A program made the translations under genes and the position numbers. Below, piece after piece: positions 1-64,000 of a DNA stretch of 64,000 bases. Source of the stretch: an uncultured Rickettsiales bacterium. Lineage in GTDB: Bacteria; Pseudomonadota; Alphaproteobacteria; Rickettsiales; JABCZZ01. A model generated the notes under the pieces. It saw nothing but the letters and a program-made list of their open reading frames with translations, searched no databases and was not told the origin of the DNA. Each line of letters opens with the position of its first letter. Position 1 is the stretch's first letter. Where the stretch lies: NCBI GenBank assembly GCA_964454545.1, contig CAYVTI010000003.1:6676-70675 (forward strand), in the 5' to 3' direction.

Positions 1-86
1 AGGAATGTCCCGGCGTGGAAAGGATAGAATCTGGAATCTTGAAATTCTTCAGATTTCATTTCCGCTAACTATTAATTGGTTAAGTT

Positions 87-695
87 ATGTCTACATCCGT
101 TCTTCCCCCGCTCGTCGGGCTAGGGTTTGATGTCGTGCGCACGCTCCTGTGGGATACGGTCGTGCAGCAATCGCTCTCCGGTAAGGAGACACGTTTTGCG
201 CGCCAGACCTATCCGCGCTGGAAATGGGATCTTGCCTATAATGTGCTGCGCAGCGGCGCAAACTATACGGAATTGCAGCAACTAGCAGGGTTCTTCAATT
301 TACGGCAGGGGCAGTTCGATACATTTTTATATCAGGACGCCGACGATAACAGCGTGACGGGACAGCCCGTAGCTACAGGCGACGGCACGACGACGGGCTT
401 TCAGCTGATACGTTCTTTCGGCGGATTTGTTGAACCGGTGCTGGCTCCCAATACGGTAAGTGCGGTGTATATAAACGGCGTTGTGCAGACCAGCGGATTT
501 TCCATCAGCGCGTGGGGCAGCGCATCTCCGGGCGTGATTACGTTTGCGTCCGCCCCGGCGATCGGCGCTGCCGTCACTGTGGATTTCACCTATTATTTCC
601 CCGTGCGCATGAGCGCGGACAGCGTGTCGTTCAATATGTTTCTTTCCGGTTATTACAAGGCCAAGAAGTTTGGTTTTATTAGTGTAAAAAATTAA
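87..695 (+). CDS. Phage distal tail protein, DUF2460/TIGR02217-like (RcGTA g12 position)
   Basis: ATG at 87, 202 aa. N-terminus MSTSVLPPLVGLGFDVVRT and C-terminal YYFPVRMSADSVSF resemble the DUF2460 phage family. It directly precedes g13/g14/g15-like genes in the canonical order. Confidence 0.75.
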   Translation: MSTSVLPPLVGLGFDVVRTLLWDTVVQQSLSGKETRFARQTYPRWKWDLAYNVLRSGANYTELQQLAGFFNLRQGQFDTFLYQDADDNSVTGQPVATGDGTTTGFQLIRSFGGFVEPVLAPNTVSAVYINGVVQTSGFSISAWGSASPGVITFASAPAIGAAVTVDFTYYFPVRMSADSVSFNMFLSGYYKAKKFGFISVKN

Positions 696-750
696 TGAGC
701 AGAGTTGCGCAATCATCTTCACTCAGCTCTAACCACTCATCCCTCTCTTT

Positions 751-1629
751 ATGAAAACAGCATCCCCAGCCCTCATCAGCCTGCTCGCCTCAAGGCAGTT
801 TTTCTTCGCCGATCTGTACCAGTTCTCGCTGGCTGGAGGCGGGCAGCTCCATTATTGCGGCGGCGATAAGGATATCCTCTGGAACGGCGTCACATGGAGC
901 GCGGGCGGCGGCATGGGGCCGTATTTCGAACGCAAGGACAACAAGGCGAAATGCCACTGGAAAGTAGGCGTGGAAGTGGATACGCTGGTGTTCGACGTAT
1001 TGCCTGGTGCTTCCACCGTCATCGGCGAGCCGTTTTTACCGGCAGTCAGGCAGGGCGTGTTCGACGGCGCTGAATTGACACTCTATCGCGCTTTCATGCC
1101 CGCCTATGGCAATGTTGCCGCGGGAACGGTCATCATGTTCGCGGGCCGCGTTGCGGAAGTGGACGCCAGCGGTTCGCTCGCCACGTTCTCCGTGAACAGC
1201 CATCTTGAACTGCTCAACCAGAACCTGCCGCGCAACCTGTACCAGTCCGGCTGCGTGAACACGCTGTATGATTCCGCCTGCACGCTGAACCAGGCGAATT
1301 TCGCAGTGGCCGGCAGCGCTTCCGGCGGTTCCACCGCAAGCGTCATCAATACATTCTTGACTCAGGCGGCGGGATATTTTGACCTGGGAGTCATTACGTT
1401 TACCAGCGGCATAAATAATGGCGTTTCACGCACGGTGAAAAACTATGCCGGTGGATCGCCATCTGCTGTCAATCTCATTGCGCCGTTTCCTTCCGCACCC
1501 GGCTCCGGGGATGCATTCTCCATCGTACCGGGTTGCGACAAACAGCAATCCACCTGCAGGAATAAATTTTTCAACCTCGTTAATTTCCGCGGGTTTCCCT
1601 ATGTGCCGGAGAACAGCACGGCGGTGTAG
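751..1629 (+). CDS. Phage tail hub protein, DUF2163 plus BR0599-type C-terminal domain (RcGTA g13-like)
   Basis: 292 aa. N-terminus ALISLLASRQFFFADLY. C-terminus CDKQQSTCRNKFFNLVNFRGFPYVPE is typical of the BR0599 domain. Confidence 0.8.
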   Translation: MKTASPALISLLASRQFFFADLYQFSLAGGGQLHYCGGDKDILWNGVTWSAGGGMGPYFERKDNKAKCHWKVGVEVDTLVFDVLPGASTVIGEPFLPAVRQGVFDGAELTLYRAFMPAYGNVAAGTVIMFAGRVAEVDASGSLATFSVNSHLELLNQNLPRNLYQSGCVNTLYDSACTLNQANFAVAGSASGGSTASVINTFLTQAAGYFDLGVITFTSGINNGVSRTVKNYAGGSPSAVNLIAPFPSAPGSGDAFSIVPGCDKQQSTCRNKFFNLVNFRGFPYVPENSTAV

Positions 1630-1713
1630 CGCAATCTCTGTGCCATGCCTTGTTTTCGCTGTGGCCTGGCGAGATCTGAACTGAATGCAATGCAAACAAG
1701 AAAGGACCTTTTT

Positions 1714-1911
1714 ATGACCATCAGAGAAGACATCGCAAGAATCGAAGGGCTTGCTGAGAAGCTGAAGAATGAAATCGAGGTGTGGTTCGAACGGCATTTC
1801 GCAACGCTTGCTCATAATCCGAAACTGGAACAGGCGAAAGCCGATCTGCATGAAATGCTAGGCACGGAGGCAACTGCGCCTGATGCGGCGGCTTCTGCTT
1901 CCGCAGCCTGA
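1714..1911 (+). CDS. Small hypothetical protein (65 aa, helical, Ala-rich tail)
   Basis: ORF opens at 1645. ATG 1714 has AAAGGA 7-8 nt upstream, and ATG 1690 is an alternative start. The stop TGA at 1909-1911 abuts the next start at 1913. No recognisable family. Confidence 0.3.
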   Translation: MTIREDIARIEGLAEKLKNEIEVWFERHFATLAHNPKLEQAKADLHEMLGTEATAPDAAASASAA

Positions 1912-1912
1912 T

Positions 1913-2386
1913 ATGCAAGATACTGAACGTGCGCGGGTGGTGGCGGTTGCGCGTGAATGGCTCGGCACGCCGTATCACACCGGAGGCAGGGTGAAAGATG
2001 CGGGTGTTGACTGCCTGACATTGCTTGCCGAAGTGTTCCATGAAGCGGGACTGGTGGAAAAGATTGACATCCCTTATTATCCAAACGACTGGCACCTTCA
2101 CCGCGCCGCCGAGCGTTACCTTGACGGGTTGCTGCAATATACGCGTGAAATATCCGCGCCGCTTCCGGGTGATATTGCGCTCTGGAAATTCGGCCGTTGC
2201 TTCAGTCACGGCGCGATTGTTATTGAGTGGCCTATCATCATCCACGCTTATGTCGGGCGCGAATGCACGCTTGAGGATGCCTCAAAGGCGAAGTGGCTTA
2301 GCCATATTGGCGAAGATGCCGGAGAAAGCGCAAAACTGAGGCCAGTGCGTTTTTTCAGCGTATTTCTAACCCGTGGCCAGAGTTGA
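1913..2386 (+). CDS. Phage cell-wall peptidase, NlpC/P60 family (RcGTA g14-like)
   Basis: 157 aa from ATG 1913 (ORF opens at 1883). REWLGTPYHTGGRVKDAGVDCLTLLAEVF gives the catalytic Cys context, and FSHGAIV gives the His. Confidence 0.8.
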   Translation: MQDTERARVVAVAREWLGTPYHTGGRVKDAGVDCLTLLAEVFHEAGLVEKIDIPYYPNDWHLHRAAERYLDGLLQYTREISAPLPGDIALWKFGRCFSHGAIVIEWPIIIHAYVGRECTLEDASKAKWLSHIGEDAGESAKLRPVRFFSVFLTRGQS

Positions 2387-2442
2387 GAGTTTAGAGTAGA
2401 GAAAAACTTTTTACTCCACTCTCGCTACTCAACTCTCAATTC
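2376..2442 (+). promoter_or_regulatory. Long imperfect hairpin, copy 1 of a conserved intercistronic element
   Basis: Left arm CCAGAGTTGAG (2376-2386, includes the stop codon of the peptidase). Right arm TACTCAACTCTCAATTCT (2425-2442). The same words recur at 10841-10876. Confidence 0.5.
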
Positions 2443-2463
2443 TAACTTCTCATCACTCATTCT

Positions 2464-5400
2464 ATGTCCTTCCTCGTTGGCATTGCAAGAACGCCGCAGG
2501 CGGCGCAACAGGCGGCTGTGTCCGGCCTGCATCTGCAGAGCTCGGTCTACGGGAAAGCGCTTCCCATTGTTTACGGCACGACGCGCATCGCGCCCAACCT
2601 TATCTGGTATGGGGATTTTGTCGCCGCTCCCCAAAGCTCATCTTCGGGTGGCGGTGGCAAGGGCGGCGTTACCGGGGGCGGAGGCAAAGGTGGCGGCGCG
2701 TCGTCCTATATCTACCAGACGGCGGTGGCGCTGGGCTTGTGCGAAGGGCCGGTGCAAGGCGTAGGCAATGTCTATGTCAGCAAGTCGGTCACGACGATTG
2801 CCGCGCTCGGACTTTCAGAATTTCCGGGGAATTACGGCCAGGCGCCGTGGGGATACCTTGCAGCCAAACATCCGGATCAGGCCATCGGTTACAGCGGCGT
2901 TGCCTATCTTGCTGCAAGCAGCTACCCGCTTGGCAGTAACGCGGAGCTGCCCAACCATAATTTCGAGGTGCAGGGGATTTATTCCACTTCGCTCTCATCA
3001 CTCGGCGTTATCGACGCTGATCCGAGCCTCGTGGTCGCCGACCTGCTTACTAATCCCAACTATGGTGCGGGATTTCCACCGGTGCGGCTGGGAAGCCTTG
3101 GCGTCTATCAGTCATACTGCCTTGCGAACGGCCTCTGGATTTCGCCCGCCTATGTCACGCAGGCGCAGGCATCGTCAATGCTTGATGATCTTGCGAAGGC
3201 GACCAACAGCGCATTCGTCTGGTCGGGCGGAGTGCTGACGCTTGTGCCTTACGGCGATCAGAGCATTACTGCGAATGGATATGGTTACACTGCGCCTTCC
3301 GTGCCGCTTTACGATCTGACCGATGACGATTTCATGGAAAATAAAAATACGGTGGCAGGAGAAAAAAAGGATGCCATATGGCTTATGCGCAAGCGCCCAA
3401 GCGATGCGCTTAATTCGGTGAAGGTGGAATGCCTTGATCGCGCCAACTCCTATAACCCGGCGGTGATCGAGGCGAAGGATCAGGCGCTCATAGGGCAGTT
3501 CGGACTGCGCCAGTCCTCCTCCGCCCAGATGCACCTGTTCGCCGATATGAACGCCGCGCGCGTGTCGGCGCAGCTCCAGCTGCAGCGGCAATATATCCGT
3601 AATATCTACCAGTTTACGCTCGACCAGCGTTATGTGCTGCTCGATCCGATGGATATCGTGACATTGACTGATCCAGGGCTTGGCCTTAACAGGCAATGGG
3701 TGCGCATTACCGAAATCACCGAGAATGACGACGGATCGCTTTCTTTCACCGCCGAGGAATATCTTTCCGGCACCGGCAGCGCGCCGCTTTACAGCTATCA
3801 GTTGGGGCAGGGTTACGCCAATAATTACAATGCCAGCCCCGGCAATGCCAACGCGCCGGTGATTTTCGAGCCGACCGCGGAACTCGCCGAAAGCCTGGAG
3901 GTATGGCTTGCGGTAAGCGGCGGCGCGTTCTGGGGCGGGTGCGACGTCTATATTTCCAACGATGGCAACAGTTATAAACTGGCCGGACGCATCAACGGTT
4001 CGGCGCGTACCGGCGTGCTCACCGCAACGCTGCCTTCCACCACCGCGAATGGAACAGGGCAGACGATCGATGTCACGAATACGCTCTCGGTTGATTTATC
4101 GCAGAGCAACGCGCAATTGCTTTCCGGCTCTCAAAGCGACGCCGTGGCGCTCGCAACGCTTTGTTATGTCGATGGTGAATATATCGCCTACCAGAACGCA
4201 ACGCTCACCGGCAGCAACCGGTATAATCTGGGCTGGCTGGTGCGCGGCGCTTACGGCACGGGCGTTTCGCAGCACTTAAGCGGCAGCAGTTTCGCACGTC
4301 TCGACAGCGGCATCTTCAAATATGCGTTCCCGCAGAATTACATCGGCTCGACCATTTACATCAAGTTTGTTTCTTTCAACATCTATGATGGCGGCCTGCA
4401 GACGCTTGCCGAGGTGCAGCCTTATGCCTATATGATCAAGGGCACGGCGTTTTCCTCGCCACTGCCCACGCCGCAGAATTTGCGCACGTCCTACGTGGCG
4501 TCGCTCACCCAGCTCATGTGGGACGCGGTGCAGGATTTCCGCAGCGTCCAGTACGAAGTGCGCAAGGGCGCGGCATGGAACGGCGCGCAGGTGCTGGGGC
4601 GTACGATCTACCCGCCCTTTACCCTGCAAGGGGACGGCACATACTGGGTCTCGGCCTACAGCCAGCCGCTGGCAGGACTGCAGGTCTACAGCGAAACTCC
4701 GGCGAGCCTTGTCGTCTCAGGCTCGGTGATCACGAGCAACGTCATCGCAAGTTACGACGAACAGGCGACCGGCTGGAGCGGAACGCTCGGAGGCACGGCG
4801 GTGGTTGCGGGCAGCAACGTCATCACCACGGGCTCCGGCAATATCTTAAGCGACGCAGATTTCCTCGGCACGGGCAATGTCTTATTTTACGGCGGCGGTG
4901 GCAACGGCACCTATGAAATTCCCGGAGCGCACCAGATCGACATCAGCCGTGCAGCGCCCTGCCAGGTGCTCGTCACCTGGACATCGCAGGGCGTCAAGAT
5001 CACTGACAATATCCTTGCGGTGTATGATTATCTGGGCGACACGGATGTTCTTGACTGGGCGGCTTCGGCCAACACTAATGTCTATCCGGAAATCGCGCTG
5101 TCGCAGAATGGCACGACATGGTCAGCGTGGCAAAAATATGCCGCGGGTACTTACAACGCACTTAAATTCAAGGCGCGGATGCAGATTCAGGTGAACGATC
5201 CACAGGTGCAGGCGATACTCTCCGGCTTCGTGTTCTCGGTAGACGTGCCCGACCGCGACGATCATTATGTGAACAAAAGCATCGCTGCGGGTGGCACCAC
5301 GATCACTTTCATGCCGGACGGCTCCGCCACCGCGACGCCATTCAACGGCGGCCCGGCAGGCTCGCCAACGCAGCCTGCCATACAGGTTACGATTCTGAAT

Positions 5401-5520
5401 GCGCAGGCAGGCGACCTTGCGATCGTAAGCAGCGTGAGCCTTTCGAGCTGCACCGTGCAGATCCTGAACGGTGGTGCAGGGGTGGTAAGGAATGTGAATT
5501 TACTGGTGCAGGGGTATTAG
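2464..5520 (+). CDS. Host-specificity / central tail fibre protein (lambda gpJ-like, RcGTA g15-like)
   Basis: 1018 aa. N-terminus GLHLQSSVYGKALPIVYGTTRIAPNLIWYGDF followed by a Gly-rich linker (GGGGKGGVTGGGGKGGG), typical of Phage-tail_3 type proteins. It occupies the position after the g14-like gene. Confidence 0.8.
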   Translation: MSFLVGIARTPQAAQQAAVSGLHLQSSVYGKALPIVYGTTRIAPNLIWYGDFVAAPQSSSSGGGGKGGVTGGGGKGGGASSYIYQTAVALGLCEGPVQGVGNVYVSKSVTTIAALGLSEFPGNYGQAPWGYLAAKHPDQAIGYSGVAYLAASSYPLGSNAELPNHNFEVQGIYSTSLSSLGVIDADPSLVVADLLTNPNYGAGFPPVRLGSLGVYQSYCLANGLWISPAYVTQAQASSMLDDLAKATNSAFVWSGGVLTLVPYGDQSITANGYGYTAPSVPLYDLTDDDFMENKNTVAGEKKDAIWLMRKRPSDALNSVKVECLDRANSYNPAVIEAKDQALIGQFGLRQSSSAQMHLFADMNAARVSAQLQLQRQYIRNIYQFTLDQRYVLLDPMDIVTLTDPGLGLNRQWVRITEITENDDGSLSFTAEEYLSGTGSAPLYSYQLGQGYANNYNASPGNANAPVIFEPTAELAESLEVWLAVSGGAFWGGCDVYISNDGNSYKLAGRINGSARTGVLTATLPSTTANGTGQTIDVTNTLSVDLSQSNAQLLSGSQSDAVALATLCYVDGEYIAYQNATLTGSNRYNLGWLVRGAYGTGVSQHLSGSSFARLDSGIFKYAFPQNYIGSTIYIKFVSFNIYDGGLQTLAEVQPYAYMIKGTAFSSPLPTPQNLRTSYVASLTQLMWDAVQDFRSVQYEVRKGAAWNGAQVLGRTIYPPFTLQGDGTYWVSAYSQPLAGLQVYSETPASLVVSGSVITSNVIASYDEQATGWSGTLGGTAVVAGSNVITTGSGNILSDADFLGTGNVLFYGGGGNGTYEIPGAHQIDISRAAPCQVLVTWTSQGVKITDNILAVYDYLGDTDVLDWAASANTNVYPEIALSQNGTTWSAWQKYAAGTYNALKFKARMQIQVNDPQVQAILSGFVFSVDVPDRDDHYVNKSIAAGGTTITFMPDGSATATPFNGGPAGSPTQPAIQVTILNAQAGDLAIVSSVSLSSCTVQILNGGAGVVRNVNLLVQGY

Positions 5521-5687
5521 AATATTTTGTTCAAGGGACTTGAATCAAAATAGGCTATATGAGTGAATCGAAAAATCCGTATAGCGGCAACAGCAGGCAA
5601 TTGCCTTACCTAAAGACATGAAAGATCATGCACCTAGGTGGGGAATTGAAAGGTTTTAGAGAGTGTCATTTATCTGGCATCCATCTT

Positions 5688-5790
5688 TAATATATCACGC
5701 CAGACGGCGCTCTTGCTGGATGCCATATTACGCTGGCATGACAAGGAAAAACAAATACTTATTCCTTTCCTTATCCAAAACTGAGGTTAA
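5688..5790 (+). repeat. 103-nt intergenic repeat, copy 1
   Basis: By eye about three quarters identical to 50243-50345 over the same 103-nt length. The two copies share an exact 19-mer CGCCAGACGGCGCTCTTGC (5698-5716 = 50253-50271) and the terminal CTGAGGTTAA. Confidence 0.7.
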
Positions 5791-5828
5791 ACGAGAATTT
5801 TTTCTCGTTTGACCATCAACAAATAATC

Positions 5829-5955
5829 GCTCTCCTGCTCACCAGTAGTAATGCTGGTTTGTGGCTGGGGGGCGCAGTGCGTTTCCAGGGTTTTAGCCTG
5901 AAGATTATAGCGAAATCTTCAATGTTCGAGCTAATCCCCCTGCTATTCATTGATT
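5829..5955 (+). ncRNA. Candidate structured RNA element, copy C (homologous to 14251-14386)
   Basis: Hairpin CCAGTA-GTAA-TGCTGG (5842-5857). Outer stem GGCTGGGGGG (5863-5872) / TCCCCCTGCT (5935-5944). Shares the words TCCAG, AAGATTA, CAATGTTC and TTCATTG with copy A. The differences are compensatory or G-U only on the + strand. Confidence 0.35.
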
Positions 5956-6037
5956 CTTATCATTATTCATTATGAAACTTTTGTGTCACTTGTTTATTGC
6001 TGTTTTCATAAGCATGGCAATGGGTTAAAATGCCTAA

Positions 6038-7006
6038 GTGACACAATGGCCTGATATAGATCGCCGTCGTCTGGGCGCGATCAGCATTCTGCTTGGCAAT
6101 GCAGCGGTATTTGCCAATGGCCTCATTGCGAACCGGTTTGGCGAGGACCTGGACATGCGTAATGCTGGGGTGGGGCGCATGGCGTCGGCGGCGCTTACGA
6201 GTGGAGCCGGCCTGATTATCGGACGTTATGGTAGCTCACCGGTAGCCGCGCAGCTCGGGCGGCTTGAGAAGAAGCTTGCCGCTTTCATGAAACGGCACGG
6301 TATGCCGCTTGATGCGGAGCTGCTGAAGAAAGCGGATGAGGAAACCCGCAAGGGCTGGTTCTCTAAGCTTGAGGATTTCGCCTATGATCACCCTATGGAA
6401 TGCGGCAATATTTATAACGCGGTAGCAGCGCTCGGCATGCTGGGCAGCGGGTTTCTGCGCAGGCGGCGCGGCGAATTGCAGTCGGGCAATGCCAATATCA
6501 TCAACTATCTCATGATCCTTGCGGGAACGCTCTGGGGAAAAATGCAGGAAAAGCCGCTGAATTTCGCGGTCTGGCCGTTCCTTGGTGCGGACATATCCTT
6601 TGGCGGGCAGGCCTACGGCGAATATAAAACGGCAAAGCAATTACCGGAAAACAGCTCGCTGCGTCCGTGGATGTTCATCATGTCCGGCATTTCTGCCTTT
6701 ACAATGGTGGCTGCGGTCGTGGGCGATGTCCTGACTGGGTTCAGTTCCAAGAAAGTGGGTGGGAATCCCAAGGATCGCGAAGAGGCGCAGAACGAGCTCA
6801 TTGACAAGGCGGCGCGCATCCTTGCAAGCCAGCCCGTGGAAGTGCAGAGCCAGCTTGCAAAAGAAGCCGCAGAATACTTAAGCCAACAACAAGGATTGCG
6901 CATGGCGGATTTTGACGCCGATGCGCTGGTTTTACGTATCCTGCAGTCCATAGCGCGCCAGCAGGAACTTATCCAGAAAGAAACGCCCCGGCAGGGGCGT
7001 TTTTAA
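6038..7006 (+). CDS. Hypothetical multi-pass membrane protein (322 aa) with a helical, charged C-terminal tail
   Basis: GTG start at 6038. It has several hydrophobic segments (LGAISILLGNAAVFANGLIA, INYLMILAGTLWG, WMFIMSGISAFTMVAAVVGDVL). No family recognised. It lies in an AT-rich cargo island. Confidence 0.5.
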   Translation: MTQWPDIDRRRLGAISILLGNAAVFANGLIANRFGEDLDMRNAGVGRMASAALTSGAGLIIGRYGSSPVAAQLGRLEKKLAAFMKRHGMPLDAELLKKADEETRKGWFSKLEDFAYDHPMECGNIYNAVAALGMLGSGFLRRRRGELQSGNANIINYLMILAGTLWGKMQEKPLNFAVWPFLGADISFGGQAYGEYKTAKQLPENSSLRPWMFIMSGISAFTMVAAVVGDVLTGFSSKKVGGNPKDREEAQNELIDKAARILASQPVEVQSQLAKEAAEYLSQQQGLRMADFDADALVLRILQSIARQQELIQKETPRQGRF

Positions 7007-7085
7007 AGTGTTAACAGTAACCAAATATTAACTATTATCTGATATATTTCTCTCTGTGCCGTATGGGGAATCTTCAGATAGTTTT

Positions 7086-7448
7086 ATGATTATAAAATAT
7101 AAATCACTAATATCCTGCCTTGTGCTCGTTTCAGCTTCTGCCGCGGTTGCAGAGGATAACCTCATCTATATAAGCCAGGCGGGCAATCATAATATGGCCA
7201 GCGTTGCACAGTCGGGAAACAACAACTTCTATGACATATTGCTCACCGGGCAAAATGATGCAGCGAATGTTTCCCAGGGCGGCTCTTATAATACCGCGAA
7301 CCTAACGCAGAGCGGGATAAGCGATCAGATAAAACTGATCCAAAGCGGCAGTAATGATTTTGCTTCCATTACCCAGACCGGGCGTTTCGACGTTGCGGTG
7401 GTTAGCCAGATAGGGAATGGAAATCACGTCAGTATAATTCAGCATTAG
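7086..7448 (+). CDS. Secreted curlin-repeat (CsgA/CsgB-like) protein, orphan
   Basis: Signal peptide MIIKYKSLISCLVLVSASAAVA, then about five S-Q-x-G-x-x-N-x-A-x-V-x-Q-x-G type repeats (ISQAGNHNMASVAQSG, NVSQGGSYNTANLTQSG, LIQSGSNDFASITQTG, VVSQIGNGNHVSIIQH). The ORF opens at 7056. Confidence 0.6.
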   Translation: MIIKYKSLISCLVLVSASAAVAEDNLIYISQAGNHNMASVAQSGNNNFYDILLTGQNDAANVSQGGSYNTANLTQSGISDQIKLIQSGSNDFASITQTGRFDVAVVSQIGNGNHVSIIQH

Positions 7449-7562
7449 AGAGCGTTCTTGATTTAAGTGACTACAAAAACGCTCCCGTTCTTTAATGGCG
7501 CTCAAGCGCCGCGCAGGCTGCGCTCCCCTCTTGGCCGCCAGCCGCAGCTAAAGCTCCTCCCC

Positions 7563-7599
7563 GCATGTTCGTTTTTGTCTGCGACTAAAACGAACATGC
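7563..7599. other. Perfect 13-bp inverted repeat (GCATGTTCGTTTT / AAAACGAACATGC) with an 11-nt loop
   Basis: Read directly from the sequence. It lies downstream of the curlin-repeat gene. No adjacent T-run, so it is not a classical intrinsic terminator. Confidence 0.5.
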
Positions 7600-7699
7600 T
7601 CTAAATCTTAAAAATCGGGAATACGGGAAATCAGGAATTCCCGCCTATTCTCCATTGCCGGCTTCCTGACTTCCCAATTTCAACCTCAAAGGAATCCTT

Positions 7700-8947
7700 A
7701 TGTCACAAAACTCCCTTGTGCTGCCTACCACCGGGACGGTGAGCGGGCTGCAGATGACGCAGAACATCAACTATGCGCTTGACACGCTCAATACGCTCTG
7801 CTCGGGCGCTGCGGCTCCGGGCACGCCGGAAGCGGGGCAGTTCTGGCATGATACCACCAACAATATCCTCAAACTGCGCAGCCTTGATAATATGGCATGG
7901 ATTTCATTATTCAAACTTGATGAAGCCGGCTATCAGGCGCTTCTGTCAAATTCCTCTTACAATCAAGGCGGCTTCGTCAATAAATTCCACAACCCCATCC
8001 ATGATATAGCCCAGCGCGGTAATTCTGTAATTACCGTCACTACGTCGGGAGGATATGTCACAGATGGTTGGATTGTGACGCCAAGTGGCGCAAGCTGCAC
8101 GGCACAGCAGAGCGCATCCAACCCTCGCGCCGGCAGGTTGTCTACTTATTCCCTGCTGCTTACCGGCGCGACGGGTGTCACCGACATTGCGCTCAAGCAG
8201 CGCATCGAGAGCCTGATCGCGCAGCCGCTCGCAGGCCAGCAGGTCACCGTGCAGGCGCAGGTCTATAACAATACCGGATCATCGATTACGCCGACGCTTA
8301 CCGTGAAACGCCCGACCGCCACCGACAATTATACTTCGGTCACGGTTGATGTGAGCGCAGTGAACCTGCAGTCTTGTGCGAATGGCGCATGGACTTTAGT
8401 TTCCTACACTTTTGCATGTAACGCCGGAGCAGGGGCAGGGCTGGAAGTGACGATCGATTTCGGCAACAGTTTCAGCACTACCGGAAAAAGCGTGCAGGTC
8501 ACCGAACTGGATATAAGGGCAACGCCCGGCGTTGCGACAGGCCTTAACGGCACGCCGCCGGTGCCGGAAATACGCCCGATCCATGCCGAACTTGCATTCT
8601 GCCAGCGGTATTTCTTCTCGACGTTTCCTCCCGGCGTTGCGCCCGCCCAGAATGCGGGCAGCACCGGTTGCTGGAACTTCAACCAGATATATTCCAACAA
8701 CGCCAACAACCAGAGCACAGGGGACTTGCGCTTTGCTACCCAGATGCGGGCGGCGCCGACGGTGATCACCTATAACCCGTCCAATGCCAACGCGCAGCCG
8801 AGGAATTTCACGCGCGGGACGGATTGCACCGGCGCGGCGCTGGGGCAGTCTTCCGTCAACACCGTTACCTTCACCTATACGACGGCTTCCACATCCTCCG
8901 TAGGAGACGCCAACGGGTTACATATCACAGCAACAGCGGAGTTATAA
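7700..8947 (+). CDS. Phage tail fibre protein
   Basis: 415 aa with AAGGAA SD. N-terminus MSQNSLVLPTTGTVSGLQMTQNINYALDTLNTL and the internal AELAFCQRYFF motif are common in alphaproteobacterial phage fibre proteins. Confidence 0.6.
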   Translation: MSQNSLVLPTTGTVSGLQMTQNINYALDTLNTLCSGAAAPGTPEAGQFWHDTTNNILKLRSLDNMAWISLFKLDEAGYQALLSNSSYNQGGFVNKFHNPIHDIAQRGNSVITVTTSGGYVTDGWIVTPSGASCTAQQSASNPRAGRLSTYSLLLTGATGVTDIALKQRIESLIAQPLAGQQVTVQAQVYNNTGSSITPTLTVKRPTATDNYTSVTVDVSAVNLQSCANGAWTLVSYTFACNAGAGAGLEVTIDFGNSFSTTGKSVQVTELDIRATPGVATGLNGTPPVPEIRPIHAELAFCQRYFFSTFPPGVAPAQNAGSTGCWNFNQIYSNNANNQSTGDLRFATQMRAAPTVITYNPSNANAQPRNFTRGTDCTGAALGQSSVNTVTFTYTTASTSSVGDANGLHITATAEL

Positions 8948-8948
8948 G

Positions 8949-9110
8949 ATGTACCAGCAGATTCCCGATATCAGCGGCCATGCCCGCATCGATATGATTC
9001 AGCGCGCATCGGACGGAGCATTCATACCTTTTGATTCATCCAACAAGGATTACCAGGCATATCAGGAGTGGCGCGAAAAAGGAAACAGCCCGTTGCCGCT
9101 CAATCCATAG
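8949..9110 (+). CDS. Small fibre-associated protein (53 aa), possible fibre assembly factor
   Basis: Not in the ORF track because it is under 60 aa. ATG at 8949 lies 1 nt after the fibre stop. Peptide MYQQIPDISGHARIDMIQRASDGAFIPFDSSNKDYQAYQEWREKGNSPLPLNP. Position and the DYQAYQEW..GN.P motif resemble small genes that follow fibre genes. Confidence 0.4.
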   Translation: MYQQIPDISGHARIDMIQRASDGAFIPFDSSNKDYQAYQEWREKGNSPLPLNP

Positions 9111-9121
9111 CGGCGGAACCT

Positions 9122-9403
9122 ATGTCATATGACCAGGATATCAAGATAGCCGTCATGCAGAGCCAGATCGAAGGCCTGCGCGAACAGCACAGGTCGCATA
9201 AGGAGGAGATAACTAAATCTCTGAACCATCTTGCGGACAAGGTATTTCAGTCGATAGAGGGCATCCGCGGGGACATCAAGGACATATACGAATTCATCAA
9301 CCGCAGCCGGGGCAGCATCGCCGCGCTTCTACTCTGTTCAAGCGCGCTTGGGGGCGTTGTCGTAGCGGTCGTGTCATGGACGCTTGCGCGCTTCCTGAAA
9401 TAA
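9122..9403 (+). CDS. Holin-like small membrane protein (93 aa, coiled-coil N-terminus, single C-terminal TM)
   Basis: ATG at 9122 (ORF opens at 9068). C-terminal TM segment IAALLLCSSALGGVVVAVVSWTLA followed by RFLK. It sits upstream of the hydrolase and endolysin genes. Confidence 0.4.
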   Translation: MSYDQDIKIAVMQSQIEGLREQHRSHKEEITKSLNHLADKVFQSIEGIRGDIKDIYEFINRSRGSIAALLLCSSALGGVVVAVVSWTLARFLK

Positions 9404-9429
9404 TAATATGTACGCGCATGGAAAACTTC

Positions 9430-9459
9430 TTGCAAAATTACCGCTAACCGCCTTATAGG
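9430..9459 (+). promoter_or_regulatory. Possible sigma70-type promoter for the PelA-hydrolase-like gene
   Basis: TTGCAA (9430-9435), a 17-18 nt spacer, then TTATAG/TATAGG (9453-9459), about 30 nt upstream of ATG 9487. Confidence 0.2.
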
Positions 9460-9486
9460 GATACCCTTTACCCTCAAGGAAGCGTT

Positions 9487-10320
9487 ATGCTGCGGTATAT
9501 GATTTTACTGTGCGTCGTCCTCTGCATCGTTACCATTTGCCTCCTGTTTAACCGGCAGGAGAAGTGGGCAGCCTATTACGGCCATGACGTACCCTATGCC
9601 GAGCTTGAGGATTTCAACGTCCTGGTGTTCGACAGCGACAACCATCCGCCGCTTGCGCCGCTCAAGGCTGCGCGCAAGACCGTGCTGGGTTATATCAGCC
9701 TCGGCGAAGCCGATCCGGCCAGGGATTATTATTCCGTCCTCGCGCAGGAGGATCTCCTGCTGTCCGGAGATCCGGCATCCAACGGGCAGACAGTTATCGA
9801 TGTGCGCAATCCCAAGTGGGGCGATTATGTCATAAGAGTCCTCGTGCCCAAGATCATGGCGCAGGGGTTTGACGGCATTATGATCGATACGGTGGACAGC
9901 ATCATCCAGACGGAAGTGAGCGCGCCGCGCCGCTATGCTGGCATGCAGAAGGCCGCGGCGCGGATAATAAAAGATATCCGCATGCATTATCCTAACCTCA
10001 AAATTATGGTTAACCGAGGATTTGCTATCCTTCCCATGGTGGCGGGCGATATAGACATGGTGCTGGCGGAAAGCACTTACAGCACTGTCTCGCCGGATAC
10101 GAAACAGCATATGTTGCGTCCGCAGGAAGAATACAAGAATATCGTCAGGCTGCTTAATAACGTGAAAAGGCAGTCGGCATCGCTGAAAATATACACGCTC
10201 GATTACTGGCCTCAGGAGGACGGGGAGAACGTCAAACGTATCTATGCCGCGCAGCGCGGCGAGGGGTTTATTCCCTACGTGTCAACGCAGGATCTGCAAT
10301 CTCTCTATCACGAGCCATAA
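9487..10320 (+). CDS. Stand-alone PelA-hydrolase-type glycoside hydrolase (GH114/GH166-like TIM barrel) with an N-terminal membrane anchor
   Basis: 277 aa with AAGGAAG SD. Anchor MLRYMILLCVVLCIVTICLLF. Motifs VLGYISLGE, DGIMIDTVDS, KIMVNRGF, YTLDYWP and GFIPYVSTQDL match, from memory, the FAYLSVGE / LFLDTLDS / FFNRGFE / VAIDYLPP / GYVPFVSTPALD series of the Pseudomonas PelA hydrolase domain. Confidence 0.75.
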   Translation: MLRYMILLCVVLCIVTICLLFNRQEKWAAYYGHDVPYAELEDFNVLVFDSDNHPPLAPLKAARKTVLGYISLGEADPARDYYSVLAQEDLLLSGDPASNGQTVIDVRNPKWGDYVIRVLVPKIMAQGFDGIMIDTVDSIIQTEVSAPRRYAGMQKAAARIIKDIRMHYPNLKIMVNRGFAILPMVAGDIDMVLAESTYSTVSPDTKQHMLRPQEEYKNIVRLLNNVKRQSASLKIYTLDYWPQEDGENVKRIYAAQRGEGFIPYVSTQDLQSLYHEP

Positions 10321-10383
10321 AGAATTATACGACTTTATGTTGTGGGGCCGTCGCATGGAACTCCTCCACCTATCCACCTTGCC

Positions 10384-10836
10384 ATGTATCATTTTATGCT
10401 TTCTCTAAATTCCGCAGGGCTTGCGCTGATCAAGTCTTTTGAAAGCTTCCGCGCGCGGCCTTATCAGGATAGCGGCGGGGTATGGACCATAGGTTACGGG
10501 CACACGCAGGATGTTACTCCTGAAAGCCCGCCGGTTATGGAAGAGGAGGCGGAAGAGTTCCTGCGCGAGGATCTGGCGGATGCGCAGGATGCAGTCGGGC
10601 GGCTCGTGCATGTTCCCTTGAACGACGACCAGTATTCCGCGCTGGTTTCGCTAGTCTATAACACAGGCCCGGCGCCGCTCACCCATACGCTAGGTGCCTT
10701 GCTGAATGAGGGACATTACGATGCTGCGGCGGATGAGTTTCTCAGGTGGAACCATGCGGATGGCGAAGCAAGCGAAGGGCTTACGAGGAGACGGAAGGTG
10801 GAAAGAGAATTATTTTTAAGCAGTGGCAAGAGCTGA
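10384..10836 (+). CDS. Phage endolysin, GH24 lysozyme
   Basis: LSLNSAGLALIKSFESFRARPYQDSGGVWTIGYGHT with the catalytic Glu context. The start is uncertain (GTG 10342, ATG 10384 or ATG 10396). Confidence 0.85.
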   Translation: MYHFMLSLNSAGLALIKSFESFRARPYQDSGGVWTIGYGHTQDVTPESPPVMEEEAEEFLREDLADAQDAVGRLVHVPLNDDQYSALVSLVYNTGPAPLTHTLGALLNEGHYDAAADEFLRWNHADGEASEGLTRRRKVERELFLSSGKS

Positions 10837-10884
10837 GTGACCAGAGTTGAGTGCCGCTTACTCAACTCTCAACTCTGGCCACTC
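10835..10884 (+). promoter_or_regulatory. Long imperfect hairpin, copy 2 of the conserved intercistronic element
   Basis: GAGTGACCAGAGTTGAG (10835-10851) pairs with CTCAACTCTGGCCACTC (10868-10884). It contains TACTCAACTCTCAACTCT (10859-10876), 17/18 identical to 2425-2442. Confidence 0.5.
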
Positions 10885-10903
10885 ACCACTAAAAGGATCC
10901 ACT

Positions 10904-11383
10904 ATGACCGAAGAAACACAAACAGCGCCTTCGCTTATCTACGATGTCGTGTGTACAGATGCAGAAGGCCGGGAAAAATGGCGCGAGCGCGTGCATAACC
11001 TTGTTACGGCTGTCGGAAAAACCGATATCATCGATAAATATTTCAAAGGCTCTGCCTATACGGCGGCATGGTATCTTGGGCTGAAAGCCAGCGGTACGGC
11101 AGTCTCCGGCGATACGCTTGCCTCGCACAGCGGCTGGAGCGAAATCACGCCTTATTCCGGCAATCGTCCCGCCATCACTTTCGGCGCCAGCTCCGGCGGA
11201 AGCAATACCGCGAACGCGGTGGGCATTTCCATCAACGCGACCGCGACCATTTCCGGCGCGTTCATCGCAAACGCGAACAGCGGCACCAGCGGGATTTTAT
11301 ACAGCGCAAGCGATTTCAGCGTGGCGCGCACTGTTGCAAGCGGCGACACACTCTCCGTCACGCCGACGGTTTCGGTGTCTTAA
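10904..11383 (+). CDS. Phage hypothetical protein (159 aa), probably structural
   Basis: ATG at 10904 with AAAGGA SD (ORF opens at 10847). Gly/Ser/Thr/Ala-rich beta-type sequence (..GWSEITPYSGNRPAITFGASSGG..GDTLSVTPTVSVS). No family named. Confidence 0.5.
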   Translation: MTEETQTAPSLIYDVVCTDAEGREKWRERVHNLVTAVGKTDIIDKYFKGSAYTAAWYLGLKASGTAVSGDTLASHSGWSEITPYSGNRPAITFGASSGGSNTANAVGISINATATISGAFIANANSGTSGILYSASDFSVARTVASGDTLSVTPTVSVS

Positions 11384-11456
11384 GGAAATATTAAGATTTG
11401 ACTACAAGCCTATTCCCAAGTTGCCGGATTTCCGATTTTCCGGTATTATCAGCCGG

Positions 11457-12386
11457 ATGAAGCAGGCTGAATCGAATGAGGCGCGTAAGGAAAGGCTGTT
11501 GCATACGCTCTATGCCCTGCGGGGGCATTTCCGGGAGAGCGCCCCTGCGGATCCGGAGGATCTGACGCTCGGCCAGAAGGATGCGGAAGGGGTGATACTC
11601 CATTGCATTGATTCGCGCCTTAACGAGCGCAAGGATTTACATCTCGCCCGCGGGGAGTATTTCCAGACGGCGTCCGCAGGCGCGGCCGTGCCGCCTTATG
11701 ACGGGCAACGGGTGAGTCTTGAGCACCAGGTGGATCTGGGCTATCCGGCGCTGCATTTTCCCAAGGTGCGCAACATCGTCATCATGGGGCATACGCATTG
11801 CGGCGCGAACAAGGCGCTTTACGACGCGCTGCTCGGCGACGCGAAGCCTTCTGACGGTTTTGAAGCGGGCTGGATGCTGCCGGTTGCGCCGGAAGGGTTG
11901 AGCGCGGCGCTCAAGAAAGCAAAAAGCGCGGGCGTGGATGAGCAGGAGCAGTTGCGTATCGTGGAGCAGCTCAGCGTCCTGCAGTCCATGAAACATTTAT
12001 ATGATTACTATTTCAACGATAAGTCCGTGCGTGACAATGTCGGCAACGGCAGCCTGCATGTGATAGGCGCGATCCGGGATATCCATGCGGATGCGGAAGG
12101 CAAATTCCCGCTGTTGGTCTATGATTCAGGCAGGAATGCATTCCGCAAAATCGAGGAGCTTTATGATGAGGTTTTTCCGGATACAGGCAAACGAACGGCA
12201 GAAAATATAGAAAACGCAGCGAAGCCTTTGCTTGAGCAGCAGAAAAAGATGCTTGTGCCTGCGGCGCACATGGTGGTGCAGAAAGGCGCGGAGAGCAGCA
12301 CGGTGGCGGAGATGGAAATCAGCCAGATTCAGGATGGCGTCAGAAAGCTGCTGGATAAGGTGAATAAGGCGGGAGTATCACGATGA
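11457..12386 (+). CDS. Beta-class carbonic anhydrase-like protein with a long C-terminal extension
   Basis: 309 aa from ATG 11457. The 422-aa ORF opening at 11118 overlaps the previous gene. Zinc-ligand motifs CIDSR and GHTHCGA are present, with beta-CA-like blocks ARGEYFQTASAGAAV and GSLHVIGAIRDI. There is an extra tail of about 90 aa. Confidence 0.7.
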   Translation: MKQAESNEARKERLLHTLYALRGHFRESAPADPEDLTLGQKDAEGVILHCIDSRLNERKDLHLARGEYFQTASAGAAVPPYDGQRVSLEHQVDLGYPALHFPKVRNIVIMGHTHCGANKALYDALLGDAKPSDGFEAGWMLPVAPEGLSAALKKAKSAGVDEQEQLRIVEQLSVLQSMKHLYDYYFNDKSVRDNVGNGSLHVIGAIRDIHADAEGKFPLLVYDSGRNAFRKIEELYDEVFPDTGKRTAENIENAAKPLLEQQKKMLVPAAHMVVQKGAESSTVAEMEISQIQDGVRKLLDKVNKAGVSR

Positions 12387-12625
12387 AGGAAGCGCTCGAT
12401 AAAAATAAGTACGTGCTGGAACGCGTAACCGGAAAAGATGTAAACGGGAAACCAGTATTTGCTTACGTGCTCCTGCGTAAAAAACGCCTGGCGGATTTTC
12501 GCAGGGAGATGGGCAGGCGCGATGTTGACCTCGCTGAGTTCGGCGTCATTGTCGCCTATGGCAGCGGTACGAATCCACCTGCCGATTTCGAACAGCATGT
12601 TCTGGAGGCTGTAAGAAAGCTGTAA
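12383..12625 (+). CDS. 80-aa hypothetical protein, paralogue of 18120-18362
   Basis: ATGA overlap with the upstream gene (12383-12386). Shares GKD..GKP...YVL..K..L..F....D..E.G.....G.G.NPP with the other copy. Confidence 0.55.
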   Translation: MKEALDKNKYVLERVTGKDVNGKPVFAYVLLRKKRLADFRREMGRRDVDLAEFGVIVAYGSGTNPPADFEQHVLEAVRKL

Positions 12626-12636
12626 ATTCGCTTTTT

Positions 12637-13206
12637 CTATCTCTGCGGGATATTGTCCACCATCTTCTGCAGCCTGGCGACCCGCTCCTGGTAGGTAAGT
12701 TTCCTGCGTTCTGCGCTTTCTTCCGGTTTCAGGCCATGCCTTTCCAGAATGCGGGCGAAGGTTTTATTGTCGAATATCATCTTAAGTTCATCACTGTGTT
12801 CCTCGGCAACCGCCGTGTATTTGCTGAGGGCGTAAGCCACAGGAATCACCATAGAGGATGCAGCCGTTATATCTTTCTGCACATCCGGGGAAACATCACC
12901 CTGCTGCAGCATTCGGCTGAAGGGCGAAGCGGCGGATTGAAGCTTTAGCGAATCCAGGGAGATCTGGTTGAGGTCCGGTAGCCTGACAGGGTCGATGCCG
13001 TTTTCTCCCTGAGAAAGCGCCACATGCAGCTTTTCAAGTCCCGGAACGCTGATGTTATGGCCGCGCGCCATATCCAGTATTCTGCCCAGTCTTTCCGCAG
13101 ACACTCTCAGCGCTTCCTCGCTGGTGGTTACGGTGGCATCGCTTCCCTGATAATGATCGAGCAGGGATTTCGCCAGAATGTCACGAAACGCTACAGCATC
13201 GGCCAT
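12637..13206 (-). CDS. Hypothetical protein (189 aa), N-terminus MADAV
   Basis: ATG with GAGGAA SD and an uninterrupted ORF. No family recognised. Convergent with the 80-aa gene. Confidence 0.5.
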   Translation of the reverse strand: MADAVAFRDILAKSLLDHYQGSDATVTTSEEALRVSAERLGRILDMARGHNISVPGLEKLHVALSQGENGIDPVRLPDLNQISLDSLKLQSAASPFSRMLQQGDVSPDVQKDITAASSMVIPVAYALSKYTAVAEEHSDELKMIFDNKTFARILERHGLKPEESAERRKLTYQERVARLQKMVDNIPQR

Positions 13207-13331
13207 ATAAAAGTTCCTCAGGACGGAATCATTTTAGCATAGTGACGGCAAAAGGCATGTTAAAAGTTTATGACACCATTCCTTAATGTGTGGAGCCGCG
13301 AAATTTCCAGGTAAAAAGATACTTGCTATCG

Positions 13332-13922
13332 TTAGCGGGACTTCCCTGTTATTCTTAATGACTGTTTGCCTGTGTCTCCCGGCAACGGTATTTCAGGCAG
13401 TTGAGCAGAAGGTGGAGACCTCCCTGCATTTATGTTTGCCTCATACTCACGGACAGCGCTCTCTATAGGAGGAGGTTTCCTTTCCGGAGCAGAATTGTTT
13501 GTCAATTGCATCAAAAGAGACGAAGTTCTTACCAATTCTGGATCTCTGATGATGGGGGAAGATTTTGATTTTATAAGAGAAGAAGCAAATTTATGAATTG
13601 CTTCTGCTTCTTTTGCGAGCGTTTCATTAGAAGGGATTTTATCAACAGATATTTCCTGTTCTTTCTCTACTGTGGCGCTAGGTAATGCAGCGCTAAGCAA
13701 TGCATGGAGTTTTCTCAAATCAGGTACATCGGGTGGTACATCGGCTTCGTTGTATACCTCATCTCTTCTTGGGTATGCTTCATCTATTCTTTTAAGTACC
13801 TCTCCTAATATTGAGGAAGTGAATTTCAGGGGGGCGTCTGGTTTGGGATTTCCAGACGTTAGGTAAAATACGGCCAGCCGCCTGCGCAGTATCGAATTAA
13901 AGTCTTCCATTCTGTTAGCCAT
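13332..13922 (-). CDS. Hypothetical protein (196 aa), Pro/Ser-rich, in an AT-rich region
   Basis: ORF 13332-14015. ATG 13922 (MANRMEDFN..) is preferred because GAGAG lies 8 nt upstream. No family recognised. Confidence 0.4.
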   Translation of the reverse strand: MANRMEDFNSILRRRLAVFYLTSGNPKPDAPLKFTSSILGEVLKRIDEAYPRRDEVYNEADVPPDVPDLRKLHALLSAALPSATVEKEQEISVDKIPSNETLAKEAEAIHKFASSLIKSKSSPIIRDPELVRTSSLLMQLTNNSAPERKPPPIESAVREYEANINAGRSPPSAQLPEIPLPGDTGKQSLRITGKSR

Positions 13923-14059
13923 AAAATTGCTCTCAAGTACTCTCAAGCGAATTATCTGAAACGATTTTACCATGATAATGGTAAAGGAAATATTAAGAAT
14001 TTTGTTAAATTTCAAACTGAGACACTACCAGCCAAATCATAAGCTTGACCTAACCTTCG

Positions 14060-14386
14060 AATTTTACTATAACTTCCCCCGCAGGCGCGAAGCGTCTGTG
14101 GGAAGTTCGAAGCTCTCATCTGTGTGTCGTTAGCGGTTTGTGTACCGTTATTCTCACTCCCTTGCCCATGCTGGGCGGGGAGGGATCAGTTATACAACAG
14201 GCTTCGGCCGAAGGCTGATTCCAACCTTTCTAGCGACAGGTTGCTTCGAACTCTCCCGCTCACCCAGCAGCAATGCTGGCTTATGGCAGGGGAGACCGTA
14301 ATGCATGTCCAGAGGCGCTGCAATCGCCTTAAAGATTACGGTAGAACCTCAAATGTTCAGATGGCTCCCCTGCCGCTTTTCATTTG
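14060..14386 (+). ncRNA. Candidate structured RNA element, copy A
   Basis: Nested hairpin 14071-14107 (AACTTCCC..CAGGCGC-GAA-GCGTCTG..GGGAAGTT). Core TATACAACAGGCTTCGG at 14191-14207. Hairpin CCAGCA-GCAA-TGCTGG at 14264-14279. Perfect 10-bp outer stem GGCAGGGGAG / CTCCCCTGCC (14285-14294 / 14365-14374) enclosing ACCGTAAT / ATTACGGT and AGGCG / CGCCT stems, followed by GCTTTTCATTT. Confidence 0.4.
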
Positions 14387-14491
14387 CCAGTCCACTTGTC
14401 ATGCCCGCGCAGGCGCATCTTAACATACTAAAGAGCTAAAATTCCCGCTTTCGCAGGAATGACAATTATTACCCGGATATCAGAATATCAT

Positions 14492-16369
14492 ATGACGACC
14501 GAACAATTCTCCAACCTGGCGCAGACGACGCTCGCCAGCACCGTTAGCGCGGGCGCGACTTCGCTTATCGTGGCATCCGCCTCCGGATTTCCTGCGGGCG
14601 GGCAATTCCGCATCGTCATCGATCAGGAAATATTCCTGGTGACGGCGGTTTCCGGCGTTACTTTTACCGTGACTCCGGGGTATGAGGGCACGATGCAGGC
14701 CGCTCATGCGGGCGGCGCTGCGGTGGCGCACATTCTTACTGCCGGGGTGATCTCGCAGATATACAATAACGCGCTTAATTTCGCCACGCCGCGTATTCAG
14801 GCATTCGGCGATTCGCGTGCTTCCTACTGTGGCCTTAACGTCAACCAGTCGAGTTCGACGTTTGCCAACCCGGCGATGGAATATCCAAACCGCTCGCCGG
14901 TTGCCTGGGCTAACCGCTTCCTGCGCGGGCGGCTCAACTTCGATCTGACGCTTGGCTATATCGGCCAGTTTCAGGCGGTGTGCAGCGTGAAAGTGGTGAA
15001 TGGCGGCTCCAATTACACGTCGCCTTCGGTGTCATTTTCCGGCAGCGGCACAGGGCTTACCTTTGGCGCTCCGGTAGTATCGGGCGGGGTCATCAAAAGC
15101 GTGCCGGTGACGGCGCAAGGCATCAATTTTACCTCGCTGCCCACGTTGAGCGTGAGCGACTCCACCGGATCAGGCGCGGTATTGCAGGCCGTTATCGGCG
15201 GCACGGGAACATTCGGCGTCGCCGGGGAGACTACGATGCAGTGCGTCAACCGCCTGTCCGATATCGCTTCGGTGGCGGCGGATATCGTGTTTGTCTGCAT
15301 AGGCACTAATGACATTACCAACGGCGTTTCCGCGGCAACTACAAAGGCCAACCTGCAGACGATATTCGATACGTTAATTGCAGCGGGGAAGATGGTCGTC
15401 TATTGTCCGGATCAGGCGCGCAGCTACTGGGCATCGCTTACCGGCAGCCAAATCACCAACGCCCGCCACCAGATGTATAATGTGAAGCGCTGGGCATACC
15501 AGTACGCATTGCTTGCGAACGGCAAGAACCCGAACGGCAACAGGAAAATCATTATCTGCGACGCGGAGGATTTCTGGGCGGATGCGACAAGCAGCACTGG
15601 CAATCCGCTTTCGCTCATGACCTCCGATGGCCTGCACTGGTCGACCGCGAGCGCGCAGGCGATGGGGCTGAGACTTGCGCAGCAATTGCAGCCGCTGCTG
15701 GGACTCTCGGGGCCTGCCATGATCATAAGCCAGGTGGATGGGTACGATGCGACCTATAATCCCGATGGCGCGCTCAATTTCGGCTGGCTGATGAATGCCA
15801 CTCCCGGCACGCCTACAGCACCGGTTACCGGAAGCATCGCCGGAAATTTCAGCGCATTCCGCAGCTCCGGCTCGGCGACCGGCACGATGGCGGGTTCCAT
15901 CGAATCGGTACGCACGGACGGCTTAAGCGGCAACCGGCAGGTGTTCACGTTTTCACTCGGCAGCGGCACGAGCAGCGAGCAATATAATTTCGGCATCACG
16001 AGCAGCGCGATTTCATCCTATAATATCAGCGTTGGCGATACGATCAGCGTCGAATGCGACATGTGGCTTTCGGGGCAGGCGAACGTGAACCGCCTGCTGC
16101 TGCAAATCAACTTCACCCAAAGCGGCACGACGGCTATGCAGGCGATGGACGGCGACAATGTCACCGATAAATTCATCGCCTCCGGCGCGTATATGGCGAT
16201 TGCCGGGGATACAAATCCGATGACTTTCCGCACGCCGCCGGTCATTGTTCCCTCCGGCGCCGATCATTTGACCTGCTATGCTATCATTGGTTTTGACGCA
16301 AGCGGCGGCGCAGGCTCAGCGACCGCTACATGGAAGATCGGGAATTTCAGGATAAGAAAAGTGGTGTAG
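14492..16369 (+). CDS. Tail fibre / tail spike with an SGNH (GDSL) esterase domain
   Basis: 625 aa from ATG 14492 (ORF opens at 14459). Fibre-type N-terminus MTTEQFSNLAQTTLASTVSAGATSLIV. SGNH blocks AFGDSRAS, VCIGTNDI and SDGLHWS. Confidence 0.7.
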   Translation: MTTEQFSNLAQTTLASTVSAGATSLIVASASGFPAGGQFRIVIDQEIFLVTAVSGVTFTVTPGYEGTMQAAHAGGAAVAHILTAGVISQIYNNALNFATPRIQAFGDSRASYCGLNVNQSSSTFANPAMEYPNRSPVAWANRFLRGRLNFDLTLGYIGQFQAVCSVKVVNGGSNYTSPSVSFSGSGTGLTFGAPVVSGGVIKSVPVTAQGINFTSLPTLSVSDSTGSGAVLQAVIGGTGTFGVAGETTMQCVNRLSDIASVAADIVFVCIGTNDITNGVSAATTKANLQTIFDTLIAAGKMVVYCPDQARSYWASLTGSQITNARHQMYNVKRWAYQYALLANGKNPNGNRKIIICDAEDFWADATSSTGNPLSLMTSDGLHWSTASAQAMGLRLAQQLQPLLGLSGPAMIISQVDGYDATYNPDGALNFGWLMNATPGTPTAPVTGSIAGNFSAFRSSGSATGTMAGSIESVRTDGLSGNRQVFTFSLGSGTSSEQYNFGITSSAISSYNISVGDTISVECDMWLSGQANVNRLLLQINFTQSGTTAMQAMDGDNVTDKFIASGAYMAIAGDTNPMTFRTPPVIVPSGADHLTCYAIIGFDASGGAGSATATWKIGNFRIRKVV

Positions 16370-16446
16370 CGAGTAAGGAGTCGCGAATTGCGCGGGTATG
16401 TGGAGGAGCGTTAGCGACGCCCCCTTGCAATAAAGAATAATCCTAT

Positions 16447-16914
16447 ATGATACTTTCAGCCAATTACGCAGCCTCACCCTATGGCAGCATTGCCTACGGC
16501 GCACGCGGCCAGGCAAACTATGCGAGCGCCACCAGCGACGCCGTTACGGGTGCAGATGCGCTTGCTGCCATTGCGGCATGTGTATCTTCCACCGCCGAGG
16601 CGGTTACAGGCAGTGATAGTATTTCCGCGATTGCAGCCTTCTATCCAGGCTTTGCCGAATCGGTCACGGGCAGCGATCTGCTTGCGTTGATACTATATGC
16701 AAGCGATCAGATACGCAGCCTGATAACGGCGGCTGATTTCGGCGCTTCCTATATATTCCATCCTGCGGACGTATTCGATGCGCAAGAATACAGGATGTTC
16801 AACGTCCCGGCAGAAAAACGGGCAGGGACGGCAGAGTTGCACGCGCCTGTATCTGTAAACGCGGAGAACCGGCAGGCGGCGGCAAATCCGGAAAACAGGA
16901 ATTTCAAGGCATGA
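16447..16914 (+). CDS. Phage hypothetical protein (155 aa) with internal AVTG-x-D-x3-AIAA repeats
   Basis: ATG start. Three repeats: DAVTGADALAAIAA, EAVTGSDSISAIAA and ESVTGSDLLALIL. It follows the fibre gene. Confidence 0.5.
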   Translation: MILSANYAASPYGSIAYGARGQANYASATSDAVTGADALAAIAACVSSTAEAVTGSDSISAIAAFYPGFAESVTGSDLLALILYASDQIRSLITAADFGASYIFHPADVFDAQEYRMFNVPAEKRAGTAELHAPVSVNAENRQAAANPENRNFKA

Positions 16915-17000
16915 AAGCGGTGATCAGTGACCCGTGGTTTGCAATGGTTACTGATCGCTGGACACTCTCCGCATCGTTTCAGCCACCATAGGAGTATATT

Positions 17001-17297
17001 ATGAGCATGATCGGCACCAAAACGCCTGACGAAATAAAAGACTATTCACTCGACTGGTCAAAGGACATCGGCACCGATGTCATAGCGAATAGCGCAAACA
17101 GCGCATGGACGGTTTCGCCCTCCGACGTAACCATCACCCAGAGTTCGCTTGCCTCGAACGGTACGCTTACGACCGTGTGGGTATCGGGCGGGACGATAGG
17201 GCAGGCATACCAGGTGAAGAACCGTATTGTGACCACATCCGGGCGCAATCTGACTAAGGTGTTCAGGCTGCTGGTAGTGGGGAGTAATTATCTTTAA
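17001..17297 (+). CDS. Small virion protein, fibre-tail adaptor-like (98 aa)
   Basis: GGAG SD. N-terminal KTPDEIKDYSLDWSKDIG motif, as seen in phage fibre-adaptor type proteins. Confidence 0.45.
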   Translation: MSMIGTKTPDEIKDYSLDWSKDIGTDVIANSANSAWTVSPSDVTITQSSLASNGTLTTVWVSGGTIGQAYQVKNRIVTTSGRNLTKVFRLLVVGSNYL

Positions 17298-17358
17298 CTC
17301 GAGGTGTCAGGTTCTGGCTGGCACCCGGCATCTGGTTCCTGAATCCTTACGTAATCAT

Positions 17359-17733
17359 ATGATCGCATTTATCCTGAATCTTCTCCGGCAGCACTGGCTC
17401 GGCGTTGCTGAAATTATCCTGCTTGCCGCTCTTGCCGTCCAGCATGTGGAAATTGGGCATTTACGTAACAGAATGGCCGGGTACAGGGAAGAAAACCGGA
17501 TGCTTTCTGATTCCAACAGGCGTCTTTCCGGCATGCTGGCAAAACAGAACCAGGCGATTTTTGCACTGCAAAATGAAGCGGAAAGAAAGAGCCGTGCAGC
17601 TGCCAGATCGCTTGCGCATGCCCGTATTTCCATGCAGAGGCGTGCCTTCATCGCAGAGAAATTGAAAGCGCGTAAAATGACCGGTGACGAATGCGCGGAT
17701 GTGCTCATGCTGCTTAACAACTATTTCAAATAA
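17359..17733 (+). CDS. Putative i-spanin (Rz-like)
   Basis: 124 aa. N-terminal TM segment LGVAEIILLAALAV, then a coiled-coil region rich in R/E/Q. It is immediately followed by a lipoprotein gene. Confidence 0.5.
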   Translation: MIAFILNLLRQHWLGVAEIILLAALAVQHVEIGHLRNRMAGYREENRMLSDSNRRLSGMLAKQNQAIFALQNEAERKSRAAARSLAHARISMQRRAFIAEKLKARKMTGDECADVLMLLNNYFK

Positions 17734-17743
17734 AGGATGGAAC

Positions 17744-18001
17744 ATGCAAAAAGGAATGCTCATATCGCTCTTCATGCTTGCTGCATGCCAGCAGAGGCCG
17801 CCGGTGGGGGAGCCGGTCATTGCCGATATTCCCGTCCTGGTCTCGTGCCATGCGCGTGCGGTTACCGAGCCGGACTGGAACGTGCCGCATGTGGCAAAAG
17901 GGGCGGGAGCATCCGAGAAGCTCAAGGCAGTGCTTGCCGATTTGGAGCTCAGCAAAGGGTATGCGGAGGAACTGAAGGCTGAACTGGAGGGGTGCAGCTG
18001 A
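17744..18001 (+). CDS. Putative o-spanin (Rz1-like lipoprotein)
   Basis: 85 aa from ATG 17744 (ORF opens at 17684). Lipobox LFMLAAC, a Pro-rich segment and a C-terminal Cys (EGCS). Confidence 0.5.
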   Translation: MQKGMLISLFMLAACQQRPPVGEPVIADIPVLVSCHARAVTEPDWNVPHVAKGAGASEKLKAVLADLELSKGYAEELKAELEGCS

Positions 18002-18032
18002 TTTCTTCTTTGTTGAATTTATAATGGACTTA

Positions 18033-18067
18033 AAGGGCAACACCGCGAGGTGTTGCCCTTTTTTATT
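18033..18067 (+). terminator. Intrinsic terminator closing the phage + strand genes
   Basis: 12-bp stem AAGGGCAACACC-GCGA-GGTGTTGCCCTT followed by TTTTATT. Confidence 0.7.
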
Positions 18068-18073
18068 GTATTC

Positions 18074-18099
18074 AAAAAAACCTCCACCTAGGGTGGAGG
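18074..18099 (-). terminator. Intrinsic terminator for the minus-strand cassette 18991-18120
   Basis: Read on the minus strand: CCTCCACC-CTA-GGTGGAGG followed by T7 (the + strand shows A7 at 18074-18080). Confidence 0.6.
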
Positions 18100-18119
18100 A
18101 TTGGCAAAGTTATTTGCCT

Positions 18120-18362
18120 TCAGGAATATTGCTTTTTTATCGCGTCGGTAACTTCTTTCGGCGGGTTTTCGCCCCAGCCGGATTCGAGCACTTTGCCGTA
18201 TTCGGAAACATCGATATTTCCGGTCTTAAGCGCCTGCTGGAAAATGGGCAGCTTTATTTTGTCAATAAGCACATAGTGCCATGCAGGTTTTCCTGCATCC
18301 TTACCCCTGACAAGGTAAACCAGATCGCCCTTGGAACTTTGTACTTTCTCGGTAAATGCCAT
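18120..18362 (-). CDS. 80-aa hypothetical protein, paralogue of 12383-12625
   Basis: Starts 5 nt after the upstream 207-aa gene. Same conserved pattern as the other copy (GKDAGKPAWHYVL..KLPIF..DVSEYG..GWGENPP). Confidence 0.55.
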   Translation of the reverse strand: MAFTEKVQSSKGDLVYLVRGKDAGKPAWHYVLIDKIKLPIFQQALKTGNIDVSEYGKVLESGWGENPPKEVTDAIKKQYS

Positions 18363-18367
18363 CCCTC

Positions 18368-18991
18368 TTACATACTCTTCTGCAATGGCTGTTGTACAGC
18401 GATTTCTGCCACCGGAGCCCTGACTTCCGTTGCGGGTTTTTTCCTCTCATGCTGATATCGTATTGCGGTATTTGATATTTCTTCCTGATTCTGCTGGACA
18501 AATTGCTGAATGGGCCAGGATTGCCCGGCTATGGCGCCGGTAAGCGCTATGGTCTCGTCATATTTTCCAGACGTGAGCAGGTTATCCATGCTAAATGCCT
18601 GATTTCCCTCGGCAGTCTTGTTAGCGAATTTGAGTATCTGGTGCAGGGCGAGAATGGCACCCCTGAATTCAGCAATGGTGTTCCAAGGCAGGGCAGCGAA
18701 ATCTTTTTCTACGTTATTCAACTCTCTCTTATTGTCTTGCATTGTATCAAAGAAGCTTGCAAGTCCTATGACGCTGCGCAACTGATTGGGCAATGCAGCG
18801 ATGATGTCGCCTGCTATGGCAATGTCTGGCTGGGGCGGATATTGCTGCGTAAGCCGGATGATTTCCTCTTTTTCCTGTGGAGGTATTTGGGCAAGAAGCG
18901 GCAGCAATTTTGTGCTGTTTTCCAAAGTTTCGTTAAGGGCTGGCACAATGGCGCTGTATTTTTCCGTCAATGCTGGGACTGCGTCTGCCAT
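18368..18991 (-). CDS. Hypothetical protein (207 aa), N-terminus MADAV
   Basis: Strong SD AGGAGGAA. Helical, Gln/Pro-rich. No family recognised. Confidence 0.5.
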   Translation of the reverse strand: MADAVPALTEKYSAIVPALNETLENSTKLLPLLAQIPPQEKEEIIRLTQQYPPQPDIAIAGDIIAALPNQLRSVIGLASFFDTMQDNKRELNNVEKDFAALPWNTIAEFRGAILALHQILKFANKTAEGNQAFSMDNLLTSGKYDETIALTGAIAGQSWPIQQFVQQNQEEISNTAIRYQHERKKPATEVRAPVAEIAVQQPLQKSM

Positions 18992-19060
18992 ATATTCCTC
19001 CTGTGATTAAGGCCCGACAATCCTAACAAAAGCCTATCAGAAATGAAAGTTACGGTTTTA

Positions 19061-19747
19061 TTACGGGCTGTTACCGATACCGGCGATGCCCAGTATGACA
19101 TCGCGGAAAAGGTCGGCGGGTAGGTATATCAGGTAATAGGCGGGGTTGATATGCATAAGCCCGGCTTCGCGCATGAAGGCGGGCAGGAGGAACAAAAATA
19201 ATATGATGATCATGCCGTAAGGTTCGGTTTTCATATAGGCATTCGCTAATTTGCGCGGCAGGAGCGATCCCAATATCCGCCCCCCGTCCAGCGGCAGGAC
19301 GGGCAGCAGGTTGAAAATTGCAAGCACTACGTTGACCGTTACCGAGTTATAGAGATTCATGAAGGTCCACGGCGCTTTTTCAGGGCTTATAAACGTGTCG
19401 ATATGCAGCGCGAGTGCGCTGATGAGCGCCAGTGCGATATTGGTAAGCGGTCCGGCGGCGGCGACCAGCAGCGTATCGCGGCGGGGGTTATGAAGGCGGT
19501 CGAACCGTACCGGAACTGGTTTCGCCCAGCCGAGCAGAATAGGAGAGCCGGTGAGCAGCATCAGCCCTGGAAGGATGAGGGTGCCGAACAATTCTATATG
19601 CCGGAGCGGATCAAAGCTGACGCGGCCCATGATCCGGGCGGTATTGTCTCCCAGCTTGTCCGCGACGTAGCCATGCGCCGCCTCATGCATGGTGATGGCC
19701 AGTATGAGCGGTATGATGAATGAAGATACTTCGATGAATTGCTGCAT
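19061..19747 (-). CDS. Site-2 protease family (M50) zinc metalloprotease
   Basis: HEAAHGYVADKLGD (HExxH) near the N-terminus, multiple TM segments and the LPVLPLDGGRIL motif. Confidence 0.8.
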   Translation of the reverse strand: MQQFIEVSSFIIPLILAITMHEAAHGYVADKLGDNTARIMGRVSFDPLRHIELFGTLILPGLMLLTGSPILLGWAKPVPVRFDRLHNPRRDTLLVAAAGPLTNIALALISALALHIDTFISPEKAPWTFMNLYNSVTVNVVLAIFNLLPVLPLDGGRILGSLLPRKLANAYMKTEPYGMIIILFLFLLPAFMREAGLMHINPAYYLIYLPADLFRDVILGIAGIGNSP

Positions 19748-19822
19748 AATTGAGTGTACTTGTTGTTGGTTGTGAGCCGCCAGTTACTTGTTATTGATAT
19801 TCAAATAACCAACAACGCATGA

Positions 19823-20830
19823 CTAACAACTATCGGCCAGCCTTTCCGCTTCCATGTAATCGAACTTCCCTGGCTTCTTCAGCTGCGCCAGCGCATGTTC
19901 GAAACGCCTCTCCGTCTTGCCTTCAAGGAAGGTGAGCGCGCCTGCGATCTTCCGCATTTCATCCATCTTTCCGTTGCAGTGCAACACAATATCGCACCCG
20001 GCCGCAAGACTCATGCGTGTGACATTATCCAGATTGCCGCTCAGCGCTTTCATGGACAGATCGTCTGACATCAGGAGTCCGTCAAAGCCGATTTCCCTGC
20101 GGATGAGATCAATGGCCTTGGGTGACAAGGTCGCAGGCCTTTCAGAGTCAATGGCAGTATAGAGTATGTGCGCCGTCATTCCAAGCGGTAAGTGCGCAAG
20201 CGCTTTGAAAGGGATGAAGTCGCTTCTCTGCAGCTCCGCGAGGGATTCCTCTACGATCGGCAGGCTTTCGTGGCTATCCGCACGCGCGCGGCCATGACCG
20301 GGGATATGTTTCAGCACCGGCAGCACGCCGCCTTCCAGCAGTCCTGCAGCCATTGCTGACGCCAGTATGCTCACCTGATGGGGATCGTCGCCAAAAGCGC
20401 GGTCGCCGATGATGTCATGCGCGTTTCTTACGGGAACGTCGGCGAGCGGGGCGCAGTCGACGTTGATGCCAAGCCCGTACAGTTCGCGTGCAATCAAACG
20501 CGCGTTGGCGTACACAGTCTGCTTTCCCTTTCCAATGGATATATCGGCGATCTCGGCAAAAAATCCAGCGGGAGGAAACTTGCGCCAATGGGGAGGCTTT
20601 AGCCTTGCCACCCGGCCGCCTTCCTGATCGATGAGGATAAGCACATCTTCGCGTTGCAGCAATTCGCGCAGGGATTTGACGAGGCTCTTTACCTGATCCG
20701 GCGATTCACAATTGCGCGTAAATAAGATGAAACCCAGCGGGTTCACTTCGGAAAAGAAACGTTTCTCTTCTTCTGTAAGCGTATGACTTTCAAGGCCGAA
20801 TATGGCAGAGGTGATCATGCCCAAGGTCAT
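19823..20830 (-). CDS. nagZ: Beta-N-acetylhexosaminidase
   Basis: GH3 NagZ blocks IDQEGGRVARL, KHIPGHGRA and MSDDLSM. Start ATG 20830 forms an ATGA overlap with the SPOR gene stop (ORF opens at 20851). Confidence 0.85.
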   Translation of the reverse strand: MTLGMITSAIFGLESHTLTEEEKRFFSEVNPLGFILFTRNCESPDQVKSLVKSLRELLQREDVLILIDQEGGRVARLKPPHWRKFPPAGFFAEIADISIGKGKQTVYANARLIARELYGLGINVDCAPLADVPVRNAHDIIGDRAFGDDPHQVSILASAMAAGLLEGGVLPVLKHIPGHGRARADSHESLPIVEESLAELQRSDFIPFKALAHLPLGMTAHILYTAIDSERPATLSPKAIDLIRREIGFDGLLMSDDLSMKALSGNLDNVTRMSLAAGCDIVLHCNGKMDEMRKIAGALTFLEGKTERRFEHALAQLKKPGKFDYMEAERLADSC

Positions 20831-21828
20831 TTGCCTTTTGCCAGGAAACACCCTTGGCCGCTGGCCACCATCGTCACGCAGAGCGACTCGGCTTCCTGCG
20901 CGGTGCTGAACGGCGCGGCCTGCAGCCGGTAGAAGACCTTGCCGTTTACCGTGACACGGACGATATAATGCTGCTTGCCGCCCATTTCATCTGCGAACTG
21001 GCTCGCAATTTTCGCCCATATCTTTTCCGCTTCCGCTTCGGACCTGAGCGCGCCGAGCTGTATGCGTATTTTAGGCAGTTTGGATGCGTCCGCCGCGCTC
21101 GCAGCTTTGGTCTCTGCGGGGGCAGGCTTTGCAGGAACCGCTTTCTCAGCCACCGGCTTTTCCGTTACCTGTTCCGGCTCCGGCGCTGTCTTGGCCGCCT
21201 GCGGCTGGGCTGCTGGTGCGGCCTTCGCTTCTGCTTTGGGTTCCGCTTTTTGTTCTTGCGCTACGGGCGTGGCAGGTTGCTCGATGATGGCCGACGGCGT
21301 GTTATCGGCCGTCTTCATTTCTTTTATTCTGGCAGGGTTGAACTGCCCGGTCTCTCTGGCCTTATCCGGATGATCCGCGGCTACGGTTTCCTTTACCGGC
21401 GGCACATTGACGGATTTCGAGGGCTTTGCGGCATTTGCATTTTCCGCTTCCTTGCCATCTATCTTGCTATTCGTCCAGGTTTCGGCCTCGCCCTGGGCTA
21501 CCGCCGGTTCTTCTGTCGGCGGAACAATGCGCTCGACAACCTGGTTCTCCGGTTTGTTGTTTATCAGGCCGTACACAGTCTTATCCTGATTCGGGATCTG
21601 CATGCCGCCCGGATTGGCGGGGACTTCCTTGACCGGGGTTTTATCCACTTTCACAAGCTCGACATCCTTGTCGTCGACGTTTTCGCCGCTTTTATACGCA
21701 TACCATGCGAGGCCGAAGAAGCCGCCGAGCGCAAAGAGCACCACCGCCGTCTGGAGCCAGCGGAAAATGCCGCTGCTTTCCATTTCTTCCTCATTGTAAT
21801 CCAGATCGTCATCGATATCAGCCATCAC
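20827..21828 (-). CDS. SPOR domain-containing protein
   Basis: N-terminal TM segment, a low-complexity Ala/Pro/Glu/Lys linker and a C-terminal SPOR-like block [34 protein letters not shown] overlap with the argS stop. Confidence 0.75.
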
Positions 21829-23609
21829 CGCATCTCCTCTAATGGTTCAACGCCAAGCACCGAAAGCCCGCTGGCAATAACCGTAGCACATGCGCGTACA
21901 AGTGCAAGTCTTGCCGCAGTCAAATCCACAGCGTCTTTCTGGATAAAGCGAAGCGACACGTCGCCGTTGCCGAGATTCCACAGGCTATGGAATTCCGCCG
22001 CCAGATCCTGCAGGTAAAACGCGATGCGGTGCGGTTCGCAGGCGTTCGCCGCCGCTTCAATCTGCCTGGGGAAAGAGGCCAGCAGGCGGACAAGTCCGGT
22101 TTCCGCCGGGTGGGTAAGCAGGGCAAGCTGCGCTTCCGTCGGGCTTTCGGAGAACGCCCAGGCAACGCCTGCTTCTTCTTTTGCGATGCGCAATGCCGAT
22201 TTTGCCCGCGCATGCGCATACTGCACGTAAAACACCGGATTATCCTTCGACTGTTCCGTGACTTTCTCGAAATCGAAATCGAGCATGGCATCATTCTTAC
22301 GGGTGAGCATGATGAAGCGGAACACGCCACGGCCGACTTCGTCCACCACTTCGCGCGCCGTGACAATGGTACCTCTGCGCTTGGACATCTTGACCTGCTC
22401 GCCTCCGCGGGAGAGGTTTACCATCTGGCAGAGCTTTATCTCCAGTTTCGCCTCGCCCTTGCTGAGCGCTTTTACCGCTGCCTGCAGGCGCTTCACATAG
22501 CCGCCATGATCGGCGCCGAATACATTCACCATCAGTTTGAATCCGCGCCTGAATTTATCGTAATGGTAAGCAATGTCGGGGGCGAAATAGGTCCAACTGC
22601 CATCGGATTTTTTGATCGGGCGATCGACGTCATCGCCGAACGCGGTAGATCGGAAAAGAGTCTGTTCCCTCGGTTCCCAGTCCTCCGGCGCTTTGCCTTT
22701 GGGCGCTTCGAGGATGCCGGTATAGATGAGGCCTTCCTTCTCAAGCACGTCAAGCGCCTCCTCAATCTTTCCTTTTGCCGTGAGTTCGCGCTCGGAAGTG
22801 AATACGTCATGCACAATGCCCAGCTGGGCAAGATCGTCCCTGATAAGCACCAGCATGGATTCTATGGCGAATGTCCGGATGGTCTTCAGCCAGTCCTCCT
22901 CCGGTCGCAATTCGTAGGAACCATCGGCCTTTTTCTGCGCGAATTTATCGCCGTAATTGACTTTGAGCGCTTCGCCTACCGGGATGAGATAGTCTCCCGG
23001 ATAATAAGCGGCGATTTTTTCTTCCGAAACCTGCTCGCCCAGCGCCTGAAGATAGCGAAGCCCGACGGCGCGCGCCAGCTTATCCACCTGCGCCCCGGCG
23101 TCATTTACGTAATATTCCTTGGTCACGCTGAACCCGGCCTTGAGCAACAGCATGGAGAGCGCATCCCCGTACACGGCGCCGCGCCCGTGCCCCACATGCA
23201 TCGGCCCCGTGGGGTTCGCCGAAACATATTCGACGTTTATTTGCTGTGACTTCCCAATCGCGGAATTGCCGTAGCTGTTTCCCTCCTTCAGTATCACGCT
23301 TATGATCCGAAGCCAGAAGGACGGACGGAAGTTGATGTTGATAAATCCTGGCCCCGCGATGGCAACCGATGCGACATCGGGCAGTTTTTTCAGTCGCTCT
23401 GCCAGCAGATCGGCAAGCTCACGCGGTTTTTTGCCTGCTTTTCCGGCAAGAATCATGGCGGCGTTCGTCGCCATATCCCCATGCCCTGCCTCGCGTGGAG
23501 GCATCACATCCACGGCATCAACCGGCAGCCCGGAGGGTAAAAGGCGCTCGTTCTGCAATTGGCTGATAATGTGCAATATTTCCGATTTTACCGCGCTAAA
23601 TACGTTCAT
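21825..23609 (-). CDS. argS: Arginine--tRNA ligase
   Basis: 594 aa. Class I motifs [14 protein letters not shown] (HIGH) and KMSKRRG (KMSKS). Confidence 0.95.
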
Positions 23610-23891
23610 ACTATGACAGAAGATTATAAAGGGTTCATGGTTAACTTATTGAAAAACATCATGATGTATGTCGCTATACTAGTGTTGTTTTTCAATATGT
23701 TAGCGTTCCGTCTACCTCACCGTGGGCAGTTATGCAACGATCTTTTTTCATCTCCCTGTTTTACAATGATAATCGGAGAGCGATTCCACGGCTTTGCTGG
23801 GATATTGTAATAAAAGTTTCATATGTAATTCATGCTCCCTAATGGTATATTTTAAGTCTGCGGTACAGAAAGAATAATTCATTCCGGAAAT

Positions 23892-26048
23892 GTGAAAGTG
23901 GCCGAAGCCCCAGTATCAGAAAAACCCTCCATGACAGTGTCCAATCCTGATTTTGGCTCTTACGGCTCTGTGGCGGCAAATGGAGCGGCGGGTTCGGAAA
24001 GCCAGGCTGCGGCGGCCGGTACCGGCCTAATAAAATCCTTAGGCGGCGATGGAAATTCCGCGGAAAAGAAGCCACTTCCCTGGTTCAGGGAAATCGGCGC
24101 GACCAGCACCGAGCCGGTGCGGGAAAAGAGAATCTGGTCCCCGGATTTTAAAGGGCATTATGAAGGGCGCAAATGGGGTGAAAGCTACTGGGGCAGGACA
24201 TGGCTGCGCCTGTGGGGACGTTTTGTCGTCGGCACAGCGTTTTTCGCGGCGGCGCAGTTATACGGCAACAAGGAACTGACGGGCTATGTAGGGGAAAAAC
24301 CGAAAAATCCCCTGCAATGGGTTTCTTACGCTATAGATAAAACGGTCGGCAGAGGCCTGACGGCTATTTTCGGCAAGAACGCCGCGGTGTTCCATGAAAC
24401 GCGCGATTTCGGATATAAGAACAAGGATGGCAGCGTAAAGATGGGCCGCAGCCTTGGCCATGAAGCGGTCTCGGTGACCTTCGACTTCGCCGCGATGAGC
24501 ACCGGCGATTATATGACCAGGTATCTGGTCGGTCTTTTCGATCCGCAAGGCAGGACGCGATGGGTGAAGAACGGGCATATCGACCTGGCGGGCGGCCTGA
24601 AGGAGCTGGGCAAGACCCTGTTCAAATCCATCACCTACGCTTCCGGCGAGGATATGTTCGTCGCTCTGCCATATGTGTATTACATGAAACTCTCACGGCA
24701 CCTGATAAATAAATTCAGCCCGGGTTTCAAGTATGACTCTGACCATACGCAGTTTGGTGGTGCTTTTAAGGTAAATGATAAGAAGCAAGTCATAGGCGAC
24801 TATAATATGGAGGGTATAGTCGACATTACCGGGCGTTTCAGCGTCTATAACACGGGTACCAAGATGTTCCGCGATCTGTATGCTTTTGCCGAAGGCAAGG
24901 TATCGCATTTATGGTACGGGGGAGCGGATAAAAAGAACGAACCGAAGAAACCGCCGGTTACGTTAACATCCGCTATGAAGAACAGCGTAAGGTATACTCT
25001 GGTTACGACTACGAAGATGATGTTTCTGATGATACCGTCTGCATTCCTGTTCGCGGTACTGCGCACTCCTCAATATAAGAAAGGAAATTACGGCTTGTTG
25101 GTTGATCCAGAGAGGGGAATGGTGGGGAACCTTAAAGAGCAGAATATACTTGGACGTGATGTGTTCACCAACAAAATGTATACAGATAGTAATGCGGCTC
25201 CCTGGTACAGTAAGATAACCAACCCTATAGGTAAGATGGCTTATGACGTGGGTGAGGCTTACGAGAAAGGATTTCAGAAAGCGCATATACCGGAAATCGT
25301 GGAAGTAACTCCCCTAGCAAAAGCATTGGGATATCCCGAAGGAAAAAGATTGATAGATACTTTCTCTCACCGCTATGTCGATGCAGCCATTTCCTATACG
25401 CCCTATTTCGTGGTGAAGTCTGACTGGATGACGGCATATTACGATACGAACCGGACTAATTTCGTGCTGGGAGGATTTTATGACTCCCTCTGGGGAATGA
25501 CGAAAGCTACTCTCTCCTTTAATGGCGCAAAAATAAAATCATCAGCTCAGGAAGTAAAAAAATGGTGGCATGAGTCGCTTCTTGCCATGCTCAAGCAACC
25601 TTCGCCGAATTACGAGCTGCAGATACAGCGGGTGATGAATGAAGAAGGTTATAAGGCTTCAAGTGAAGCGTTTGACATATATCAGGGAGAGGAACATTAT
25701 ACCCTGGACAGTGACAGGAAAAGCGAACTGGGGTTGGAATCCTTCTTAAAACAGAACGGCAAACGCCCGCCTGAGAATGTCAATGATTATGAAATGATGA
25801 AGGGAAATACGGGGGTTGAGACGCTTCTAAGCAAAGATTTGAAGAAAGAGGCGGATGGCGATAAGCCGATTGAGGATAAGCCGGGAAAGCATGCAGAAAA
25901 AGTTCTGCGGAATAAAGCAAACGCGTCCAAAGAAGAAGGCTGGGCGGCTTCGGTTCAGAAAAGAGAGCCAGTAATGAAAACATCCTTGCTCGACAGAGTA
26001 ATAGCCGGTGACCAGATTACGCCACCGGGAAATAATACGGCTCATTAA
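23892..26048 (+). CDS. Large hypothetical membrane-associated protein (718 aa)
   Basis: GTG start (ATG 23931 is an alternative). Disordered N-terminus, hydrophobic segments (FVVGTAFFAAAQLYG, MMFLMIPSAFLFAVL) and a Lys/Glu-rich C-terminus. No family recognised. The second half is visibly AT-richer than the flanking core genes. Confidence 0.5.
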   Translation: MKVAEAPVSEKPSMTVSNPDFGSYGSVAANGAAGSESQAAAAGTGLIKSLGGDGNSAEKKPLPWFREIGATSTEPVREKRIWSPDFKGHYEGRKWGESYWGRTWLRLWGRFVVGTAFFAAAQLYGNKELTGYVGEKPKNPLQWVSYAIDKTVGRGLTAIFGKNAAVFHETRDFGYKNKDGSVKMGRSLGHEAVSVTFDFAAMSTGDYMTRYLVGLFDPQGRTRWVKNGHIDLAGGLKELGKTLFKSITYASGEDMFVALPYVYYMKLSRHLINKFSPGFKYDSDHTQFGGAFKVNDKKQVIGDYNMEGIVDITGRFSVYNTGTKMFRDLYAFAEGKVSHLWYGGADKKNEPKKPPVTLTSAMKNSVRYTLVTTTKMMFLMIPSAFLFAVLRTPQYKKGNYGLLVDPERGMVGNLKEQNILGRDVFTNKMYTDSNAAPWYSKITNPIGKMAYDVGEAYEKGFQKAHIPEIVEVTPLAKALGYPEGKRLIDTFSHRYVDAAISYTPYFVVKSDWMTAYYDTNRTNFVLGGFYDSLWGMTKATLSFNGAKIKSSAQEVKKWWHESLLAMLKQPSPNYELQIQRVMNEEGYKASSEAFDIYQGEEHYTLDSDRKSELGLESFLKQNGKRPPENVNDYEMMKGNTGVETLLSKDLKKEADGDKPIEDKPGKHAEKVLRNKANASKEEGWAASVQKREPVMKTSLLDRVIAGDQITPPGNNTAH

Positions 26049-26057
26049 GCTAGCAAT

Positions 26058-26771
26058 ATGAAAAAACCGTGCCTGATACTAATAGGAGGCAAGCCGGGGG
26101 TGGGGAAGACAACACTTGCCGAGAATATATATAACCTTCACAATAAGGTCGATAAATACGGAATAGATTCCATCGTGATAGTAGACTCCGACTTTGAAAG
26201 GCGGCAATACCTCGTTGAAGAAGGTATTGCCGATCCGACTATTATAAATGACCCGACGATCGACATTGATCATAAGCACTTTGGACAAACCATGAGTGAG
26301 ACACTGCTTATGGTGATGAAGAATAAGGCGGAGAAGTATTTAGAAGCAGGCAAAACGGTAATCGTGGTAACATCTGCCGTGAGGCCGGAACAGCGCGAGG
26401 AATGGGAGCGGTTTGCAAAATTTGGTCACGCGCCTTTTACGGCTTTGTTCCTTGAAGTAAGTGATCCGGATATCGCTTTAAAACGGATCAGAGAGAGGGA
26501 AGCCCATAGGATGAATCCTGGCAATAAGCTCACACTCAGGCACTATACTTCTTCATTCAAGGATCGTGAGGAACATCTGCAACAGTTGCTTGAAGCTCAT
26601 CCGGGCAAGATTTCCAGCCATTGGCATATACTGAATGCGGATCATGACGAGGTAACGCTAATGCGTACAGCTCTAGAAAAGATTGCCCATCTGAAATTAG
26701 GGAAGAAACGCAGCTTTACCCAGCAAATTGCAGACAAGAGAGCAACGAATATGCAGGGTAAGGCGATTTAG
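26058..26771 (+). CDS. P-loop NTPase / small-molecule or nucleotide kinase-like protein
   Basis: Walker A motif LILIGGKPGVGKTTLA at the N-terminus. 237 aa. The size and layout resemble the AAA_33 / zeta-toxin-like kinase fold. Confidence 0.55.
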   Translation: MKKPCLILIGGKPGVGKTTLAENIYNLHNKVDKYGIDSIVIVDSDFERRQYLVEEGIADPTIINDPTIDIDHKHFGQTMSETLLMVMKNKAEKYLEAGKTVIVVTSAVRPEQREEWERFAKFGHAPFTALFLEVSDPDIALKRIREREAHRMNPGNKLTLRHYTSSFKDREEHLQQLLEAHPGKISSHWHILNADHDEVTLMRTALEKIAHLKLGKKRSFTQQIADKRATNMQGKAI

Positions 26772-26873
26772 CTGCTTATTGCAGGAAACTGTTGTATTTC
26801 CCCTGGGCTGGATTTATAAATCCGGTTAATTTCACTTCTACATTGCGTATCTTATCCCGGAAGAAGGTTTTCC

Positions 26874-29800
26874 ATGCAGCAAGCCAGTTACGAACAGAAT
26901 CTCGATCGTTTCCTGAAAGCCGTTGTAAAATCCCTGCCCATGAGCGTCTCACAGGATACCCAGTCGCTCGCTGTGCAGTTCTATAACAAGATGCCTGCCA
27001 TCGATCTGGGGAGCATCCAGCCGGAAGAAGCGGCAAAATTGGTGCTGTCCGCCAGAGAGTTCATGGAAACGCGCGCCCAGGGCGCGCCCAAGATACGCAT
27101 TGCCCGGGGGAAAGCCAGCTCGGTCGTGGAGATACTCAATGACGACATGCCGTTCCTTGTCGACTCGGTAGTCGCAGAGATTGGCCGCCACGGGATCACC
27201 ATCAAGCGCATTCTCCATCCCATCCTGCAGGTCAAACGCGATTCCAAGGGGAACCTGGCTGCTATCACCGAGGCGGGAAAGCCAGAATCTTTTATCCGCG
27301 TGGATATGGCGCGGCTCATTGACGCGGCTGCGGAAGAGAAGCTCGTTTCCGATCTGCTGCGCGTGCTGGACAGCGTCAGGGTCGCCGTATCCGACTGGTC
27401 GGCGATGTGCGCAAAGATCAATGACAGTATCGCCGAGCTCAAGAAAACATCGCTGGCGTTCAAGCCGGAGGAAGTAAGCGAAGTATGCGACTTCCTTGCG
27501 TGGCTGGAAGCGAAGAATTTCGTTTTTCTCGGGTATATCGAATATGATTTCTTTGACGACAAGGGTAATAAATCGCTCAAGGTGGTGCCGCATTCGGAGC
27601 TGGGGATTTTCCGCGCCGATGACGATGGCCTGAAGCCCAAGGGGCTTGAAGGATTGCCGCCGGAAGTGCTGCATTTCGCGCTGATACCGCAGCTCGTGGA
27701 GATTACCAAATCGATGCGCAAGGCGACGGTGCACCGCCCCGTGCATATGGACTATATCGGCATAAAGCGTTTCGATACGCATGGTAAGGTGATTGGCGAG
27801 CGCCGGTTCCTTGGGATTTTCACGTCCGTCGTCTATTACCAGAGCGCCGAAAATATCCCGTTCATCCGGCGCAAGATAGCGCGGGTGATGAAGCGCGCCA
27901 ATTTCGACCACGCGAGCCATGACGGCAAGACCCTGAAGACCATTCTCGAATTCACCCCCCGCGATGAGCTTTTCCAGTTTTCCGAAGACGAACTGTTCGA
28001 TTATGCGATGGGCGTGTTGTCGCTTGAGTCCAAGCCCGGCGTGCGCCTGTTCGTGCGCCGCGACATCTTTGAGCGTTTCGTGGGATGCATCGTGTTCCTG
28101 CCACGCGAGCGTTTCAGCAGCGATCTGCGCGAGCAGGTGCAGGCGATTCTGGCGCGGCATTTCGAAGGCTGGGTGAGCGCCTATTATACGCAGATGACCG
28201 ATTCGCCGCTGGTCAGGCTTCAGGTGATCATTACGACCACGCCCGGCCATATTCCGGCGGTGAACATCCCGGAAGTGGAGAATGAGATCGAGAAGGTCGC
28301 CAACCGCTGGAGCGATGCGCTGCTTGAAAGCCTGGCCGAGAAATATGACGGCGAGACGGCGGATGAATTGCTGCAGGTTTATGGCCACGCGTTCTCCAAA
28401 GCCTATATCGGCAATCACGACGCCAACGCGGCGGTATATGACATCAACAAGATAAATGACGTATTGAAGATGGGTGAAGCGTCGCTTGAACTTTTCCGCG
28501 TGGAAAGCGAACCGGCCGACATCGTCCATCTGAAATGGTACAATCCGCAGGGCCGTGTGATGCTTTCGGACGTGCTGCCGATACTCGAGAATATGGGGTT
28601 CAGGGTCATAGACGAACAGCCCTATCTGGTAAAGCCTGCCAGCGCGCAGATCAATGAAGTCTGGATACGCGATTTCATATTGTCGGCTGACCCCAAACTG
28701 CTGACGAATATCCAGGAGCTTAAGCCGTTGTTTGAAGAGGCGCTTGCGAAAGTATGGCAGCGCGAAAATGAAAACGACCGGATGGGCGCGCTTACGCTGA
28801 CTGCCCGCCTGTCGTGGCGGGAAGCGCTGGTGCTGCGCGCCTATGCGAAATATCTCCGCCAGGCCAATTTCCCTTACGGATTTGCCGCAATCGCCGAAGC
28901 GCTGAACAGCAATCCGCATATCACCCGGGCGATTTTCGACCTGTTTGACACGCGCTTCAACCCAGCGGTAAAATCGCATGATACGGCAAAACTGCAGGAA
29001 AACATAGAGTTGCAGCTTGCCAATGTGAGCAGCCTCGCCGAGGATCGCATCCTGCGCCGCTTCGTCGATCTGGTCATGGCGACGGTGCGCACGAATTATT
29101 TCCAGGCGACGGAGGGTAAGAAGTTCAAGCCTTATCTTTCCTTTAAATTTGATTCTTCCAAAGTGCCGGAACTTCCGCTACCCCGGCCTTACGCCGAGAT
29201 TTTCGTGTATTCGGCGAGGATGGAAGGCATCCACCTGCGCGGCGGCAAAGTGGCGCGCGGCGGGTTGCGCTGGTCGGACAGGCGCGACGATTTCCGCACC
29301 GAGATCCTTGGGCTCATGAAGGCCCAGATGGTCAAGAACGTGGTGATTGTGCCGGTGGGATCGAAAGGCGGGTTCGTGCTGAAACAGGCGCCCGGCGCGC
29401 GTGACGCGCTTATGGAAGAAGGCATCATTTGTTATAAGATGTTCCTCTGCGGCCTGCTGGACATCACCGATAACATCATAGGCAGCAAAGTGGTTCCGCC
29501 CAAACAGGTGGTAAGGCACGACGGGGACGATCCCTATCTCGTGGTTGCGGCCGACAAGGGCACGGCGACGTTCTCGGATTATGCAAACGCAGTATCAAAA
29601 GAATACGGGTTCTGGCTCGGTGACGCTTTCGCCTCCGGCGGCTCCGCCGGTTACGACCACAAGAAAATGGCTATTACCGCGCGTGGCGGGTTCATCTCGG
29701 TGGCACGCCATTTCCGCGAGATGAATATAGACATCTATAAGCAGAATTTCACGGTCATCGGCATCGGCGATATGGCGGGCGACGTGTTTGGCAACGGCAT

Positions 29801-31616
29801 GCTGCTTACCAGGCATATCCGGTTGCTTGGCGCGTTCAACCACATGCATATATTCCTTGATCCCAATCCGGACGCAGACCTGAGCTTCAAGGAGCGCGAG
29901 CGCCTGTTCAACCTGCCGCGCTCGACATGGAAGGATTATGATCCCAAGTTGATTTCCCAGGGCGGCGGCTTGTTCGAGCGCAGCGCGAAATCCATTCCCT
30001 TAAGCACGGAAGTCCAGAAAATGCTCGGCGTGGCGAAGAAGTCCCTGTCGCCGGACGATCTGATCCGCGCCATGCTGGTTGCGAAAGTGGATTTATTGTG
30101 GAACGGCGGCATAGGCACCTATGTCAAGGCCGAGGATGAGACCAATGAACAGGTGGGTGACCGTGCCAATAACGCCCTGCGCGTCAATGGCAGGGAGCTG
30201 AACTGCAAGGTGGCGGGCGAAGGCGGAAATCTCGGTTTTACCCAGAAGGGGCGCATAGAATACGCAAGAAACGGCGGGCGCATCAATACCGACGCGATTG
30301 ATAATTCCGCTGGCGTGGATTGCTCTGACCATGAGGTGAATATCAAGATTTGCCTGGGCAGCGCGGTGTCGTCCGGCAAGCTGCCGCTCGTTAAGCGCGA
30401 CAGCCTGCTTGTCAAGATGACCGATGACGTCGCACATCTCGTGCTTCGCGACAACCAGCTCCAGACCCAGGCGCTTACGATTGCCGAGAAGCAGGCGGTT
30501 TCCATGCTGGAAGAGCATATAAGGCTCATGCAGGGCTTTGAAAGCAGGGGCGTGCTTGACCGCGCGGTGGAATTCCTGCCGTCGGACAAGCAACTGCTTG
30601 AGCGCAAGAAGGAAGGCAAGGGGCTTACCCGTCCCGAGCTTGCCGTGCTCCTTGCCTACAGCAAGATGGTGCTGTATCCCGAGCTGCTCAAATCCGCGCT
30701 GCCGGACAACGCGTATTTTGCTAACGACCTGATCCGTTATTTCCCCGCCGCGATGGAAAATGAATTCATGGCGGAGATAAAGCAGCATCCGCTCCGGCGC
30801 GAAATCATTGCCACCGTTGTGACCAATGATATCGTCAACCGTTCCGGCATCACGTTCATCCATGCGCTTGCCGAAGACAGCGGCATGAGCCCTGCGGATG
30901 TCGCGTCCGCTTCCGCTGCTGCGGACGAACTGTTCGGGCTGCGTTCCCTGTGGGAGAGGGTGGAAACGCTTGACGGCCAGGTTGACGTGGATACCCAGGT
31001 GGTCCTTTTCCAGAACATCAAGGCATTTGCCAAGCAGGTGACGCTGTGGTTCATGCGCAACGCCCCGCATCCTCTCGACGTGGCCGGCATCATCAAGGAA
31101 TTCGCGAGCGGCATAAGGAATTACGCCGTTTCTTACGAAGCGATGATTTCCGAGGCTATTGCCGCGGAATACAGGGAAAGAAACGAATGGCTGGTCTCGC
31201 AGAAAGTGCCCACCGGGCTTGCGTCCGATATTGCGGTTCTGGATATCATGTCTTCCGCGCCGGATGTCGTGCTGGTCAGCAACGAGCGCAGGAAGAAGGT
31301 GGATAAGACAGGCGAGCTTTACTTCAGGCTCGGAGCTATACTGCGCCTTGACTGGCTGCGCCAGCAGGCGGCCAAGGCGGTAGTGACGTCCCACTGGGAG
31401 GGGCTCGCCGTATCTTCCATCATCGGCAGCCTGTTCGACGAACAGCGCCGCCTTACGGCTTCCGTCGGGGACGAGGGCAAGCTTGAAGCATGGAAAGAAG
31501 AGCACGCAGGCAACATAGAACGCTTTATCGCTTTCATGGACGATCTCAAGGCGAGCGAAGCTATCACCCTGCCCAAGCTCATCATCGCGGAAAAGAAGGT
31601 GAAGGAGATAGGGTAG
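26874..31616 (+). CDS. gdhB: NAD-specific glutamate dehydrogenase, large (about 180 kDa) type
   Basis: 1580 aa. Hallmark block IHLRGGKVARGGLRWSDRRDDFRTEILGLMKAQMVKNVVIVPVGSKGGFV. Confidence 0.95.
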   Translation: MQQASYEQNLDRFLKAVVKSLPMSVSQDTQSLAVQFYNKMPAIDLGSIQPEEAAKLVLSAREFMETRAQGAPKIRIARGKASSVVEILNDDMPFLVDSVVAEIGRHGITIKRILHPILQVKRDSKGNLAAITEAGKPESFIRVDMARLIDAAAEEKLVSDLLRVLDSVRVAVSDWSAMCAKINDSIAELKKTSLAFKPEEVSEVCDFLAWLEAKNFVFLGYIEYDFFDDKGNKSLKVVPHSELGIFRADDDGLKPKGLEGLPPEVLHFALIPQLVEITKSMRKATVHRPVHMDYIGIKRFDTHGKVIGERRFLGIFTSVVYYQSAENIPFIRRKIARVMKRANFDHASHDGKTLKTILEFTPRDELFQFSEDELFDYAMGVLSLESKPGVRLFVRRDIFERFVGCIVFLPRERFSSDLREQVQAILARHFEGWVSAYYTQMTDSPLVRLQVIITTTPGHIPAVNIPEVENEIEKVANRWSDALLESLAEKYDGETADELLQVYGHAFSKAYIGNHDANAAVYDINKINDVLKMGEASLELFRVESEPADIVHLKWYNPQGRVMLSDVLPILENMGFRVIDEQPYLVKPASAQINEVWIRDFILSADPKLLTNIQELKPLFEEALAKVWQRENENDRMGALTLTARLSWREALVLRAYAKYLRQANFPYGFAAIAEALNSNPHITRAIFDLFDTRFNPAVKSHDTAKLQENIELQLANVSSLAEDRILRRFVDLVMATVRTNYFQATEGKKFKPYLSFKFDSSKVPELPLPRPYAEIFVYSARMEGIHLRGGKVARGGLRWSDRRDDFRTEILGLMKAQMVKNVVIVPVGSKGGFVLKQAPGARDALMEEGIICYKMFLCGLLDITDNIIGSKVVPPKQVVRHDGDDPYLVVAADKGTATFSDYANAVSKEYGFWLGDAFASGGSAGYDHKKMAITARGGFISVARHFREMNIDIYKQNFTVIGIGDMAGDVFGNGMLLTRHIRLLGAFNHMHIFLDPNPDADLSFKERERLFNLPRSTWKDYDPKLISQGGGLFERSAKSIPLSTEVQKMLGVAKKSLSPDDLIRAMLVAKVDLLWNGGIGTYVKAEDETNEQVGDRANNALRVNGRELNCKVAGEGGNLGFTQKGRIEYARNGGRINTDAIDNSAGVDCSDHEVNIKICLGSAVSSGKLPLVKRDSLLVKMTDDVAHLVLRDNQLQTQALTIAEKQAVSMLEEHIRLMQGFESRGVLDRAVEFLPSDKQLLERKKEGKGLTRPELAVLLAYSKMVLYPELLKSALPDNAYFANDLIRYFPAAMENEFMAEIKQHPLRREIIATVVTNDIVNRSGITFIHALAEDSGMSPADVASASAAADELFGLRSLWERVETLDGQVDVDTQVVLFQNIKAFAKQVTLWFMRNAPHPLDVAGIIKEFASGIRNYAVSYEAMISEAIAAEYRERNEWLVSQKVPTGLASDIAVLDIMSSAPDVVLVSNERRKKVDKTGELYFRLGAILRLDWLRQQAAKAVVTSHWEGLAVSSIIGSLFDEQRRLTASVGDEGKLEAWKEEHAGNIERFIAFMDDLKASEAITLPKLIIAEKKVKEIG

Positions 31617-31655
31617 TAATTATTCTTGTAAGGGGACGACGAATTCTTCAATGAT

Positions 31656-32198
31656 ATGAGTAACATTCCCGCATTTGAAACCGGACGGCTTATCCTCAGG
31701 GACATTACGGAAGAAGACGCTCCCGCTTATCAAAAGCACTTTGCTGATTACAATGTCATCGGCCATTTAACGCGTGCCGCAGTGCCCTGGCCTTATCCGG
31801 AAGATGGAGTGTTTCATTATATCCGTATGGTTCTTATTCCGGGGCAGGGCAAGGAGCATTGGGTGTGGGGTATTTTCCTGAAATCGAAGCCGAATGAGTT
31901 AATCGGGGCCATATCCCTGCAGCGCGAAGGCGCGCCGGGAAATATCGGATTCTGGCTTGGCAAGCCTTATTGGGGGCAAGGGATAATGAGCGAAGCGATG
32001 AAACCTGTTCTGGATCATGTCTTTACCCGATGCGGTTTTGAGCGGGTGATTATCTGCAATGCGGCAGGTAACATGCGATCGCGGCGCGTCAGCGAGAAAC
32101 TGGGCGCAAAGTTATTGCGCACCGAACCGGCGGAATATGTAAATCCGGAATATAAAGAACGTGAGGTCTGGGAGTTAACCGCGCTATTCCGAAAATAA
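31656..32198 (+). CDS. GNAT family N-acetyltransferase (RimJ/RimL-like)
   Basis: 180 aa. N-terminal FETGRLILRDITEEDA and the GNAT core WGQGIMSEAMKPVLDHVF. Confidence 0.75.
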   Translation: MSNIPAFETGRLILRDITEEDAPAYQKHFADYNVIGHLTRAAVPWPYPEDGVFHYIRMVLIPGQGKEHWVWGIFLKSKPNELIGAISLQREGAPGNIGFWLGKPYWGQGIMSEAMKPVLDHVFTRCGFERVIICNAAGNMRSRRVSEKLGAKLLRTEPAEYVNPEYKEREVWELTALFRK

Positions 32199-32215
32199 AT
32201 AAACGCGAAGAATCG

Positions 32216-32554
32216 CTACTTCTTGCCTTCGCCTGGGTTCGGGCTGAAATATTTATCAAACTTGCCGCTTTCGCCCTTGAACTGATCGGCGTCGGCCGGG
32301 GCTTCCTTCTTGGCGGTGATATTGGGCCATTTGGCGGAATATTCGCGGTTCATCTCAATCCATTTCATCAGCTTGTCGCTTTCGGGCTGGATGGCTTCCG
32401 CCGGGCATTCCGGCTCGCATACGCCGCAGTCGATGCATTCGTCCGGGTTGATGACCAGCATATTCTCGCCTTCATAGAAACAATCCACCGGGCAAACTTC
32501 CACGCAGTCGGTATATTTACACTTGATGCACGCTTCGGTAACGACAAAAGTCAT
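32216..32554 (-). CDS. fdxA: 7Fe ferredoxin
   Basis: [41 protein letters not shown]. Confidence 0.9.
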
Positions 32555-32652
32555 AACCTTATCCTATCATTTTTCTCTTTCATTAGCGGTAATGACGTTT
32601 TACATATAGTTAACGAAGAGATTTTTCAATACCTAAAACGCTTGCAACCCCT

Positions 32653-33459
32653 ATGAAACCAATTGATCGCCTGCTTGAAATCATGGCGCTGCTGCGCGAC
32701 AGGGGAAAAGGCTGTCCGTGGGATGTGGAACAGAATTTCTCCTCCATCGCGCCGCATACGCTCGAAGAAGCCTACGAAGTGGTCGACGCCATTGAGAAAA
32801 ACGACATGAAGGGCCTGCGCGAGGAGCTTGGCGACCTGCTACTGCAGGTAGTCTTCTACGCGCAGATGGCGAAAGAGGATAAACTGTTCAATTTCGACGA
32901 TATAGCCCAGGGCATATGCGACAAGCTGGTGAGCCGCCATCCGCATGTGTTCGGCGATGCCAAAATAGGCAGCGCCGCCGAACAGAGCGAAGCATGGGAA
33001 ATGCATAAACAGAAAGAAAAAGAGAAAACCGGGGAGGGGTATAAGCGTCCCGATATCCTTGAAGGGATCACGCTGGCGCTGCCGGCGGTGACGCGCGCGC
33101 TGAAGCTCCAGAAACGCGCTGCAAGGGCGGGGTTTGACTGGCCGGACATCAAATCGACTTTCGATAAGCTTCAGGAAGAAATCGACGAGCTTACCTATGT
33201 AATGGAGCATAACGGCAACCACGATGAGAAACTGGAGGAAGTCGGCGATATTTTGTTTTCCTGCGTCAATATCGCCCGCAAGCTGGGCGTCGACCCGGAA
33301 GAGGCGGTGCGTTTCTGCAACCGCAAGTTCGAGCAGCGCCTGCAATACGTGCAGCGGGAGCTCGACATGCAGCGCATGAATATACAGGACGCGTCGTTTC
33401 AGGAACTGAACGAACTGTGGGATCAGGCGAAGATTCTGGAATATGAAGAAGGAAAATAG
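32653..33459 (+). CDS. mazG: Nucleoside triphosphate pyrophosphohydrolase
   Basis: 268 aa with a tandem MazG domain. N-terminal LRDRGKGCPWDVEQNFSSIAPHTLEEAYEVVDAIE. Confidence 0.9.
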   Translation: MKPIDRLLEIMALLRDRGKGCPWDVEQNFSSIAPHTLEEAYEVVDAIEKNDMKGLREELGDLLLQVVFYAQMAKEDKLFNFDDIAQGICDKLVSRHPHVFGDAKIGSAAEQSEAWEMHKQKEKEKTGEGYKRPDILEGITLALPAVTRALKLQKRAARAGFDWPDIKSTFDKLQEEIDELTYVMEHNGNHDEKLEEVGDILFSCVNIARKLGVDPEEAVRFCNRKFEQRLQYVQRELDMQRMNIQDASFQELNELWDQAKILEYEEGK

Positions 33460-33463
33460 GCGT

Positions 33464-33955
33464 ATGAGAGTGGGTATCTATCCCGGCACGTTCGACCCGA
33501 TAACCTATGGGCATATGGACATCGTGCGCCGGGCGCTCAGGGTGGTGGACGAGCTTATCATCGCGGTGGCGCTCGATACCAACAAAGCGCCAATGTTCGA
33601 TCTGGAAATGCGCGCACGTATGGTGAAAGGCGAAATCAAATCGCTCGGAGCGGACGCCGCGCGCGTAAAGGTAAAAACCTTCTCCGGGCTTCTGGTCACG
33701 TTCGCCGAGGAAAACAAGGCCAGCGTGCTAATACGCGGCCTGCGCGCCGTGTCGGATTTCGAATACGAATTCCAGATGGCGGCCATCAACTCCAAGCTTA
33801 ACCCGGATATGGAGACGGTGTTCCTGACCGCTTCCGAATCCACTCACTTCATTTCCTCGCGCTTCGTGAAGCAGATAGCAAAGCTGGGTGGGGACATCTC
33901 CGGCTTTGTTTCAAAGAATGTAGCGAAGAACATAGCGGAATATTTCAGGAAATAA
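33464..33955 (+). CDS. coaD: Phosphopantetheine adenylyltransferase
   Basis: MRVGIYPGTFDPITYGHMDIV from ATG 33464 with GAAGGAAA SD (ORF opens at 33443). Confidence 0.9.
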   Translation: MRVGIYPGTFDPITYGHMDIVRRALRVVDELIIAVALDTNKAPMFDLEMRARMVKGEIKSLGADAARVKVKTFSGLLVTFAEENKASVLIRGLRAVSDFEYEFQMAAINSKLNPDMETVFLTASESTHFISSRFVKQIAKLGGDISGFVSKNVAKNIAEYFRK

Positions 33956-33970
33956 GACAGAAGAGGATGC

Positions 33971-34534
33971 TTACGGCAACATGCGCTGGATCTCCTGCTC
34001 TTTATCTATAAACTGGTGCTTGAGCACCGCCAGGATATGCAATGCAAGGAGTGCGTACAGCAGATAGCCGAACAGGGTATGCGCCTGTCCGAACAAGGTG
34101 TGCAACGCTTCCTTTCTGGCCGCATCTTCCATATAGTGAAAATAGCCAATGCGCGGCCAGGGAATCAGGCCGAAGAGCCGCATCGGGTGCGCTGCCGCAT
34201 CTTTCCAGGCGGAATCGTGCATCCATCCGGACAGAGGCAAAGCCAGCATCAGCAGATATAACAGGAGGTGCGCCGCATGCGCGCTGGCTCTCTCCCAACG
34301 CCGGTATGAGTCAGGCAGCGGCGGGGGCCTATGCGATATCCGCCAGAGAATACGGAGCATAACCAGGCCGAGCACGGTTATCCCGATGGATTTGTGCGTA
34401 TCAATCACGGTGCGTATCCACGCATCCGGAAATGAATCGGCTAATGTCCCCAGCGCCAGGTTAACCAGAATCAAAAGTGCAACCAGCCAGTGCAGAATTA
34501 TAGCTGTTTTCGTATACCGGGTATGTTCGCTCAT
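33971..34534 (-). CDS. Cytochrome b561 family protein
   Basis: YTKTAIILHWLVALLIL..HKSIGITVLGL..four TM segments with conserved His residues. Start ATG 34534 is preferred (ORF opens at 34552). Confidence 0.75.
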   Translation of the reverse strand: MSEHTRYTKTAIILHWLVALLILVNLALGTLADSFPDAWIRTVIDTHKSIGITVLGLVMLRILWRISHRPPPLPDSYRRWERASAHAAHLLLYLLMLALPLSGWMHDSAWKDAAAHPMRLFGLIPWPRIGYFHYMEDAARKEALHTLFGQAHTLFGYLLYALLALHILAVLKHQFIDKEQEIQRMLP

Positions 34535-34698
34535 ATGGGCATATAGCTTCAATCTGTCTGGACATTCAACGGGATATGAATTACACAGGCAATATAGTGT
34601 AAGTTAACTCTCATTGCTAGGCTAATAATCCCCGTTTGACAGCCTTACCGAACTTAGTCCTTTACGCTTCATCACCCCGGCTTTCGCCGCCTGCCGCT

Positions 34699-36096
34699 AT
34701 GCCATTGCGCAGCAGGATCATTCACGGCAGCGTTCTGGCACTGTGGATCGCGCTGCTCTGCATGGCCTTTATGCGGAACAGCGTTTTTGCCTGGTCCGTC
34801 GGCCTTGCCTATATCGGTTACGACACGCTGCTGCTTGCCTTCGTCTTCGTGCAGACCCTGAGCCTGCTGAAGACAAGCCCACCTCCGCCTGCGGGAGTCC
34901 GCAGCACGGTAAGCGTTGTGGTTGCGGTGTATAATGAAGCGGAAATTCTGCCGGCTAATATTGAGGCGCTTCTTAAGCAATCGGATCCTCCTGACCACAT
35001 CATTATTGCCGATGACGGATCGACGGATGCTACTTCCGAAATATTAGCCGGGCGCTATGGCATACAGGTCCCGGCATACGGAGAGATTAGCCCGCCCGGT
35101 TCCCTGTACCCATCCTTGCGCTGGCTGCGCCTGCCGCATGGCGGAAAAGCCAGAACGCTGAACAGCGCGATTTCCTTCGTCAGCACGGATGTCGTTCTGA
35201 CGGTGGATGGCGATACGCTGCTGGATAGAGAAGCTATAGGGGCAGTGCGGCGCGCCTTTTCGTCTGATGCCGATCTGGCCGCCGTGACCGGCGTGCTCAT
35301 TCCGGTTTGCAGCGGTTCGCTGGCCGGGAAATGCTTTCAATTCTTCCAGACCTATGAATATATCCGCAACTTCATTTCGCGTTACGCATGGATGCGCAAG
35401 GATAGCTTATTGCTGGTATCCGGCGCTTTTGCCGGTTTCCGCAGGGATGCGCTGGTTGCAGCAGGGGGCTTCGATCCGGACTGCCTGGTGGAGGATTATG
35501 AATTAATTCACCGGCTGCACCGCTATAGTGCCCTGCACCGGCTGCCGTGGCGGATTCGCGTTCTTGGCGAAGCGCGTGCGCTGACCCATGCCCCGAGCAG
35601 CATAAGCGCATTCCTGCGCCAGCGGCGGCGGTGGTTCGGAGGTTTTCTGCAAACGCATTACTGGTACCGTGATATGGTGGGCAACGCGTTCTACGGCTCT
35701 CTTGGAACGCGGATGCTTCCGGTGAAAGCTGTCGACACGCTACAGCCTGTCTACGGCCTTACGGCGTTCATTCTCCTGATAGGTTTTCTGGCCACAGGCA
35801 GGTCCAGCATTCTTATCCCGGTGGCCGCCGCGATGGGCGTCAAGATCGCAATTGATCTCGCGTTTCATGTGTGGTCCGTCCACCTGTACAGGCGGTGGGT
35901 GGGCAACGTTACCCGGGTCAACTTTATCAGGGCATTAGTGTCGGCTGTCGCCGAGCCGTTCACCTTTCAGATATTACGCCATCTCGGGGCTGTCTGGGGA
36001 TGGGCGTCCATTCTCACCGGGCACTGGGACGCCTGGGGAAAACAGAGCCGTGCGGACGCTCAGGCAGGACTCATTCACAGCCGGATTATTCGTTAA
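34699..36096 (+). CDS. Processive family-2 glycosyltransferase (PgaC/NodC/cellulose-synthase-like), membrane-embedded
   Basis: Motifs VSVVVAVYNE, ADDGSTD, VDGDTLL, VEDYEL and QRRRW, with TM segments at both ends. The ORF opens at TTG 34636. The stop codon overlaps the pelG stop (36093-36096). Confidence 0.75.
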   Translation: MPLRSRIIHGSVLALWIALLCMAFMRNSVFAWSVGLAYIGYDTLLLAFVFVQTLSLLKTSPPPPAGVRSTVSVVVAVYNEAEILPANIEALLKQSDPPDHIIIADDGSTDATSEILAGRYGIQVPAYGEISPPGSLYPSLRWLRLPHGGKARTLNSAISFVSTDVVLTVDGDTLLDREAIGAVRRAFSSDADLAAVTGVLIPVCSGSLAGKCFQFFQTYEYIRNFISRYAWMRKDSLLLVSGAFAGFRRDALVAAGGFDPDCLVEDYELIHRLHRYSALHRLPWRIRVLGEARALTHAPSSISAFLRQRRRWFGGFLQTHYWYRDMVGNAFYGSLGTRMLPVKAVDTLQPVYGLTAFILLIGFLATGRSSILIPVAAAMGVKIAIDLAFHVWSVHLYRRWVGNVTRVNFIRALVSAVAEPFTFQILRHLGAVWGWASILTGHWDAWGKQSRADAQAGLIHSRIIR

Positions 36097-37481
36097 GCCA
36101 CCTTCAGCGAATTGTTGTTCGTGATGAACGCATGGTACGGCAGGTTGCGCAAGTGGGCGAACAGCGCAATCGTCGTCGTCACGAAGATGACGAGCGACGC
36201 GGCAAAATAGCCGTATCCGTAATAAGGGAAGCCGAGATCGATGGTGAACAGGGTAAACACCGAGTTGGAAACCAGGAACATGCCCTGGATCCACAGGGTT
36301 ATCCTGCGGCAGTCGAAATAGGAGAGGATAATCAGCTCGAACAGCGTGAGCACATGGAAGAAGGCGCCGAGCGTCCCGAGACGGAAGATCCCGATCTGCA
36401 GATAATTGATGTCGAACATCTCAAACAGCTTTGAAGCAGTGAGGATGGAAACCAGCGTGATGGCGCCCTGCACCACGAAGAAATTACGCGAGCTTTCAAG
36501 CAGGGTCCTGATAATGTCCTGATGGTTCTTCCTTATGGTTATGAGCGGCTTATGGGCGAGGATGTCTTCATAGAAACGCTGGTATTTCGTAAAAAAGTTG
36601 GTTTCGATGCTGAAAATAAATATCGCCATGGCGGGCACGATGGTGAGATAGGCGAGGAACATCGCGCTGTCGTAATTGGGATAATAGGTCATTTTGCTGG
36701 GCAGCGTGACGGCTTCCGGCGCGAACATCCACATCAACCATTTATCAGCCCAGATGGCGGCGTTGTACAGGCAGCCGCTCACCGCGAGTTCCCAATACTT
36801 GATGAAATACTGGTGCAGGCTGGTGTTACTTACGAGCCTGTACGGATATTCGGCGAAGACTTTGCCGATAAGCGAGAATGCGATCCATGTGACACCGATA
36901 TTAAAGCCGTTTAACATCCCGACCGCGCCGTAATCAAACTTGAACAGGTAGCTGAAAATGATGGCAAGCAGCATGCCGACGCCAAACGCACGGCTTACGG
37001 TTTTATAGTCCTTGAGCGCCGTCATATAGACGCCGAGCAGCCAGACGGAGGAAATCAGGAACAGGTTGATGATGGCGCTGAGCCGCATGCTCAGGTCCAT
37101 ATTGGTGTAGAAGCCGTAATAGAAGAACGCTACCGGCACCAGGATGCAGTAGAGCATGACCAGGCTGTCCAGCATCACTGTCGGGACGTTGGTGACATCC
37201 TTCCTATGGATGCAGTCGGCGAGATAACGGGTGATGACCATGTAGATAGGGGCGGAAAGCACCAGCGAGAAGCCGAAATTATATACTACCACGATGCGGA
37301 AGTTGACCAGCTGATCGATGGTGAAATAGTTGAGGAAGAGCAAGGAAATGCTGCCAAGCGCCAGCACGGTGAAGAGCCAGGGGCCGGTCGAGGCTATGGT
37401 GGCATGCACATACGCTCCCGCGATGCCCAATAGATCATCCTTGCCTGCAAGACGCTTCAGCTCGAACCCAATACCCGCCAT
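36093..37481 (-). CDS. pelG: Pel polysaccharide membrane protein PelG
   Basis: 462 aa with about 12 TM segments. N-terminus MAGIGFELKRL..LLGIAGAYVHATIASTGPW is typical of PelG. It is the last gene of a pelDEFG block. Confidence 0.8.
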   Translation of the reverse strand: MAGIGFELKRLAGKDDLLGIAGAYVHATIASTGPWLFTVLALGSISLLFLNYFTIDQLVNFRIVVVYNFGFSLVLSAPIYMVITRYLADCIHRKDVTNVPTVMLDSLVMLYCILVPVAFFYYGFYTNMDLSMRLSAIINLFLISSVWLLGVYMTALKDYKTVSRAFGVGMLLAIIFSYLFKFDYGAVGMLNGFNIGVTWIAFSLIGKVFAEYPYRLVSNTSLHQYFIKYWELAVSGCLYNAAIWADKWLMWMFAPEAVTLPSKMTYYPNYDSAMFLAYLTIVPAMAIFIFSIETNFFTKYQRFYEDILAHKPLITIRKNHQDIIRTLLESSRNFFVVQGAITLVSILTASKLFEMFDINYLQIGIFRLGTLGAFFHVLTLFELIILSYFDCRRITLWIQGMFLVSNSVFTLFTIDLGFPYYGYGYFAASLVIFVTTTIALFAHLRNLPYHAFITNNNSLKVA

Positions 37482-37487
37482 ATGCTG

Positions 37488-38978
37488 TTATCCTCTCCTC
37501 GTGCACTGCGCATATAGTTCCTTATATGCGACATATTGATCTTTCTTGCTGTAATAACTGGCAACACGCGTACGGATCGCATGCGAGCATTTTGCGTAGA
37601 ATTCCTTGTCGGTCAGCAGCTTGAAAACGCCTTCGGCGATCGCCCTCGGGTTGGAGGGGGAAACGACTATGCCGCCTGCGCCCAGCGCAGGGTCTTCATC
37701 CGGCTTGCCGAGAATCATCTCGCGACATGCGCCTACGTCGGTCGCGACGGTCGGAATGCCGCAGGCGCCGGCTTCCAGAATCGAGAGCGGCTGCGCCTCG
37801 CTTATGCTGCTCAGCACGACCACGTCTATTTCCGGCAGGTATTCCTTGATATCCACACGGCCGGTAAAGGTTACGGTTTTCTGCAGGGTAAAGTAATCCA
37901 CAATGGACTTGCATTCCTCGAAATATTCCGGATCTTCATCCGTCGGGCCCATGATGATGACGCGCAGGTCCGGCAGGGTGGCGCTTAAGGCGCCGATAGC
38001 GCGCAGGAAGTTCTTCACGTCCTTGATCGGAACCACGCGGCCTATGAGCGCCACGGTTGGCGTCGGATGGGGTCTTGGCTCAATTTTGCTGTAGATCCCG
38101 GTATCGATGCCGTTCGGGATGACGCGCATCTTGTCCGGATCGGCGCCATCGGCTGTCTGCGCTACCTGGTTGCCGGAGAACAGGGTGATGATGTGATCGC
38201 ACGCCTGATAGCAGATGCGCGAATAATTGGCGAAGGCCGTTCCCCACAGGTCTCGCAGGTTAAAGCGCGTGCGGTCTATTGTCATGGCGTTGGAAGAAGC
38301 GCCTTCCTCAAGCCAGTTCGCTGACGATATTTCCACGCGGCGCTCGTTGGTGTAAATGCCATGTTCCGTGAGAATCAGCGGACGTCCCGTCTTGATTTTC
38401 GCGCAGGCGCCGAGCAGCCCGGCATAGCCGGTGCTGAGCGCATGATAGCATTTCGCCTGCGGCAGATCCGCGATCATGAGCGTATAAAGTCCGCCCAACA
38501 CGGAACGCCAGGACCAGAAATAGTTGAGCAGGGAGCTTTGGGCGAAAGAGTTTTCGTACATGGACACCGTCAGATCCCATGCGGCTTCGCTGTCCAGCAT
38601 CACCTTCCTGCCGATGATGCCGTGATAAGGCTTTACCGTGTCCATAATCTGGCGGAAGTCGCGCAGCGAAGCCTTTTCCGTGGTGATATGGATAAGCGGG
38701 TTGCGCAACGTATCAAAAATCTTCCTGGCCTTAGGTTTTGGCAGGTCCTTGCCGATCGGCAGCTTGTGCAGGTGCAGCGTCGTCAGCCCTTTGACATTCT
38801 TGGGCAGCGTATAGCGCATTTTGGGATTTTCATCGCGCGGCAGGATGGCGATAACATGGAAGGCCAGATGAGCGTTCTCGCGAATCATCTCATGCGTCCA
38901 GGTGGATACGCCGCCGGCGACGTAGGGATAGCTTCCTTCAAGTATCAGGCAGACATCCACACTATCTTTTGCGCTCAT
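37488..38978 (-). CDS. pelF: Pel glycosyltransferase PelF (GT4)
   Basis: 496 aa. N-terminal VCLILEGSYPYVAGGVSTW motif and a C-terminal GT4 E-x7-E region (SISEAQPLSILEAGACGIP). Confidence 0.85.
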   Translation of the reverse strand: MSAKDSVDVCLILEGSYPYVAGGVSTWTHEMIRENAHLAFHVIAILPRDENPKMRYTLPKNVKGLTTLHLHKLPIGKDLPKPKARKIFDTLRNPLIHITTEKASLRDFRQIMDTVKPYHGIIGRKVMLDSEAAWDLTVSMYENSFAQSSLLNYFWSWRSVLGGLYTLMIADLPQAKCYHALSTGYAGLLGACAKIKTGRPLILTEHGIYTNERRVEISSANWLEEGASSNAMTIDRTRFNLRDLWGTAFANYSRICYQACDHIITLFSGNQVAQTADGADPDKMRVIPNGIDTGIYSKIEPRPHPTPTVALIGRVVPIKDVKNFLRAIGALSATLPDLRVIIMGPTDEDPEYFEECKSIVDYFTLQKTVTFTGRVDIKEYLPEIDVVVLSSISEAQPLSILEAGACGIPTVATDVGACREMILGKPDEDPALGAGGIVVSPSNPRAIAEGVFKLLTDKEFYAKCSHAIRTRVASYYSKKDQYVAYKELYAQCTRRG

Positions 38979-40153
38979 ACTTTATTTCCTGATAACTTAT
39001 TTCCTGCCCAGAGGGAGAGTGCTTCGCGCATTCCCGGATTTAAGGCGGCGGCCTGTATCGATACCGGCGGGAGGCTGGCGCGGTACCTGCGCAGATCGTC
39101 GTAACGGCCACAGGCGAAGAGCGCTTCGCTGTACCACAGGGATATGGAGTCCGAGGCATAACCGGCAGTGATGCACTGACGGAACCAATCGCATGCCTTG
39201 GTATATTCTTTCTCGCGCATCAGTATGCGACCGATGCGGTTGCGCGGCTCGATGTCCTGCGGCTGCATCTGGAGGTACTCATTGTAATATTCAAGCGCTT
39301 TCTGGCGGTTGAGCTGCTCACGGTCGAAATCGAGCAGGCCGGTATAGGCATAATTGTCATAATGCTCGGCAAGCGCCCAGGTGACCAGGTGATCCTTCGG
39401 ATGAAGGTTCTTTATCTCGGCCAGCTGCATCATGCGCTTCAGAAAGATGGATTCCACCTTGCTGATGCCGGTTGCGGCCATGACGCGGATGGTGTTGCTG
39501 CTGTCGCTGAGCGCCTTGCGGAACACGGGAGCGAAATTCGGATGGAAATGGGACGTGGCTTTGGCCAGCGCCTGGCGTTTCTGCACTTCGCTGCCGAACG
39601 ACAGTACGTCCATGAATGAAACCACGCTATAGGGAACGCTCGATTCATCGCGGCCGATGACGATGTCGTCATAGATACGCTGGGAAATGGTCTGCAGCTG
39701 CCTCGGGAAGATGCTTTCGAACCATTCCTCGAACGCGAGCGCGTGGCGGTTGCCCCACAGGTAGGTGAGAATGGACAGTACAGAGCCAGCGGCACCGAAC
39801 GGCCCGGTCATCATGACGGATATCAGCATGAGCCACATGAAGCGCGCTTCGGAGCCGCGTCTCATCAATACCGCAAATACGGCCAGTATCATTACGGTGA
39901 GCATATGCAGGAAGAGCCCTGCCAGCGGAGATATATTGTTCCTGATAATGCCATAGAGCAGAAAGAACTCCAGCGGCGTGATTATGAGGCTTGCCAGCAG
40001 GGTGACAAAGCCGCCGTTTTTTTCGCGTTGCAGATCATGGATGTCCGGTGTGGTAAGGTATTCGTCTACAGCTTTCGATGCTTCGTAAGCGGGAGATATT
40101 TTATTTGGTGCGTTTCTCATACACGGTCTGAACGGTAAAACTGAAATTTGCAT
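38975..40153 (-). CDS. pelE: PelE-like inner-membrane TPR protein
   Basis: TM segments in the N-terminal half and TPR-like repeats in the C-terminal half. It sits between pelD and pelF, with an ATGA overlap with the pelF start. The start is uncertain (40153 or 40120). Confidence 0.6.
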   Translation of the reverse strand: MQISVLPFRPCMRNAPNKISPAYEASKAVDEYLTTPDIHDLQREKNGGFVTLLASLIITPLEFFLLYGIIRNNISPLAGLFLHMLTVMILAVFAVLMRRGSEARFMWLMLISVMMTGPFGAAGSVLSILTYLWGNRHALAFEEWFESIFPRQLQTISQRIYDDIVIGRDESSVPYSVVSFMDVLSFGSEVQKRQALAKATSHFHPNFAPVFRKALSDSSNTIRVMAATGISKVESIFLKRMMQLAEIKNLHPKDHLVTWALAEHYDNYAYTGLLDFDREQLNRQKALEYYNEYLQMQPQDIEPRNRIGRILMREKEYTKACDWFRQCITAGYASDSISLWYSEALFACGRYDDLRRYRASLPPVSIQAAALNPGMREALSLWAGNKLSGNKV

Positions 40154-41474
40154 TCTTCAAAGATTTTTCGAGACTCTTATCAAGCGACTTGCGTATCTTA
40201 TCCACGACGATCTGTGCTCCCTGGCGGTTCGTTGTCGGCAACACGATGGAATATTCGTCGTTTGTTTCCTGGTGATCGAACGCCAGGTCGACTTTGCGCA
40301 GCACGTTATCTACCGATTCGGAAAGCACCCGTGCGATCTGCGAGCGCGTGCTATCGTCGAATTGCTGGGAATTGGTCAGCTTGATGGCGATCATCGATAC
40401 GTCAAAGCTGAGACGTTCCGCGAGCGAGCGCATATAGTCGGTATAGCGGGTGAAATAATTATAGGTAAACAGGTTGTGATCCGGGTTGATGATGCTTCCC
40501 TGCTTGGCAACCTGGTATTTATTGGCGTTGACGATGGACATGGTCGCCCAGTCGCATATCGATGCGAACGCTTCTATGTTGCTTAAATTCAGATCGGACA
40601 GGTTCATCCGTTCGATTTTCAGCATGCCGATGACCTGGCCGGATTCCTTGTCCAGCAGCGGTCCGGCGAGCACAGCCTGATCCGCGAGAATGCGTTCGTG
40701 ATCGCTGTTTGCGACGCAGAGCGTCTGCTGCCTGGCGACAATGGCCTGGTAGAGATTGCTGTCAGGGCCGAAGCTGCGTGTATATTCGTCTTCTTCTTGC
40801 CAGCCGTGCGTCATATCGACATCGAGACGGTTACCTAGCAGGCTGTAGACGGAAAACTGATCGGGTGAAAGCGATGCGCTGACCAGATCCCTGATGCCTT
40901 TTATGACGTCATTCGGACTCAGTGTCTCCATCGAGCGCGCCGCCTGGTAGGCCGCAATAGAGGAGCGCAGCTGGCCAGCCATGCGCAGTTCCAGCTGATC
41001 CTTCAGGGTTTTTACCCGCTGATAGGAGCCGGCGATGCTCTGCTCGCGTTCTTCTGATTCCTTCAGGCGGTTTTCCAGGGCGTTGCGTTCATTGATGTGC
41101 ATCATGCGCAGTTCCCCGAAGGCCACCGCTGACAGGATCCAGAGCAGCGGCAGTTTCAGCACGGAAAACATGTAGGCATATTCGTCCTGTGCGATGCTGT
41201 GATCCGGCATATTGCCGAACAGGAGCGCAATGCTGCAGGCGGAGGCGGCGATGATGCCTTCCCTGGTTCCGTACTTGCAGGAAATGAACAGCACGATTAG
41301 CCAGAACGGATGCGGATTGACGTCGAAGTAACGCGTCCGGTCAAACATGATGGAATCCAGAAGCAATAATATCACCAGCGATAGGATAATCTCCGCTACT
41401 GCCGAACTGCGCAGGCTGAAAACGGTCGGGCGTTCGGGCTGGGTGTAGGAGCGTGTTACTTCTAATGTCTGCAT
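40101..41474 (-). CDS. pelD: PelD-like c-di-GMP receptor (4 TM, coiled coil, GAF, degenerate GGDEF)
   Basis: 457 aa. It has N-terminal TM helices, a GAF-like middle region, and a C-terminal RKVD (RxxD I-site-like) followed by TNDEY where PelD carries its degenerate GGDEF motif. Confidence 0.7.
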   Translation of the reverse strand: MQTLEVTRSYTQPERPTVFSLRSSAVAEIILSLVILLLLDSIMFDRTRYFDVNPHPFWLIVLFISCKYGTREGIIAASACSIALLFGNMPDHSIAQDEYAYMFSVLKLPLLWILSAVAFGELRMMHINERNALENRLKESEEREQSIAGSYQRVKTLKDQLELRMAGQLRSSIAAYQAARSMETLSPNDVIKGIRDLVSASLSPDQFSVYSLLGNRLDVDMTHGWQEEDEYTRSFGPDSNLYQAIVARQQTLCVANSDHERILADQAVLAGPLLDKESGQVIGMLKIERMNLSDLNLSNIEAFASICDWATMSIVNANKYQVAKQGSIINPDHNLFTYNYFTRYTDYMRSLAERLSFDVSMIAIKLTNSQQFDDSTRSQIARVLSESVDNVLRKVDLAFDHQETNDEYSIVLPTTNRQGAQIVVDKIRKSLDKSLEKSLKNANFSFTVQTVYEKRTK

Positions 41475-41510
41475 ACGTGTGTTTCCATCGGGACTGATTT
41501 TACTGTGAAG

Positions 41511-42923
41511 TTAGAATCTGCACCGCAGGTACCCTCCTACGGTTGTCAGGTTATTCTGCGAATGCGCGCTGTCAATGCCGTGACTCGCACGCAGCTGCGC
41601 ATCCAGTATTTCGCCGAATTCATGGGTGAGCCTTCCTTCAAAGAGAGGCCCCCTGCCACCCAGGCGATCATACTGATACCCCGCCATCGCTTCCGCATAC
41701 GTGCTGGGATTGAAATCATAACCGACTTCGCCGAAGGGCGTATGTATTTCGCGCGAGAACAGATCCAGGAGACGCGTGTTGCCGCCGAGGGAATCTATGC
41801 TGCGTTTCTGGCTTTTGACATATTCCCCGTCTATGCTGTACCCGATATCGAAAAAGGGCTTGTGGTATTTCACTTCATCCACGATGCGGTATGTCATGCT
41901 GAAATCGCCCGTTATGCTATCGGCCACGTTGCTTGTTTTACGCAGGTTATAGCGGTTGACTCCCGCTCCGCCTTCCACGGTAAAATGGGCAGAGGGTTTT
42001 ATGGTATGGAGAACAGCCACCCTGTCGCGATTGGCGTCATCCAGCACGGCGTCCGGCAGTTCCCAGTAAGGGCGCTGGAATTCGCCGGTGAACTGCGTAA
42101 TGCCGAGCGGATTGAGGAAATTGTAATATAACCCGCCGCCCGCAGTGTCGTTGTTGCCGAATACGGACGCTTTGGCCAACTGGCCGTTCGCGGCGGAATA
42201 TTGCGCGAAGGCTTCACCTGCTTCCCTGTTGCCGTTGAAATCGCCAACCCTGCCGTCGGAAAGGCGTATATTCCTGCCCAAGGTATAGTTGTCTTTAACG
42301 CTGGCGCCTACCTGCACATGGGAGGTTGCGTTTATCAGGGCGCTTAATCCGCTTACATATTCCTTGGTGTCGCCGAATTTTATCCAGTCAAAATCCACCT
42401 GGGCGCCTTGCGCGTGCTGGCGGCGTATCTCTTTCTGGAGTTCAGTGATATCTTGATTCTCCGGAGACAGGGCGTGCGCCTGCTTAAGCAGTTCCAGAGC
42501 ATAAGGCCAGTTGCCGGCATAATTTTCAGCATTGGCGGCAAGTTGCAGCAGCTGGGGATCGTTCTTATCTTGCGCCAACAGGGAATCAAGAATCTTAGTG
42601 GCGTCATAAATATGGCCGGTTTCAAGATCCAGACGCGCATTCAGTTCTGAAAGCTGCTTATTGTTGCTATTGGGGCTGGGTTGCTCATTGTCCGGTTCGA
42701 TTGTGACCGGCTTCCCGCCGGACGACGTGCTGGAAGCATTAGCCTCATCCTGCTCCGATATGGCAAGCTGTTCATAGTGCACGGACGGATTATAGATACT
42801 CTCTGCGCTGTTGGTCGCATCGCCCGTGGCGCGCGCGCCGTATGCGGCAGTGGTGGACAAGAGTACGCAGATGCCTGCGGTCAGGTGGCGTTTCATGGCG
42901 GGGGATTTTATTGTATGTGTCAT
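41511..42923 (-). CDS. Outer-membrane beta-barrel protein with short N-terminal TPR region (equivalent to the PelB C-terminal porin part)
   Basis: Signal peptide MKRHLTAGICVLLSTTAAYG. TPR-like LLQLAANAENYAGNWPYALELLKQAHALSP. Alternating beta-strand pattern ending in a C-terminal ..YLRCRF. ATGA overlap with the upstream TPR gene. Confidence 0.6.
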   Translation of the reverse strand: MTHTIKSPAMKRHLTAGICVLLSTTAAYGARATGDATNSAESIYNPSVHYEQLAISEQDEANASSTSSGGKPVTIEPDNEQPSPNSNNKQLSELNARLDLETGHIYDATKILDSLLAQDKNDPQLLQLAANAENYAGNWPYALELLKQAHALSPENQDITELQKEIRRQHAQGAQVDFDWIKFGDTKEYVSGLSALINATSHVQVGASVKDNYTLGRNIRLSDGRVGDFNGNREAGEAFAQYSAANGQLAKASVFGNNDTAGGGLYYNFLNPLGITQFTGEFQRPYWELPDAVLDDANRDRVAVLHTIKPSAHFTVEGGAGVNRYNLRKTSNVADSITGDFSMTYRIVDEVKYHKPFFDIGYSIDGEYVKSQKRSIDSLGGNTRLLDLFSREIHTPFGEVGYDFNPSTYAEAMAGYQYDRLGGRGPLFEGRLTHEFGEILDAQLRASHGIDSAHSQNNLTTVGGYLRCRF

Positions 42924-45900
42924 TTTGATTCTCCTGTTGATTTAGTAAGTGCGTCTTGCACAGGAGCTTCATTCATAACTTCATCTTTTGCCAAATGCAA
43001 CTTGTTAGAATCTATATGGAATTTAAATTCCGGTAGTGTTACAATCAAAACGGCGTCATATCCGTCGCTTATATAGCTAACCCATGGTAAATCTTTTAAT
43101 TTCTTAATGTCCGACGTGGCAACCGGACGGGTGAAAGTGATCAGCAGTTCGTGATTATGCCTGAAAGTCGCAAGATTTTTTATGGGTGTAATCAGGCCCG
43201 GCAGATCCATCGATGTTAATAGCTTATGTTTTCCGCTTTGCCATCCCGGCATTCCGGCGATGACGGATCTGGCGTTGCCATAGTGACCGATCTCGATCAG
43301 GATATCAGCCATATTCTGGCGGATTTCCGGGTTCTGGGGATAATCCTGCAGGGCGGCATCAAGTGTTTTAATGCCTGCCGCCTCATCTCCTGCCCATATC
43401 TGGCTTTGGGCTTTTACCTTTATGTTTTCAGGGGTTTGCGGCACAGGGCTATTTTCCATGAGCGAAAGCGCCTTGCGGTAATACGGTTCCGCCACTTTCC
43501 TGTCCTGATCCTTACGCAGGGTTTCCGCGTAATAGAAATAGGCGAGATACGCTTTCGGATCATGGGTATCTTCAGGTTTATACTGATTAATATACTGCCC
43601 CAGGTATTTCCGGGCGGACGTATAATCCGCCTGCTCGAAAGCAGATATGCCGGTTTCGCGGAGCGCCATGTAATTTCCCGGCTCCAGCGCCGTTATTTCC
43701 TCATAGGCCTTGCGCGCATCGTCCCTCAGGCCGAAATCCTGTGCCATACTGGCGTATTTCTTCAGCAGTATAGTATTGCCCGTGCGCTTTGCCTCCCCGG
43801 CATAATAGGCGCTTTTTCCAGCCAGCTTGCCTTCTTCCGCCAGTGCCTCGAAATAGGTATCCGCTACTTCCGGCACCGCTATGGTTTCCGGATGGCGGGT
43901 TACAAAACCTTCCAGATATGCGGTGGAACCGGCATTGCCGATAAGCGCTGCCCAGAGCCTTTTTTCTGCAGGATTGAATTCTGCATTATAACGCCTTTCA
44001 AGCCATTCCACGCGCGTGGCCGCAGGCTTGGGCCCCCAGATATACATCAATTCGCTTACAGGCGTGCTTTTGGCGCCTGCATGTTCCGCAAGCTGCATGA
44101 ATACCGGCTCCGCGTCCGACTTGAACCCGTGATCGATAAGCACGTAGGCAATATCTTCCTTGTCCGCAGTGGCGGTTTTCGGATCGTTCAAGGCCTTCAC
44201 CCAGTAGGGGCGGGCTTCGTCATAGCGGCCTTTTTTATCCAGAAGCTGCGCATAGAGCATGGTCCATTCTCCTCCTGCCGCAAGCGCCTGCGCCTTGAAA
44301 TGCGGCAAGGCCAGACCGGTTTCATTCACGTCGATAAGCGCGTGCAGGACAGCAATCTTCTGCTTTTCCGACAGAGTGCCGGAATTAAGCTGCGTATTTG
44401 CGAATGTGACCAGTTCCTTGCGGTATTCTTTGCGCCAGGGCGCGAGTTTCACCAGGGCAGTCAGGTAAGTGTCCTCGTCTTCCGGCAGCATGTTGCCGCC
44501 GCTGATGCCGCGCAGGGTTTTTACCGCCTGCTCATATTGCTTTGCCGCCACATACGCAGCCGCAAGCAGGCTGCGTCCCAGCTCGCTTTCATACTTGCCG
44601 CGGAAAATTTGCGCCATATGCACGGCGGTGTTGAACCTGCTGTTATCATAGGCGGCATAGAACAGATCGGTCAGCAAATGCTCATTGACCATTTCCGGAT
44701 GCGTGTCGAGCCATGATTTTACTTCGCTGTCCTTACCCCGGGCAGCCTGCAATAATATATAAACATGTCCAATGGCCGGGGATTTATCACGGTTTTTTCC
44801 GGCACCGGCAATATAATTATAACCGTTGTCCGCTTCATGCAGCTGCAGGTATATGTCCCCGATGGTGGCGATTTCAGAATCAGAAAGTTGGCTCTGATCC
44901 GGCAGATTGGCAAGCAGGTGCGTTGCGCACAGGCTGCGGTTGAAGTGGGCGCATATATCCGCGATCTCCAGAGTCTGCTCGTGGGTGAAACCCAGCGTGT
45001 CAAGGCGCGACAGCAGTTCCGGCGCATCCTGATGCTGGCTGGCGACCGCAAGCGCCGCGGAGATAACCGGATACAGCTTGCGCGATTCCTCATCGCTGAA
45101 GCTCTGGTTGATACGGTTAAGCAGATCGCTGTCATCCTCGGTGATGGACATTTCAATGAGTTTCAATACGTCCTGTTCCGGCATGGTGTTAAGCGGTACG
45201 TCCTTCATCAGATCCTGCGAAAGCTCGGTTTCACCGCGTTCGACGGCAAGCAGCAACAAATTTCCCGCAAGCGCTGGCGGCAATTTCTTGTCTTTATGAA
45301 GCTTTTCCAGCCGCCTGAATATTGCATCATCGGCGTTTTCCGATAATTTCAGATAGATGTAGGCTTCCAGCAATTTGGGATTGGCGTCAATTTTGTCCTC
45401 ACTGTAGCGGCTCATGAGGTTTTCCGCCATAGCGGCGCTGCCTTTAAAATGCGCTATGTTGATGAGTTCGGCAGCTTCTTCGATATTATTGCTTTTATCA
45501 AGCCAGCTTTCCAAGGTTTTCTTAGCATCTTCCGGCTGCCTGTTATCAAACAACAGGGAAACCAACAGCACTTCATTGGCGAACGTGAAGTGTTCCGGAT
45601 CGGATTTCCGCAACTGGCTGAGCGTATCGATGGCCCCTGCATAGTCATGCCGCGAAGCCTGGATATTAGCCAGATCACTGAAATGTTTCGGATTTTTTCC
45701 TTTTTCCGCAGCAATCAGCTCCCTTAAGACCTGTGCTTGCTTGTCGTAATCGCCTTTGAAATTATATAAATAGGATAAATTGCTCAGATCGTTTGTATTG
45801 GGCCTTATCTTGTTGATTGCTTCCAGATTGTTCATGTACTGGTCCGTACGCTGGTCGTACTGGTAAAGCGTGCCGAGCTTGATTCTTGCCTCCAGGTTGC

Positions 45901-46171
45901 CGGGGTGAGCCGCCACGAATTTTTCCATGGTCTCAATCGCTTTATTTATATTGCCTTTCTGCAGGTACAGATCGCTTAAGTTATTAGCCACTTCCATATT
46001 AAGCGTGCCAGCCGCCAACTCTTTTTCATACGCCGCTCTGGCATCTTCAAAATGCTTGTCTTTCAGCTGCATCAACGCCAGTTCCTGTGAGCTAGGTATA
46101 AGGAAAAAACTTACAACTATGGCAATCAGCACCGGAGCCGCTATGATAAGATATTGTTTTCTTGGCAGCAT
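42920..46171 (-). CDS. pelB: PelB-like TPR scaffold protein (no porin domain)
   Basis: 1083 aa. N-terminal TM segment, then TPR repeats throughout, then a roughly 110-aa non-TPR tail. It sits between the pelA-like and pelD-like genes. Confidence 0.7.
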   Translation of the reverse strand: MLPRKQYLIIAAPVLIAIVVSFFLIPSSQELALMQLKDKHFEDARAAYEKELAAGTLNMEVANNLSDLYLQKGNINKAIETMEKFVAAHPGNLEARIKLGTLYQYDQRTDQYMNNLEAINKIRPNTNDLSNLSYLYNFKGDYDKQAQVLRELIAAEKGKNPKHFSDLANIQASRHDYAGAIDTLSQLRKSDPEHFTFANEVLLVSLLFDNRQPEDAKKTLESWLDKSNNIEEAAELINIAHFKGSAAMAENLMSRYSEDKIDANPKLLEAYIYLKLSENADDAIFRRLEKLHKDKKLPPALAGNLLLLAVERGETELSQDLMKDVPLNTMPEQDVLKLIEMSITEDDSDLLNRINQSFSDEESRKLYPVISAALAVASQHQDAPELLSRLDTLGFTHEQTLEIADICAHFNRSLCATHLLANLPDQSQLSDSEIATIGDIYLQLHEADNGYNYIAGAGKNRDKSPAIGHVYILLQAARGKDSEVKSWLDTHPEMVNEHLLTDLFYAAYDNSRFNTAVHMAQIFRGKYESELGRSLLAAAYVAAKQYEQAVKTLRGISGGNMLPEDEDTYLTALVKLAPWRKEYRKELVTFANTQLNSGTLSEKQKIAVLHALIDVNETGLALPHFKAQALAAGGEWTMLYAQLLDKKGRYDEARPYWVKALNDPKTATADKEDIAYVLIDHGFKSDAEPVFMQLAEHAGAKSTPVSELMYIWGPKPAATRVEWLERRYNAEFNPAEKRLWAALIGNAGSTAYLEGFVTRHPETIAVPEVADTYFEALAEEGKLAGKSAYYAGEAKRTGNTILLKKYASMAQDFGLRDDARKAYEEITALEPGNYMALRETGISAFEQADYTSARKYLGQYINQYKPEDTHDPKAYLAYFYYAETLRKDQDRKVAEPYYRKALSLMENSPVPQTPENIKVKAQSQIWAGDEAAGIKTLDAALQDYPQNPEIRQNMADILIEIGHYGNARSVIAGMPGWQSGKHKLLTSMDLPGLITPIKNLATFRHNHELLITFTRPVATSDIKKLKDLPWVSYISDGYDAVLIVTLPEFKFHIDSNKLHLAKDEVMNEAPVQDALTKSTGESK

Positions 46172-46271
46172 AATAACTTAGTTAATTATTATTAATAAGT
46201 CTAAAACGGCGAAGCGGAAAATAGCGGAAAAATATTTTTATTCAACCAGAAAAGTAAATCTTCTTTAACAA

Positions 46272-46302
46272 AACAACCTATGATTATGTAAATTAGGTTG
46301 TT
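46272..46302 (-). other. 9-bp inverted repeat in the pelA-pelB gap
   Basis: AACAACCTA (46272-46280) / TAGGTTGTT (46294-46302) with a 13-nt loop. Confidence 0.4.
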
Positions 46303-46442
46303 GCATGAAATATGGTTATACCAGTTTATGGATTGTATATCAATATATATCAGTAAGATAACGCGATAGACTGCTCGTACACGCAGATATTTATTTGATT
46401 CTCTCCGGGTTGCCCCCTCAGCTTGCCGCGCAAGAAATTGCC

Positions 46443-46463
46443 ATGCCGCACTTGTTGCGGCAT
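46443..46463 (-). other. 8-bp hairpin just downstream of the pelA-like gene
   Basis: ATGCCGCA-CTTGT-TGCGGCAT. On the operon strand it is preceded by GGCTGGATGCC, which resembles the GCTGGATGCC word and the adjacent hairpin of the 103-nt repeat. Confidence 0.4.
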
Positions 46464-46517
46464 CCAGCCTTGCAGTGGGGGTGTTTATAAGATCGAAAAC
46501 TTGCAACAGTAATGGCT

Positions 46518-48905
46518 TTATATACGGCGGATAGTGATTTCCAGTGGTTCTTCGGTCGCTTTATTCTTCAGGGAGAAGCTGATAAGTCCGTTGTTTCCCG
46601 CATGCACACGTGTCTGCAAAGACTTACCTTTCCTGTCACGGCTCGTTACCCGGTATTCCGCTCCGGCGTCGCCTTTCCATACCATGTTGCCCTTTCCATA
46701 TCCGTCGGCATCGAATTCTACATCGCCGCCATTGCGATGAAGGTTCTTTATTTTCCAGTTGCTCTGGACGAGATACATTTTTCCGCTTGCGTTCCGGCCT
46801 TTATGCACAACCATGTATATGTCCTCGGCGGCTGGGTCCAGCGCCACGTAAAGGCTATCGTTGAAAACATGCTGTCCCATGACGCCGCGCGAAGCATTGA
46901 AATCAATGCTCAGATCGGTGGCATCGTCAAAGCGTAAGGTCTCCAGGTTGCCGCGATTCTTAATGTGCCAGGCATGTTCACCCTCCGGAATGATCTCCGT
47001 AGTGTAGAACCCGTTAGCTATAGCAGCGTAATCGCTTGCGGTGATCGGGATGAGATCCTGCGTGCGCGCATAATCCAGATTGTCTTTGATAGCGCTAACC
47101 CCTGCTTCCTTTTGTCCGGAAAACATGTGGAAATAAAGATTGAACGGGCTGACGCGGATCGGCTTATTGGTATTTTCAACCGTGGCCTGGAGATATTTAT
47201 AACCATAGAATCGGTCAGTCCATTCGTCAGTATAGGTTTCTTCATTACTGTTGGAGGAGAATATCTGGCGTTCCTTGCCGATTTTTATGCCGATCGGCGC
47301 CACGAAGGAATAAGACGGATATTCGCCGTCGAAGCGTGAATCTCCCCCGTTAATATTAAGCAGGCCCGCCTTACGTGTCATCGCTATCGCGGCTTCAAAG
47401 GGGCTGGTATCGCCCGGCCATTGCAACAGGATAATCTTCTTGTCAGGCGGTGACAATCTTTTTACGGTTGCAACCGAGGTATAGATTTCCTGTTTCAGAT
47501 CGAACGGCGTGCAGGCGTAGCTGCGCGGCATGTAGCCGTACTCTTTTAATATTTCGTCTTCTGATTTTATCTTTTTATAAGGTAAAAGCTGATCCGTTTC
47601 CTTTTCGTTCTTGCTGGCTTCATGCGCATTGCCCAGCGAGGAGTCTACATGGATTTCCGGCCACCTGTCGTTATTATAAAGCACCTTGTTTTTTAACAGG
47701 CTGACAGCCGAAAATCTTTCTGCTGGCTTGAGCGGATAGTATTTAAGGTAAGGTTTTTCTTTTTCCGGCGTATAGTCTTCAAAGAAATGCCAGTACAAAG
47801 GGTGGCTGTAGGTATGGCTACTCGGCTCCACATTGGGCAGCGCAAAAATCCTGCGGGCGACGATTTCGCTGTCCGGCACGGCGAAGCAATCCGGATCGAC
47901 GTCTTCGCTAATTAGTCCGACGCTGAAGGCGAAATCCGGGTAATTCTTCAGTATTTCCCTGTAAATCACGTCCGCCGACAGGGTGCTTGTCTTATTATAT
48001 CGTTCTATTTCCGATATGTTGTTCCAGCCGTCGCCATCTATATGCGCGTAAAATATCCGTCGCCCGTCCAGGGTGGTGGTGTCAGGGATGGGGACGGTTT
48101 TGATATTGAGCGACCTGCTCAGGAACAGGAAGGGATTAATAATCCACTCGAATTCATCATCCTCTACTATTTTTGTTTCCTTGCCGGCTGAATGTTCCTT
48201 TATCTTCTTTTTTAAGGCTATTTCTTCGAGGAAGATATATCCTTGCGCGGCAAATCCGCCGTTAGGGCTGGTTATCACCATATCAAAATTCGCATTGTTA
48301 TCAGTTGAATCGCTGATATGCATCCGCAGATGGCTTACACTTTTGCTTCCCGGCAGGATGTGAAATCCGGGAATTTCAGGAAAGGGCGGTTTGAGTTTCC
48401 GCTCAAAGCCTACCATGCTTTTATCTATATAAGTAATTTCCGCATTATAGGTAAACTGGTTCCAGCCCGCGTCGTCCTGCACCCCTATATATCCCAGGAT
48501 TGCATTCCATGCCTGTATGATGTTGTGGTCTTTAAGATACGCCTTCTGAATACCGGGATCCCCCATGATTATCAGCTTCTTTCCCTGGCGGGTGATGTTT
48601 TTGAGCCAGTTCAGGTAGGCATGGATGTCGGGGACTTTAGTTCCCGGATTAAACCATATCACGACTCCTGCCACATCATCTCCCAATGCGGGAAGCGGTG
48701 AATGAATATCGTAGTAATTGATGTCATATCCCAGGTGATTGGCGGGCATTTCCAGAAAATTATGAATATTAGACGCTCTTGGGGTTGGCTCGACATGGCT
48801 GTCATAGAGGGCGGCAAGAATGCGGGCTACCGGCTTTTCTACGGCAAAACTGTTATAGGGCTGGAATAGGAGAAATAGGGCGGCGGTGAAAAATATCTTT
48901 TTCAT
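46518..48905 (-). CDS. pelA: PelA-like polysaccharide deacetylase, without a recognisable N-terminal hydrolase domain
   Basis: Signal peptide MKKIFFTAALFLLFQPYNSFA from ATG 48905 (ATGA overlap with the pelX stop). CE4-like HIDGDGW and SSHTYSHP motifs. None of the GYISLGE / DTxDS / NRGF hydrolase motifs is seen. Confidence 0.65.
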   Translation of the reverse strand: MKKIFFTAALFLLFQPYNSFAVEKPVARILAALYDSHVEPTPRASNIHNFLEMPANHLGYDINYYDIHSPLPALGDDVAGVVIWFNPGTKVPDIHAYLNWLKNITRQGKKLIIMGDPGIQKAYLKDHNIIQAWNAILGYIGVQDDAGWNQFTYNAEITYIDKSMVGFERKLKPPFPEIPGFHILPGSKSVSHLRMHISDSTDNNANFDMVITSPNGGFAAQGYIFLEEIALKKKIKEHSAGKETKIVEDDEFEWIINPFLFLSRSLNIKTVPIPDTTTLDGRRIFYAHIDGDGWNNISEIERYNKTSTLSADVIYREILKNYPDFAFSVGLISEDVDPDCFAVPDSEIVARRIFALPNVEPSSHTYSHPLYWHFFEDYTPEKEKPYLKYYPLKPAERFSAVSLLKNKVLYNNDRWPEIHVDSSLGNAHEASKNEKETDQLLPYKKIKSEDEILKEYGYMPRSYACTPFDLKQEIYTSVATVKRLSPPDKKIILLQWPGDTSPFEAAIAMTRKAGLLNINGGDSRFDGEYPSYSFVAPIGIKIGKERQIFSSNSNEETYTDEWTDRFYGYKYLQATVENTNKPIRVSPFNLYFHMFSGQKEAGVSAIKDNLDYARTQDLIPITASDYAAIANGFYTTEIIPEGEHAWHIKNRGNLETLRFDDATDLSIDFNASRGVMGQHVFNDSLYVALDPAAEDIYMVVHKGRNASGKMYLVQSNWKIKNLHRNGGDVEFDADGYGKGNMVWKGDAGAEYRVTSRDRKGKSLQTRVHAGNNGLISFSLKNKATEEPLEITIRRI

Positions 48906-49825
48906 AATGCCTTTAATGTCCATTCCAGGCCGTTTTGCAAAAGAGTGCTTGCGGTGAATCCTATCTCTCTCCGGCTTAATTCCGGGTTGCCAGCGGAGAA
49001 ACGTATGTCTCCCGCGCGTCTTTCACTGTAGGATATTGCGGATTCTGATCGGGTCACTGTGCGGATGATATGAGCCAGCTCGTTGATCGAGGTCTGTATG
49101 CCGGTGCAGAGGTTGTATACGCCGTAGCTGGTTTTCTTTTCCTCAAGCGCGCGTATGGCCATGAGAAGGCCGCGGGCGATGTCGCCGACATAGATGAAGT
49201 CGCGTGTCTGCAGGCCGTCGCCATATATGGTGACCGGCATGTGCCGCCTCATGCGGTTGGCGAAAATCGAAATCACACCGGAATAAGGGTTCGCGGGATC
49301 CTGCCTCGGGCCGTATACGTTGAAAAAGCGCAGGCCCGCGGCCGGTATGCCGTGTATGGTGTGGGCGATGCGCGCCTGCATCTCGCAGACAAGCTTGTCC
49401 ACTCCGTAAGCGGAAAGCGGCGAGCAGGGAACGGTTTCCTTAAGCGGGATGTCGGGGCAGTCGCCATAGGCGGCCGCCGAGGACGCGAATACGACTGGCA
49501 GGGGGCGCTTTTTCTTCACGAGCGCGTCAAACAGCGCTACCGCGCCGCTCTGATTGACCTGGTGGGTCCTGAGCCAGTTTTCCGCCGACTGCTGCACCGA
49601 GACGATGGCGGCGAGGTGGAAGCAGCCGTCAACGGACCCTATTATGGTGTCAAAGATGCCGGGTGTGGTGATGTCTTCCACTATAAGCTTTACATGCGAG
49701 GGGATGTTTTCGCGTTTCCCGGTTGAAAGATTATCGATGACGGTCACGCCGTGACCGTTCTTCAAAAGTAATTCCACTAAATGCGAGCCGATAAAGCCGC
49801 AACCGCCTGTGACCAGATAATGCAT
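48902..49825 (-). CDS. pelX: NAD-dependent sugar epimerase (PelX-like UDP-GlcNAc/UDP-Glc 4-epimerase, SDR family)
   Basis: MHYLVTGGCGFIGSH Rossmann motif and the YGVDK (YxxxK) motif. It is the first gene of the pel operon. Confidence 0.75.
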   Translation of the reverse strand: MHYLVTGGCGFIGSHLVELLLKNGHGVTVIDNLSTGKRENIPSHVKLIVEDITTPGIFDTIIGSVDGCFHLAAIVSVQQSAENWLRTHQVNQSGAVALFDALVKKKRPLPVVFASSAAAYGDCPDIPLKETVPCSPLSAYGVDKLVCEMQARIAHTIHGIPAAGLRFFNVYGPRQDPANPYSGVISIFANRMRRHMPVTIYGDGLQTRDFIYVGDIARGLLMAIRALEEKKTSYGVYNLCTGIQTSINELAHIIRTVTRSESAISYSERRAGDIRFSAGNPELSRREIGFTASTLLQNGLEWTLKAL

Positions 49826-50242
49826 AATTCTGTCAATATAATCTTATAGGGTTAAAATAAGGTGAATCTTTGCAGCATAATTGTTCCCGGGCGTTATGCG
49901 ATGCCCGGAATTAATCCTGCCGGACGGCGGAACTTAATTTGCATTGCGTAAGGAAACAATTATTTTGACACGAAAGAAAGCCCCATCTTCTATATGCGCT
50001 GCCAGAACGATTAAGTCAGGACAATATACAGATATTTAATTACAATTTCCAGAGGAAACAGGATAAAAGTTAATGCGCATTAACATCAAGTGACTGCAGG
50101 GGCTGTGTTATTGCCGGGTTAAGGGCAATAATTTGACCTCTTTCGCGACTGATAGCGTATCTTTTTGTTTTTCCTCGCCCCCCTTTAGGGGGAGAGGGGG
50201 AATCTTTTACAACCGCTTGCCCGTACAGTCGCGAGAGAAGTC

Positions 50243-50345
50243 TAATATACCGCGCCAGACGGCGCTCTTGCCGGATGCCAGCTTGCGCTAAAATAAATAG
50301 TAAAAGCAAATACCTATTCATTCAATTGTCCAGAACTGAGGTTAA
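50243..50345 (+). repeat. 103-nt intergenic repeat, copy 2
   Basis: Homologous to 5688-5790, including the exact 19-mer at 50253-50271. It lies in the 530-bp gap between the asparaginase-like gene and the pel operon start. Confidence 0.7.
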
Positions 50346-50358
50346 TTACGTCAATTGC

Positions 50359-50949
50359 TTACCGTCCGCTCGGTCCCACGATGAAGCGTGAGTTTTCAAG
50401 ACTGGCCTTACGGTCTTTTTCCACTTTCTGCGGATCAAAAAAGCCCATACGTTTTGTTCCGGTGTCACGCGCCGCAATATATACGCCCGCAGGTTGTGTG
50501 GCGATATTGGCGAGCGTGTAGCGTAGCGTTTCCACGCCGTCGCTTTCATGTTTCCTGTGCATGGAAAGCGGTACCATCGCGCCTGCAAATACTACCACTT
50601 TATCACCGTCTCCCAGCTCTGCCTGTAATGCGGTGGAGTTCTTTACCATGGCATCGGTGCCGTGGGTGATAACAAAAAACCTGTGATCATCCTCTTTTAT
50701 GAGTTTCGCGAGCGCTTGTATGTCATCCGGGGTAAAGAGCTGGCTGTCTTTGACAAAGCGATCTTCTTCCCACCTGCCCCAGGTAAAGCCGTCCACGTTC
50801 TTATGGTTAGGCATGGATGCCACTGCAGGCATGATAAGGCTTTTATCACCCTTTAGCGTATCCACAAACTTAGGAGGATTCTTCGGATCTGCGTAAGGTT
50901 CCGAATCTATCGTGCCGCCCGTGCGGATGAGCAGTATCCTGTTGTCCAT
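50359..50949 (-). CDS. Asparaginase-family (N-terminal domain only) protein
   Basis: 196 aa. LLIRTGGTIDS threonine motif and HGTDAM block. Confidence 0.7.
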   Translation of the reverse strand: MDNRILLIRTGGTIDSEPYADPKNPPKFVDTLKGDKSLIMPAVASMPNHKNVDGFTWGRWEEDRFVKDSQLFTPDDIQALAKLIKEDDHRFFVITHGTDAMVKNSTALQAELGDGDKVVVFAGAMVPLSMHRKHESDGVETLRYTLANIATQPAGVYIAARDTGTKRMGFFDPQKVEKDRKASLENSRFIVGPSGR

Positions 50950-51039
50950 ATTCCAAGCGCCAAATAATACTTCCGCATTATGCCTGAAATGCCAAATGGT
51001 TGCAATGGACTAATAGATCGAGCAACAAGAACAAAATAG

Positions 51040-51354
51040 TTAATTCACTGGATTTCTTAGAAAATAGAACCATACTGCCACCATCAGGTTGACCGATACC
51101 AGCAGTGTCGCCGCGACATGCCACGGCGTGAGGCTGGCGCCTTCGGCAAGTAGAATCGCGCCTGCCGGCCCGAACAGGCATATGACCGTGAAAACCACCA
51201 GCCAGCGCGCTTTCGCATGGGCGAAGTTCACTGTCCAGCCGAACGATGGATTAGGTTTTGGCACGATGATTCGCGGATCTTTCGCGCAGTTATAACCCCA
51301 TGCGTTCCAATGCGCCGGATCTTGCCATAACCTGTCGAATTGTTCAGGAGTCAT
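51040..51354 (-). CDS. Small membrane protein, DUF5808-like
   Basis: 104 aa. DPRIIVPKPNPSFGWTVNF followed by two TM segments. Confidence 0.5.
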   Translation of the reverse strand: MTPEQFDRLWQDPAHWNAWGYNCAKDPRIIVPKPNPSFGWTVNFAHAKARWLVVFTVICLFGPAGAILLAEGASLTPWHVAATLLVSVNLMVAVWFYFLRNPVN

Positions 51355-51369
51355 AAAGTCACAGAAAAC

Positions 51370-52167
51370 TTATTTAAATACCCGCTTCAGGAATTTTTCA
51401 AACTCCGCCCATGATTTTTTATCGGCCTCTGCATTATAGGCCATGCCCTTGCTATTGTCGTTACCGGACGCGGGGTTGGTGAAGGCATGCACCGCGCCGG
51501 GATAAGAGACAAATTTCAAATCCACTTTGGCGCCGCTCATCTCTTTTTTAAACGCCGCCACTTCCGCAGGCGGCACGAAAGGATCATCCGCGCCGTGCAT
51601 GACGAGCACGGGGCCCTTGATATTCTTCGCGTCCTCCGGCATCGGCGTTGCCAGCCCGCCGTGGAAGCTTGCCGTGCCGGAAAGCGGCGCGCCGCTTCGT
51701 GCGAACTCGAGCGCGGCGGTGCCGCCGAAGCAGTATCCCATTACCAGCATTTTCGCCGGGTTTACCTCTTTCATCATGGAGAGTTTGTCATACGCAGCAC
51801 GTACGCGCGCGCGCAGCAGCTTGCGATCGCCTTTATATTTTCCGGAGAGCTTCGCCGCTTCATCCGTGTCGGCGGGGCGCACGCCTTCGCCATATATATC
51901 AGCGGCAAAAGCGACATATCCTTCTTTCGCCAGCTCGTCGGCCTTGTCCCGGGTGAACTGGCTGATGCCCATCCAGTCGTGCACGATGACGATTCCCGGG
52001 CGCGGCATTCTTATCCTGTCGTCATAGGCGACATATCCCTCTAAAGTTGCTCCGTCGCCTGATGTGTAATTGACAGTCTGGCCTTTTACTGCGGCCATCG
52101 CGTTGCCCGTTATCATGGCTGAGCTTAACAAAGCCAGCAGGATCATTTTGATCATTGTATTCTCCAT
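51370..52167 (-). CDS. Dienelactone hydrolase family protein (secreted)
   Basis: Signal peptide, then GIVIVHDWMGI, GYCFGG (nucleophile elbow) and GADDPFV blocks. Confidence 0.8.
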   Translation of the reverse strand: MENTMIKMILLALLSSAMITGNAMAAVKGQTVNYTSGDGATLEGYVAYDDRIRMPRPGIVIVHDWMGISQFTRDKADELAKEGYVAFAADIYGEGVRPADTDEAAKLSGKYKGDRKLLRARVRAAYDKLSMMKEVNPAKMLVMGYCFGGTAALEFARSGAPLSGTASFHGGLATPMPEDAKNIKGPVLVMHGADDPFVPPAEVAAFKKEMSGAKVDLKFVSYPGAVHAFTNPASGNDNSKGMAYNAEADKKSWAEFEKFLKRVFK

Positions 52168-52207
52168 CCATTATTGACAGAATACTTCTCATAAGAGGTG
52201 ATTTACT

Positions 52208-53032
52208 ATGAAATATCTCGACATGCAAGGGGCGCCGTTTCCCGCCCTGGGTTTTGGCACGTGGCGGCTGGATGGCGGGGCTTGCGTGGACGCGGTGAAG
52301 ATGGCGCTTGACATGGGCTACCACCACATAGACACGGCGCAGGTTTACGGGAACGAAGCCGAGGTAGGGCAGGCGGCAAGCGAGTCGGGAATAGATCGCA
52401 AGGCATTATTTATCACCACGAAATTGTGGACGACCAACTTTACTTCTGATCGCGTCGCCTCTTCAATGGAAGAATCGCTGGAGAGGCTCCGCACGGAGTA
52501 TGTCGATCTCCTGCTGATGCACTGGCCGAACCCGGAAGTGCCGCTTTCGGAGACGTTTGCGGCCATGCGGGAGCTTATGCGCAAGGGGAAGGCCAGGGCC
52601 ATCGGCGTGAGTAATTTCCCGGTGAGTCTGATGCGCGAGGCGGTGGAAAAACATGGCGCGCCCGTCGCCTGCAACCAGGTGGAATACCACGCGCTGCTTT
52701 CGCAACATGCGGTGCTGGGCTATGCGCGTGCGCATAATATCATCGTTACCGCTTATCGCCCGCTGGCGCGCCCCACACTCGCTCATCATCCCATGCTGCA
52801 GGAGATCGGCCGCAGATACGGTAAAACGGCGGCGCAGATCGCATTGCGCTGGCTTATCCAGCAGGAAGGAGTCGCTGTTATCCCGAAAGCCGCAAGCGGG
52901 AAACATGCGAGGTCCAATTTTGAGATATTCGATTTCTCGCTCTCCGAGAGCGACATGCGCATGATTGCAGCTTTGAGCAACAATACGCGCAGCGTCAACC
53001 CGGATTTCGCGCCGCAGTGGGATGCCGCGTAG
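52208..53032 (+). CDS. Aldo/keto reductase (2,5-diketo-D-gluconate reductase-like)
   Basis: LGFGTWRL, YHHIDTAQVYGNE, LLMHWP and IGVSNF blocks. Confidence 0.9.
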   Translation: MKYLDMQGAPFPALGFGTWRLDGGACVDAVKMALDMGYHHIDTAQVYGNEAEVGQAASESGIDRKALFITTKLWTTNFTSDRVASSMEESLERLRTEYVDLLLMHWPNPEVPLSETFAAMRELMRKGKARAIGVSNFPVSLMREAVEKHGAPVACNQVEYHALLSQHAVLGYARAHNIIVTAYRPLARPTLAHHPMLQEIGRRYGKTAAQIALRWLIQQEGVAVIPKAASGKHARSNFEIFDFSLSESDMRMIAALSNNTRSVNPDFAPQWDAA

Positions 53033-53129
53033 TAGCATTTATCCGTAATTTATGTTGCCATACGGTTTTCATACCGTAAACTTATGCCTAATTCCCGTAA
53101 ATGCACATTCTGTTATTAAAAAGGGGCCT

Positions 53130-55013
53130 ATGATGAATAAATCAGGTATCGGACGACTGTTTCTCGTGGCGATTGCCCTCGTATTTTTCACATTGGCGCC
53201 GCGTGCCGACTGCGCAGATACCAAGCCGCCGCCCACCATACAGGACAAGGATATCCTGAGTTACATCCAGGAAGTGATTAACTGGCGGCGCGCCATCGTC
53301 GACAGCGATCTGCCTCCGGACAATGCGCGCGTCGCTCTCCTCAAGGATTCCTTGCGGCAGGATTCCCAGAAGGCGCTTAGAAGCGCGTTCGATTTCGCGC
53401 ATGCGGAAGCAACCCTGCTGGAGGAAGGCAAAACGGCGGGCGAGGATAATGCGAAGAACAACAGCCGCCACAATACGCTGGTTAAAAGGATAGAGGAAAC
53501 CACCCAGCGTATCGACGATCTGCAGGCGCAGCTGGACGCCACGACGCCGACTGACGTGGCGCAGCGCGAGAAGCTCGCCGGGGAGCTGAAGGTGGAGAAG
53601 GCGCATCTGGAGCTGCTTAATAATTTTATGACTATTTTCAGCATCAATGAGAATGACGATACGGGGCTTATAGGCGCCATCAACAAGCTCTCCTATTCCA
53701 TCCTCGGCGATCTGAACGAGCCGCCGCCAGGGGGCGCTCCCAAGCAGGACAACAATAAGGAAAATACAATGCTGCCGACGGGGAATGACAACGTGATCGG
53801 TGTTATCTCCGACGTCCTCGCCCTTACCCGGAAGAAGCAGGCGATCGACGCGCTTATCAAGCAGACGGATGATTTGAGCGCCAGCACCCGCAACCTGATA
53901 GCCGTCATGAGAGGATTATTGCAGGAGGCCATACAGGAAGGAAACGCGCTTGCCGATGCGCCGGTTGCAACCGATGCCAAAAGCCTGGCGCAGCACCGCC
54001 GCGATCTGGATGCATGGTCGCGTAAATACAAGCAGCTTTCCGCTGCGGTTATCCCGCTGGGGCAGATTTCCTCGCTGCTGGATACCAGCACCAGCAGCTT
54101 GAAAGAATGGAACGACATCCTGAATCAAGAATGGAACAAGCTGTTCCGCCATTTCATCTGGAGGCTCAGCATCCTCTGCGTGTCGCTGCTGATACCGTTT
54201 GTTTTCTCAAGCCTGGCGCACCGCGGGATCATCCGCTACGTCAATGACAACAGCCGCATACGCCAGCTCAATGTGGTGAGACAGGTGGCGTTTGTGACCT
54301 TGCTGACGCTCGTTATTTTCCTCAACTTCTTCACCGAGTTCGGATCGCTTGCGACCTATGCCGGATTCCTGACGGCGGGTCTCGCCGTGGCGTTGCAGAC
54401 GGTGCTGGTGTCGCTTACCGCGCACTTCTTCTTTTTCGGGAGGTTCGGCGCGCGCGCGGGCGACCGCGTCACCATTTCCGGGGTAACGGGAGATGTCGTT
54501 CAGGTCGGAATGCTGCGCCTCTATCTCATGGAACTGATCGGAGAAGAGGGCGCCCTTCGTCCTTCGGGAAAAATTGTCGCCTTTCCCAATTCCGTGCTTT
54601 TTAATCCAACCGCTTTCTCCAAGCAGATCGTCGGCACGAATTACATCTGGAAGGATCTGGCCTTCCAGCTCGATCCCAACAGTGATTTTACCGCGGCCAC
54701 TGCCATCGTCATGACGGCAGTCAATTCCGTGTACCAGGAATATAAAAACCTGATCGAGCGCCAGCATATCACCCTCGAGAGATCGACCAACCTGCTGGTT
54801 GACGTGCCAGCGCCCAGAAATGAGATAAGCCTCAAGGAGCCGGGACTCATCTGCACGGTGCATTACCCGGTGATTATCGACCGCGCGGCGAAGATATACC
54901 AGGAGATACTGCTCAAGCTTATGAAGGCTTTTGAGAATAACAAGGACTTCAAGCTCATACTCACGAATCCGCTTAAGATAGTAAACGCGAAAGACGCTTT
55001 CAGGATCGAGTGA
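53130..55013 (+). CDS. Mechanosensitive ion channel family protein (MscS-like) with a large periplasmic coiled-coil N-domain
   Basis: ATG 53130 with AAAGGGG SD (ORF opens at 53052). Signal/TM segment, coiled coils, three TM segments, then the GDRVTISGVTGDVVQVGMLRLYL beta-domain. Confidence 0.75.
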   Translation: MMNKSGIGRLFLVAIALVFFTLAPRADCADTKPPPTIQDKDILSYIQEVINWRRAIVDSDLPPDNARVALLKDSLRQDSQKALRSAFDFAHAEATLLEEGKTAGEDNAKNNSRHNTLVKRIEETTQRIDDLQAQLDATTPTDVAQREKLAGELKVEKAHLELLNNFMTIFSINENDDTGLIGAINKLSYSILGDLNEPPPGGAPKQDNNKENTMLPTGNDNVIGVISDVLALTRKKQAIDALIKQTDDLSASTRNLIAVMRGLLQEAIQEGNALADAPVATDAKSLAQHRRDLDAWSRKYKQLSAAVIPLGQISSLLDTSTSSLKEWNDILNQEWNKLFRHFIWRLSILCVSLLIPFVFSSLAHRGIIRYVNDNSRIRQLNVVRQVAFVTLLTLVIFLNFFTEFGSLATYAGFLTAGLAVALQTVLVSLTAHFFFFGRFGARAGDRVTISGVTGDVVQVGMLRLYLMELIGEEGALRPSGKIVAFPNSVLFNPTAFSKQIVGTNYIWKDLAFQLDPNSDFTAATAIVMTAVNSVYQEYKNLIERQHITLERSTNLLVDVPAPRNEISLKEPGLICTVHYPVIIDRAAKIYQEILLKLMKAFENNKDFKLILTNPLKIVNAKDAFRIE

Positions 55014-56117
55014 ATGCAAGAAAAGAAGATGAAATCACCCTTGTTTGATCCTGTCAAAGCCGGATCGCTTACGTGGCCGAACCGTATCGTCATGGCGCCG
55101 CTTACGCGCGGGCGCGCAACGCCGGACGGCGTGCCGACGGCCATGATGGCCGAATATTACAGGCTGCGTGCGGATGCCGGGCTTATCATTTCGGAAGCTA
55201 CGGCTATTTCACGGCAAGGGTACGGCTGGGTGCGCGCGCCGGGCATATTTACCGATGCGCATGAGCATGGCTGGCGGATGGTGACCAACGCCGTGCACGA
55301 GGCGGGCGGGCGCATATATCTGCAGCTGTGGCATATGGGGCGGGTGTCGCACCCGGATTTTCAGAACGGCAGGCTGCCTGTCGGGCCTTCCGCGGTTGCC
55401 GCCGAGGGAGAAACCATCACTCCCTATGGTAAAAAAACTTACGTGGTTCCGCATGTGCTGGACATCAACGAGATTGCTGCCATCATACAGGATTACATCA
55501 TGGCGGCAACGCGTGCCATACGCGCCGGTTTTGACGGGGTGGAAATCCATGCGGCCAACGGCTATCTGCTCGATCAATTTCTGAGGGACTGCACCAATAA
55601 GCGCGAGGATAAATATGGTGGCTCCATACAGAACCGTGCCCGTTTCCTGCAACAGGTGGTACAAGCGGTGGTCAACACGATCGGCGCGAGTAAAATCGGC
55701 GTGCGCCTGTCGCCCACCAATCCCGGCAAGGGCATGAAGGACAGCGATCCGGCAACTTTGTTTACCTATGTCGCGGAAATGCTGAACGGTTTTAAACTTG
55801 CCTATCTCCATGTGCTGGAAGGATTGCCGGGGCATTATCTTGCTTCCGGCGGAGACAGGATATCGCCTGCGATGCGCGAGGCATTCAAAGGCGTTTTCGT
55901 GGCCAATGCCGGATATGACAAGGCTATGGGCGAGCAGGCCGTAGAAAACGGTGATGCCGACGCCATCGCCTATGGCAGGCCGTTTATCGCCAACCCCGAT
56001 CTTGTCCGGCGGTTCGACACCGGCACGCCGCTCAATACCGCCGATCCGGCGACATTCTACACTCACGGCAGGGAAGGATATCTGGATTATCCGCTGATGG
56101 ATACCAGGGTGGCATAA
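55014..56117 (+). CDS. Old-yellow-enzyme family NADH:flavin oxidoreductase / alkene reductase
   Basis: LFDPVKAGSLTWPNRIVMAPLTRGRA, HAANGYLLDQFL and GRPFIANPDL blocks. Confidence 0.9.
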   Translation: MQEKKMKSPLFDPVKAGSLTWPNRIVMAPLTRGRATPDGVPTAMMAEYYRLRADAGLIISEATAISRQGYGWVRAPGIFTDAHEHGWRMVTNAVHEAGGRIYLQLWHMGRVSHPDFQNGRLPVGPSAVAAEGETITPYGKKTYVVPHVLDINEIAAIIQDYIMAATRAIRAGFDGVEIHAANGYLLDQFLRDCTNKREDKYGGSIQNRARFLQQVVQAVVNTIGASKIGVRLSPTNPGKGMKDSDPATLFTYVAEMLNGFKLAYLHVLEGLPGHYLASGGDRISPAMREAFKGVFVANAGYDKAMGEQAVENGDADAIAYGRPFIANPDLVRRFDTGTPLNTADPATFYTHGREGYLDYPLMDTRVA

Positions 56118-56240
56118 GCGGGGAAGGAAATAAAAATCATGATAGTAATTAATATCAGGCGCTGGTTCATATTTGACTCCCGCTGCAATCGAGGGGTACT
56201 ATAAAGCGCAAATCCCGCAAAGAAATCGTGCATAGTATTT

Positions 56241-56738
56241 ATGAACATACGTCGCCTTATCTTGCTGTCCGCCCTCTTGGTTTCCGCCTGCACGTTCACT
56301 CCGGAAAACGGGGAAATCAGGACGGAATTCCACCCGCCGTTCGTCTATCAGGCATGGCATACGGAGCATTATGCCCTGCAGAATGGTGATCCGGCCTGTG
56401 TGGTTTCTTCCGGGTCCGGCGGCATCGAGATCATTCTTGCCCGTGAGGGCGGGAATATCGAAACAGCCGCAAAGAGCAACCGGCCCATGCAGCCGGGATT
56501 CTGGCTGACTGTGAATGCAGGCGGCAACACGTTCTATGCGTATGATACGTATTTCCATGAGCAGACCGCGCGCGCATTGGCAGACGCTCTTTCCAAAGGC
56601 GGCAAGGCTTATCTTGAATGGGCGGAAAACAGCCGCTGGCCGGGCGGCGCGCCGCAGCGCGCGCAGAACATCGTGAAGCTGGATGGCTTCAAGGAACAGC
56701 TGGATGCATGCCGCAATTACCTCATGTCGCGGAAATAG
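56241..56738 (+). CDS. Hypothetical lipoprotein
   Basis: Lipobox LLVSAC. 165 aa. No family recognised. Confidence 0.55.
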   Translation: MNIRRLILLSALLVSACTFTPENGEIRTEFHPPFVYQAWHTEHYALQNGDPACVVSSGSGGIEIILAREGGNIETAAKSNRPMQPGFWLTVNAGGNTFYAYDTYFHEQTARALADALSKGGKAYLEWAENSRWPGGAPQRAQNIVKLDGFKEQLDACRNYLMSRK

Positions 56739-56837
56739 ATGATTATATGCTTTGGCATTATAGGGTCTGGATTGCTTCGCTGACGCTTGCAATGACGATT
56801 ATGGGTATAGAGACCAAAGCATAAGAACAGGTCTGTT

Positions 56838-57461
56838 ATGTTTAAAAAGACGGCTAGATTGATTATCTTTGTAGCGCTGCTTGCCAATGTGGCAGGTGAG
56901 ATTGCCTGCGCCGCAGAATTGGCTCCGGGCGACAAGGCGCCGGATTTTACCGCAAAAGCCGTGGATGGCGCGCAGGTCACGCTGTCATCATTCAGGGGCA
57001 AGACCGTGGTGCTGGACTGGGCGAATTACGGCTGCCCGTTTGATCATATGCACTATGCGAGCGGCAATCTTCCATTGCTTCAGAAAAAATATACTGGCAA
57101 GGGCGTCGTATGGCTCAGCGTCATGTCTTCCGCCCCCGGCAGGCAAGGCTATTTCACGCTGGTGGAATTCATGGTGGAGGATAAGAAAAATAACAACAAC
57201 GCAACCCATGTACTGATGGACAGCGACGGCAAAATCGGCAGGCTCTACGGCGCAAAAACCACGCCGCATCTATTTGTCATAGATGCCAATGGAGTGGTGC
57301 AATATAACGGAGCGATTGACAGCATACCCTCCACCGATCCGCAGTCGCTCGCCGAGGCGGTTCCTTACGCCGCCAATGCCATTGATGCGGTGCTTGCAGG
57401 GAAGAAGCCTGATCCTGCTTTTACGACGCCCTATGGATGCAGTGTGAAATATAATGACTAG
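56838..57461 (+). CDS. Secreted thioredoxin-fold (redoxin/AhpC-TSA-like) protein
   Basis: Signal peptide. GKTVVLDWANYGCPFDHMHY block typical of thioredoxin-like proteins with a single Cys. Confidence 0.65.
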   Translation: MFKKTARLIIFVALLANVAGEIACAAELAPGDKAPDFTAKAVDGAQVTLSSFRGKTVVLDWANYGCPFDHMHYASGNLPLLQKKYTGKGVVWLSVMSSAPGRQGYFTLVEFMVEDKKNNNNATHVLMDSDGKIGRLYGAKTTPHLFVIDANGVVQYNGAIDSIPSTDPQSLAEAVPYAANAIDAVLAGKKPDPAFTTPYGCSVKYND

Positions 57462-57470
57462 CGTGGGAAA

Positions 57471-58235
57471 ATGAATCCATCGCCATCCATAGTGCTTTCC
57501 GTTGAGAACTTATGCAAGCGGTACGGCAGCACTATTGCGGTTGACGGAATCTCATTCAGCGTCCGCCGTGGCGAAATTGTGGGGCTGCTTGGGCCCAACG
57601 GCGCAGGCAAGACCACGACCATCAACATGCTGCTCAGCGTTTTAAGTCCCAGTTCGGGGACGATCCGTATCGAAGATAAGGATATTGCGAAGCATCGCAC
57701 GGAAGCGTTGTTGCGCACGAATTTCGCCGCCGTCTATGCGCCGCTGCCCGGTAACCTGACCGTAGCGCAGAATCTGCGCGTCTTCGGCCTTCTTTACAGC
57801 GTGCGGGAACTGACGGAGCGTATAGATCTGTTGCTTAAGCAGTTCGATCTGGAAAAGTTCCGCAATATCAAATGTGGCGTGCTGTCATCGGGTGAGCAGA
57901 TGCGCGTCTGTCTCGCGAAAGCGATGCTTAACCGCCCGTGCCTGTTGCTGCTTGACGAGCCGACCGGCTCTCTTGATCCCTCCCGCGCGCACGACATCCG
58001 GGTGAAAATTCAGGAGCTGGTCAGGGAAACGCATTGCGGCGTATTGTGGACATCGCACAATATGTATGAAGTCGAGGCAGTGTGCGACCGCGTGCTTTTT
58101 CTTTCCAAAGGCAGGATACTGCTTGAGGGCAATCCGAAAACGCTGCCGGGTGAGCACGGGCGGAAAACACTTGAAGAATTGTTTATCGCCGTCGCGCGCG
58201 AGCCGCTTGCGTTCGGGCAGGAGGATGCCGCATGA
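57471..58235 (+). CDS. ABC transporter ATP-binding protein
   Basis: Walker A GPNGAGKTT, signature LSSGEQ and Walker B LLLLDEP. Confidence 0.9.
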   Translation: MNPSPSIVLSVENLCKRYGSTIAVDGISFSVRRGEIVGLLGPNGAGKTTTINMLLSVLSPSSGTIRIEDKDIAKHRTEALLRTNFAAVYAPLPGNLTVAQNLRVFGLLYSVRELTERIDLLLKQFDLEKFRNIKCGVLSSGEQMRVCLAKAMLNRPCLLLLDEPTGSLDPSRAHDIRVKIQELVRETHCGVLWTSHNMYEVEAVCDRVLFLSKGRILLEGNPKTLPGEHGRKTLEELFIAVAREPLAFGQEDAA

Positions 58236-59035
58236 ACATGAACCGCATATATGCCGTGGTATTGCGCCAGTTTTACCTGTTGCGCGAAAGCGTGTCGCGC
58301 ATCGTGCCGCTTTTCGTCTGGTTCACTATCGATATCGTGCTCTGGGGCTTTCTGACGAAATATCTGGGTAACATCGCCGCCCCCGGCTTCAGCTTCGTGT
58401 CGGTGCTTCTGGGCGCGGTGCTGCTCTGGGACTTCCTCATCCGGGTAATGCAGGGCGTAACGATGGCGTTTTTCGAGGATGTCTGGGCGCGCAATTTTCT
58501 CAATATCTTCGCAACCCCGATCACCCTGCCGGAATATCTTGCGAGCCTTGTGCTTTCCAGCATTATCACCAGCATGGTAGTGCTTGCCGTCATGATTATA
58601 GTAGCGAACATGGCTTTCGGCCTGCCGTTCTTTGCCTACGGCCTCATAATCGTGCCTTTTCTTTTCGTGCTGTTCCTGTTCGGGATTGCGCTGGGTATTT
58701 TCGGCTCCGCGATCGTGATGCGGCTCGGGCCTGCGGCGGAATGGTTCATCTGGCCGATACCGGCGCTTATCTCACCCTTTGCCTGCGTATTCTACCCGCT
58801 TGCGACCCTGCCGCACTGGATGCAGGTTATCTCATATCTGCTTCCGCCTGCCTATGTGTTTGAAAACCTGCGCGCCATTACCCGGGGCGGCAGTGTCCCG
58901 GCGAACGATCTGCTCATTGGCGGCGGCATCGCGGTGATTTATATACTGGCCGCGTGCTGGTCATTCGTGCGCGTCTACCGCCATGCATTGCGCACTGGGC
59001 TTATTGCGCGTTACAGCGCGGAGAGCCTGGGTTAA
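58232..59035 (+). CDS. ABC-2 type transporter permease
   Basis: ATGA-type overlap with the ATPase gene. Six hydrophobic segments. 267 aa. Confidence 0.8.
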   Translation: MNMNRIYAVVLRQFYLLRESVSRIVPLFVWFTIDIVLWGFLTKYLGNIAAPGFSFVSVLLGAVLLWDFLIRVMQGVTMAFFEDVWARNFLNIFATPITLPEYLASLVLSSIITSMVVLAVMIIVANMAFGLPFFAYGLIIVPFLFVLFLFGIALGIFGSAIVMRLGPAAEWFIWPIPALISPFACVFYPLATLPHWMQVISYLLPPAYVFENLRAITRGGSVPANDLLIGGGIAVIYILAACWSFVRVYRHALRTGLIARYSAESLG

Positions 59036-59079
59036 GTTGCTGGTTATGTCCCGGTTCAGAATTGCCAGAATCGTTTTCA

Positions 59080-60057
59080 TTATCCTTCCACTATTAACAC
59101 CGTAGAGCCCGTAGTCCTGCGCGCTTCGAGAGCGCGGTGCGCCTGCGCGGCATCCTTAAGCGGATAGGTCTGATTTATGGAAACCTTCACGACACCTTTG
59201 GCGACCAGGGAAAATAATGCCTTTGCGCTTTTCTGCAAATCCTCGCGTTTCCTTATATAAGTATAAAGGGTGGGGCGGGTGAGATAGAGCGAGCCTTTCT
59301 GCGCCAGGATTCCTATAGATATCGGCGGAACGGCACCGGACGCGTTGCCGTAACTCACCATAAGTCCAAGCGGCGCGAGGCAGTCCAGGGACCGCTCAAA
59401 CGTGTCCTTGCCTATGCCATCATACACCACCGGCACGCCTTTGCCTTTGGTGATGTGTTTTACTTTTTCCGGAAATGTTTCCTGCGAAGTGACGATGACG
59501 TGCCTGCAGCCCGCCTTTTTTGCGGCCTTCACTTTTTCTGCGCCGCCGACGGTGCCGATGACAATTGCGCCCAAGTATTTCGCCCACTGGCATAGTATCT
59601 GGCCTACGCCGCCAGCAGCCGCGTGCACGAGGATGGTGTCGCCTTTCTTCACCTTGTATGTGCGCCTTATGAGGTATTCAGCGGTCATGCCCTTGAGCAA
59701 AACGGCGGCGGCGGTTTTATCATCAATGCCGCGCGGTATCTTCACCAGCCTTTCCGCAGGCCGGATTGCCATTTCGGCATAGGCGCCGATGGGATCGACA
59801 TAGGCGACGCGATCCCCCGCCTTGAAATCGTTCACTTTTGCGCCTACGGCTTCGATAATGCCTGCGCCTTCCGAGCCCGGCGTAAAGGGGGTGGATATAG
59901 GATAAAGGCCGCTTCTGTGATAGATATCAATGAAATTAAGCCCCACCGCCGTATTGCGCATCAGCACTTCATGCGGCCCCGGGGCGCCGGTCTCCACTTC
60001 TTCCCAGCGGAGTTTTTCCGGGCCCCCGGTTTCATGGACGCGAATCGCATAGGGCAT
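59080..60057 (-). CDS. qor: NADPH:quinone oxidoreductase (zeta-crystallin-like MDR)
   Basis: VHETGGPEKLRWEEV..VGLNFIDIYHRSGLYP and AAAGGVG nucleotide motif. Confidence 0.9.
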   Translation of the reverse strand: MPYAIRVHETGGPEKLRWEEVETGAPGPHEVLMRNTAVGLNFIDIYHRSGLYPISTPFTPGSEGAGIIEAVGAKVNDFKAGDRVAYVDPIGAYAEMAIRPAERLVKIPRGIDDKTAAAVLLKGMTAEYLIRRTYKVKKGDTILVHAAAGGVGQILCQWAKYLGAIVIGTVGGAEKVKAAKKAGCRHVIVTSQETFPEKVKHITKGKGVPVVYDGIGKDTFERSLDCLAPLGLMVSYGNASGAVPPISIGILAQKGSLYLTRPTLYTYIRKREDLQKSAKALFSLVAKGVVKVSINQTYPLKDAAQAHRALEARRTTGSTVLIVEG

Positions 60058-60068
60058 AAGTCACTCCT

Positions 60069-60533
60069 TTAAATCTTCAAAGATTTATCCATCGGGTAAT
60101 TCATCAATTCTTGTCCGCGCACTTCTACCACTTGCTGGGTTATGATACGGAATCCGTGTTTCTCAAAGAATGGGCGCGCAGTAATGCTTGCCTCAGTGAA
60201 TATTCTCAGAATTCCCTGATTGTGAGCAGCTTCCTCGATTTGCCGTAGCAATGCACGCGCCACGCCCCTATGCTGATAATCTGGGTGCACATACATCATA
60301 TCAATATGTCCGTCCGGTTCAAGATCGGCGAAGCCTGCGATGGTTTCGTCAATAACCGCAACCCATGTCGGACTGTTTACCCTCCTGAGCGCCCATTGTT
60401 TGCGATCCACCTGCGCCCAGGCGTTTGTCTGGGCATTACTGTAATTTCTGGCGGCAATTTCCCGGATCGATCTCAGGAAAAGGACAATAGTTGCATTCAA
60501 ATCGTCTGGATGATAAAGTCTTATGTACATCAA
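60069..60533 (-). CDS. GNAT family N-acetyltransferase
   Basis: 154 aa. HPDYQHRGVARALL acetyl-CoA binding block. Confidence 0.8.
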   Translation of the reverse strand: MMYIRLYHPDDLNATIVLFLRSIREIAARNYSNAQTNAWAQVDRKQWALRRVNSPTWVAVIDETIAGFADLEPDGHIDMMYVHPDYQHRGVARALLRQIEEAAHNQGILRIFTEASITARPFFEKHGFRIITQQVVEVRGQELMNYPMDKSLKI

Positions 60534-60614
60534 TACGAAGTGATTTACGATTTATCTATCGTAATATTACCTTGATCTTTTCGATATGCCTAGCAGATTT
60601 CGGGAGTTTATTTT

Positions 60615-61094
60615 ATGACTGAAACCTATTTTTACACCACGATGGAAACCCCGGTTGGTGAAATTGTGCTCACGTCGGACGGTAAAGCCATCACCGGCCT
60701 TTATACGGAAGGCTATAAGCATTATGCGAAGTTCAAGAAAGGCGTGCATGATCCGAAGCCTTTCACGCAGGCCGTCAAGCAGCTCGGGGAATATTTCGAA
60801 GGCAAGCGCAGGGATTTCGACCTGCCGCTCGCGCCTGCTGGCACAGAATTCCAGCAGCGGGTCTGGAAAGCGCTTTGCGGCATAGGCTATGGCAAGACGA
60901 AAAGTTACGGGGAAGTGGCGAAGACCGTCAGGAATCCCAAAGCGTCGCGCGCGGTGGGGATGGCGAACAACAAAAACCCGATCAGCATCATTGTCCCGTG
61001 TCACCGCGTGGTTGGCGCCGATGGCAGCCTCACCGGGTACGGCGGCGGGCTTAAGGCCAAAGAATGGCTGCTTCAGCACGAAGCTGCGCATTAA
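60615..61094 (+). CDS. ogt: Methylated-DNA--protein-cysteine methyltransferase
   Basis: Active site IIVPCHRVV, with the YGEVA and NPISIIVP blocks. Confidence 0.9.
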   Translation: MTETYFYTTMETPVGEIVLTSDGKAITGLYTEGYKHYAKFKKGVHDPKPFTQAVKQLGEYFEGKRRDFDLPLAPAGTEFQQRVWKALCGIGYGKTKSYGEVAKTVRNPKASRAVGMANNKNPISIIVPCHRVVGADGSLTGYGGGLKAKEWLLQHEAAH

Positions 61095-61201
61095 TTCGCC
61101 ATATTGGTCAATTTGCTTGATTTTGCGCTTCCGCTGCTCATGTGCTACTCCACTGCAGGTCTCAAAAAGATCTTCGCAGGGAATCCATAATTCGACCTTT
61201 A

Positions 61202-61229
61202 TTGACCTGTCGTTTTTCCCGTGTATGCT
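61202..61229 (+). promoter_or_regulatory. Sigma70-like promoter candidate for the leader and small ORF
   Basis: TTGACC (61202-61207), a 16-nt spacer, then TATGCT (61224-61229). Confidence 0.3.
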
Positions 61230-61236
61230 TCCCGTG

Positions 61237-61430
61237 AGGTTAAGAGATTAACCTTGGGTCTTCAAAAGCCCGCGATGAACGGTAAATGGCATCAACCGTA
61301 AAATGATACCGTCCCCGATTTTGTCGGGTCGACGGCGCATATACAACAGGCTTCGGTCGAAAACGCCGTGGCTGTTTCATCGCAGCTTTTTGAACGACCC
61401 GATACCACCGGATTTTCCGGTGGTTTCCTT
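61237..61430 (+). ncRNA. Candidate cis-regulatory leader RNA (copy B of the TATACAACAGGCTTCGG core)
   Basis: Hairpin AGGTTAA-GAGA-TTAACCT at 61237-61254. TCGGG (61324-61328) can pair with either CCCGA (61314-61318) or, as TCGGGTCG, with CGACCCGA (61395-61402). Core 17-mer at 61340-61356. Terminator-like ACCACCGG-ATTTT-CCGGTGGT at 61404-61424 followed by TTCCTT. Confidence 0.3.
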
Positions 61431-61455
61431 GAACCTTTACATCGGGAGCGTTACC

Positions 61456-61551
61456 ATGAAAGACTGTCTCTGCCTTATAGGCATTATCGTCATGCCGATA
61501 CTCGGACTGGTCACGGGCATCATTATCGGGTATGTCGCGTTTGCGCACTAA
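61456..61551 (+). CDS. 31-aa hydrophobic peptide (MKDCLCLIGIIVMPILGLVTGIIIGYVAFAH)
   Basis: GGGAG SD 7 nt upstream of the ATG. Single predicted TM helix. It lies downstream of the structured leader. Below the ORF-track size cutoff as an ATG-initiated ORF. Confidence 0.3.
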   Translation: MKDCLCLIGIIVMPILGLVTGIIIGYVAFAH

Positions 61552-61563
61552 ATTTCTCGACTT

Positions 61564-61971
61564 CTAGTCCCACGTAAATTCAATCGGCATCTCCAGCTCA
61601 GGGTGCAGACTTTTATGCACCGGGCAGGTCATGGCGGCCTGCTGCAGCTTTTGTTTCTGTTCGTCGCCTAGTTTTCCCGGCACATGGATATGCACCGTGA
61701 GCCTGCCGATCCTGCGCTCCGGCCTGGCTATCATCTCTTTTTTCACCTGCGCCGTTGCGCCTTTTAAATCGATGCCGAGCGTTCTCGCGGCAATGCCCAT
61801 GACTGTCAGCATGCAGGTGCCGAGCGCGGCCGCCACCAGATCGGTGGGGGAGAAGCTCTCTCCCTTGCCCATATTGTCCTTTGGCGCATCGGTGCCGAGC
61901 GCTGTGCCCGAAGGTTGATGAACCGCTCTGCAATGCAGTTCGCCCTGGTATTTTATGTCGATCATTACCAT
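61564..61971 (-). CDS. OsmC family peroxiredoxin-like protein
   Basis: 135 aa. SPTDLVAAALGTCM and C-terminal CPVHKSL Cys motifs. Confidence 0.85.
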   Translation of the reverse strand: MVMIDIKYQGELHCRAVHQPSGTALGTDAPKDNMGKGESFSPTDLVAAALGTCMLTVMGIAARTLGIDLKGATAQVKKEMIARPERRIGRLTVHIHVPGKLGDEQKQKLQQAAMTCPVHKSLHPELEMPIEFTWD

Positions 61972-62039
61972 AATTTGCTTTTCATGTTTGATAGAATTAT
62001 ATTATTAAGTGTTATTAACATAGCATAAGACAAAAACCT

Positions 62040-62549
62040 ATGAACAGCAATAATCCTGAATTCGTTATCAGCCGCACGTTCAATGCGCCGCGCGAACTGG
62101 TCTGGAAAGTATGGACCATACCTGAACAGATGGCTGAATGGTGGGGACCGAAAGGTTTTTCCATCGGGAAATACAGCATGAATTTCCGCCTGGGCGGTAC
62201 CTATCATTATTCCATGCGCGCGCCGGACGGATCGATGATGTGGGGCAAGTTCCTGTACCAGGAAATTATTGCGCCGCAAAAAATGGTTTTCATCAATATG
62301 TTTTCAGATGCAGAAGGCGGCGTCACGCGCCATCCCTTCAGTCCGAGCTGGCCGCTGCAACTGCTCTCCACGGTCACTTTCGAGGAGACAGGCAATAGGA
62401 CGAAAGTCACTATCCACTGGGCACCACTCAATGCAGCGCCTGAAGAAATCAAGACGTTTGCAGGCTCCATCGCAGGCATGGAACAGGGATGGGGCGGCAC
62501 TCTGGATCAGCTGGAGGTCTATCTCGCAAAAGGGGCGGGGGCGGCGTAA
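62040..62549 (+). CDS. SRPBCC (AHSA1 / START-like) domain protein
   Basis: ISRTFNAPRELVWKVWTIPEQMAEWWGPKGF is a typical AHSA1-family N-terminus. Confidence 0.8.
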   Translation: MNSNNPEFVISRTFNAPRELVWKVWTIPEQMAEWWGPKGFSIGKYSMNFRLGGTYHYSMRAPDGSMMWGKFLYQEIIAPQKMVFINMFSDAEGGVTRHPFSPSWPLQLLSTVTFEETGNRTKVTIHWAPLNAAPEEIKTFAGSIAGMEQGWGGTLDQLEVYLAKGAGAA

Positions 62550-62555
62550 TACAGT

Positions 62556-63215
62556 TTACCGCTTATAGGCTAGCACGACGCCGTCGGCTACCGTGAGCAG
62601 GCAGGTATCGATACGCGGATCATCGCGCAGTTTGAGATTGAGGGCGCGCAGAGCGCGGGTGCTGGCGTCGTTTTCCGCCACGTCCGCGACAGCGCCGCCC
62701 CACAGCATGTTGTCGAAAGCAATCACTCCGTCGCGGCGCACCAGCTTCAGGCAGGCTTCGTAATAGCCGTCATAGCCAGGTTTATCCGCGTCGATGAAAG
62801 CGAGATCGAAGCTGCCTTCCTTGCCTTCCCTGAGCAGTGTATCAAGCGTTTCCTGCGCGGGAGCCAGCCGCAATTCTATCTTGTTCAGCACCCCCGCCTC
62901 GTGCCAGTAGCGCTTTGCAATGTCCGTCCACTCCCTGCTGATGTCGCAGCACAGAAGACGGCCTTTTTCCGGCAGGGCAAGCGCCATCGCGAGCGCGCTG
63001 TAGCCGGTGAACGTGCCTATTTCTATCACGTGGCGCGCGTTCGTGATGCGCACCAGCATTGAAAGAAATGCCGCCTCGTCGGGCGACACCTGCATCATAT
63101 GCTGCGGCATGTGCATTGTCTCTTCGCGCAGGTGCTGCTGCACTTCCGATTCGCGGGTGACAGTGGAGGTTACATAGCTTGCTACAAGATCAGGGAGAAA
63201 GGGATTGCTACTCAT
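62556..63215 (-). CDS. Class I SAM-dependent O-methyltransferase (caffeoyl-CoA O-MT-like)
   Basis: VIEIGTFTGYSAL SAM motif, FDLAFIDADK and DNMLWGG blocks. Confidence 0.85.
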   Translation of the reverse strand: MSSNPFLPDLVASYVTSTVTRESEVQQHLREETMHMPQHMMQVSPDEAAFLSMLVRITNARHVIEIGTFTGYSALAMALALPEKGRLLCCDISREWTDIAKRYWHEAGVLNKIELRLAPAQETLDTLLREGKEGSFDLAFIDADKPGYDGYYEACLKLVRRDGVIAFDNMLWGGAVADVAENDASTRALRALNLKLRDDPRIDTCLLTVADGVVLAYKR

Positions 63216-63259
63216 GACAAGACCTTATAAGTGGGATAACAGTAATAGCAAGCGGCTTT

Positions 63260-63511
63260 TCAGCTTACTCTTTTCTGCTCCCCTTTGCTGAGCGACCAGA
63301 CCATCAGGATAAGCCATCCTATGCCTGTCCAGCCAAACAGGATGGTGAGAATGAGAATTTCTATGAAGTTAGGATTCCTGCGATAATAGGCGATGAATAC
63401 GGGGATGAATACGACAAAACCTCCCAAGATGCCCATGAACATCAGAAGGAAGGGATTAATGTTGAACATCCAGAGGTAATAATGGTTAAAATAGGAATTA
63501 TCGGCTGGCAT
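63260..63511 (-). CDS. Superinfection-immunity-family small membrane protein
   Basis: 83 aa with two TM segments. FIPVFIAYYRRNPNFIEILILTILFGWTGIGWLILMVWSL resembles the Imm_superinfect family motif. Confidence 0.55.
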   Translation of the reverse strand: MPADNSYFNHYYLWMFNINPFLLMFMGILGGFVVFIPVFIAYYRRNPNFIEILILTILFGWTGIGWLILMVWSLSKGEQKRVS

Positions 63512-63737
63512 GATGTTTCCTTATCTGCCGGTTGGCAAGCTCCGGGGAATGCAACCTGAGGAGATTAATTTTCATCTCTCTTCCAGGTATTCATAAATCG
63601 TTATTTCTTCCTTCCCCGCTGGGCTATACCTGTTTTTCCCGAACAGGAATAAATGCTTGTTGCGATGGTCGTCATATACCTGCTGCGCGAATATCCCGTC
63701 GTGCCGCAGGTATATAATCCCATAGTGCGCAAATGCC

Positions 63738-64000
63738 TTATGCAGCGACACGCAGCGCCTCCTCATTTACATCCGTTATGGCGATGCGGTTGAGCTTCTG
63801 ATCGGCGGTTTTTTCTTCGGCAAGGGTTTCCTGCAGAAGCTTTACGGCATCCCGGAATCCGAGTTTCTTGGCCATCTCCACCAGGCAGCCATAGGTGGCT
63901 ATCTCAAAATGTTCCACCTGCTGGCCGCTTACGATCAGCGTGACATCGCGGACGGGGCCTTCCTCGATCTGCGTCGCCACCTTATTGCCTTCTTCAATAA
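63738..64000 (-). CDS. Ferritin-like YciE/DUF892 family protein, C-terminal part (gene continues beyond the window)
   Basis: VEHFEIATYGCLVEMAKKLGFRDAVKLLQETLAEEKTADQKLN. The reading frame is open to the window edge. Confidence 0.7.
   Translation of the reverse strand, partial: IEEGNKVATQIEEGPVRDVTLIVSGQQVEHFEIATYGCLVEMAKKLGFRDAVKLLQETLAEEKTADQKLNRIAITDVNEEALRVAA

Follow-up and report, generated by a model that had tools for sequence, protein, structure and literature searches.

The genes at positions 36093-49825 (minus strand) of the window, the whole 64-kb stretch of DNA that was analysed, are a Pel biofilm polysaccharide cluster that is real and intact, as supported by profile, structure and synteny evidence. 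Together they probably encode a complete, functional Pel-type machine, for a GalNAc-rich and partly deacetylated polymer, of an alphaproteobacterial subtype that lacks the PelC ring. The gene order is pelX-pelA-TPR-barrel-pelD-E-F-G, all eight open reading frames are intact with their catalytic and binding residues conserved, and gene content and coordinates agree with an earlier note on this DNA. That note had assigned the genes to Pel and listed four departures from the pelABCDEFG arrangement, namely a leading pelX, a PelA without hydrolase, a split PelB and a missing pelC; the assignment is borne out, and all four departures are real.

Gene content and inheritance of the locus

The features discussed here are as follows.
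48902..49825, minus strand: pelX, SDR UDP-sugar C4-epimerase, the first gene (PF01370, Epimerase family, E 4e-54)
46518..48905, minus strand: pelA_DA, periplasmic Pel deacetylase without a glycoside-hydrolase domain (phmmer to 9cgy)
46172..46517, minus strand: AT-rich spacer of 346 bp, 37% GC, a candidate internal promoter or operator
42920..46171, minus strand: pelB-N, periplasmic TPR scaffold of 1083 aa (many TPR family matches)
42986-43195, minus strand: C-terminal beta-rich domain of pelB-N, residues ~993-1062 (AlphaFold, HMM)
41511..42923, minus strand: pelB-C, outer-membrane TPR and barrel protein of 470 aa (AlphaFold, Foldseek)
40101..41474, minus strand: pelD, membrane protein with GAF and degenerate GGDEF domains, a putative c-di-GMP receptor (GAF_3, E 1e-9)
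40287-40298, minus strand: RKVD of PelD, residues 393-396, aligned with the RxxD inhibitory site
40251-40265, minus strand: TNDEY of PelD, residues 404-408, aligned with GGDEF
38975..40153, minus strand: pelE, inner-membrane TPR protein (weak TPR matches)
37488..38978, minus strand: pelF, GT4 glycosyltransferase, the polymerase (NF038011, 454 bits against a cut-off of 100)
36093..37481, minus strand: pelG, inner-membrane Pel export protein (PF16933, E 2e-112, 377 bits, positions 1-452 of 452)
9487..10320, plus strand: pelA_H-like stand-alone PelA hydrolase with an N-terminal membrane anchor or signal (5tcb, 9cgy, PF03537)
56241-56738: orphan lipobox protein of 165 aa, of PelC size, unlinked to the pel locus

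The best solved relatives of PelX are 6wjb and 6wj9 (E 3e-63 over residues 3-303, the full length), which carry the depositors' label of NAD-dependent epimerase/dehydratase family protein and which we take to be P. protegens PelX; the leading gene of the syntenic locus L032 encodes a protein 75% identical to the PelX described here. The longest pelA frame covers 46518-48923 (minus strand), and given the ATGA overlap between pelX and pelA, the start of PelA is likely the ATG at 48905 rather than 48923. Direct reading of the sequence confirmed this overlap and the two others that had been described, at the TPR/barrel and pelE/pelF junctions. The PelA-like protein had no match in Pfam or NCBIfam searches, and its phmmer alignment to the solved PelA 9cgy (E 3e-50) spans only PelA residues ~259-852, leaving the N-terminal ~260-280 residues of full-length PelAs (261-281 in the alignment) unmatched. 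This late start of the alignment upholds the earlier claim that the hydrolase motifs are absent from PelA. The CE21 active site is complete (H-x-D-x-D, H-x3-H, E, H), with H288, D290, D292, H364, H368, E555 and H593 conserved and the roles of these deacetylase residues taken from published work (PMC12022489). A cleavable-looking signal peptide, MKKIFFTAALFLLFQPYNSFA, can be read at the start of the protein.

In PelD, the R and D of the RxxD site are conserved in all 12 aligned relatives; this conservation and the alignment to GGDEF domains bear out the proposal that PelD keeps an RxxD-like RKVD and a degenerate TNDEY. PelE likely starts at the ATG at 40120, which is residue 12 in its longest frame and the point from which the PelE of L032 aligns. 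Hydrophobic segments are evident in the PelE sequence, which is 34% identical to an Azospirillum PelE and weakly matches that of B. thailandensis (E 2e-6). PelF combines DUF3492 (PF11997, E 2e-76) with a Glycos_transf_1 domain.

A lower GC content relative to the neighbouring genes had also been suggested, and this claim proved weak: the locus has 52.1% GC against 53.4% for the whole window, a shift of 1.3 points, with lower values limited to pelA at 48.1%, the TPR gene at 50.5% and the 346-bp spacer at 37.0%. In L032, the closest relative, the pel locus lies between the same flanking genes with protein identities of 56-85%. The shared flanks point to vertical inheritance and, together with the small GC shift, speak against a horizontally acquired AT-rich island. 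Apart from the hydrolase described below, no conserved neighbour was found that could be part of the system. Across the locus there was no Rfam match, and scans for promoter and terminator consensus sequences gave chance-level results only; for the pelA-pelB spacer likewise, Rfam returned nothing and sigma-70 matches were at chance level. A block at ~46233-46279 within this spacer is conserved in L032 and in a second relative, L002, in which the spacer measures 181 bp; in relatives with fused PelB it measures only 2-12 bp. A 101-aa TTG frame in the spacer (46201-46506) was rejected as a gene, having no family match and a low-complexity translation, and it cannot be conserved because the spacer of L002 is only 181 bp long.

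The split PelB and the absence of PelC

The first half of the exporter, pelB-N, has a readable N-terminal hydrophobic anchor without a lipobox and is colinear with residues 1 to ~1060 of the 1450-aa PelBs that relatives carry in fused form. An AlphaFold model of its residues 758-1083 (pLDDT 88) includes the conserved beta domain of ~70 residues, which lies between the TPR superhelix and the barrel, was found by HMM across the PelB subfamily and gave PDB matches dominated by TPRs in Foldseek. The model of pelB-C, which is only moderately confident (pLDDT averages 62 overall and about 75 across the folded region), contains a signal helix, a disordered linker of ~55 residues, five helices (~2.5 TPRs) and 16 strands. 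Its top Foldseek match in the PDB is the PelB of PelBC (9h80_M, E 7e-11, TM 0.66), followed by BcsC. The PelB fold of this second protein confirms that PelB function is divided between a 1083-aa TPR protein and a 470-aa TPR/barrel protein, and the presence of a barrel suggests that these uncultured organisms have a diderm envelope.

In P0008 and other relatives' loci the pelB-C sequence is fused to the TPR part. The split here is nevertheless genuine, since pelB-C has its own signal peptide, conserved in seven homologues of 461-486 aa, the same split occurs in L002 and in L032, and the two genes lie close together (overlapping by ATGA here, 1 and 21 nt apart in those relatives). On the strength of the signal peptide and the shared split, a frameshift artefact was rejected. 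The split pore product is present in at least seven lineages at 45-56% identity.

Only 36 bp separate the barrel gene from pelD, too little for an open reading frame. Searches for PelC, a GNA1162/CsgG-like lipoprotein, in all six frames of the 64-kb window, by single-sequence phmmer and by a PelC HMM built from 120-121 sequences, found no homologue, and the HMM likewise found none in 24 related loci (about 339 kb, comprising about 8-21 kb around each relative); its best score in the window and these loci was E 0.13, inside a PelG. The same HMM recovered PelC from independent beta- and gammaproteobacterial control loci at E 1e-19 to 3e-24. The earlier statement that no pelC lies between pelB and pelD thus held within the window when other frames and adjacent sequence were searched. 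The pelB-pelD junction was visible in 22 related loci and held no gene in any of them, with spacings from an overlap up to 224 bp, and wherever an inspected locus did carry pelC, that gene was directly flanked by pelB and pelD. The pelC-less layout is common to all 24 related loci examined in uncultured Alphaproteobacteria; rather than being particular to this genome, it is usual across a large PelB subfamily of 618 cluster representatives (225 at E<=1e-30).

A point missed in the earlier note is a stand-alone PelA-type hydrolase in the window, 36 kb away from the pel locus and unlinked to it. Among solved structures it is closest to the PelA hydrolase domain (5tcb, E 4.5e-23; 9cgy, residues 6-247), it matches PF03537 at E 4e-21, and it is 43-46% identical to a gene that lies between pelX and pelA_DA in relatives. 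The genome is therefore not without hydrolase function. A holin-like frame and a phage lysozyme flank the gene, its neighbours are of phage or GTA type, and it sits in a tail and lysis module that resembles a gene-transfer agent or prophage. In another relative, L003, a clear internal deletion has left the beginning of pelA_H fused with the final part of pelA.

A proposed export route and its alternatives

In the export route that we propose, PelX would supply UDP-GalNAc and c-di-GMP binding at the RxxD site of PelD would turn the complex on. Periplasmic deacetylation of the chain would fall to the hydrolase-less PelA, which probably docks on the long TPR protein, itself anchored at the inner membrane via its N-terminal hydrophobic segment. 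The chain would then pass to the outer-membrane protein that joins TPRs to a 16-strand barrel and is exported on its own, a pore that may act like the self-sufficient TPR-porins PgaA and BcsC, with scaffold and pore separate as in AlgK and AlgE. The stand-alone hydrolase in the phage/GTA-like lysis module may contribute to chain trimming or matrix release.

The main alternative is that the system still uses PelC or a PelC-like lipoprotein, encoded by a gene that has left the operon and now lies elsewhere in the genome; this is conceivable because the searches covered 64 kb of this genome and a limited stretch around each related locus. PelC is reported to be essential in P. aeruginosa, and its ring has been called a unique hallmark of Gram-negative Pel export (PMC12141448); pelC is kept in Azospirillum with the same PelB subfamily, and pelA_H has demonstrably moved in this genome. 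Against these points stand the 22 empty junctions, the negative searches of the window and the 24 loci, and the fixed position of pelC wherever it was seen, and we consider relocation unlikely and infer that PelC is absent genome-wide. It is more improbable still that a non-homologous part, either the beta domain or an unrelated lipoprotein such as that at 56241-56738, has replaced PelC. The beta domain is conserved and has no counterpart in the description of P. aeruginosa PelB, and the orphan protein has a lipobox and the size of PelC. The beta domain was rejected as a PelC analogue, since its hhalign probability against PelC is 0.2%, it also occurs in the PelC-bearing Azospirillum, so that its presence does not track PelC loss, and one domain per PelB cannot make a 12-mer ring. 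The orphan lipoprotein was rejected as PelC because it belongs to no Pfam family, is unlinked and resembles PelC at the lipobox only (probability 2.6%).

Decay of the locus towards loss of function, in which a frameshift would have split PelB and deletions would have removed the hydrolase and PelC, has a parallel in the deletion seen in L003, but is very hard to reconcile with eight intact frames with conserved residues, the signal peptide and spread of the split product, junctions with translational-coupling geometry and the retention of the layout in L032. The least probable reading is that the cluster makes a different, only Pel-like polysaccharide. In its favour, PelB, PelD and PelE are very divergent: PelD and PelE are only 21-23% identical to the Pseudomonas and Burkholderia proteins, PelB has no blastp match there, and the subfamily barrel profile does not detect canonical PelB barrels because the barrel sequence is so divergent. 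A GalNAc polymer is nonetheless indicated by the co-occurrence of an equivalog-level PelF, PelG, a PelX-type epimerase, a PelA deacetylase and a PelA-type hydrolase, the PelA hydrolase domain of P. aeruginosa being an alpha-1,4-N-acetylgalactosaminidase (PMC7890745).

A Pel-type machine without PelC is thus the reading we prefer. In its broadest form, for which we would give even odds, a large overlooked diderm branch of Pel systems exports through a PelB-type pore without a PelC ring, with PelC as a lineage-specific accessory rather than a hallmark; this branch would have been overlooked partly because early surveys were PelC-seeded, and here a GTA or prophage lysis module would have taken over the PelA hydrolase. 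If true, biofilm matrix turnover would be linked to particle release or entry. The results indicate that PelC-seeded surveys undercount diderm pel loci. The subfamily also offers a natural experiment, with a PelB-type pore lacking PelC in the sampled relatives and accompanied by it in Azospirillum, and comparing or swapping these pores could reveal what PelC is needed for. As a compact case of operon evolution, the locus presents a PelB cut at two points within one subfamily, PelA domains that are encoded apart and a matrix hydrolase relocated to a phage-like module.

Comparison with known systems

Each single deviation of the locus has precedent. Diderm PelB systems that lack PelC seem not to have been described in the literature searched: no papers on pelC-less Gram-negative or diderm PelB loci were found in a search that covered few subscription journals. 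With P. aeruginosa pelABCDEFG, the locus shares PelD (GAF and degenerate GGDEF with RxxD), PelE, PelF, PelG, the PelA deacetylase chemistry, the TPR scaffold, a 16-strand PelB-type barrel and the order A-B-D-E-F-G. Unlike P. aeruginosa, it has no PelC, its PelA lacks the GH166 hydrolase domain, and its PelB consists of two proteins totalling 1553 aa, compared to 1193 aa, with the extra beta domain.

The plasmid locus DEW08_RS24715-24670 (RefSeq) of Azospirillum thermophilum, for which no paper was found, is colinear with gene-by-gene identities of 24-52%. It shares the epimerase, the hydrolase-less PelA, PelD, PelE, PelF and PelG, and its PelB is also split, into a 1018-aa TPR protein and a 526-aa TPR/barrel protein, where the cut precedes the beta domain, whereas in the present locus it follows it. 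It differs from the present locus in keeping two further genes: one for a free-standing polygalactosaminidase, placed between pelX and pelA, and one for a GNA1162-family PelC, which separates the barrel gene from pelD. Since this member of the same subfamily keeps pelC, the PelB type is not intrinsically incompatible with PelC. Pseudomonas protegens also has a PelX SDR epimerase beside its pel genes; here the epimerase gene is first in the operon and translationally coupled to pelA.

Among other synthase systems, PgaA (PNAG) and BcsC (cellulose) likewise combine TPRs with a 16-strand barrel and export without an accessory lipoprotein ring, but as single polypeptides, whereas the exporter here is two proteins. 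Alginate export similarly divides scaffold and pore between two proteins, AlgK and AlgE. The AlgK scaffold is an outer-membrane lipoprotein and the AlgE pore has 18 strands; the TPR protein here has no lipobox and the modelled barrel has 16 strands. Fission of pelB into separate scaffold and pore has been reported in aquatic thermophiles (PMC7112194, Fig 5iii), an event independent of the split described here. The Gram-positive pelDEA(DA)FG loci, as in Bacillus cereus, have a mono-functional PelA deacetylase and a separate pelA_H (PMC7112168, PMC7890745), and share with this locus the separate hydrolase (sometimes unlinked or absent), an associated epimerase gene and the lack of PelC. They differ in gene order and have no PelB, whereas the present locus keeps the full TPR and barrel exporter, with a signal peptide on PelA in place of a transmembrane tether.

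Gene content of the pel locus

The locus comprises eight genes, all in one direction, and is listed here with the other features discussed.

Features of the window
36093-49825, minus strand: pel locus (pelX, pelA_DA, pelB-N, pelB-C, pelD, pelE, pelF, pelG)
46172-46517, minus strand: AT-rich spacer of 346 bp between pelA and the TPR gene
42986-43195: beta domain of ~70 residues, after the TPR superhelix and ahead of the barrel linker
1-16400, especially 9068-10836: tail/lysis module, gene-transfer-agent-like or prophage
9487-10320: stand-alone gene of the PelA_H (hydrolase) type

Profile searches identified pelF (NF038011 equivalog, 454 bits against a cut-off of 100), pelG (PF16933, E 2e-112, full length), pelD as a GAF protein, and TPR-rich proteins. 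The SDR epimerase that an earlier note on this DNA had called PelX-like was recognized by PF01370 (E 4e-54) and has as its nearest solved structures 6wjb/6wj9 (E 3e-63, full length), which we take to be PelX of P. protegens; pelX has its precedent in that species. The ATGA overlaps read earlier at pelX/pelA, TPR/barrel and pelE/pelF were all found again by direct reading of the sequence, and because of the first of these the PelA start was placed at 48905, from which the reading frame opens with a typical signal peptide. The impression that the locus is AT-rich is weak, as its GC content is 52.1% compared to 53.4% in the window.

The 801-aa PelA-like protein has no match in Pfam or NCBIfam and matches the solved PelA 9cgy (E 3e-50) over PelA residues ~259-852 only. 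The GH166 hydrolase domain, which makes up the N-terminal ~260-280 residues of a full-length PelA, has no counterpart in the window protein, in agreement with the earlier claim of a PelA without hydrolase. In an alignment of the window protein with 13 relatives, two of them full-length PelAs, the CE21 deacetylase site is kept in its entirety (H288, D290, D292, H364, H368, E555 and H593; residue roles from the PelA structure paper, PMC12022489). With no hydrolase counterpart, the window PelA is a mono-functional PelA_DA, the deacetylase part, as is likewise the case in Gram-positive pel loci, where PelA_DA is known to be separate from PelA_H (PMC7112168, PMC7890745). Compared to 9cgy, the longest ORF carries an insertion of ~72 residues after H-x3-H (residues ~380-451; 47572-47787), across which the PDB alignment runs from 379 to 452 in the query while the target advances only from 562 to 566. 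Among related loci, the PelA homologue of L024 (MAG GCA_016200365.1) has a match to DUF2194, a domain noted in Gram-positive PelA, and the MAG L003 holds at 5873-6803 the start of a pelA_H (62 aa) with just the C-terminal ~300 residues of PelA behind it; either an internal deletion or faulty assembly accounts for this arrangement, and some relatives may have damaged loci.

The earlier reading of the PelD motifs was also upheld: in an alignment with a diguanylate cyclase of known structure, RKVD (393-396) falls at the inhibitory RxxD site and TNDEY at the GGDEF position, and the R and D of RxxD are invariant in 12 relatives, Azospirillum and Burkholderia included.

The two PelB proteins

A model of the 470-aa protein, made with 7 homologues and of moderate confidence (mean pLDDT 62; about 75 over the folded region), has a signal helix, a disordered linker of ~55 residues, five helices and 16 long strands. 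In a Foldseek search of the PDB its best match was PelB of the PelBC cryo-EM complex (9h80_M, E 7e-11, TM 0.66), with BcsC second. The 1083-aa protein consists of TPR along its whole length and opens with a hydrophobic segment of 20 residues that lacks an evident cleavage site, similar to that of P. aeruginosa PelB (PelBC paper, PMC12141448); at residues ~993-1062 the model (pLDDT 88) shows a beta-beta-alpha-4-beta domain followed by a disordered tail, and this domain is conserved across the PelB subfamily, Azospirillum included. Most relatives encode both parts in a single colinear ORF of 1450-1495 aa; together with the Foldseek match, this bears out the earlier proposal that PelB is divided into a TPR protein and a TPR/barrel protein.

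A frameshift as the source of the two ORFs is rejected, and the split is judged genuine, because the signal peptide of the split-off part is common to seven homologues (461-486 aa, 45-56% identity), because the closer relatives L002 and the syntenic L032 have their cut at the position seen in the window (with 21 and 1 nt, respectively, between the ORFs), and because the cut relative to the beta domain is group-specific. By a profile of this domain, the cut falls before it in Azospirillum, L027, L028, L029 and L031 and after it in the window's group; PelB was accordingly split at least twice within the subfamily. In L024, PelB lies in three ORFs of 340, 640 and 412 aa (5057-9239).

The AT-rich spacer upstream of the TPR gene is confined to the split-PelB group (346, 231 and 181 bp in the window, L032 and L002, respectively). 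Its copies share a block at ~46233-46279, AGGTTGTTTTGTTAAA...TTAATTTTCTAGTTGAATAAAA, located 60-110 nt upstream of the start codon, which has no match in Rfam and is a candidate internal promoter or operator.

A word-indexed search with the barrel protein gave 10 matches, and a full HMMER scan gave 618 cluster representatives (225 at E<=1e-30), the nearest being fused proteins of ~1450 aa and the more distant ones stand-alone proteins of 400-550 aa. The barrel profile scored 148 bits with the Azospirillum barrel and did not detect the canonical PelBs of Burkholderia, Azonexus and Pseudoalteromonas at all. The related loci comprise thirteen from uncultured MAGs titled Rickettsiales or Alphaproteobacteria, the closer L002 and L032, and nine further loci sampled over the wider barrel list.

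The junction between pelB and pelD

A PelC HMM was built from 120 homologues of the PelC (GNA1162 family) of the annotated Azospirillum locus, and, when made without any beta- or gammaproteobacterial sequence, it located PelC where expected in Azonexus (E 2.6e-24), Burkholderia thailandensis (E 7e-21) and Pseudoalteromonas (E 1.3e-19). In six frames of the 64-kb window and 24 related loci (~339 kb), the best PelC hit was at E 0.13, inside a PelG. The barrel gene and pelD are 36 bp apart, and the earlier statement that no pelC lies between pelB and pelD stands, the search of the window having found none in another frame or adjacent either. Likewise, pelD follows pelB directly in 22 of the 22 loci showing both ends, with spacing from an overlap to a 224-bp gap; in L029 unrelated genes follow the barrel gene, and the L013 sequence ends within pelB. 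Going by the 64 kb of this genome searched, PelC is probably absent genome-wide.

A PelC-sized orphan ORF of 165 aa with a good lipobox (LLVSAC) is present at 56241-56738 on the plus strand. It belongs to no Pfam family and was rejected as PelC, as its similarity to PelC ends at the lipobox.

Related loci and comparison with known systems

The L032 and window loci have the same flanking genes, namely DLH hydrolase, aldo-keto reductase and FMN oxidoreductase on one side and coaD, mazG, GNAT acetyltransferase and a ~1580-aa protein on the other, the last of which matches large bacterial glutamate dehydrogenase families in L032. These shared flanks rule out a recent island and argue for an old chromosomal resident. 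Relative to L032, additional genes stand at both borders of the window locus: at pelG (34149-36096, plus strand) a 152-aa ORF and a PgaC/IcaA-like GT2 (97 bits, under the cut-off), which is convergent with pelG, a 4-bp overlap lying at the pelG stop codon, and at the other (50359-51354, minus strand) the N-terminal fragment of an asparaginase and an ORF with DUF5808.

A secreted GH114/PelA_H gene of ~280 aa stands immediately 5′ of pelA_DA in 14 related loci (L004, L005, L007-L010, L015, L016, L023, L024, L027, L028, L030 and, as a deletion remnant, L003) and is missing from that position in the window, L002 and L032. The PelA_H homologue at 9487-10320 is 43-46% identical to the locus-linked genes, about the similarity of the window PelA_DA to the same relatives; among solved structures it is closest to the PelA hydrolase domain 5tcb (E 4.5e-23). 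Its neighbours are a phage lysozyme and a 111-aa holin-like ORF with a C-terminal hydrophobic segment; upstream lie DUF2460, Gp84_N with BR0599, NlpC/P60, Phage-tail_3 with Rcc01698_C and then a tail-fibre gene, a set typical of RcGTA-like clusters or phiJL001-like prophages, and the module also has a GDSL/tail-fibre-like protein. The presence of a probable Pel-cutting enzyme in a lysis cassette suggests that it serves as a matrix depolymerase when particles are released or enter. Against a phage collection the module gave no nucleotide match and the hydrolase only weak partial matches (25-27% identity over half the protein), in Pseudomonas phage SCYZ1 (MH518298.3, 35469-35885) and Ralstonia phage phiRSL1 (AB366653.2, 128407-128835); relatives of the hosts of both have pel loci, e.g., a pelF match in Ralstonia solanacearum.

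Each departure from the canonical locus has a precedent, including pelB fission, found in aquatic thermophiles (PMC7112194). No diderm locus with PelB but without PelC was found described in the literature searched, the coverage of which is incomplete. PelC is considered essential and a hallmark (PMC12141448), and previous surveys of Gram-negative loci were queried with PelC (PMC7112168, PMC7890745), so that diderm pel loci without pelC would have stayed hidden. The plasmid locus of Azospirillum thermophilum is colinear with that of the window (24-52% identity) but, unlike it, has a gene for a polygalactosaminidase following pelX and a pelC ahead of pelD. Two Rhodobacterales plasmids, of Cereibacter azotoformans (L018) and Sulfitobacter (L020), have pelF-pelG with no PelB or PelC and carry a Wza-type 'polysaccharide biosynthesis/export' gene, which appears to be a third route of export used with a Pel-like synthase.

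Given the gene identities, residues and pore fold established here, we infer the protein contacts and product as follows. PelX, PelF and a PelD-E-G complex would make and translocate a GalNAc-rich chain under putative c-di-GMP control, PelA_DA would deacetylate it while on the TPR scaffold, and the chain would exit via the separately exported TPR-barrel protein. Such a system would need no lipoprotein ring, like PgaA and BcsC, and would have its scaffold and pore as two proteins, like AlgK/AlgE.
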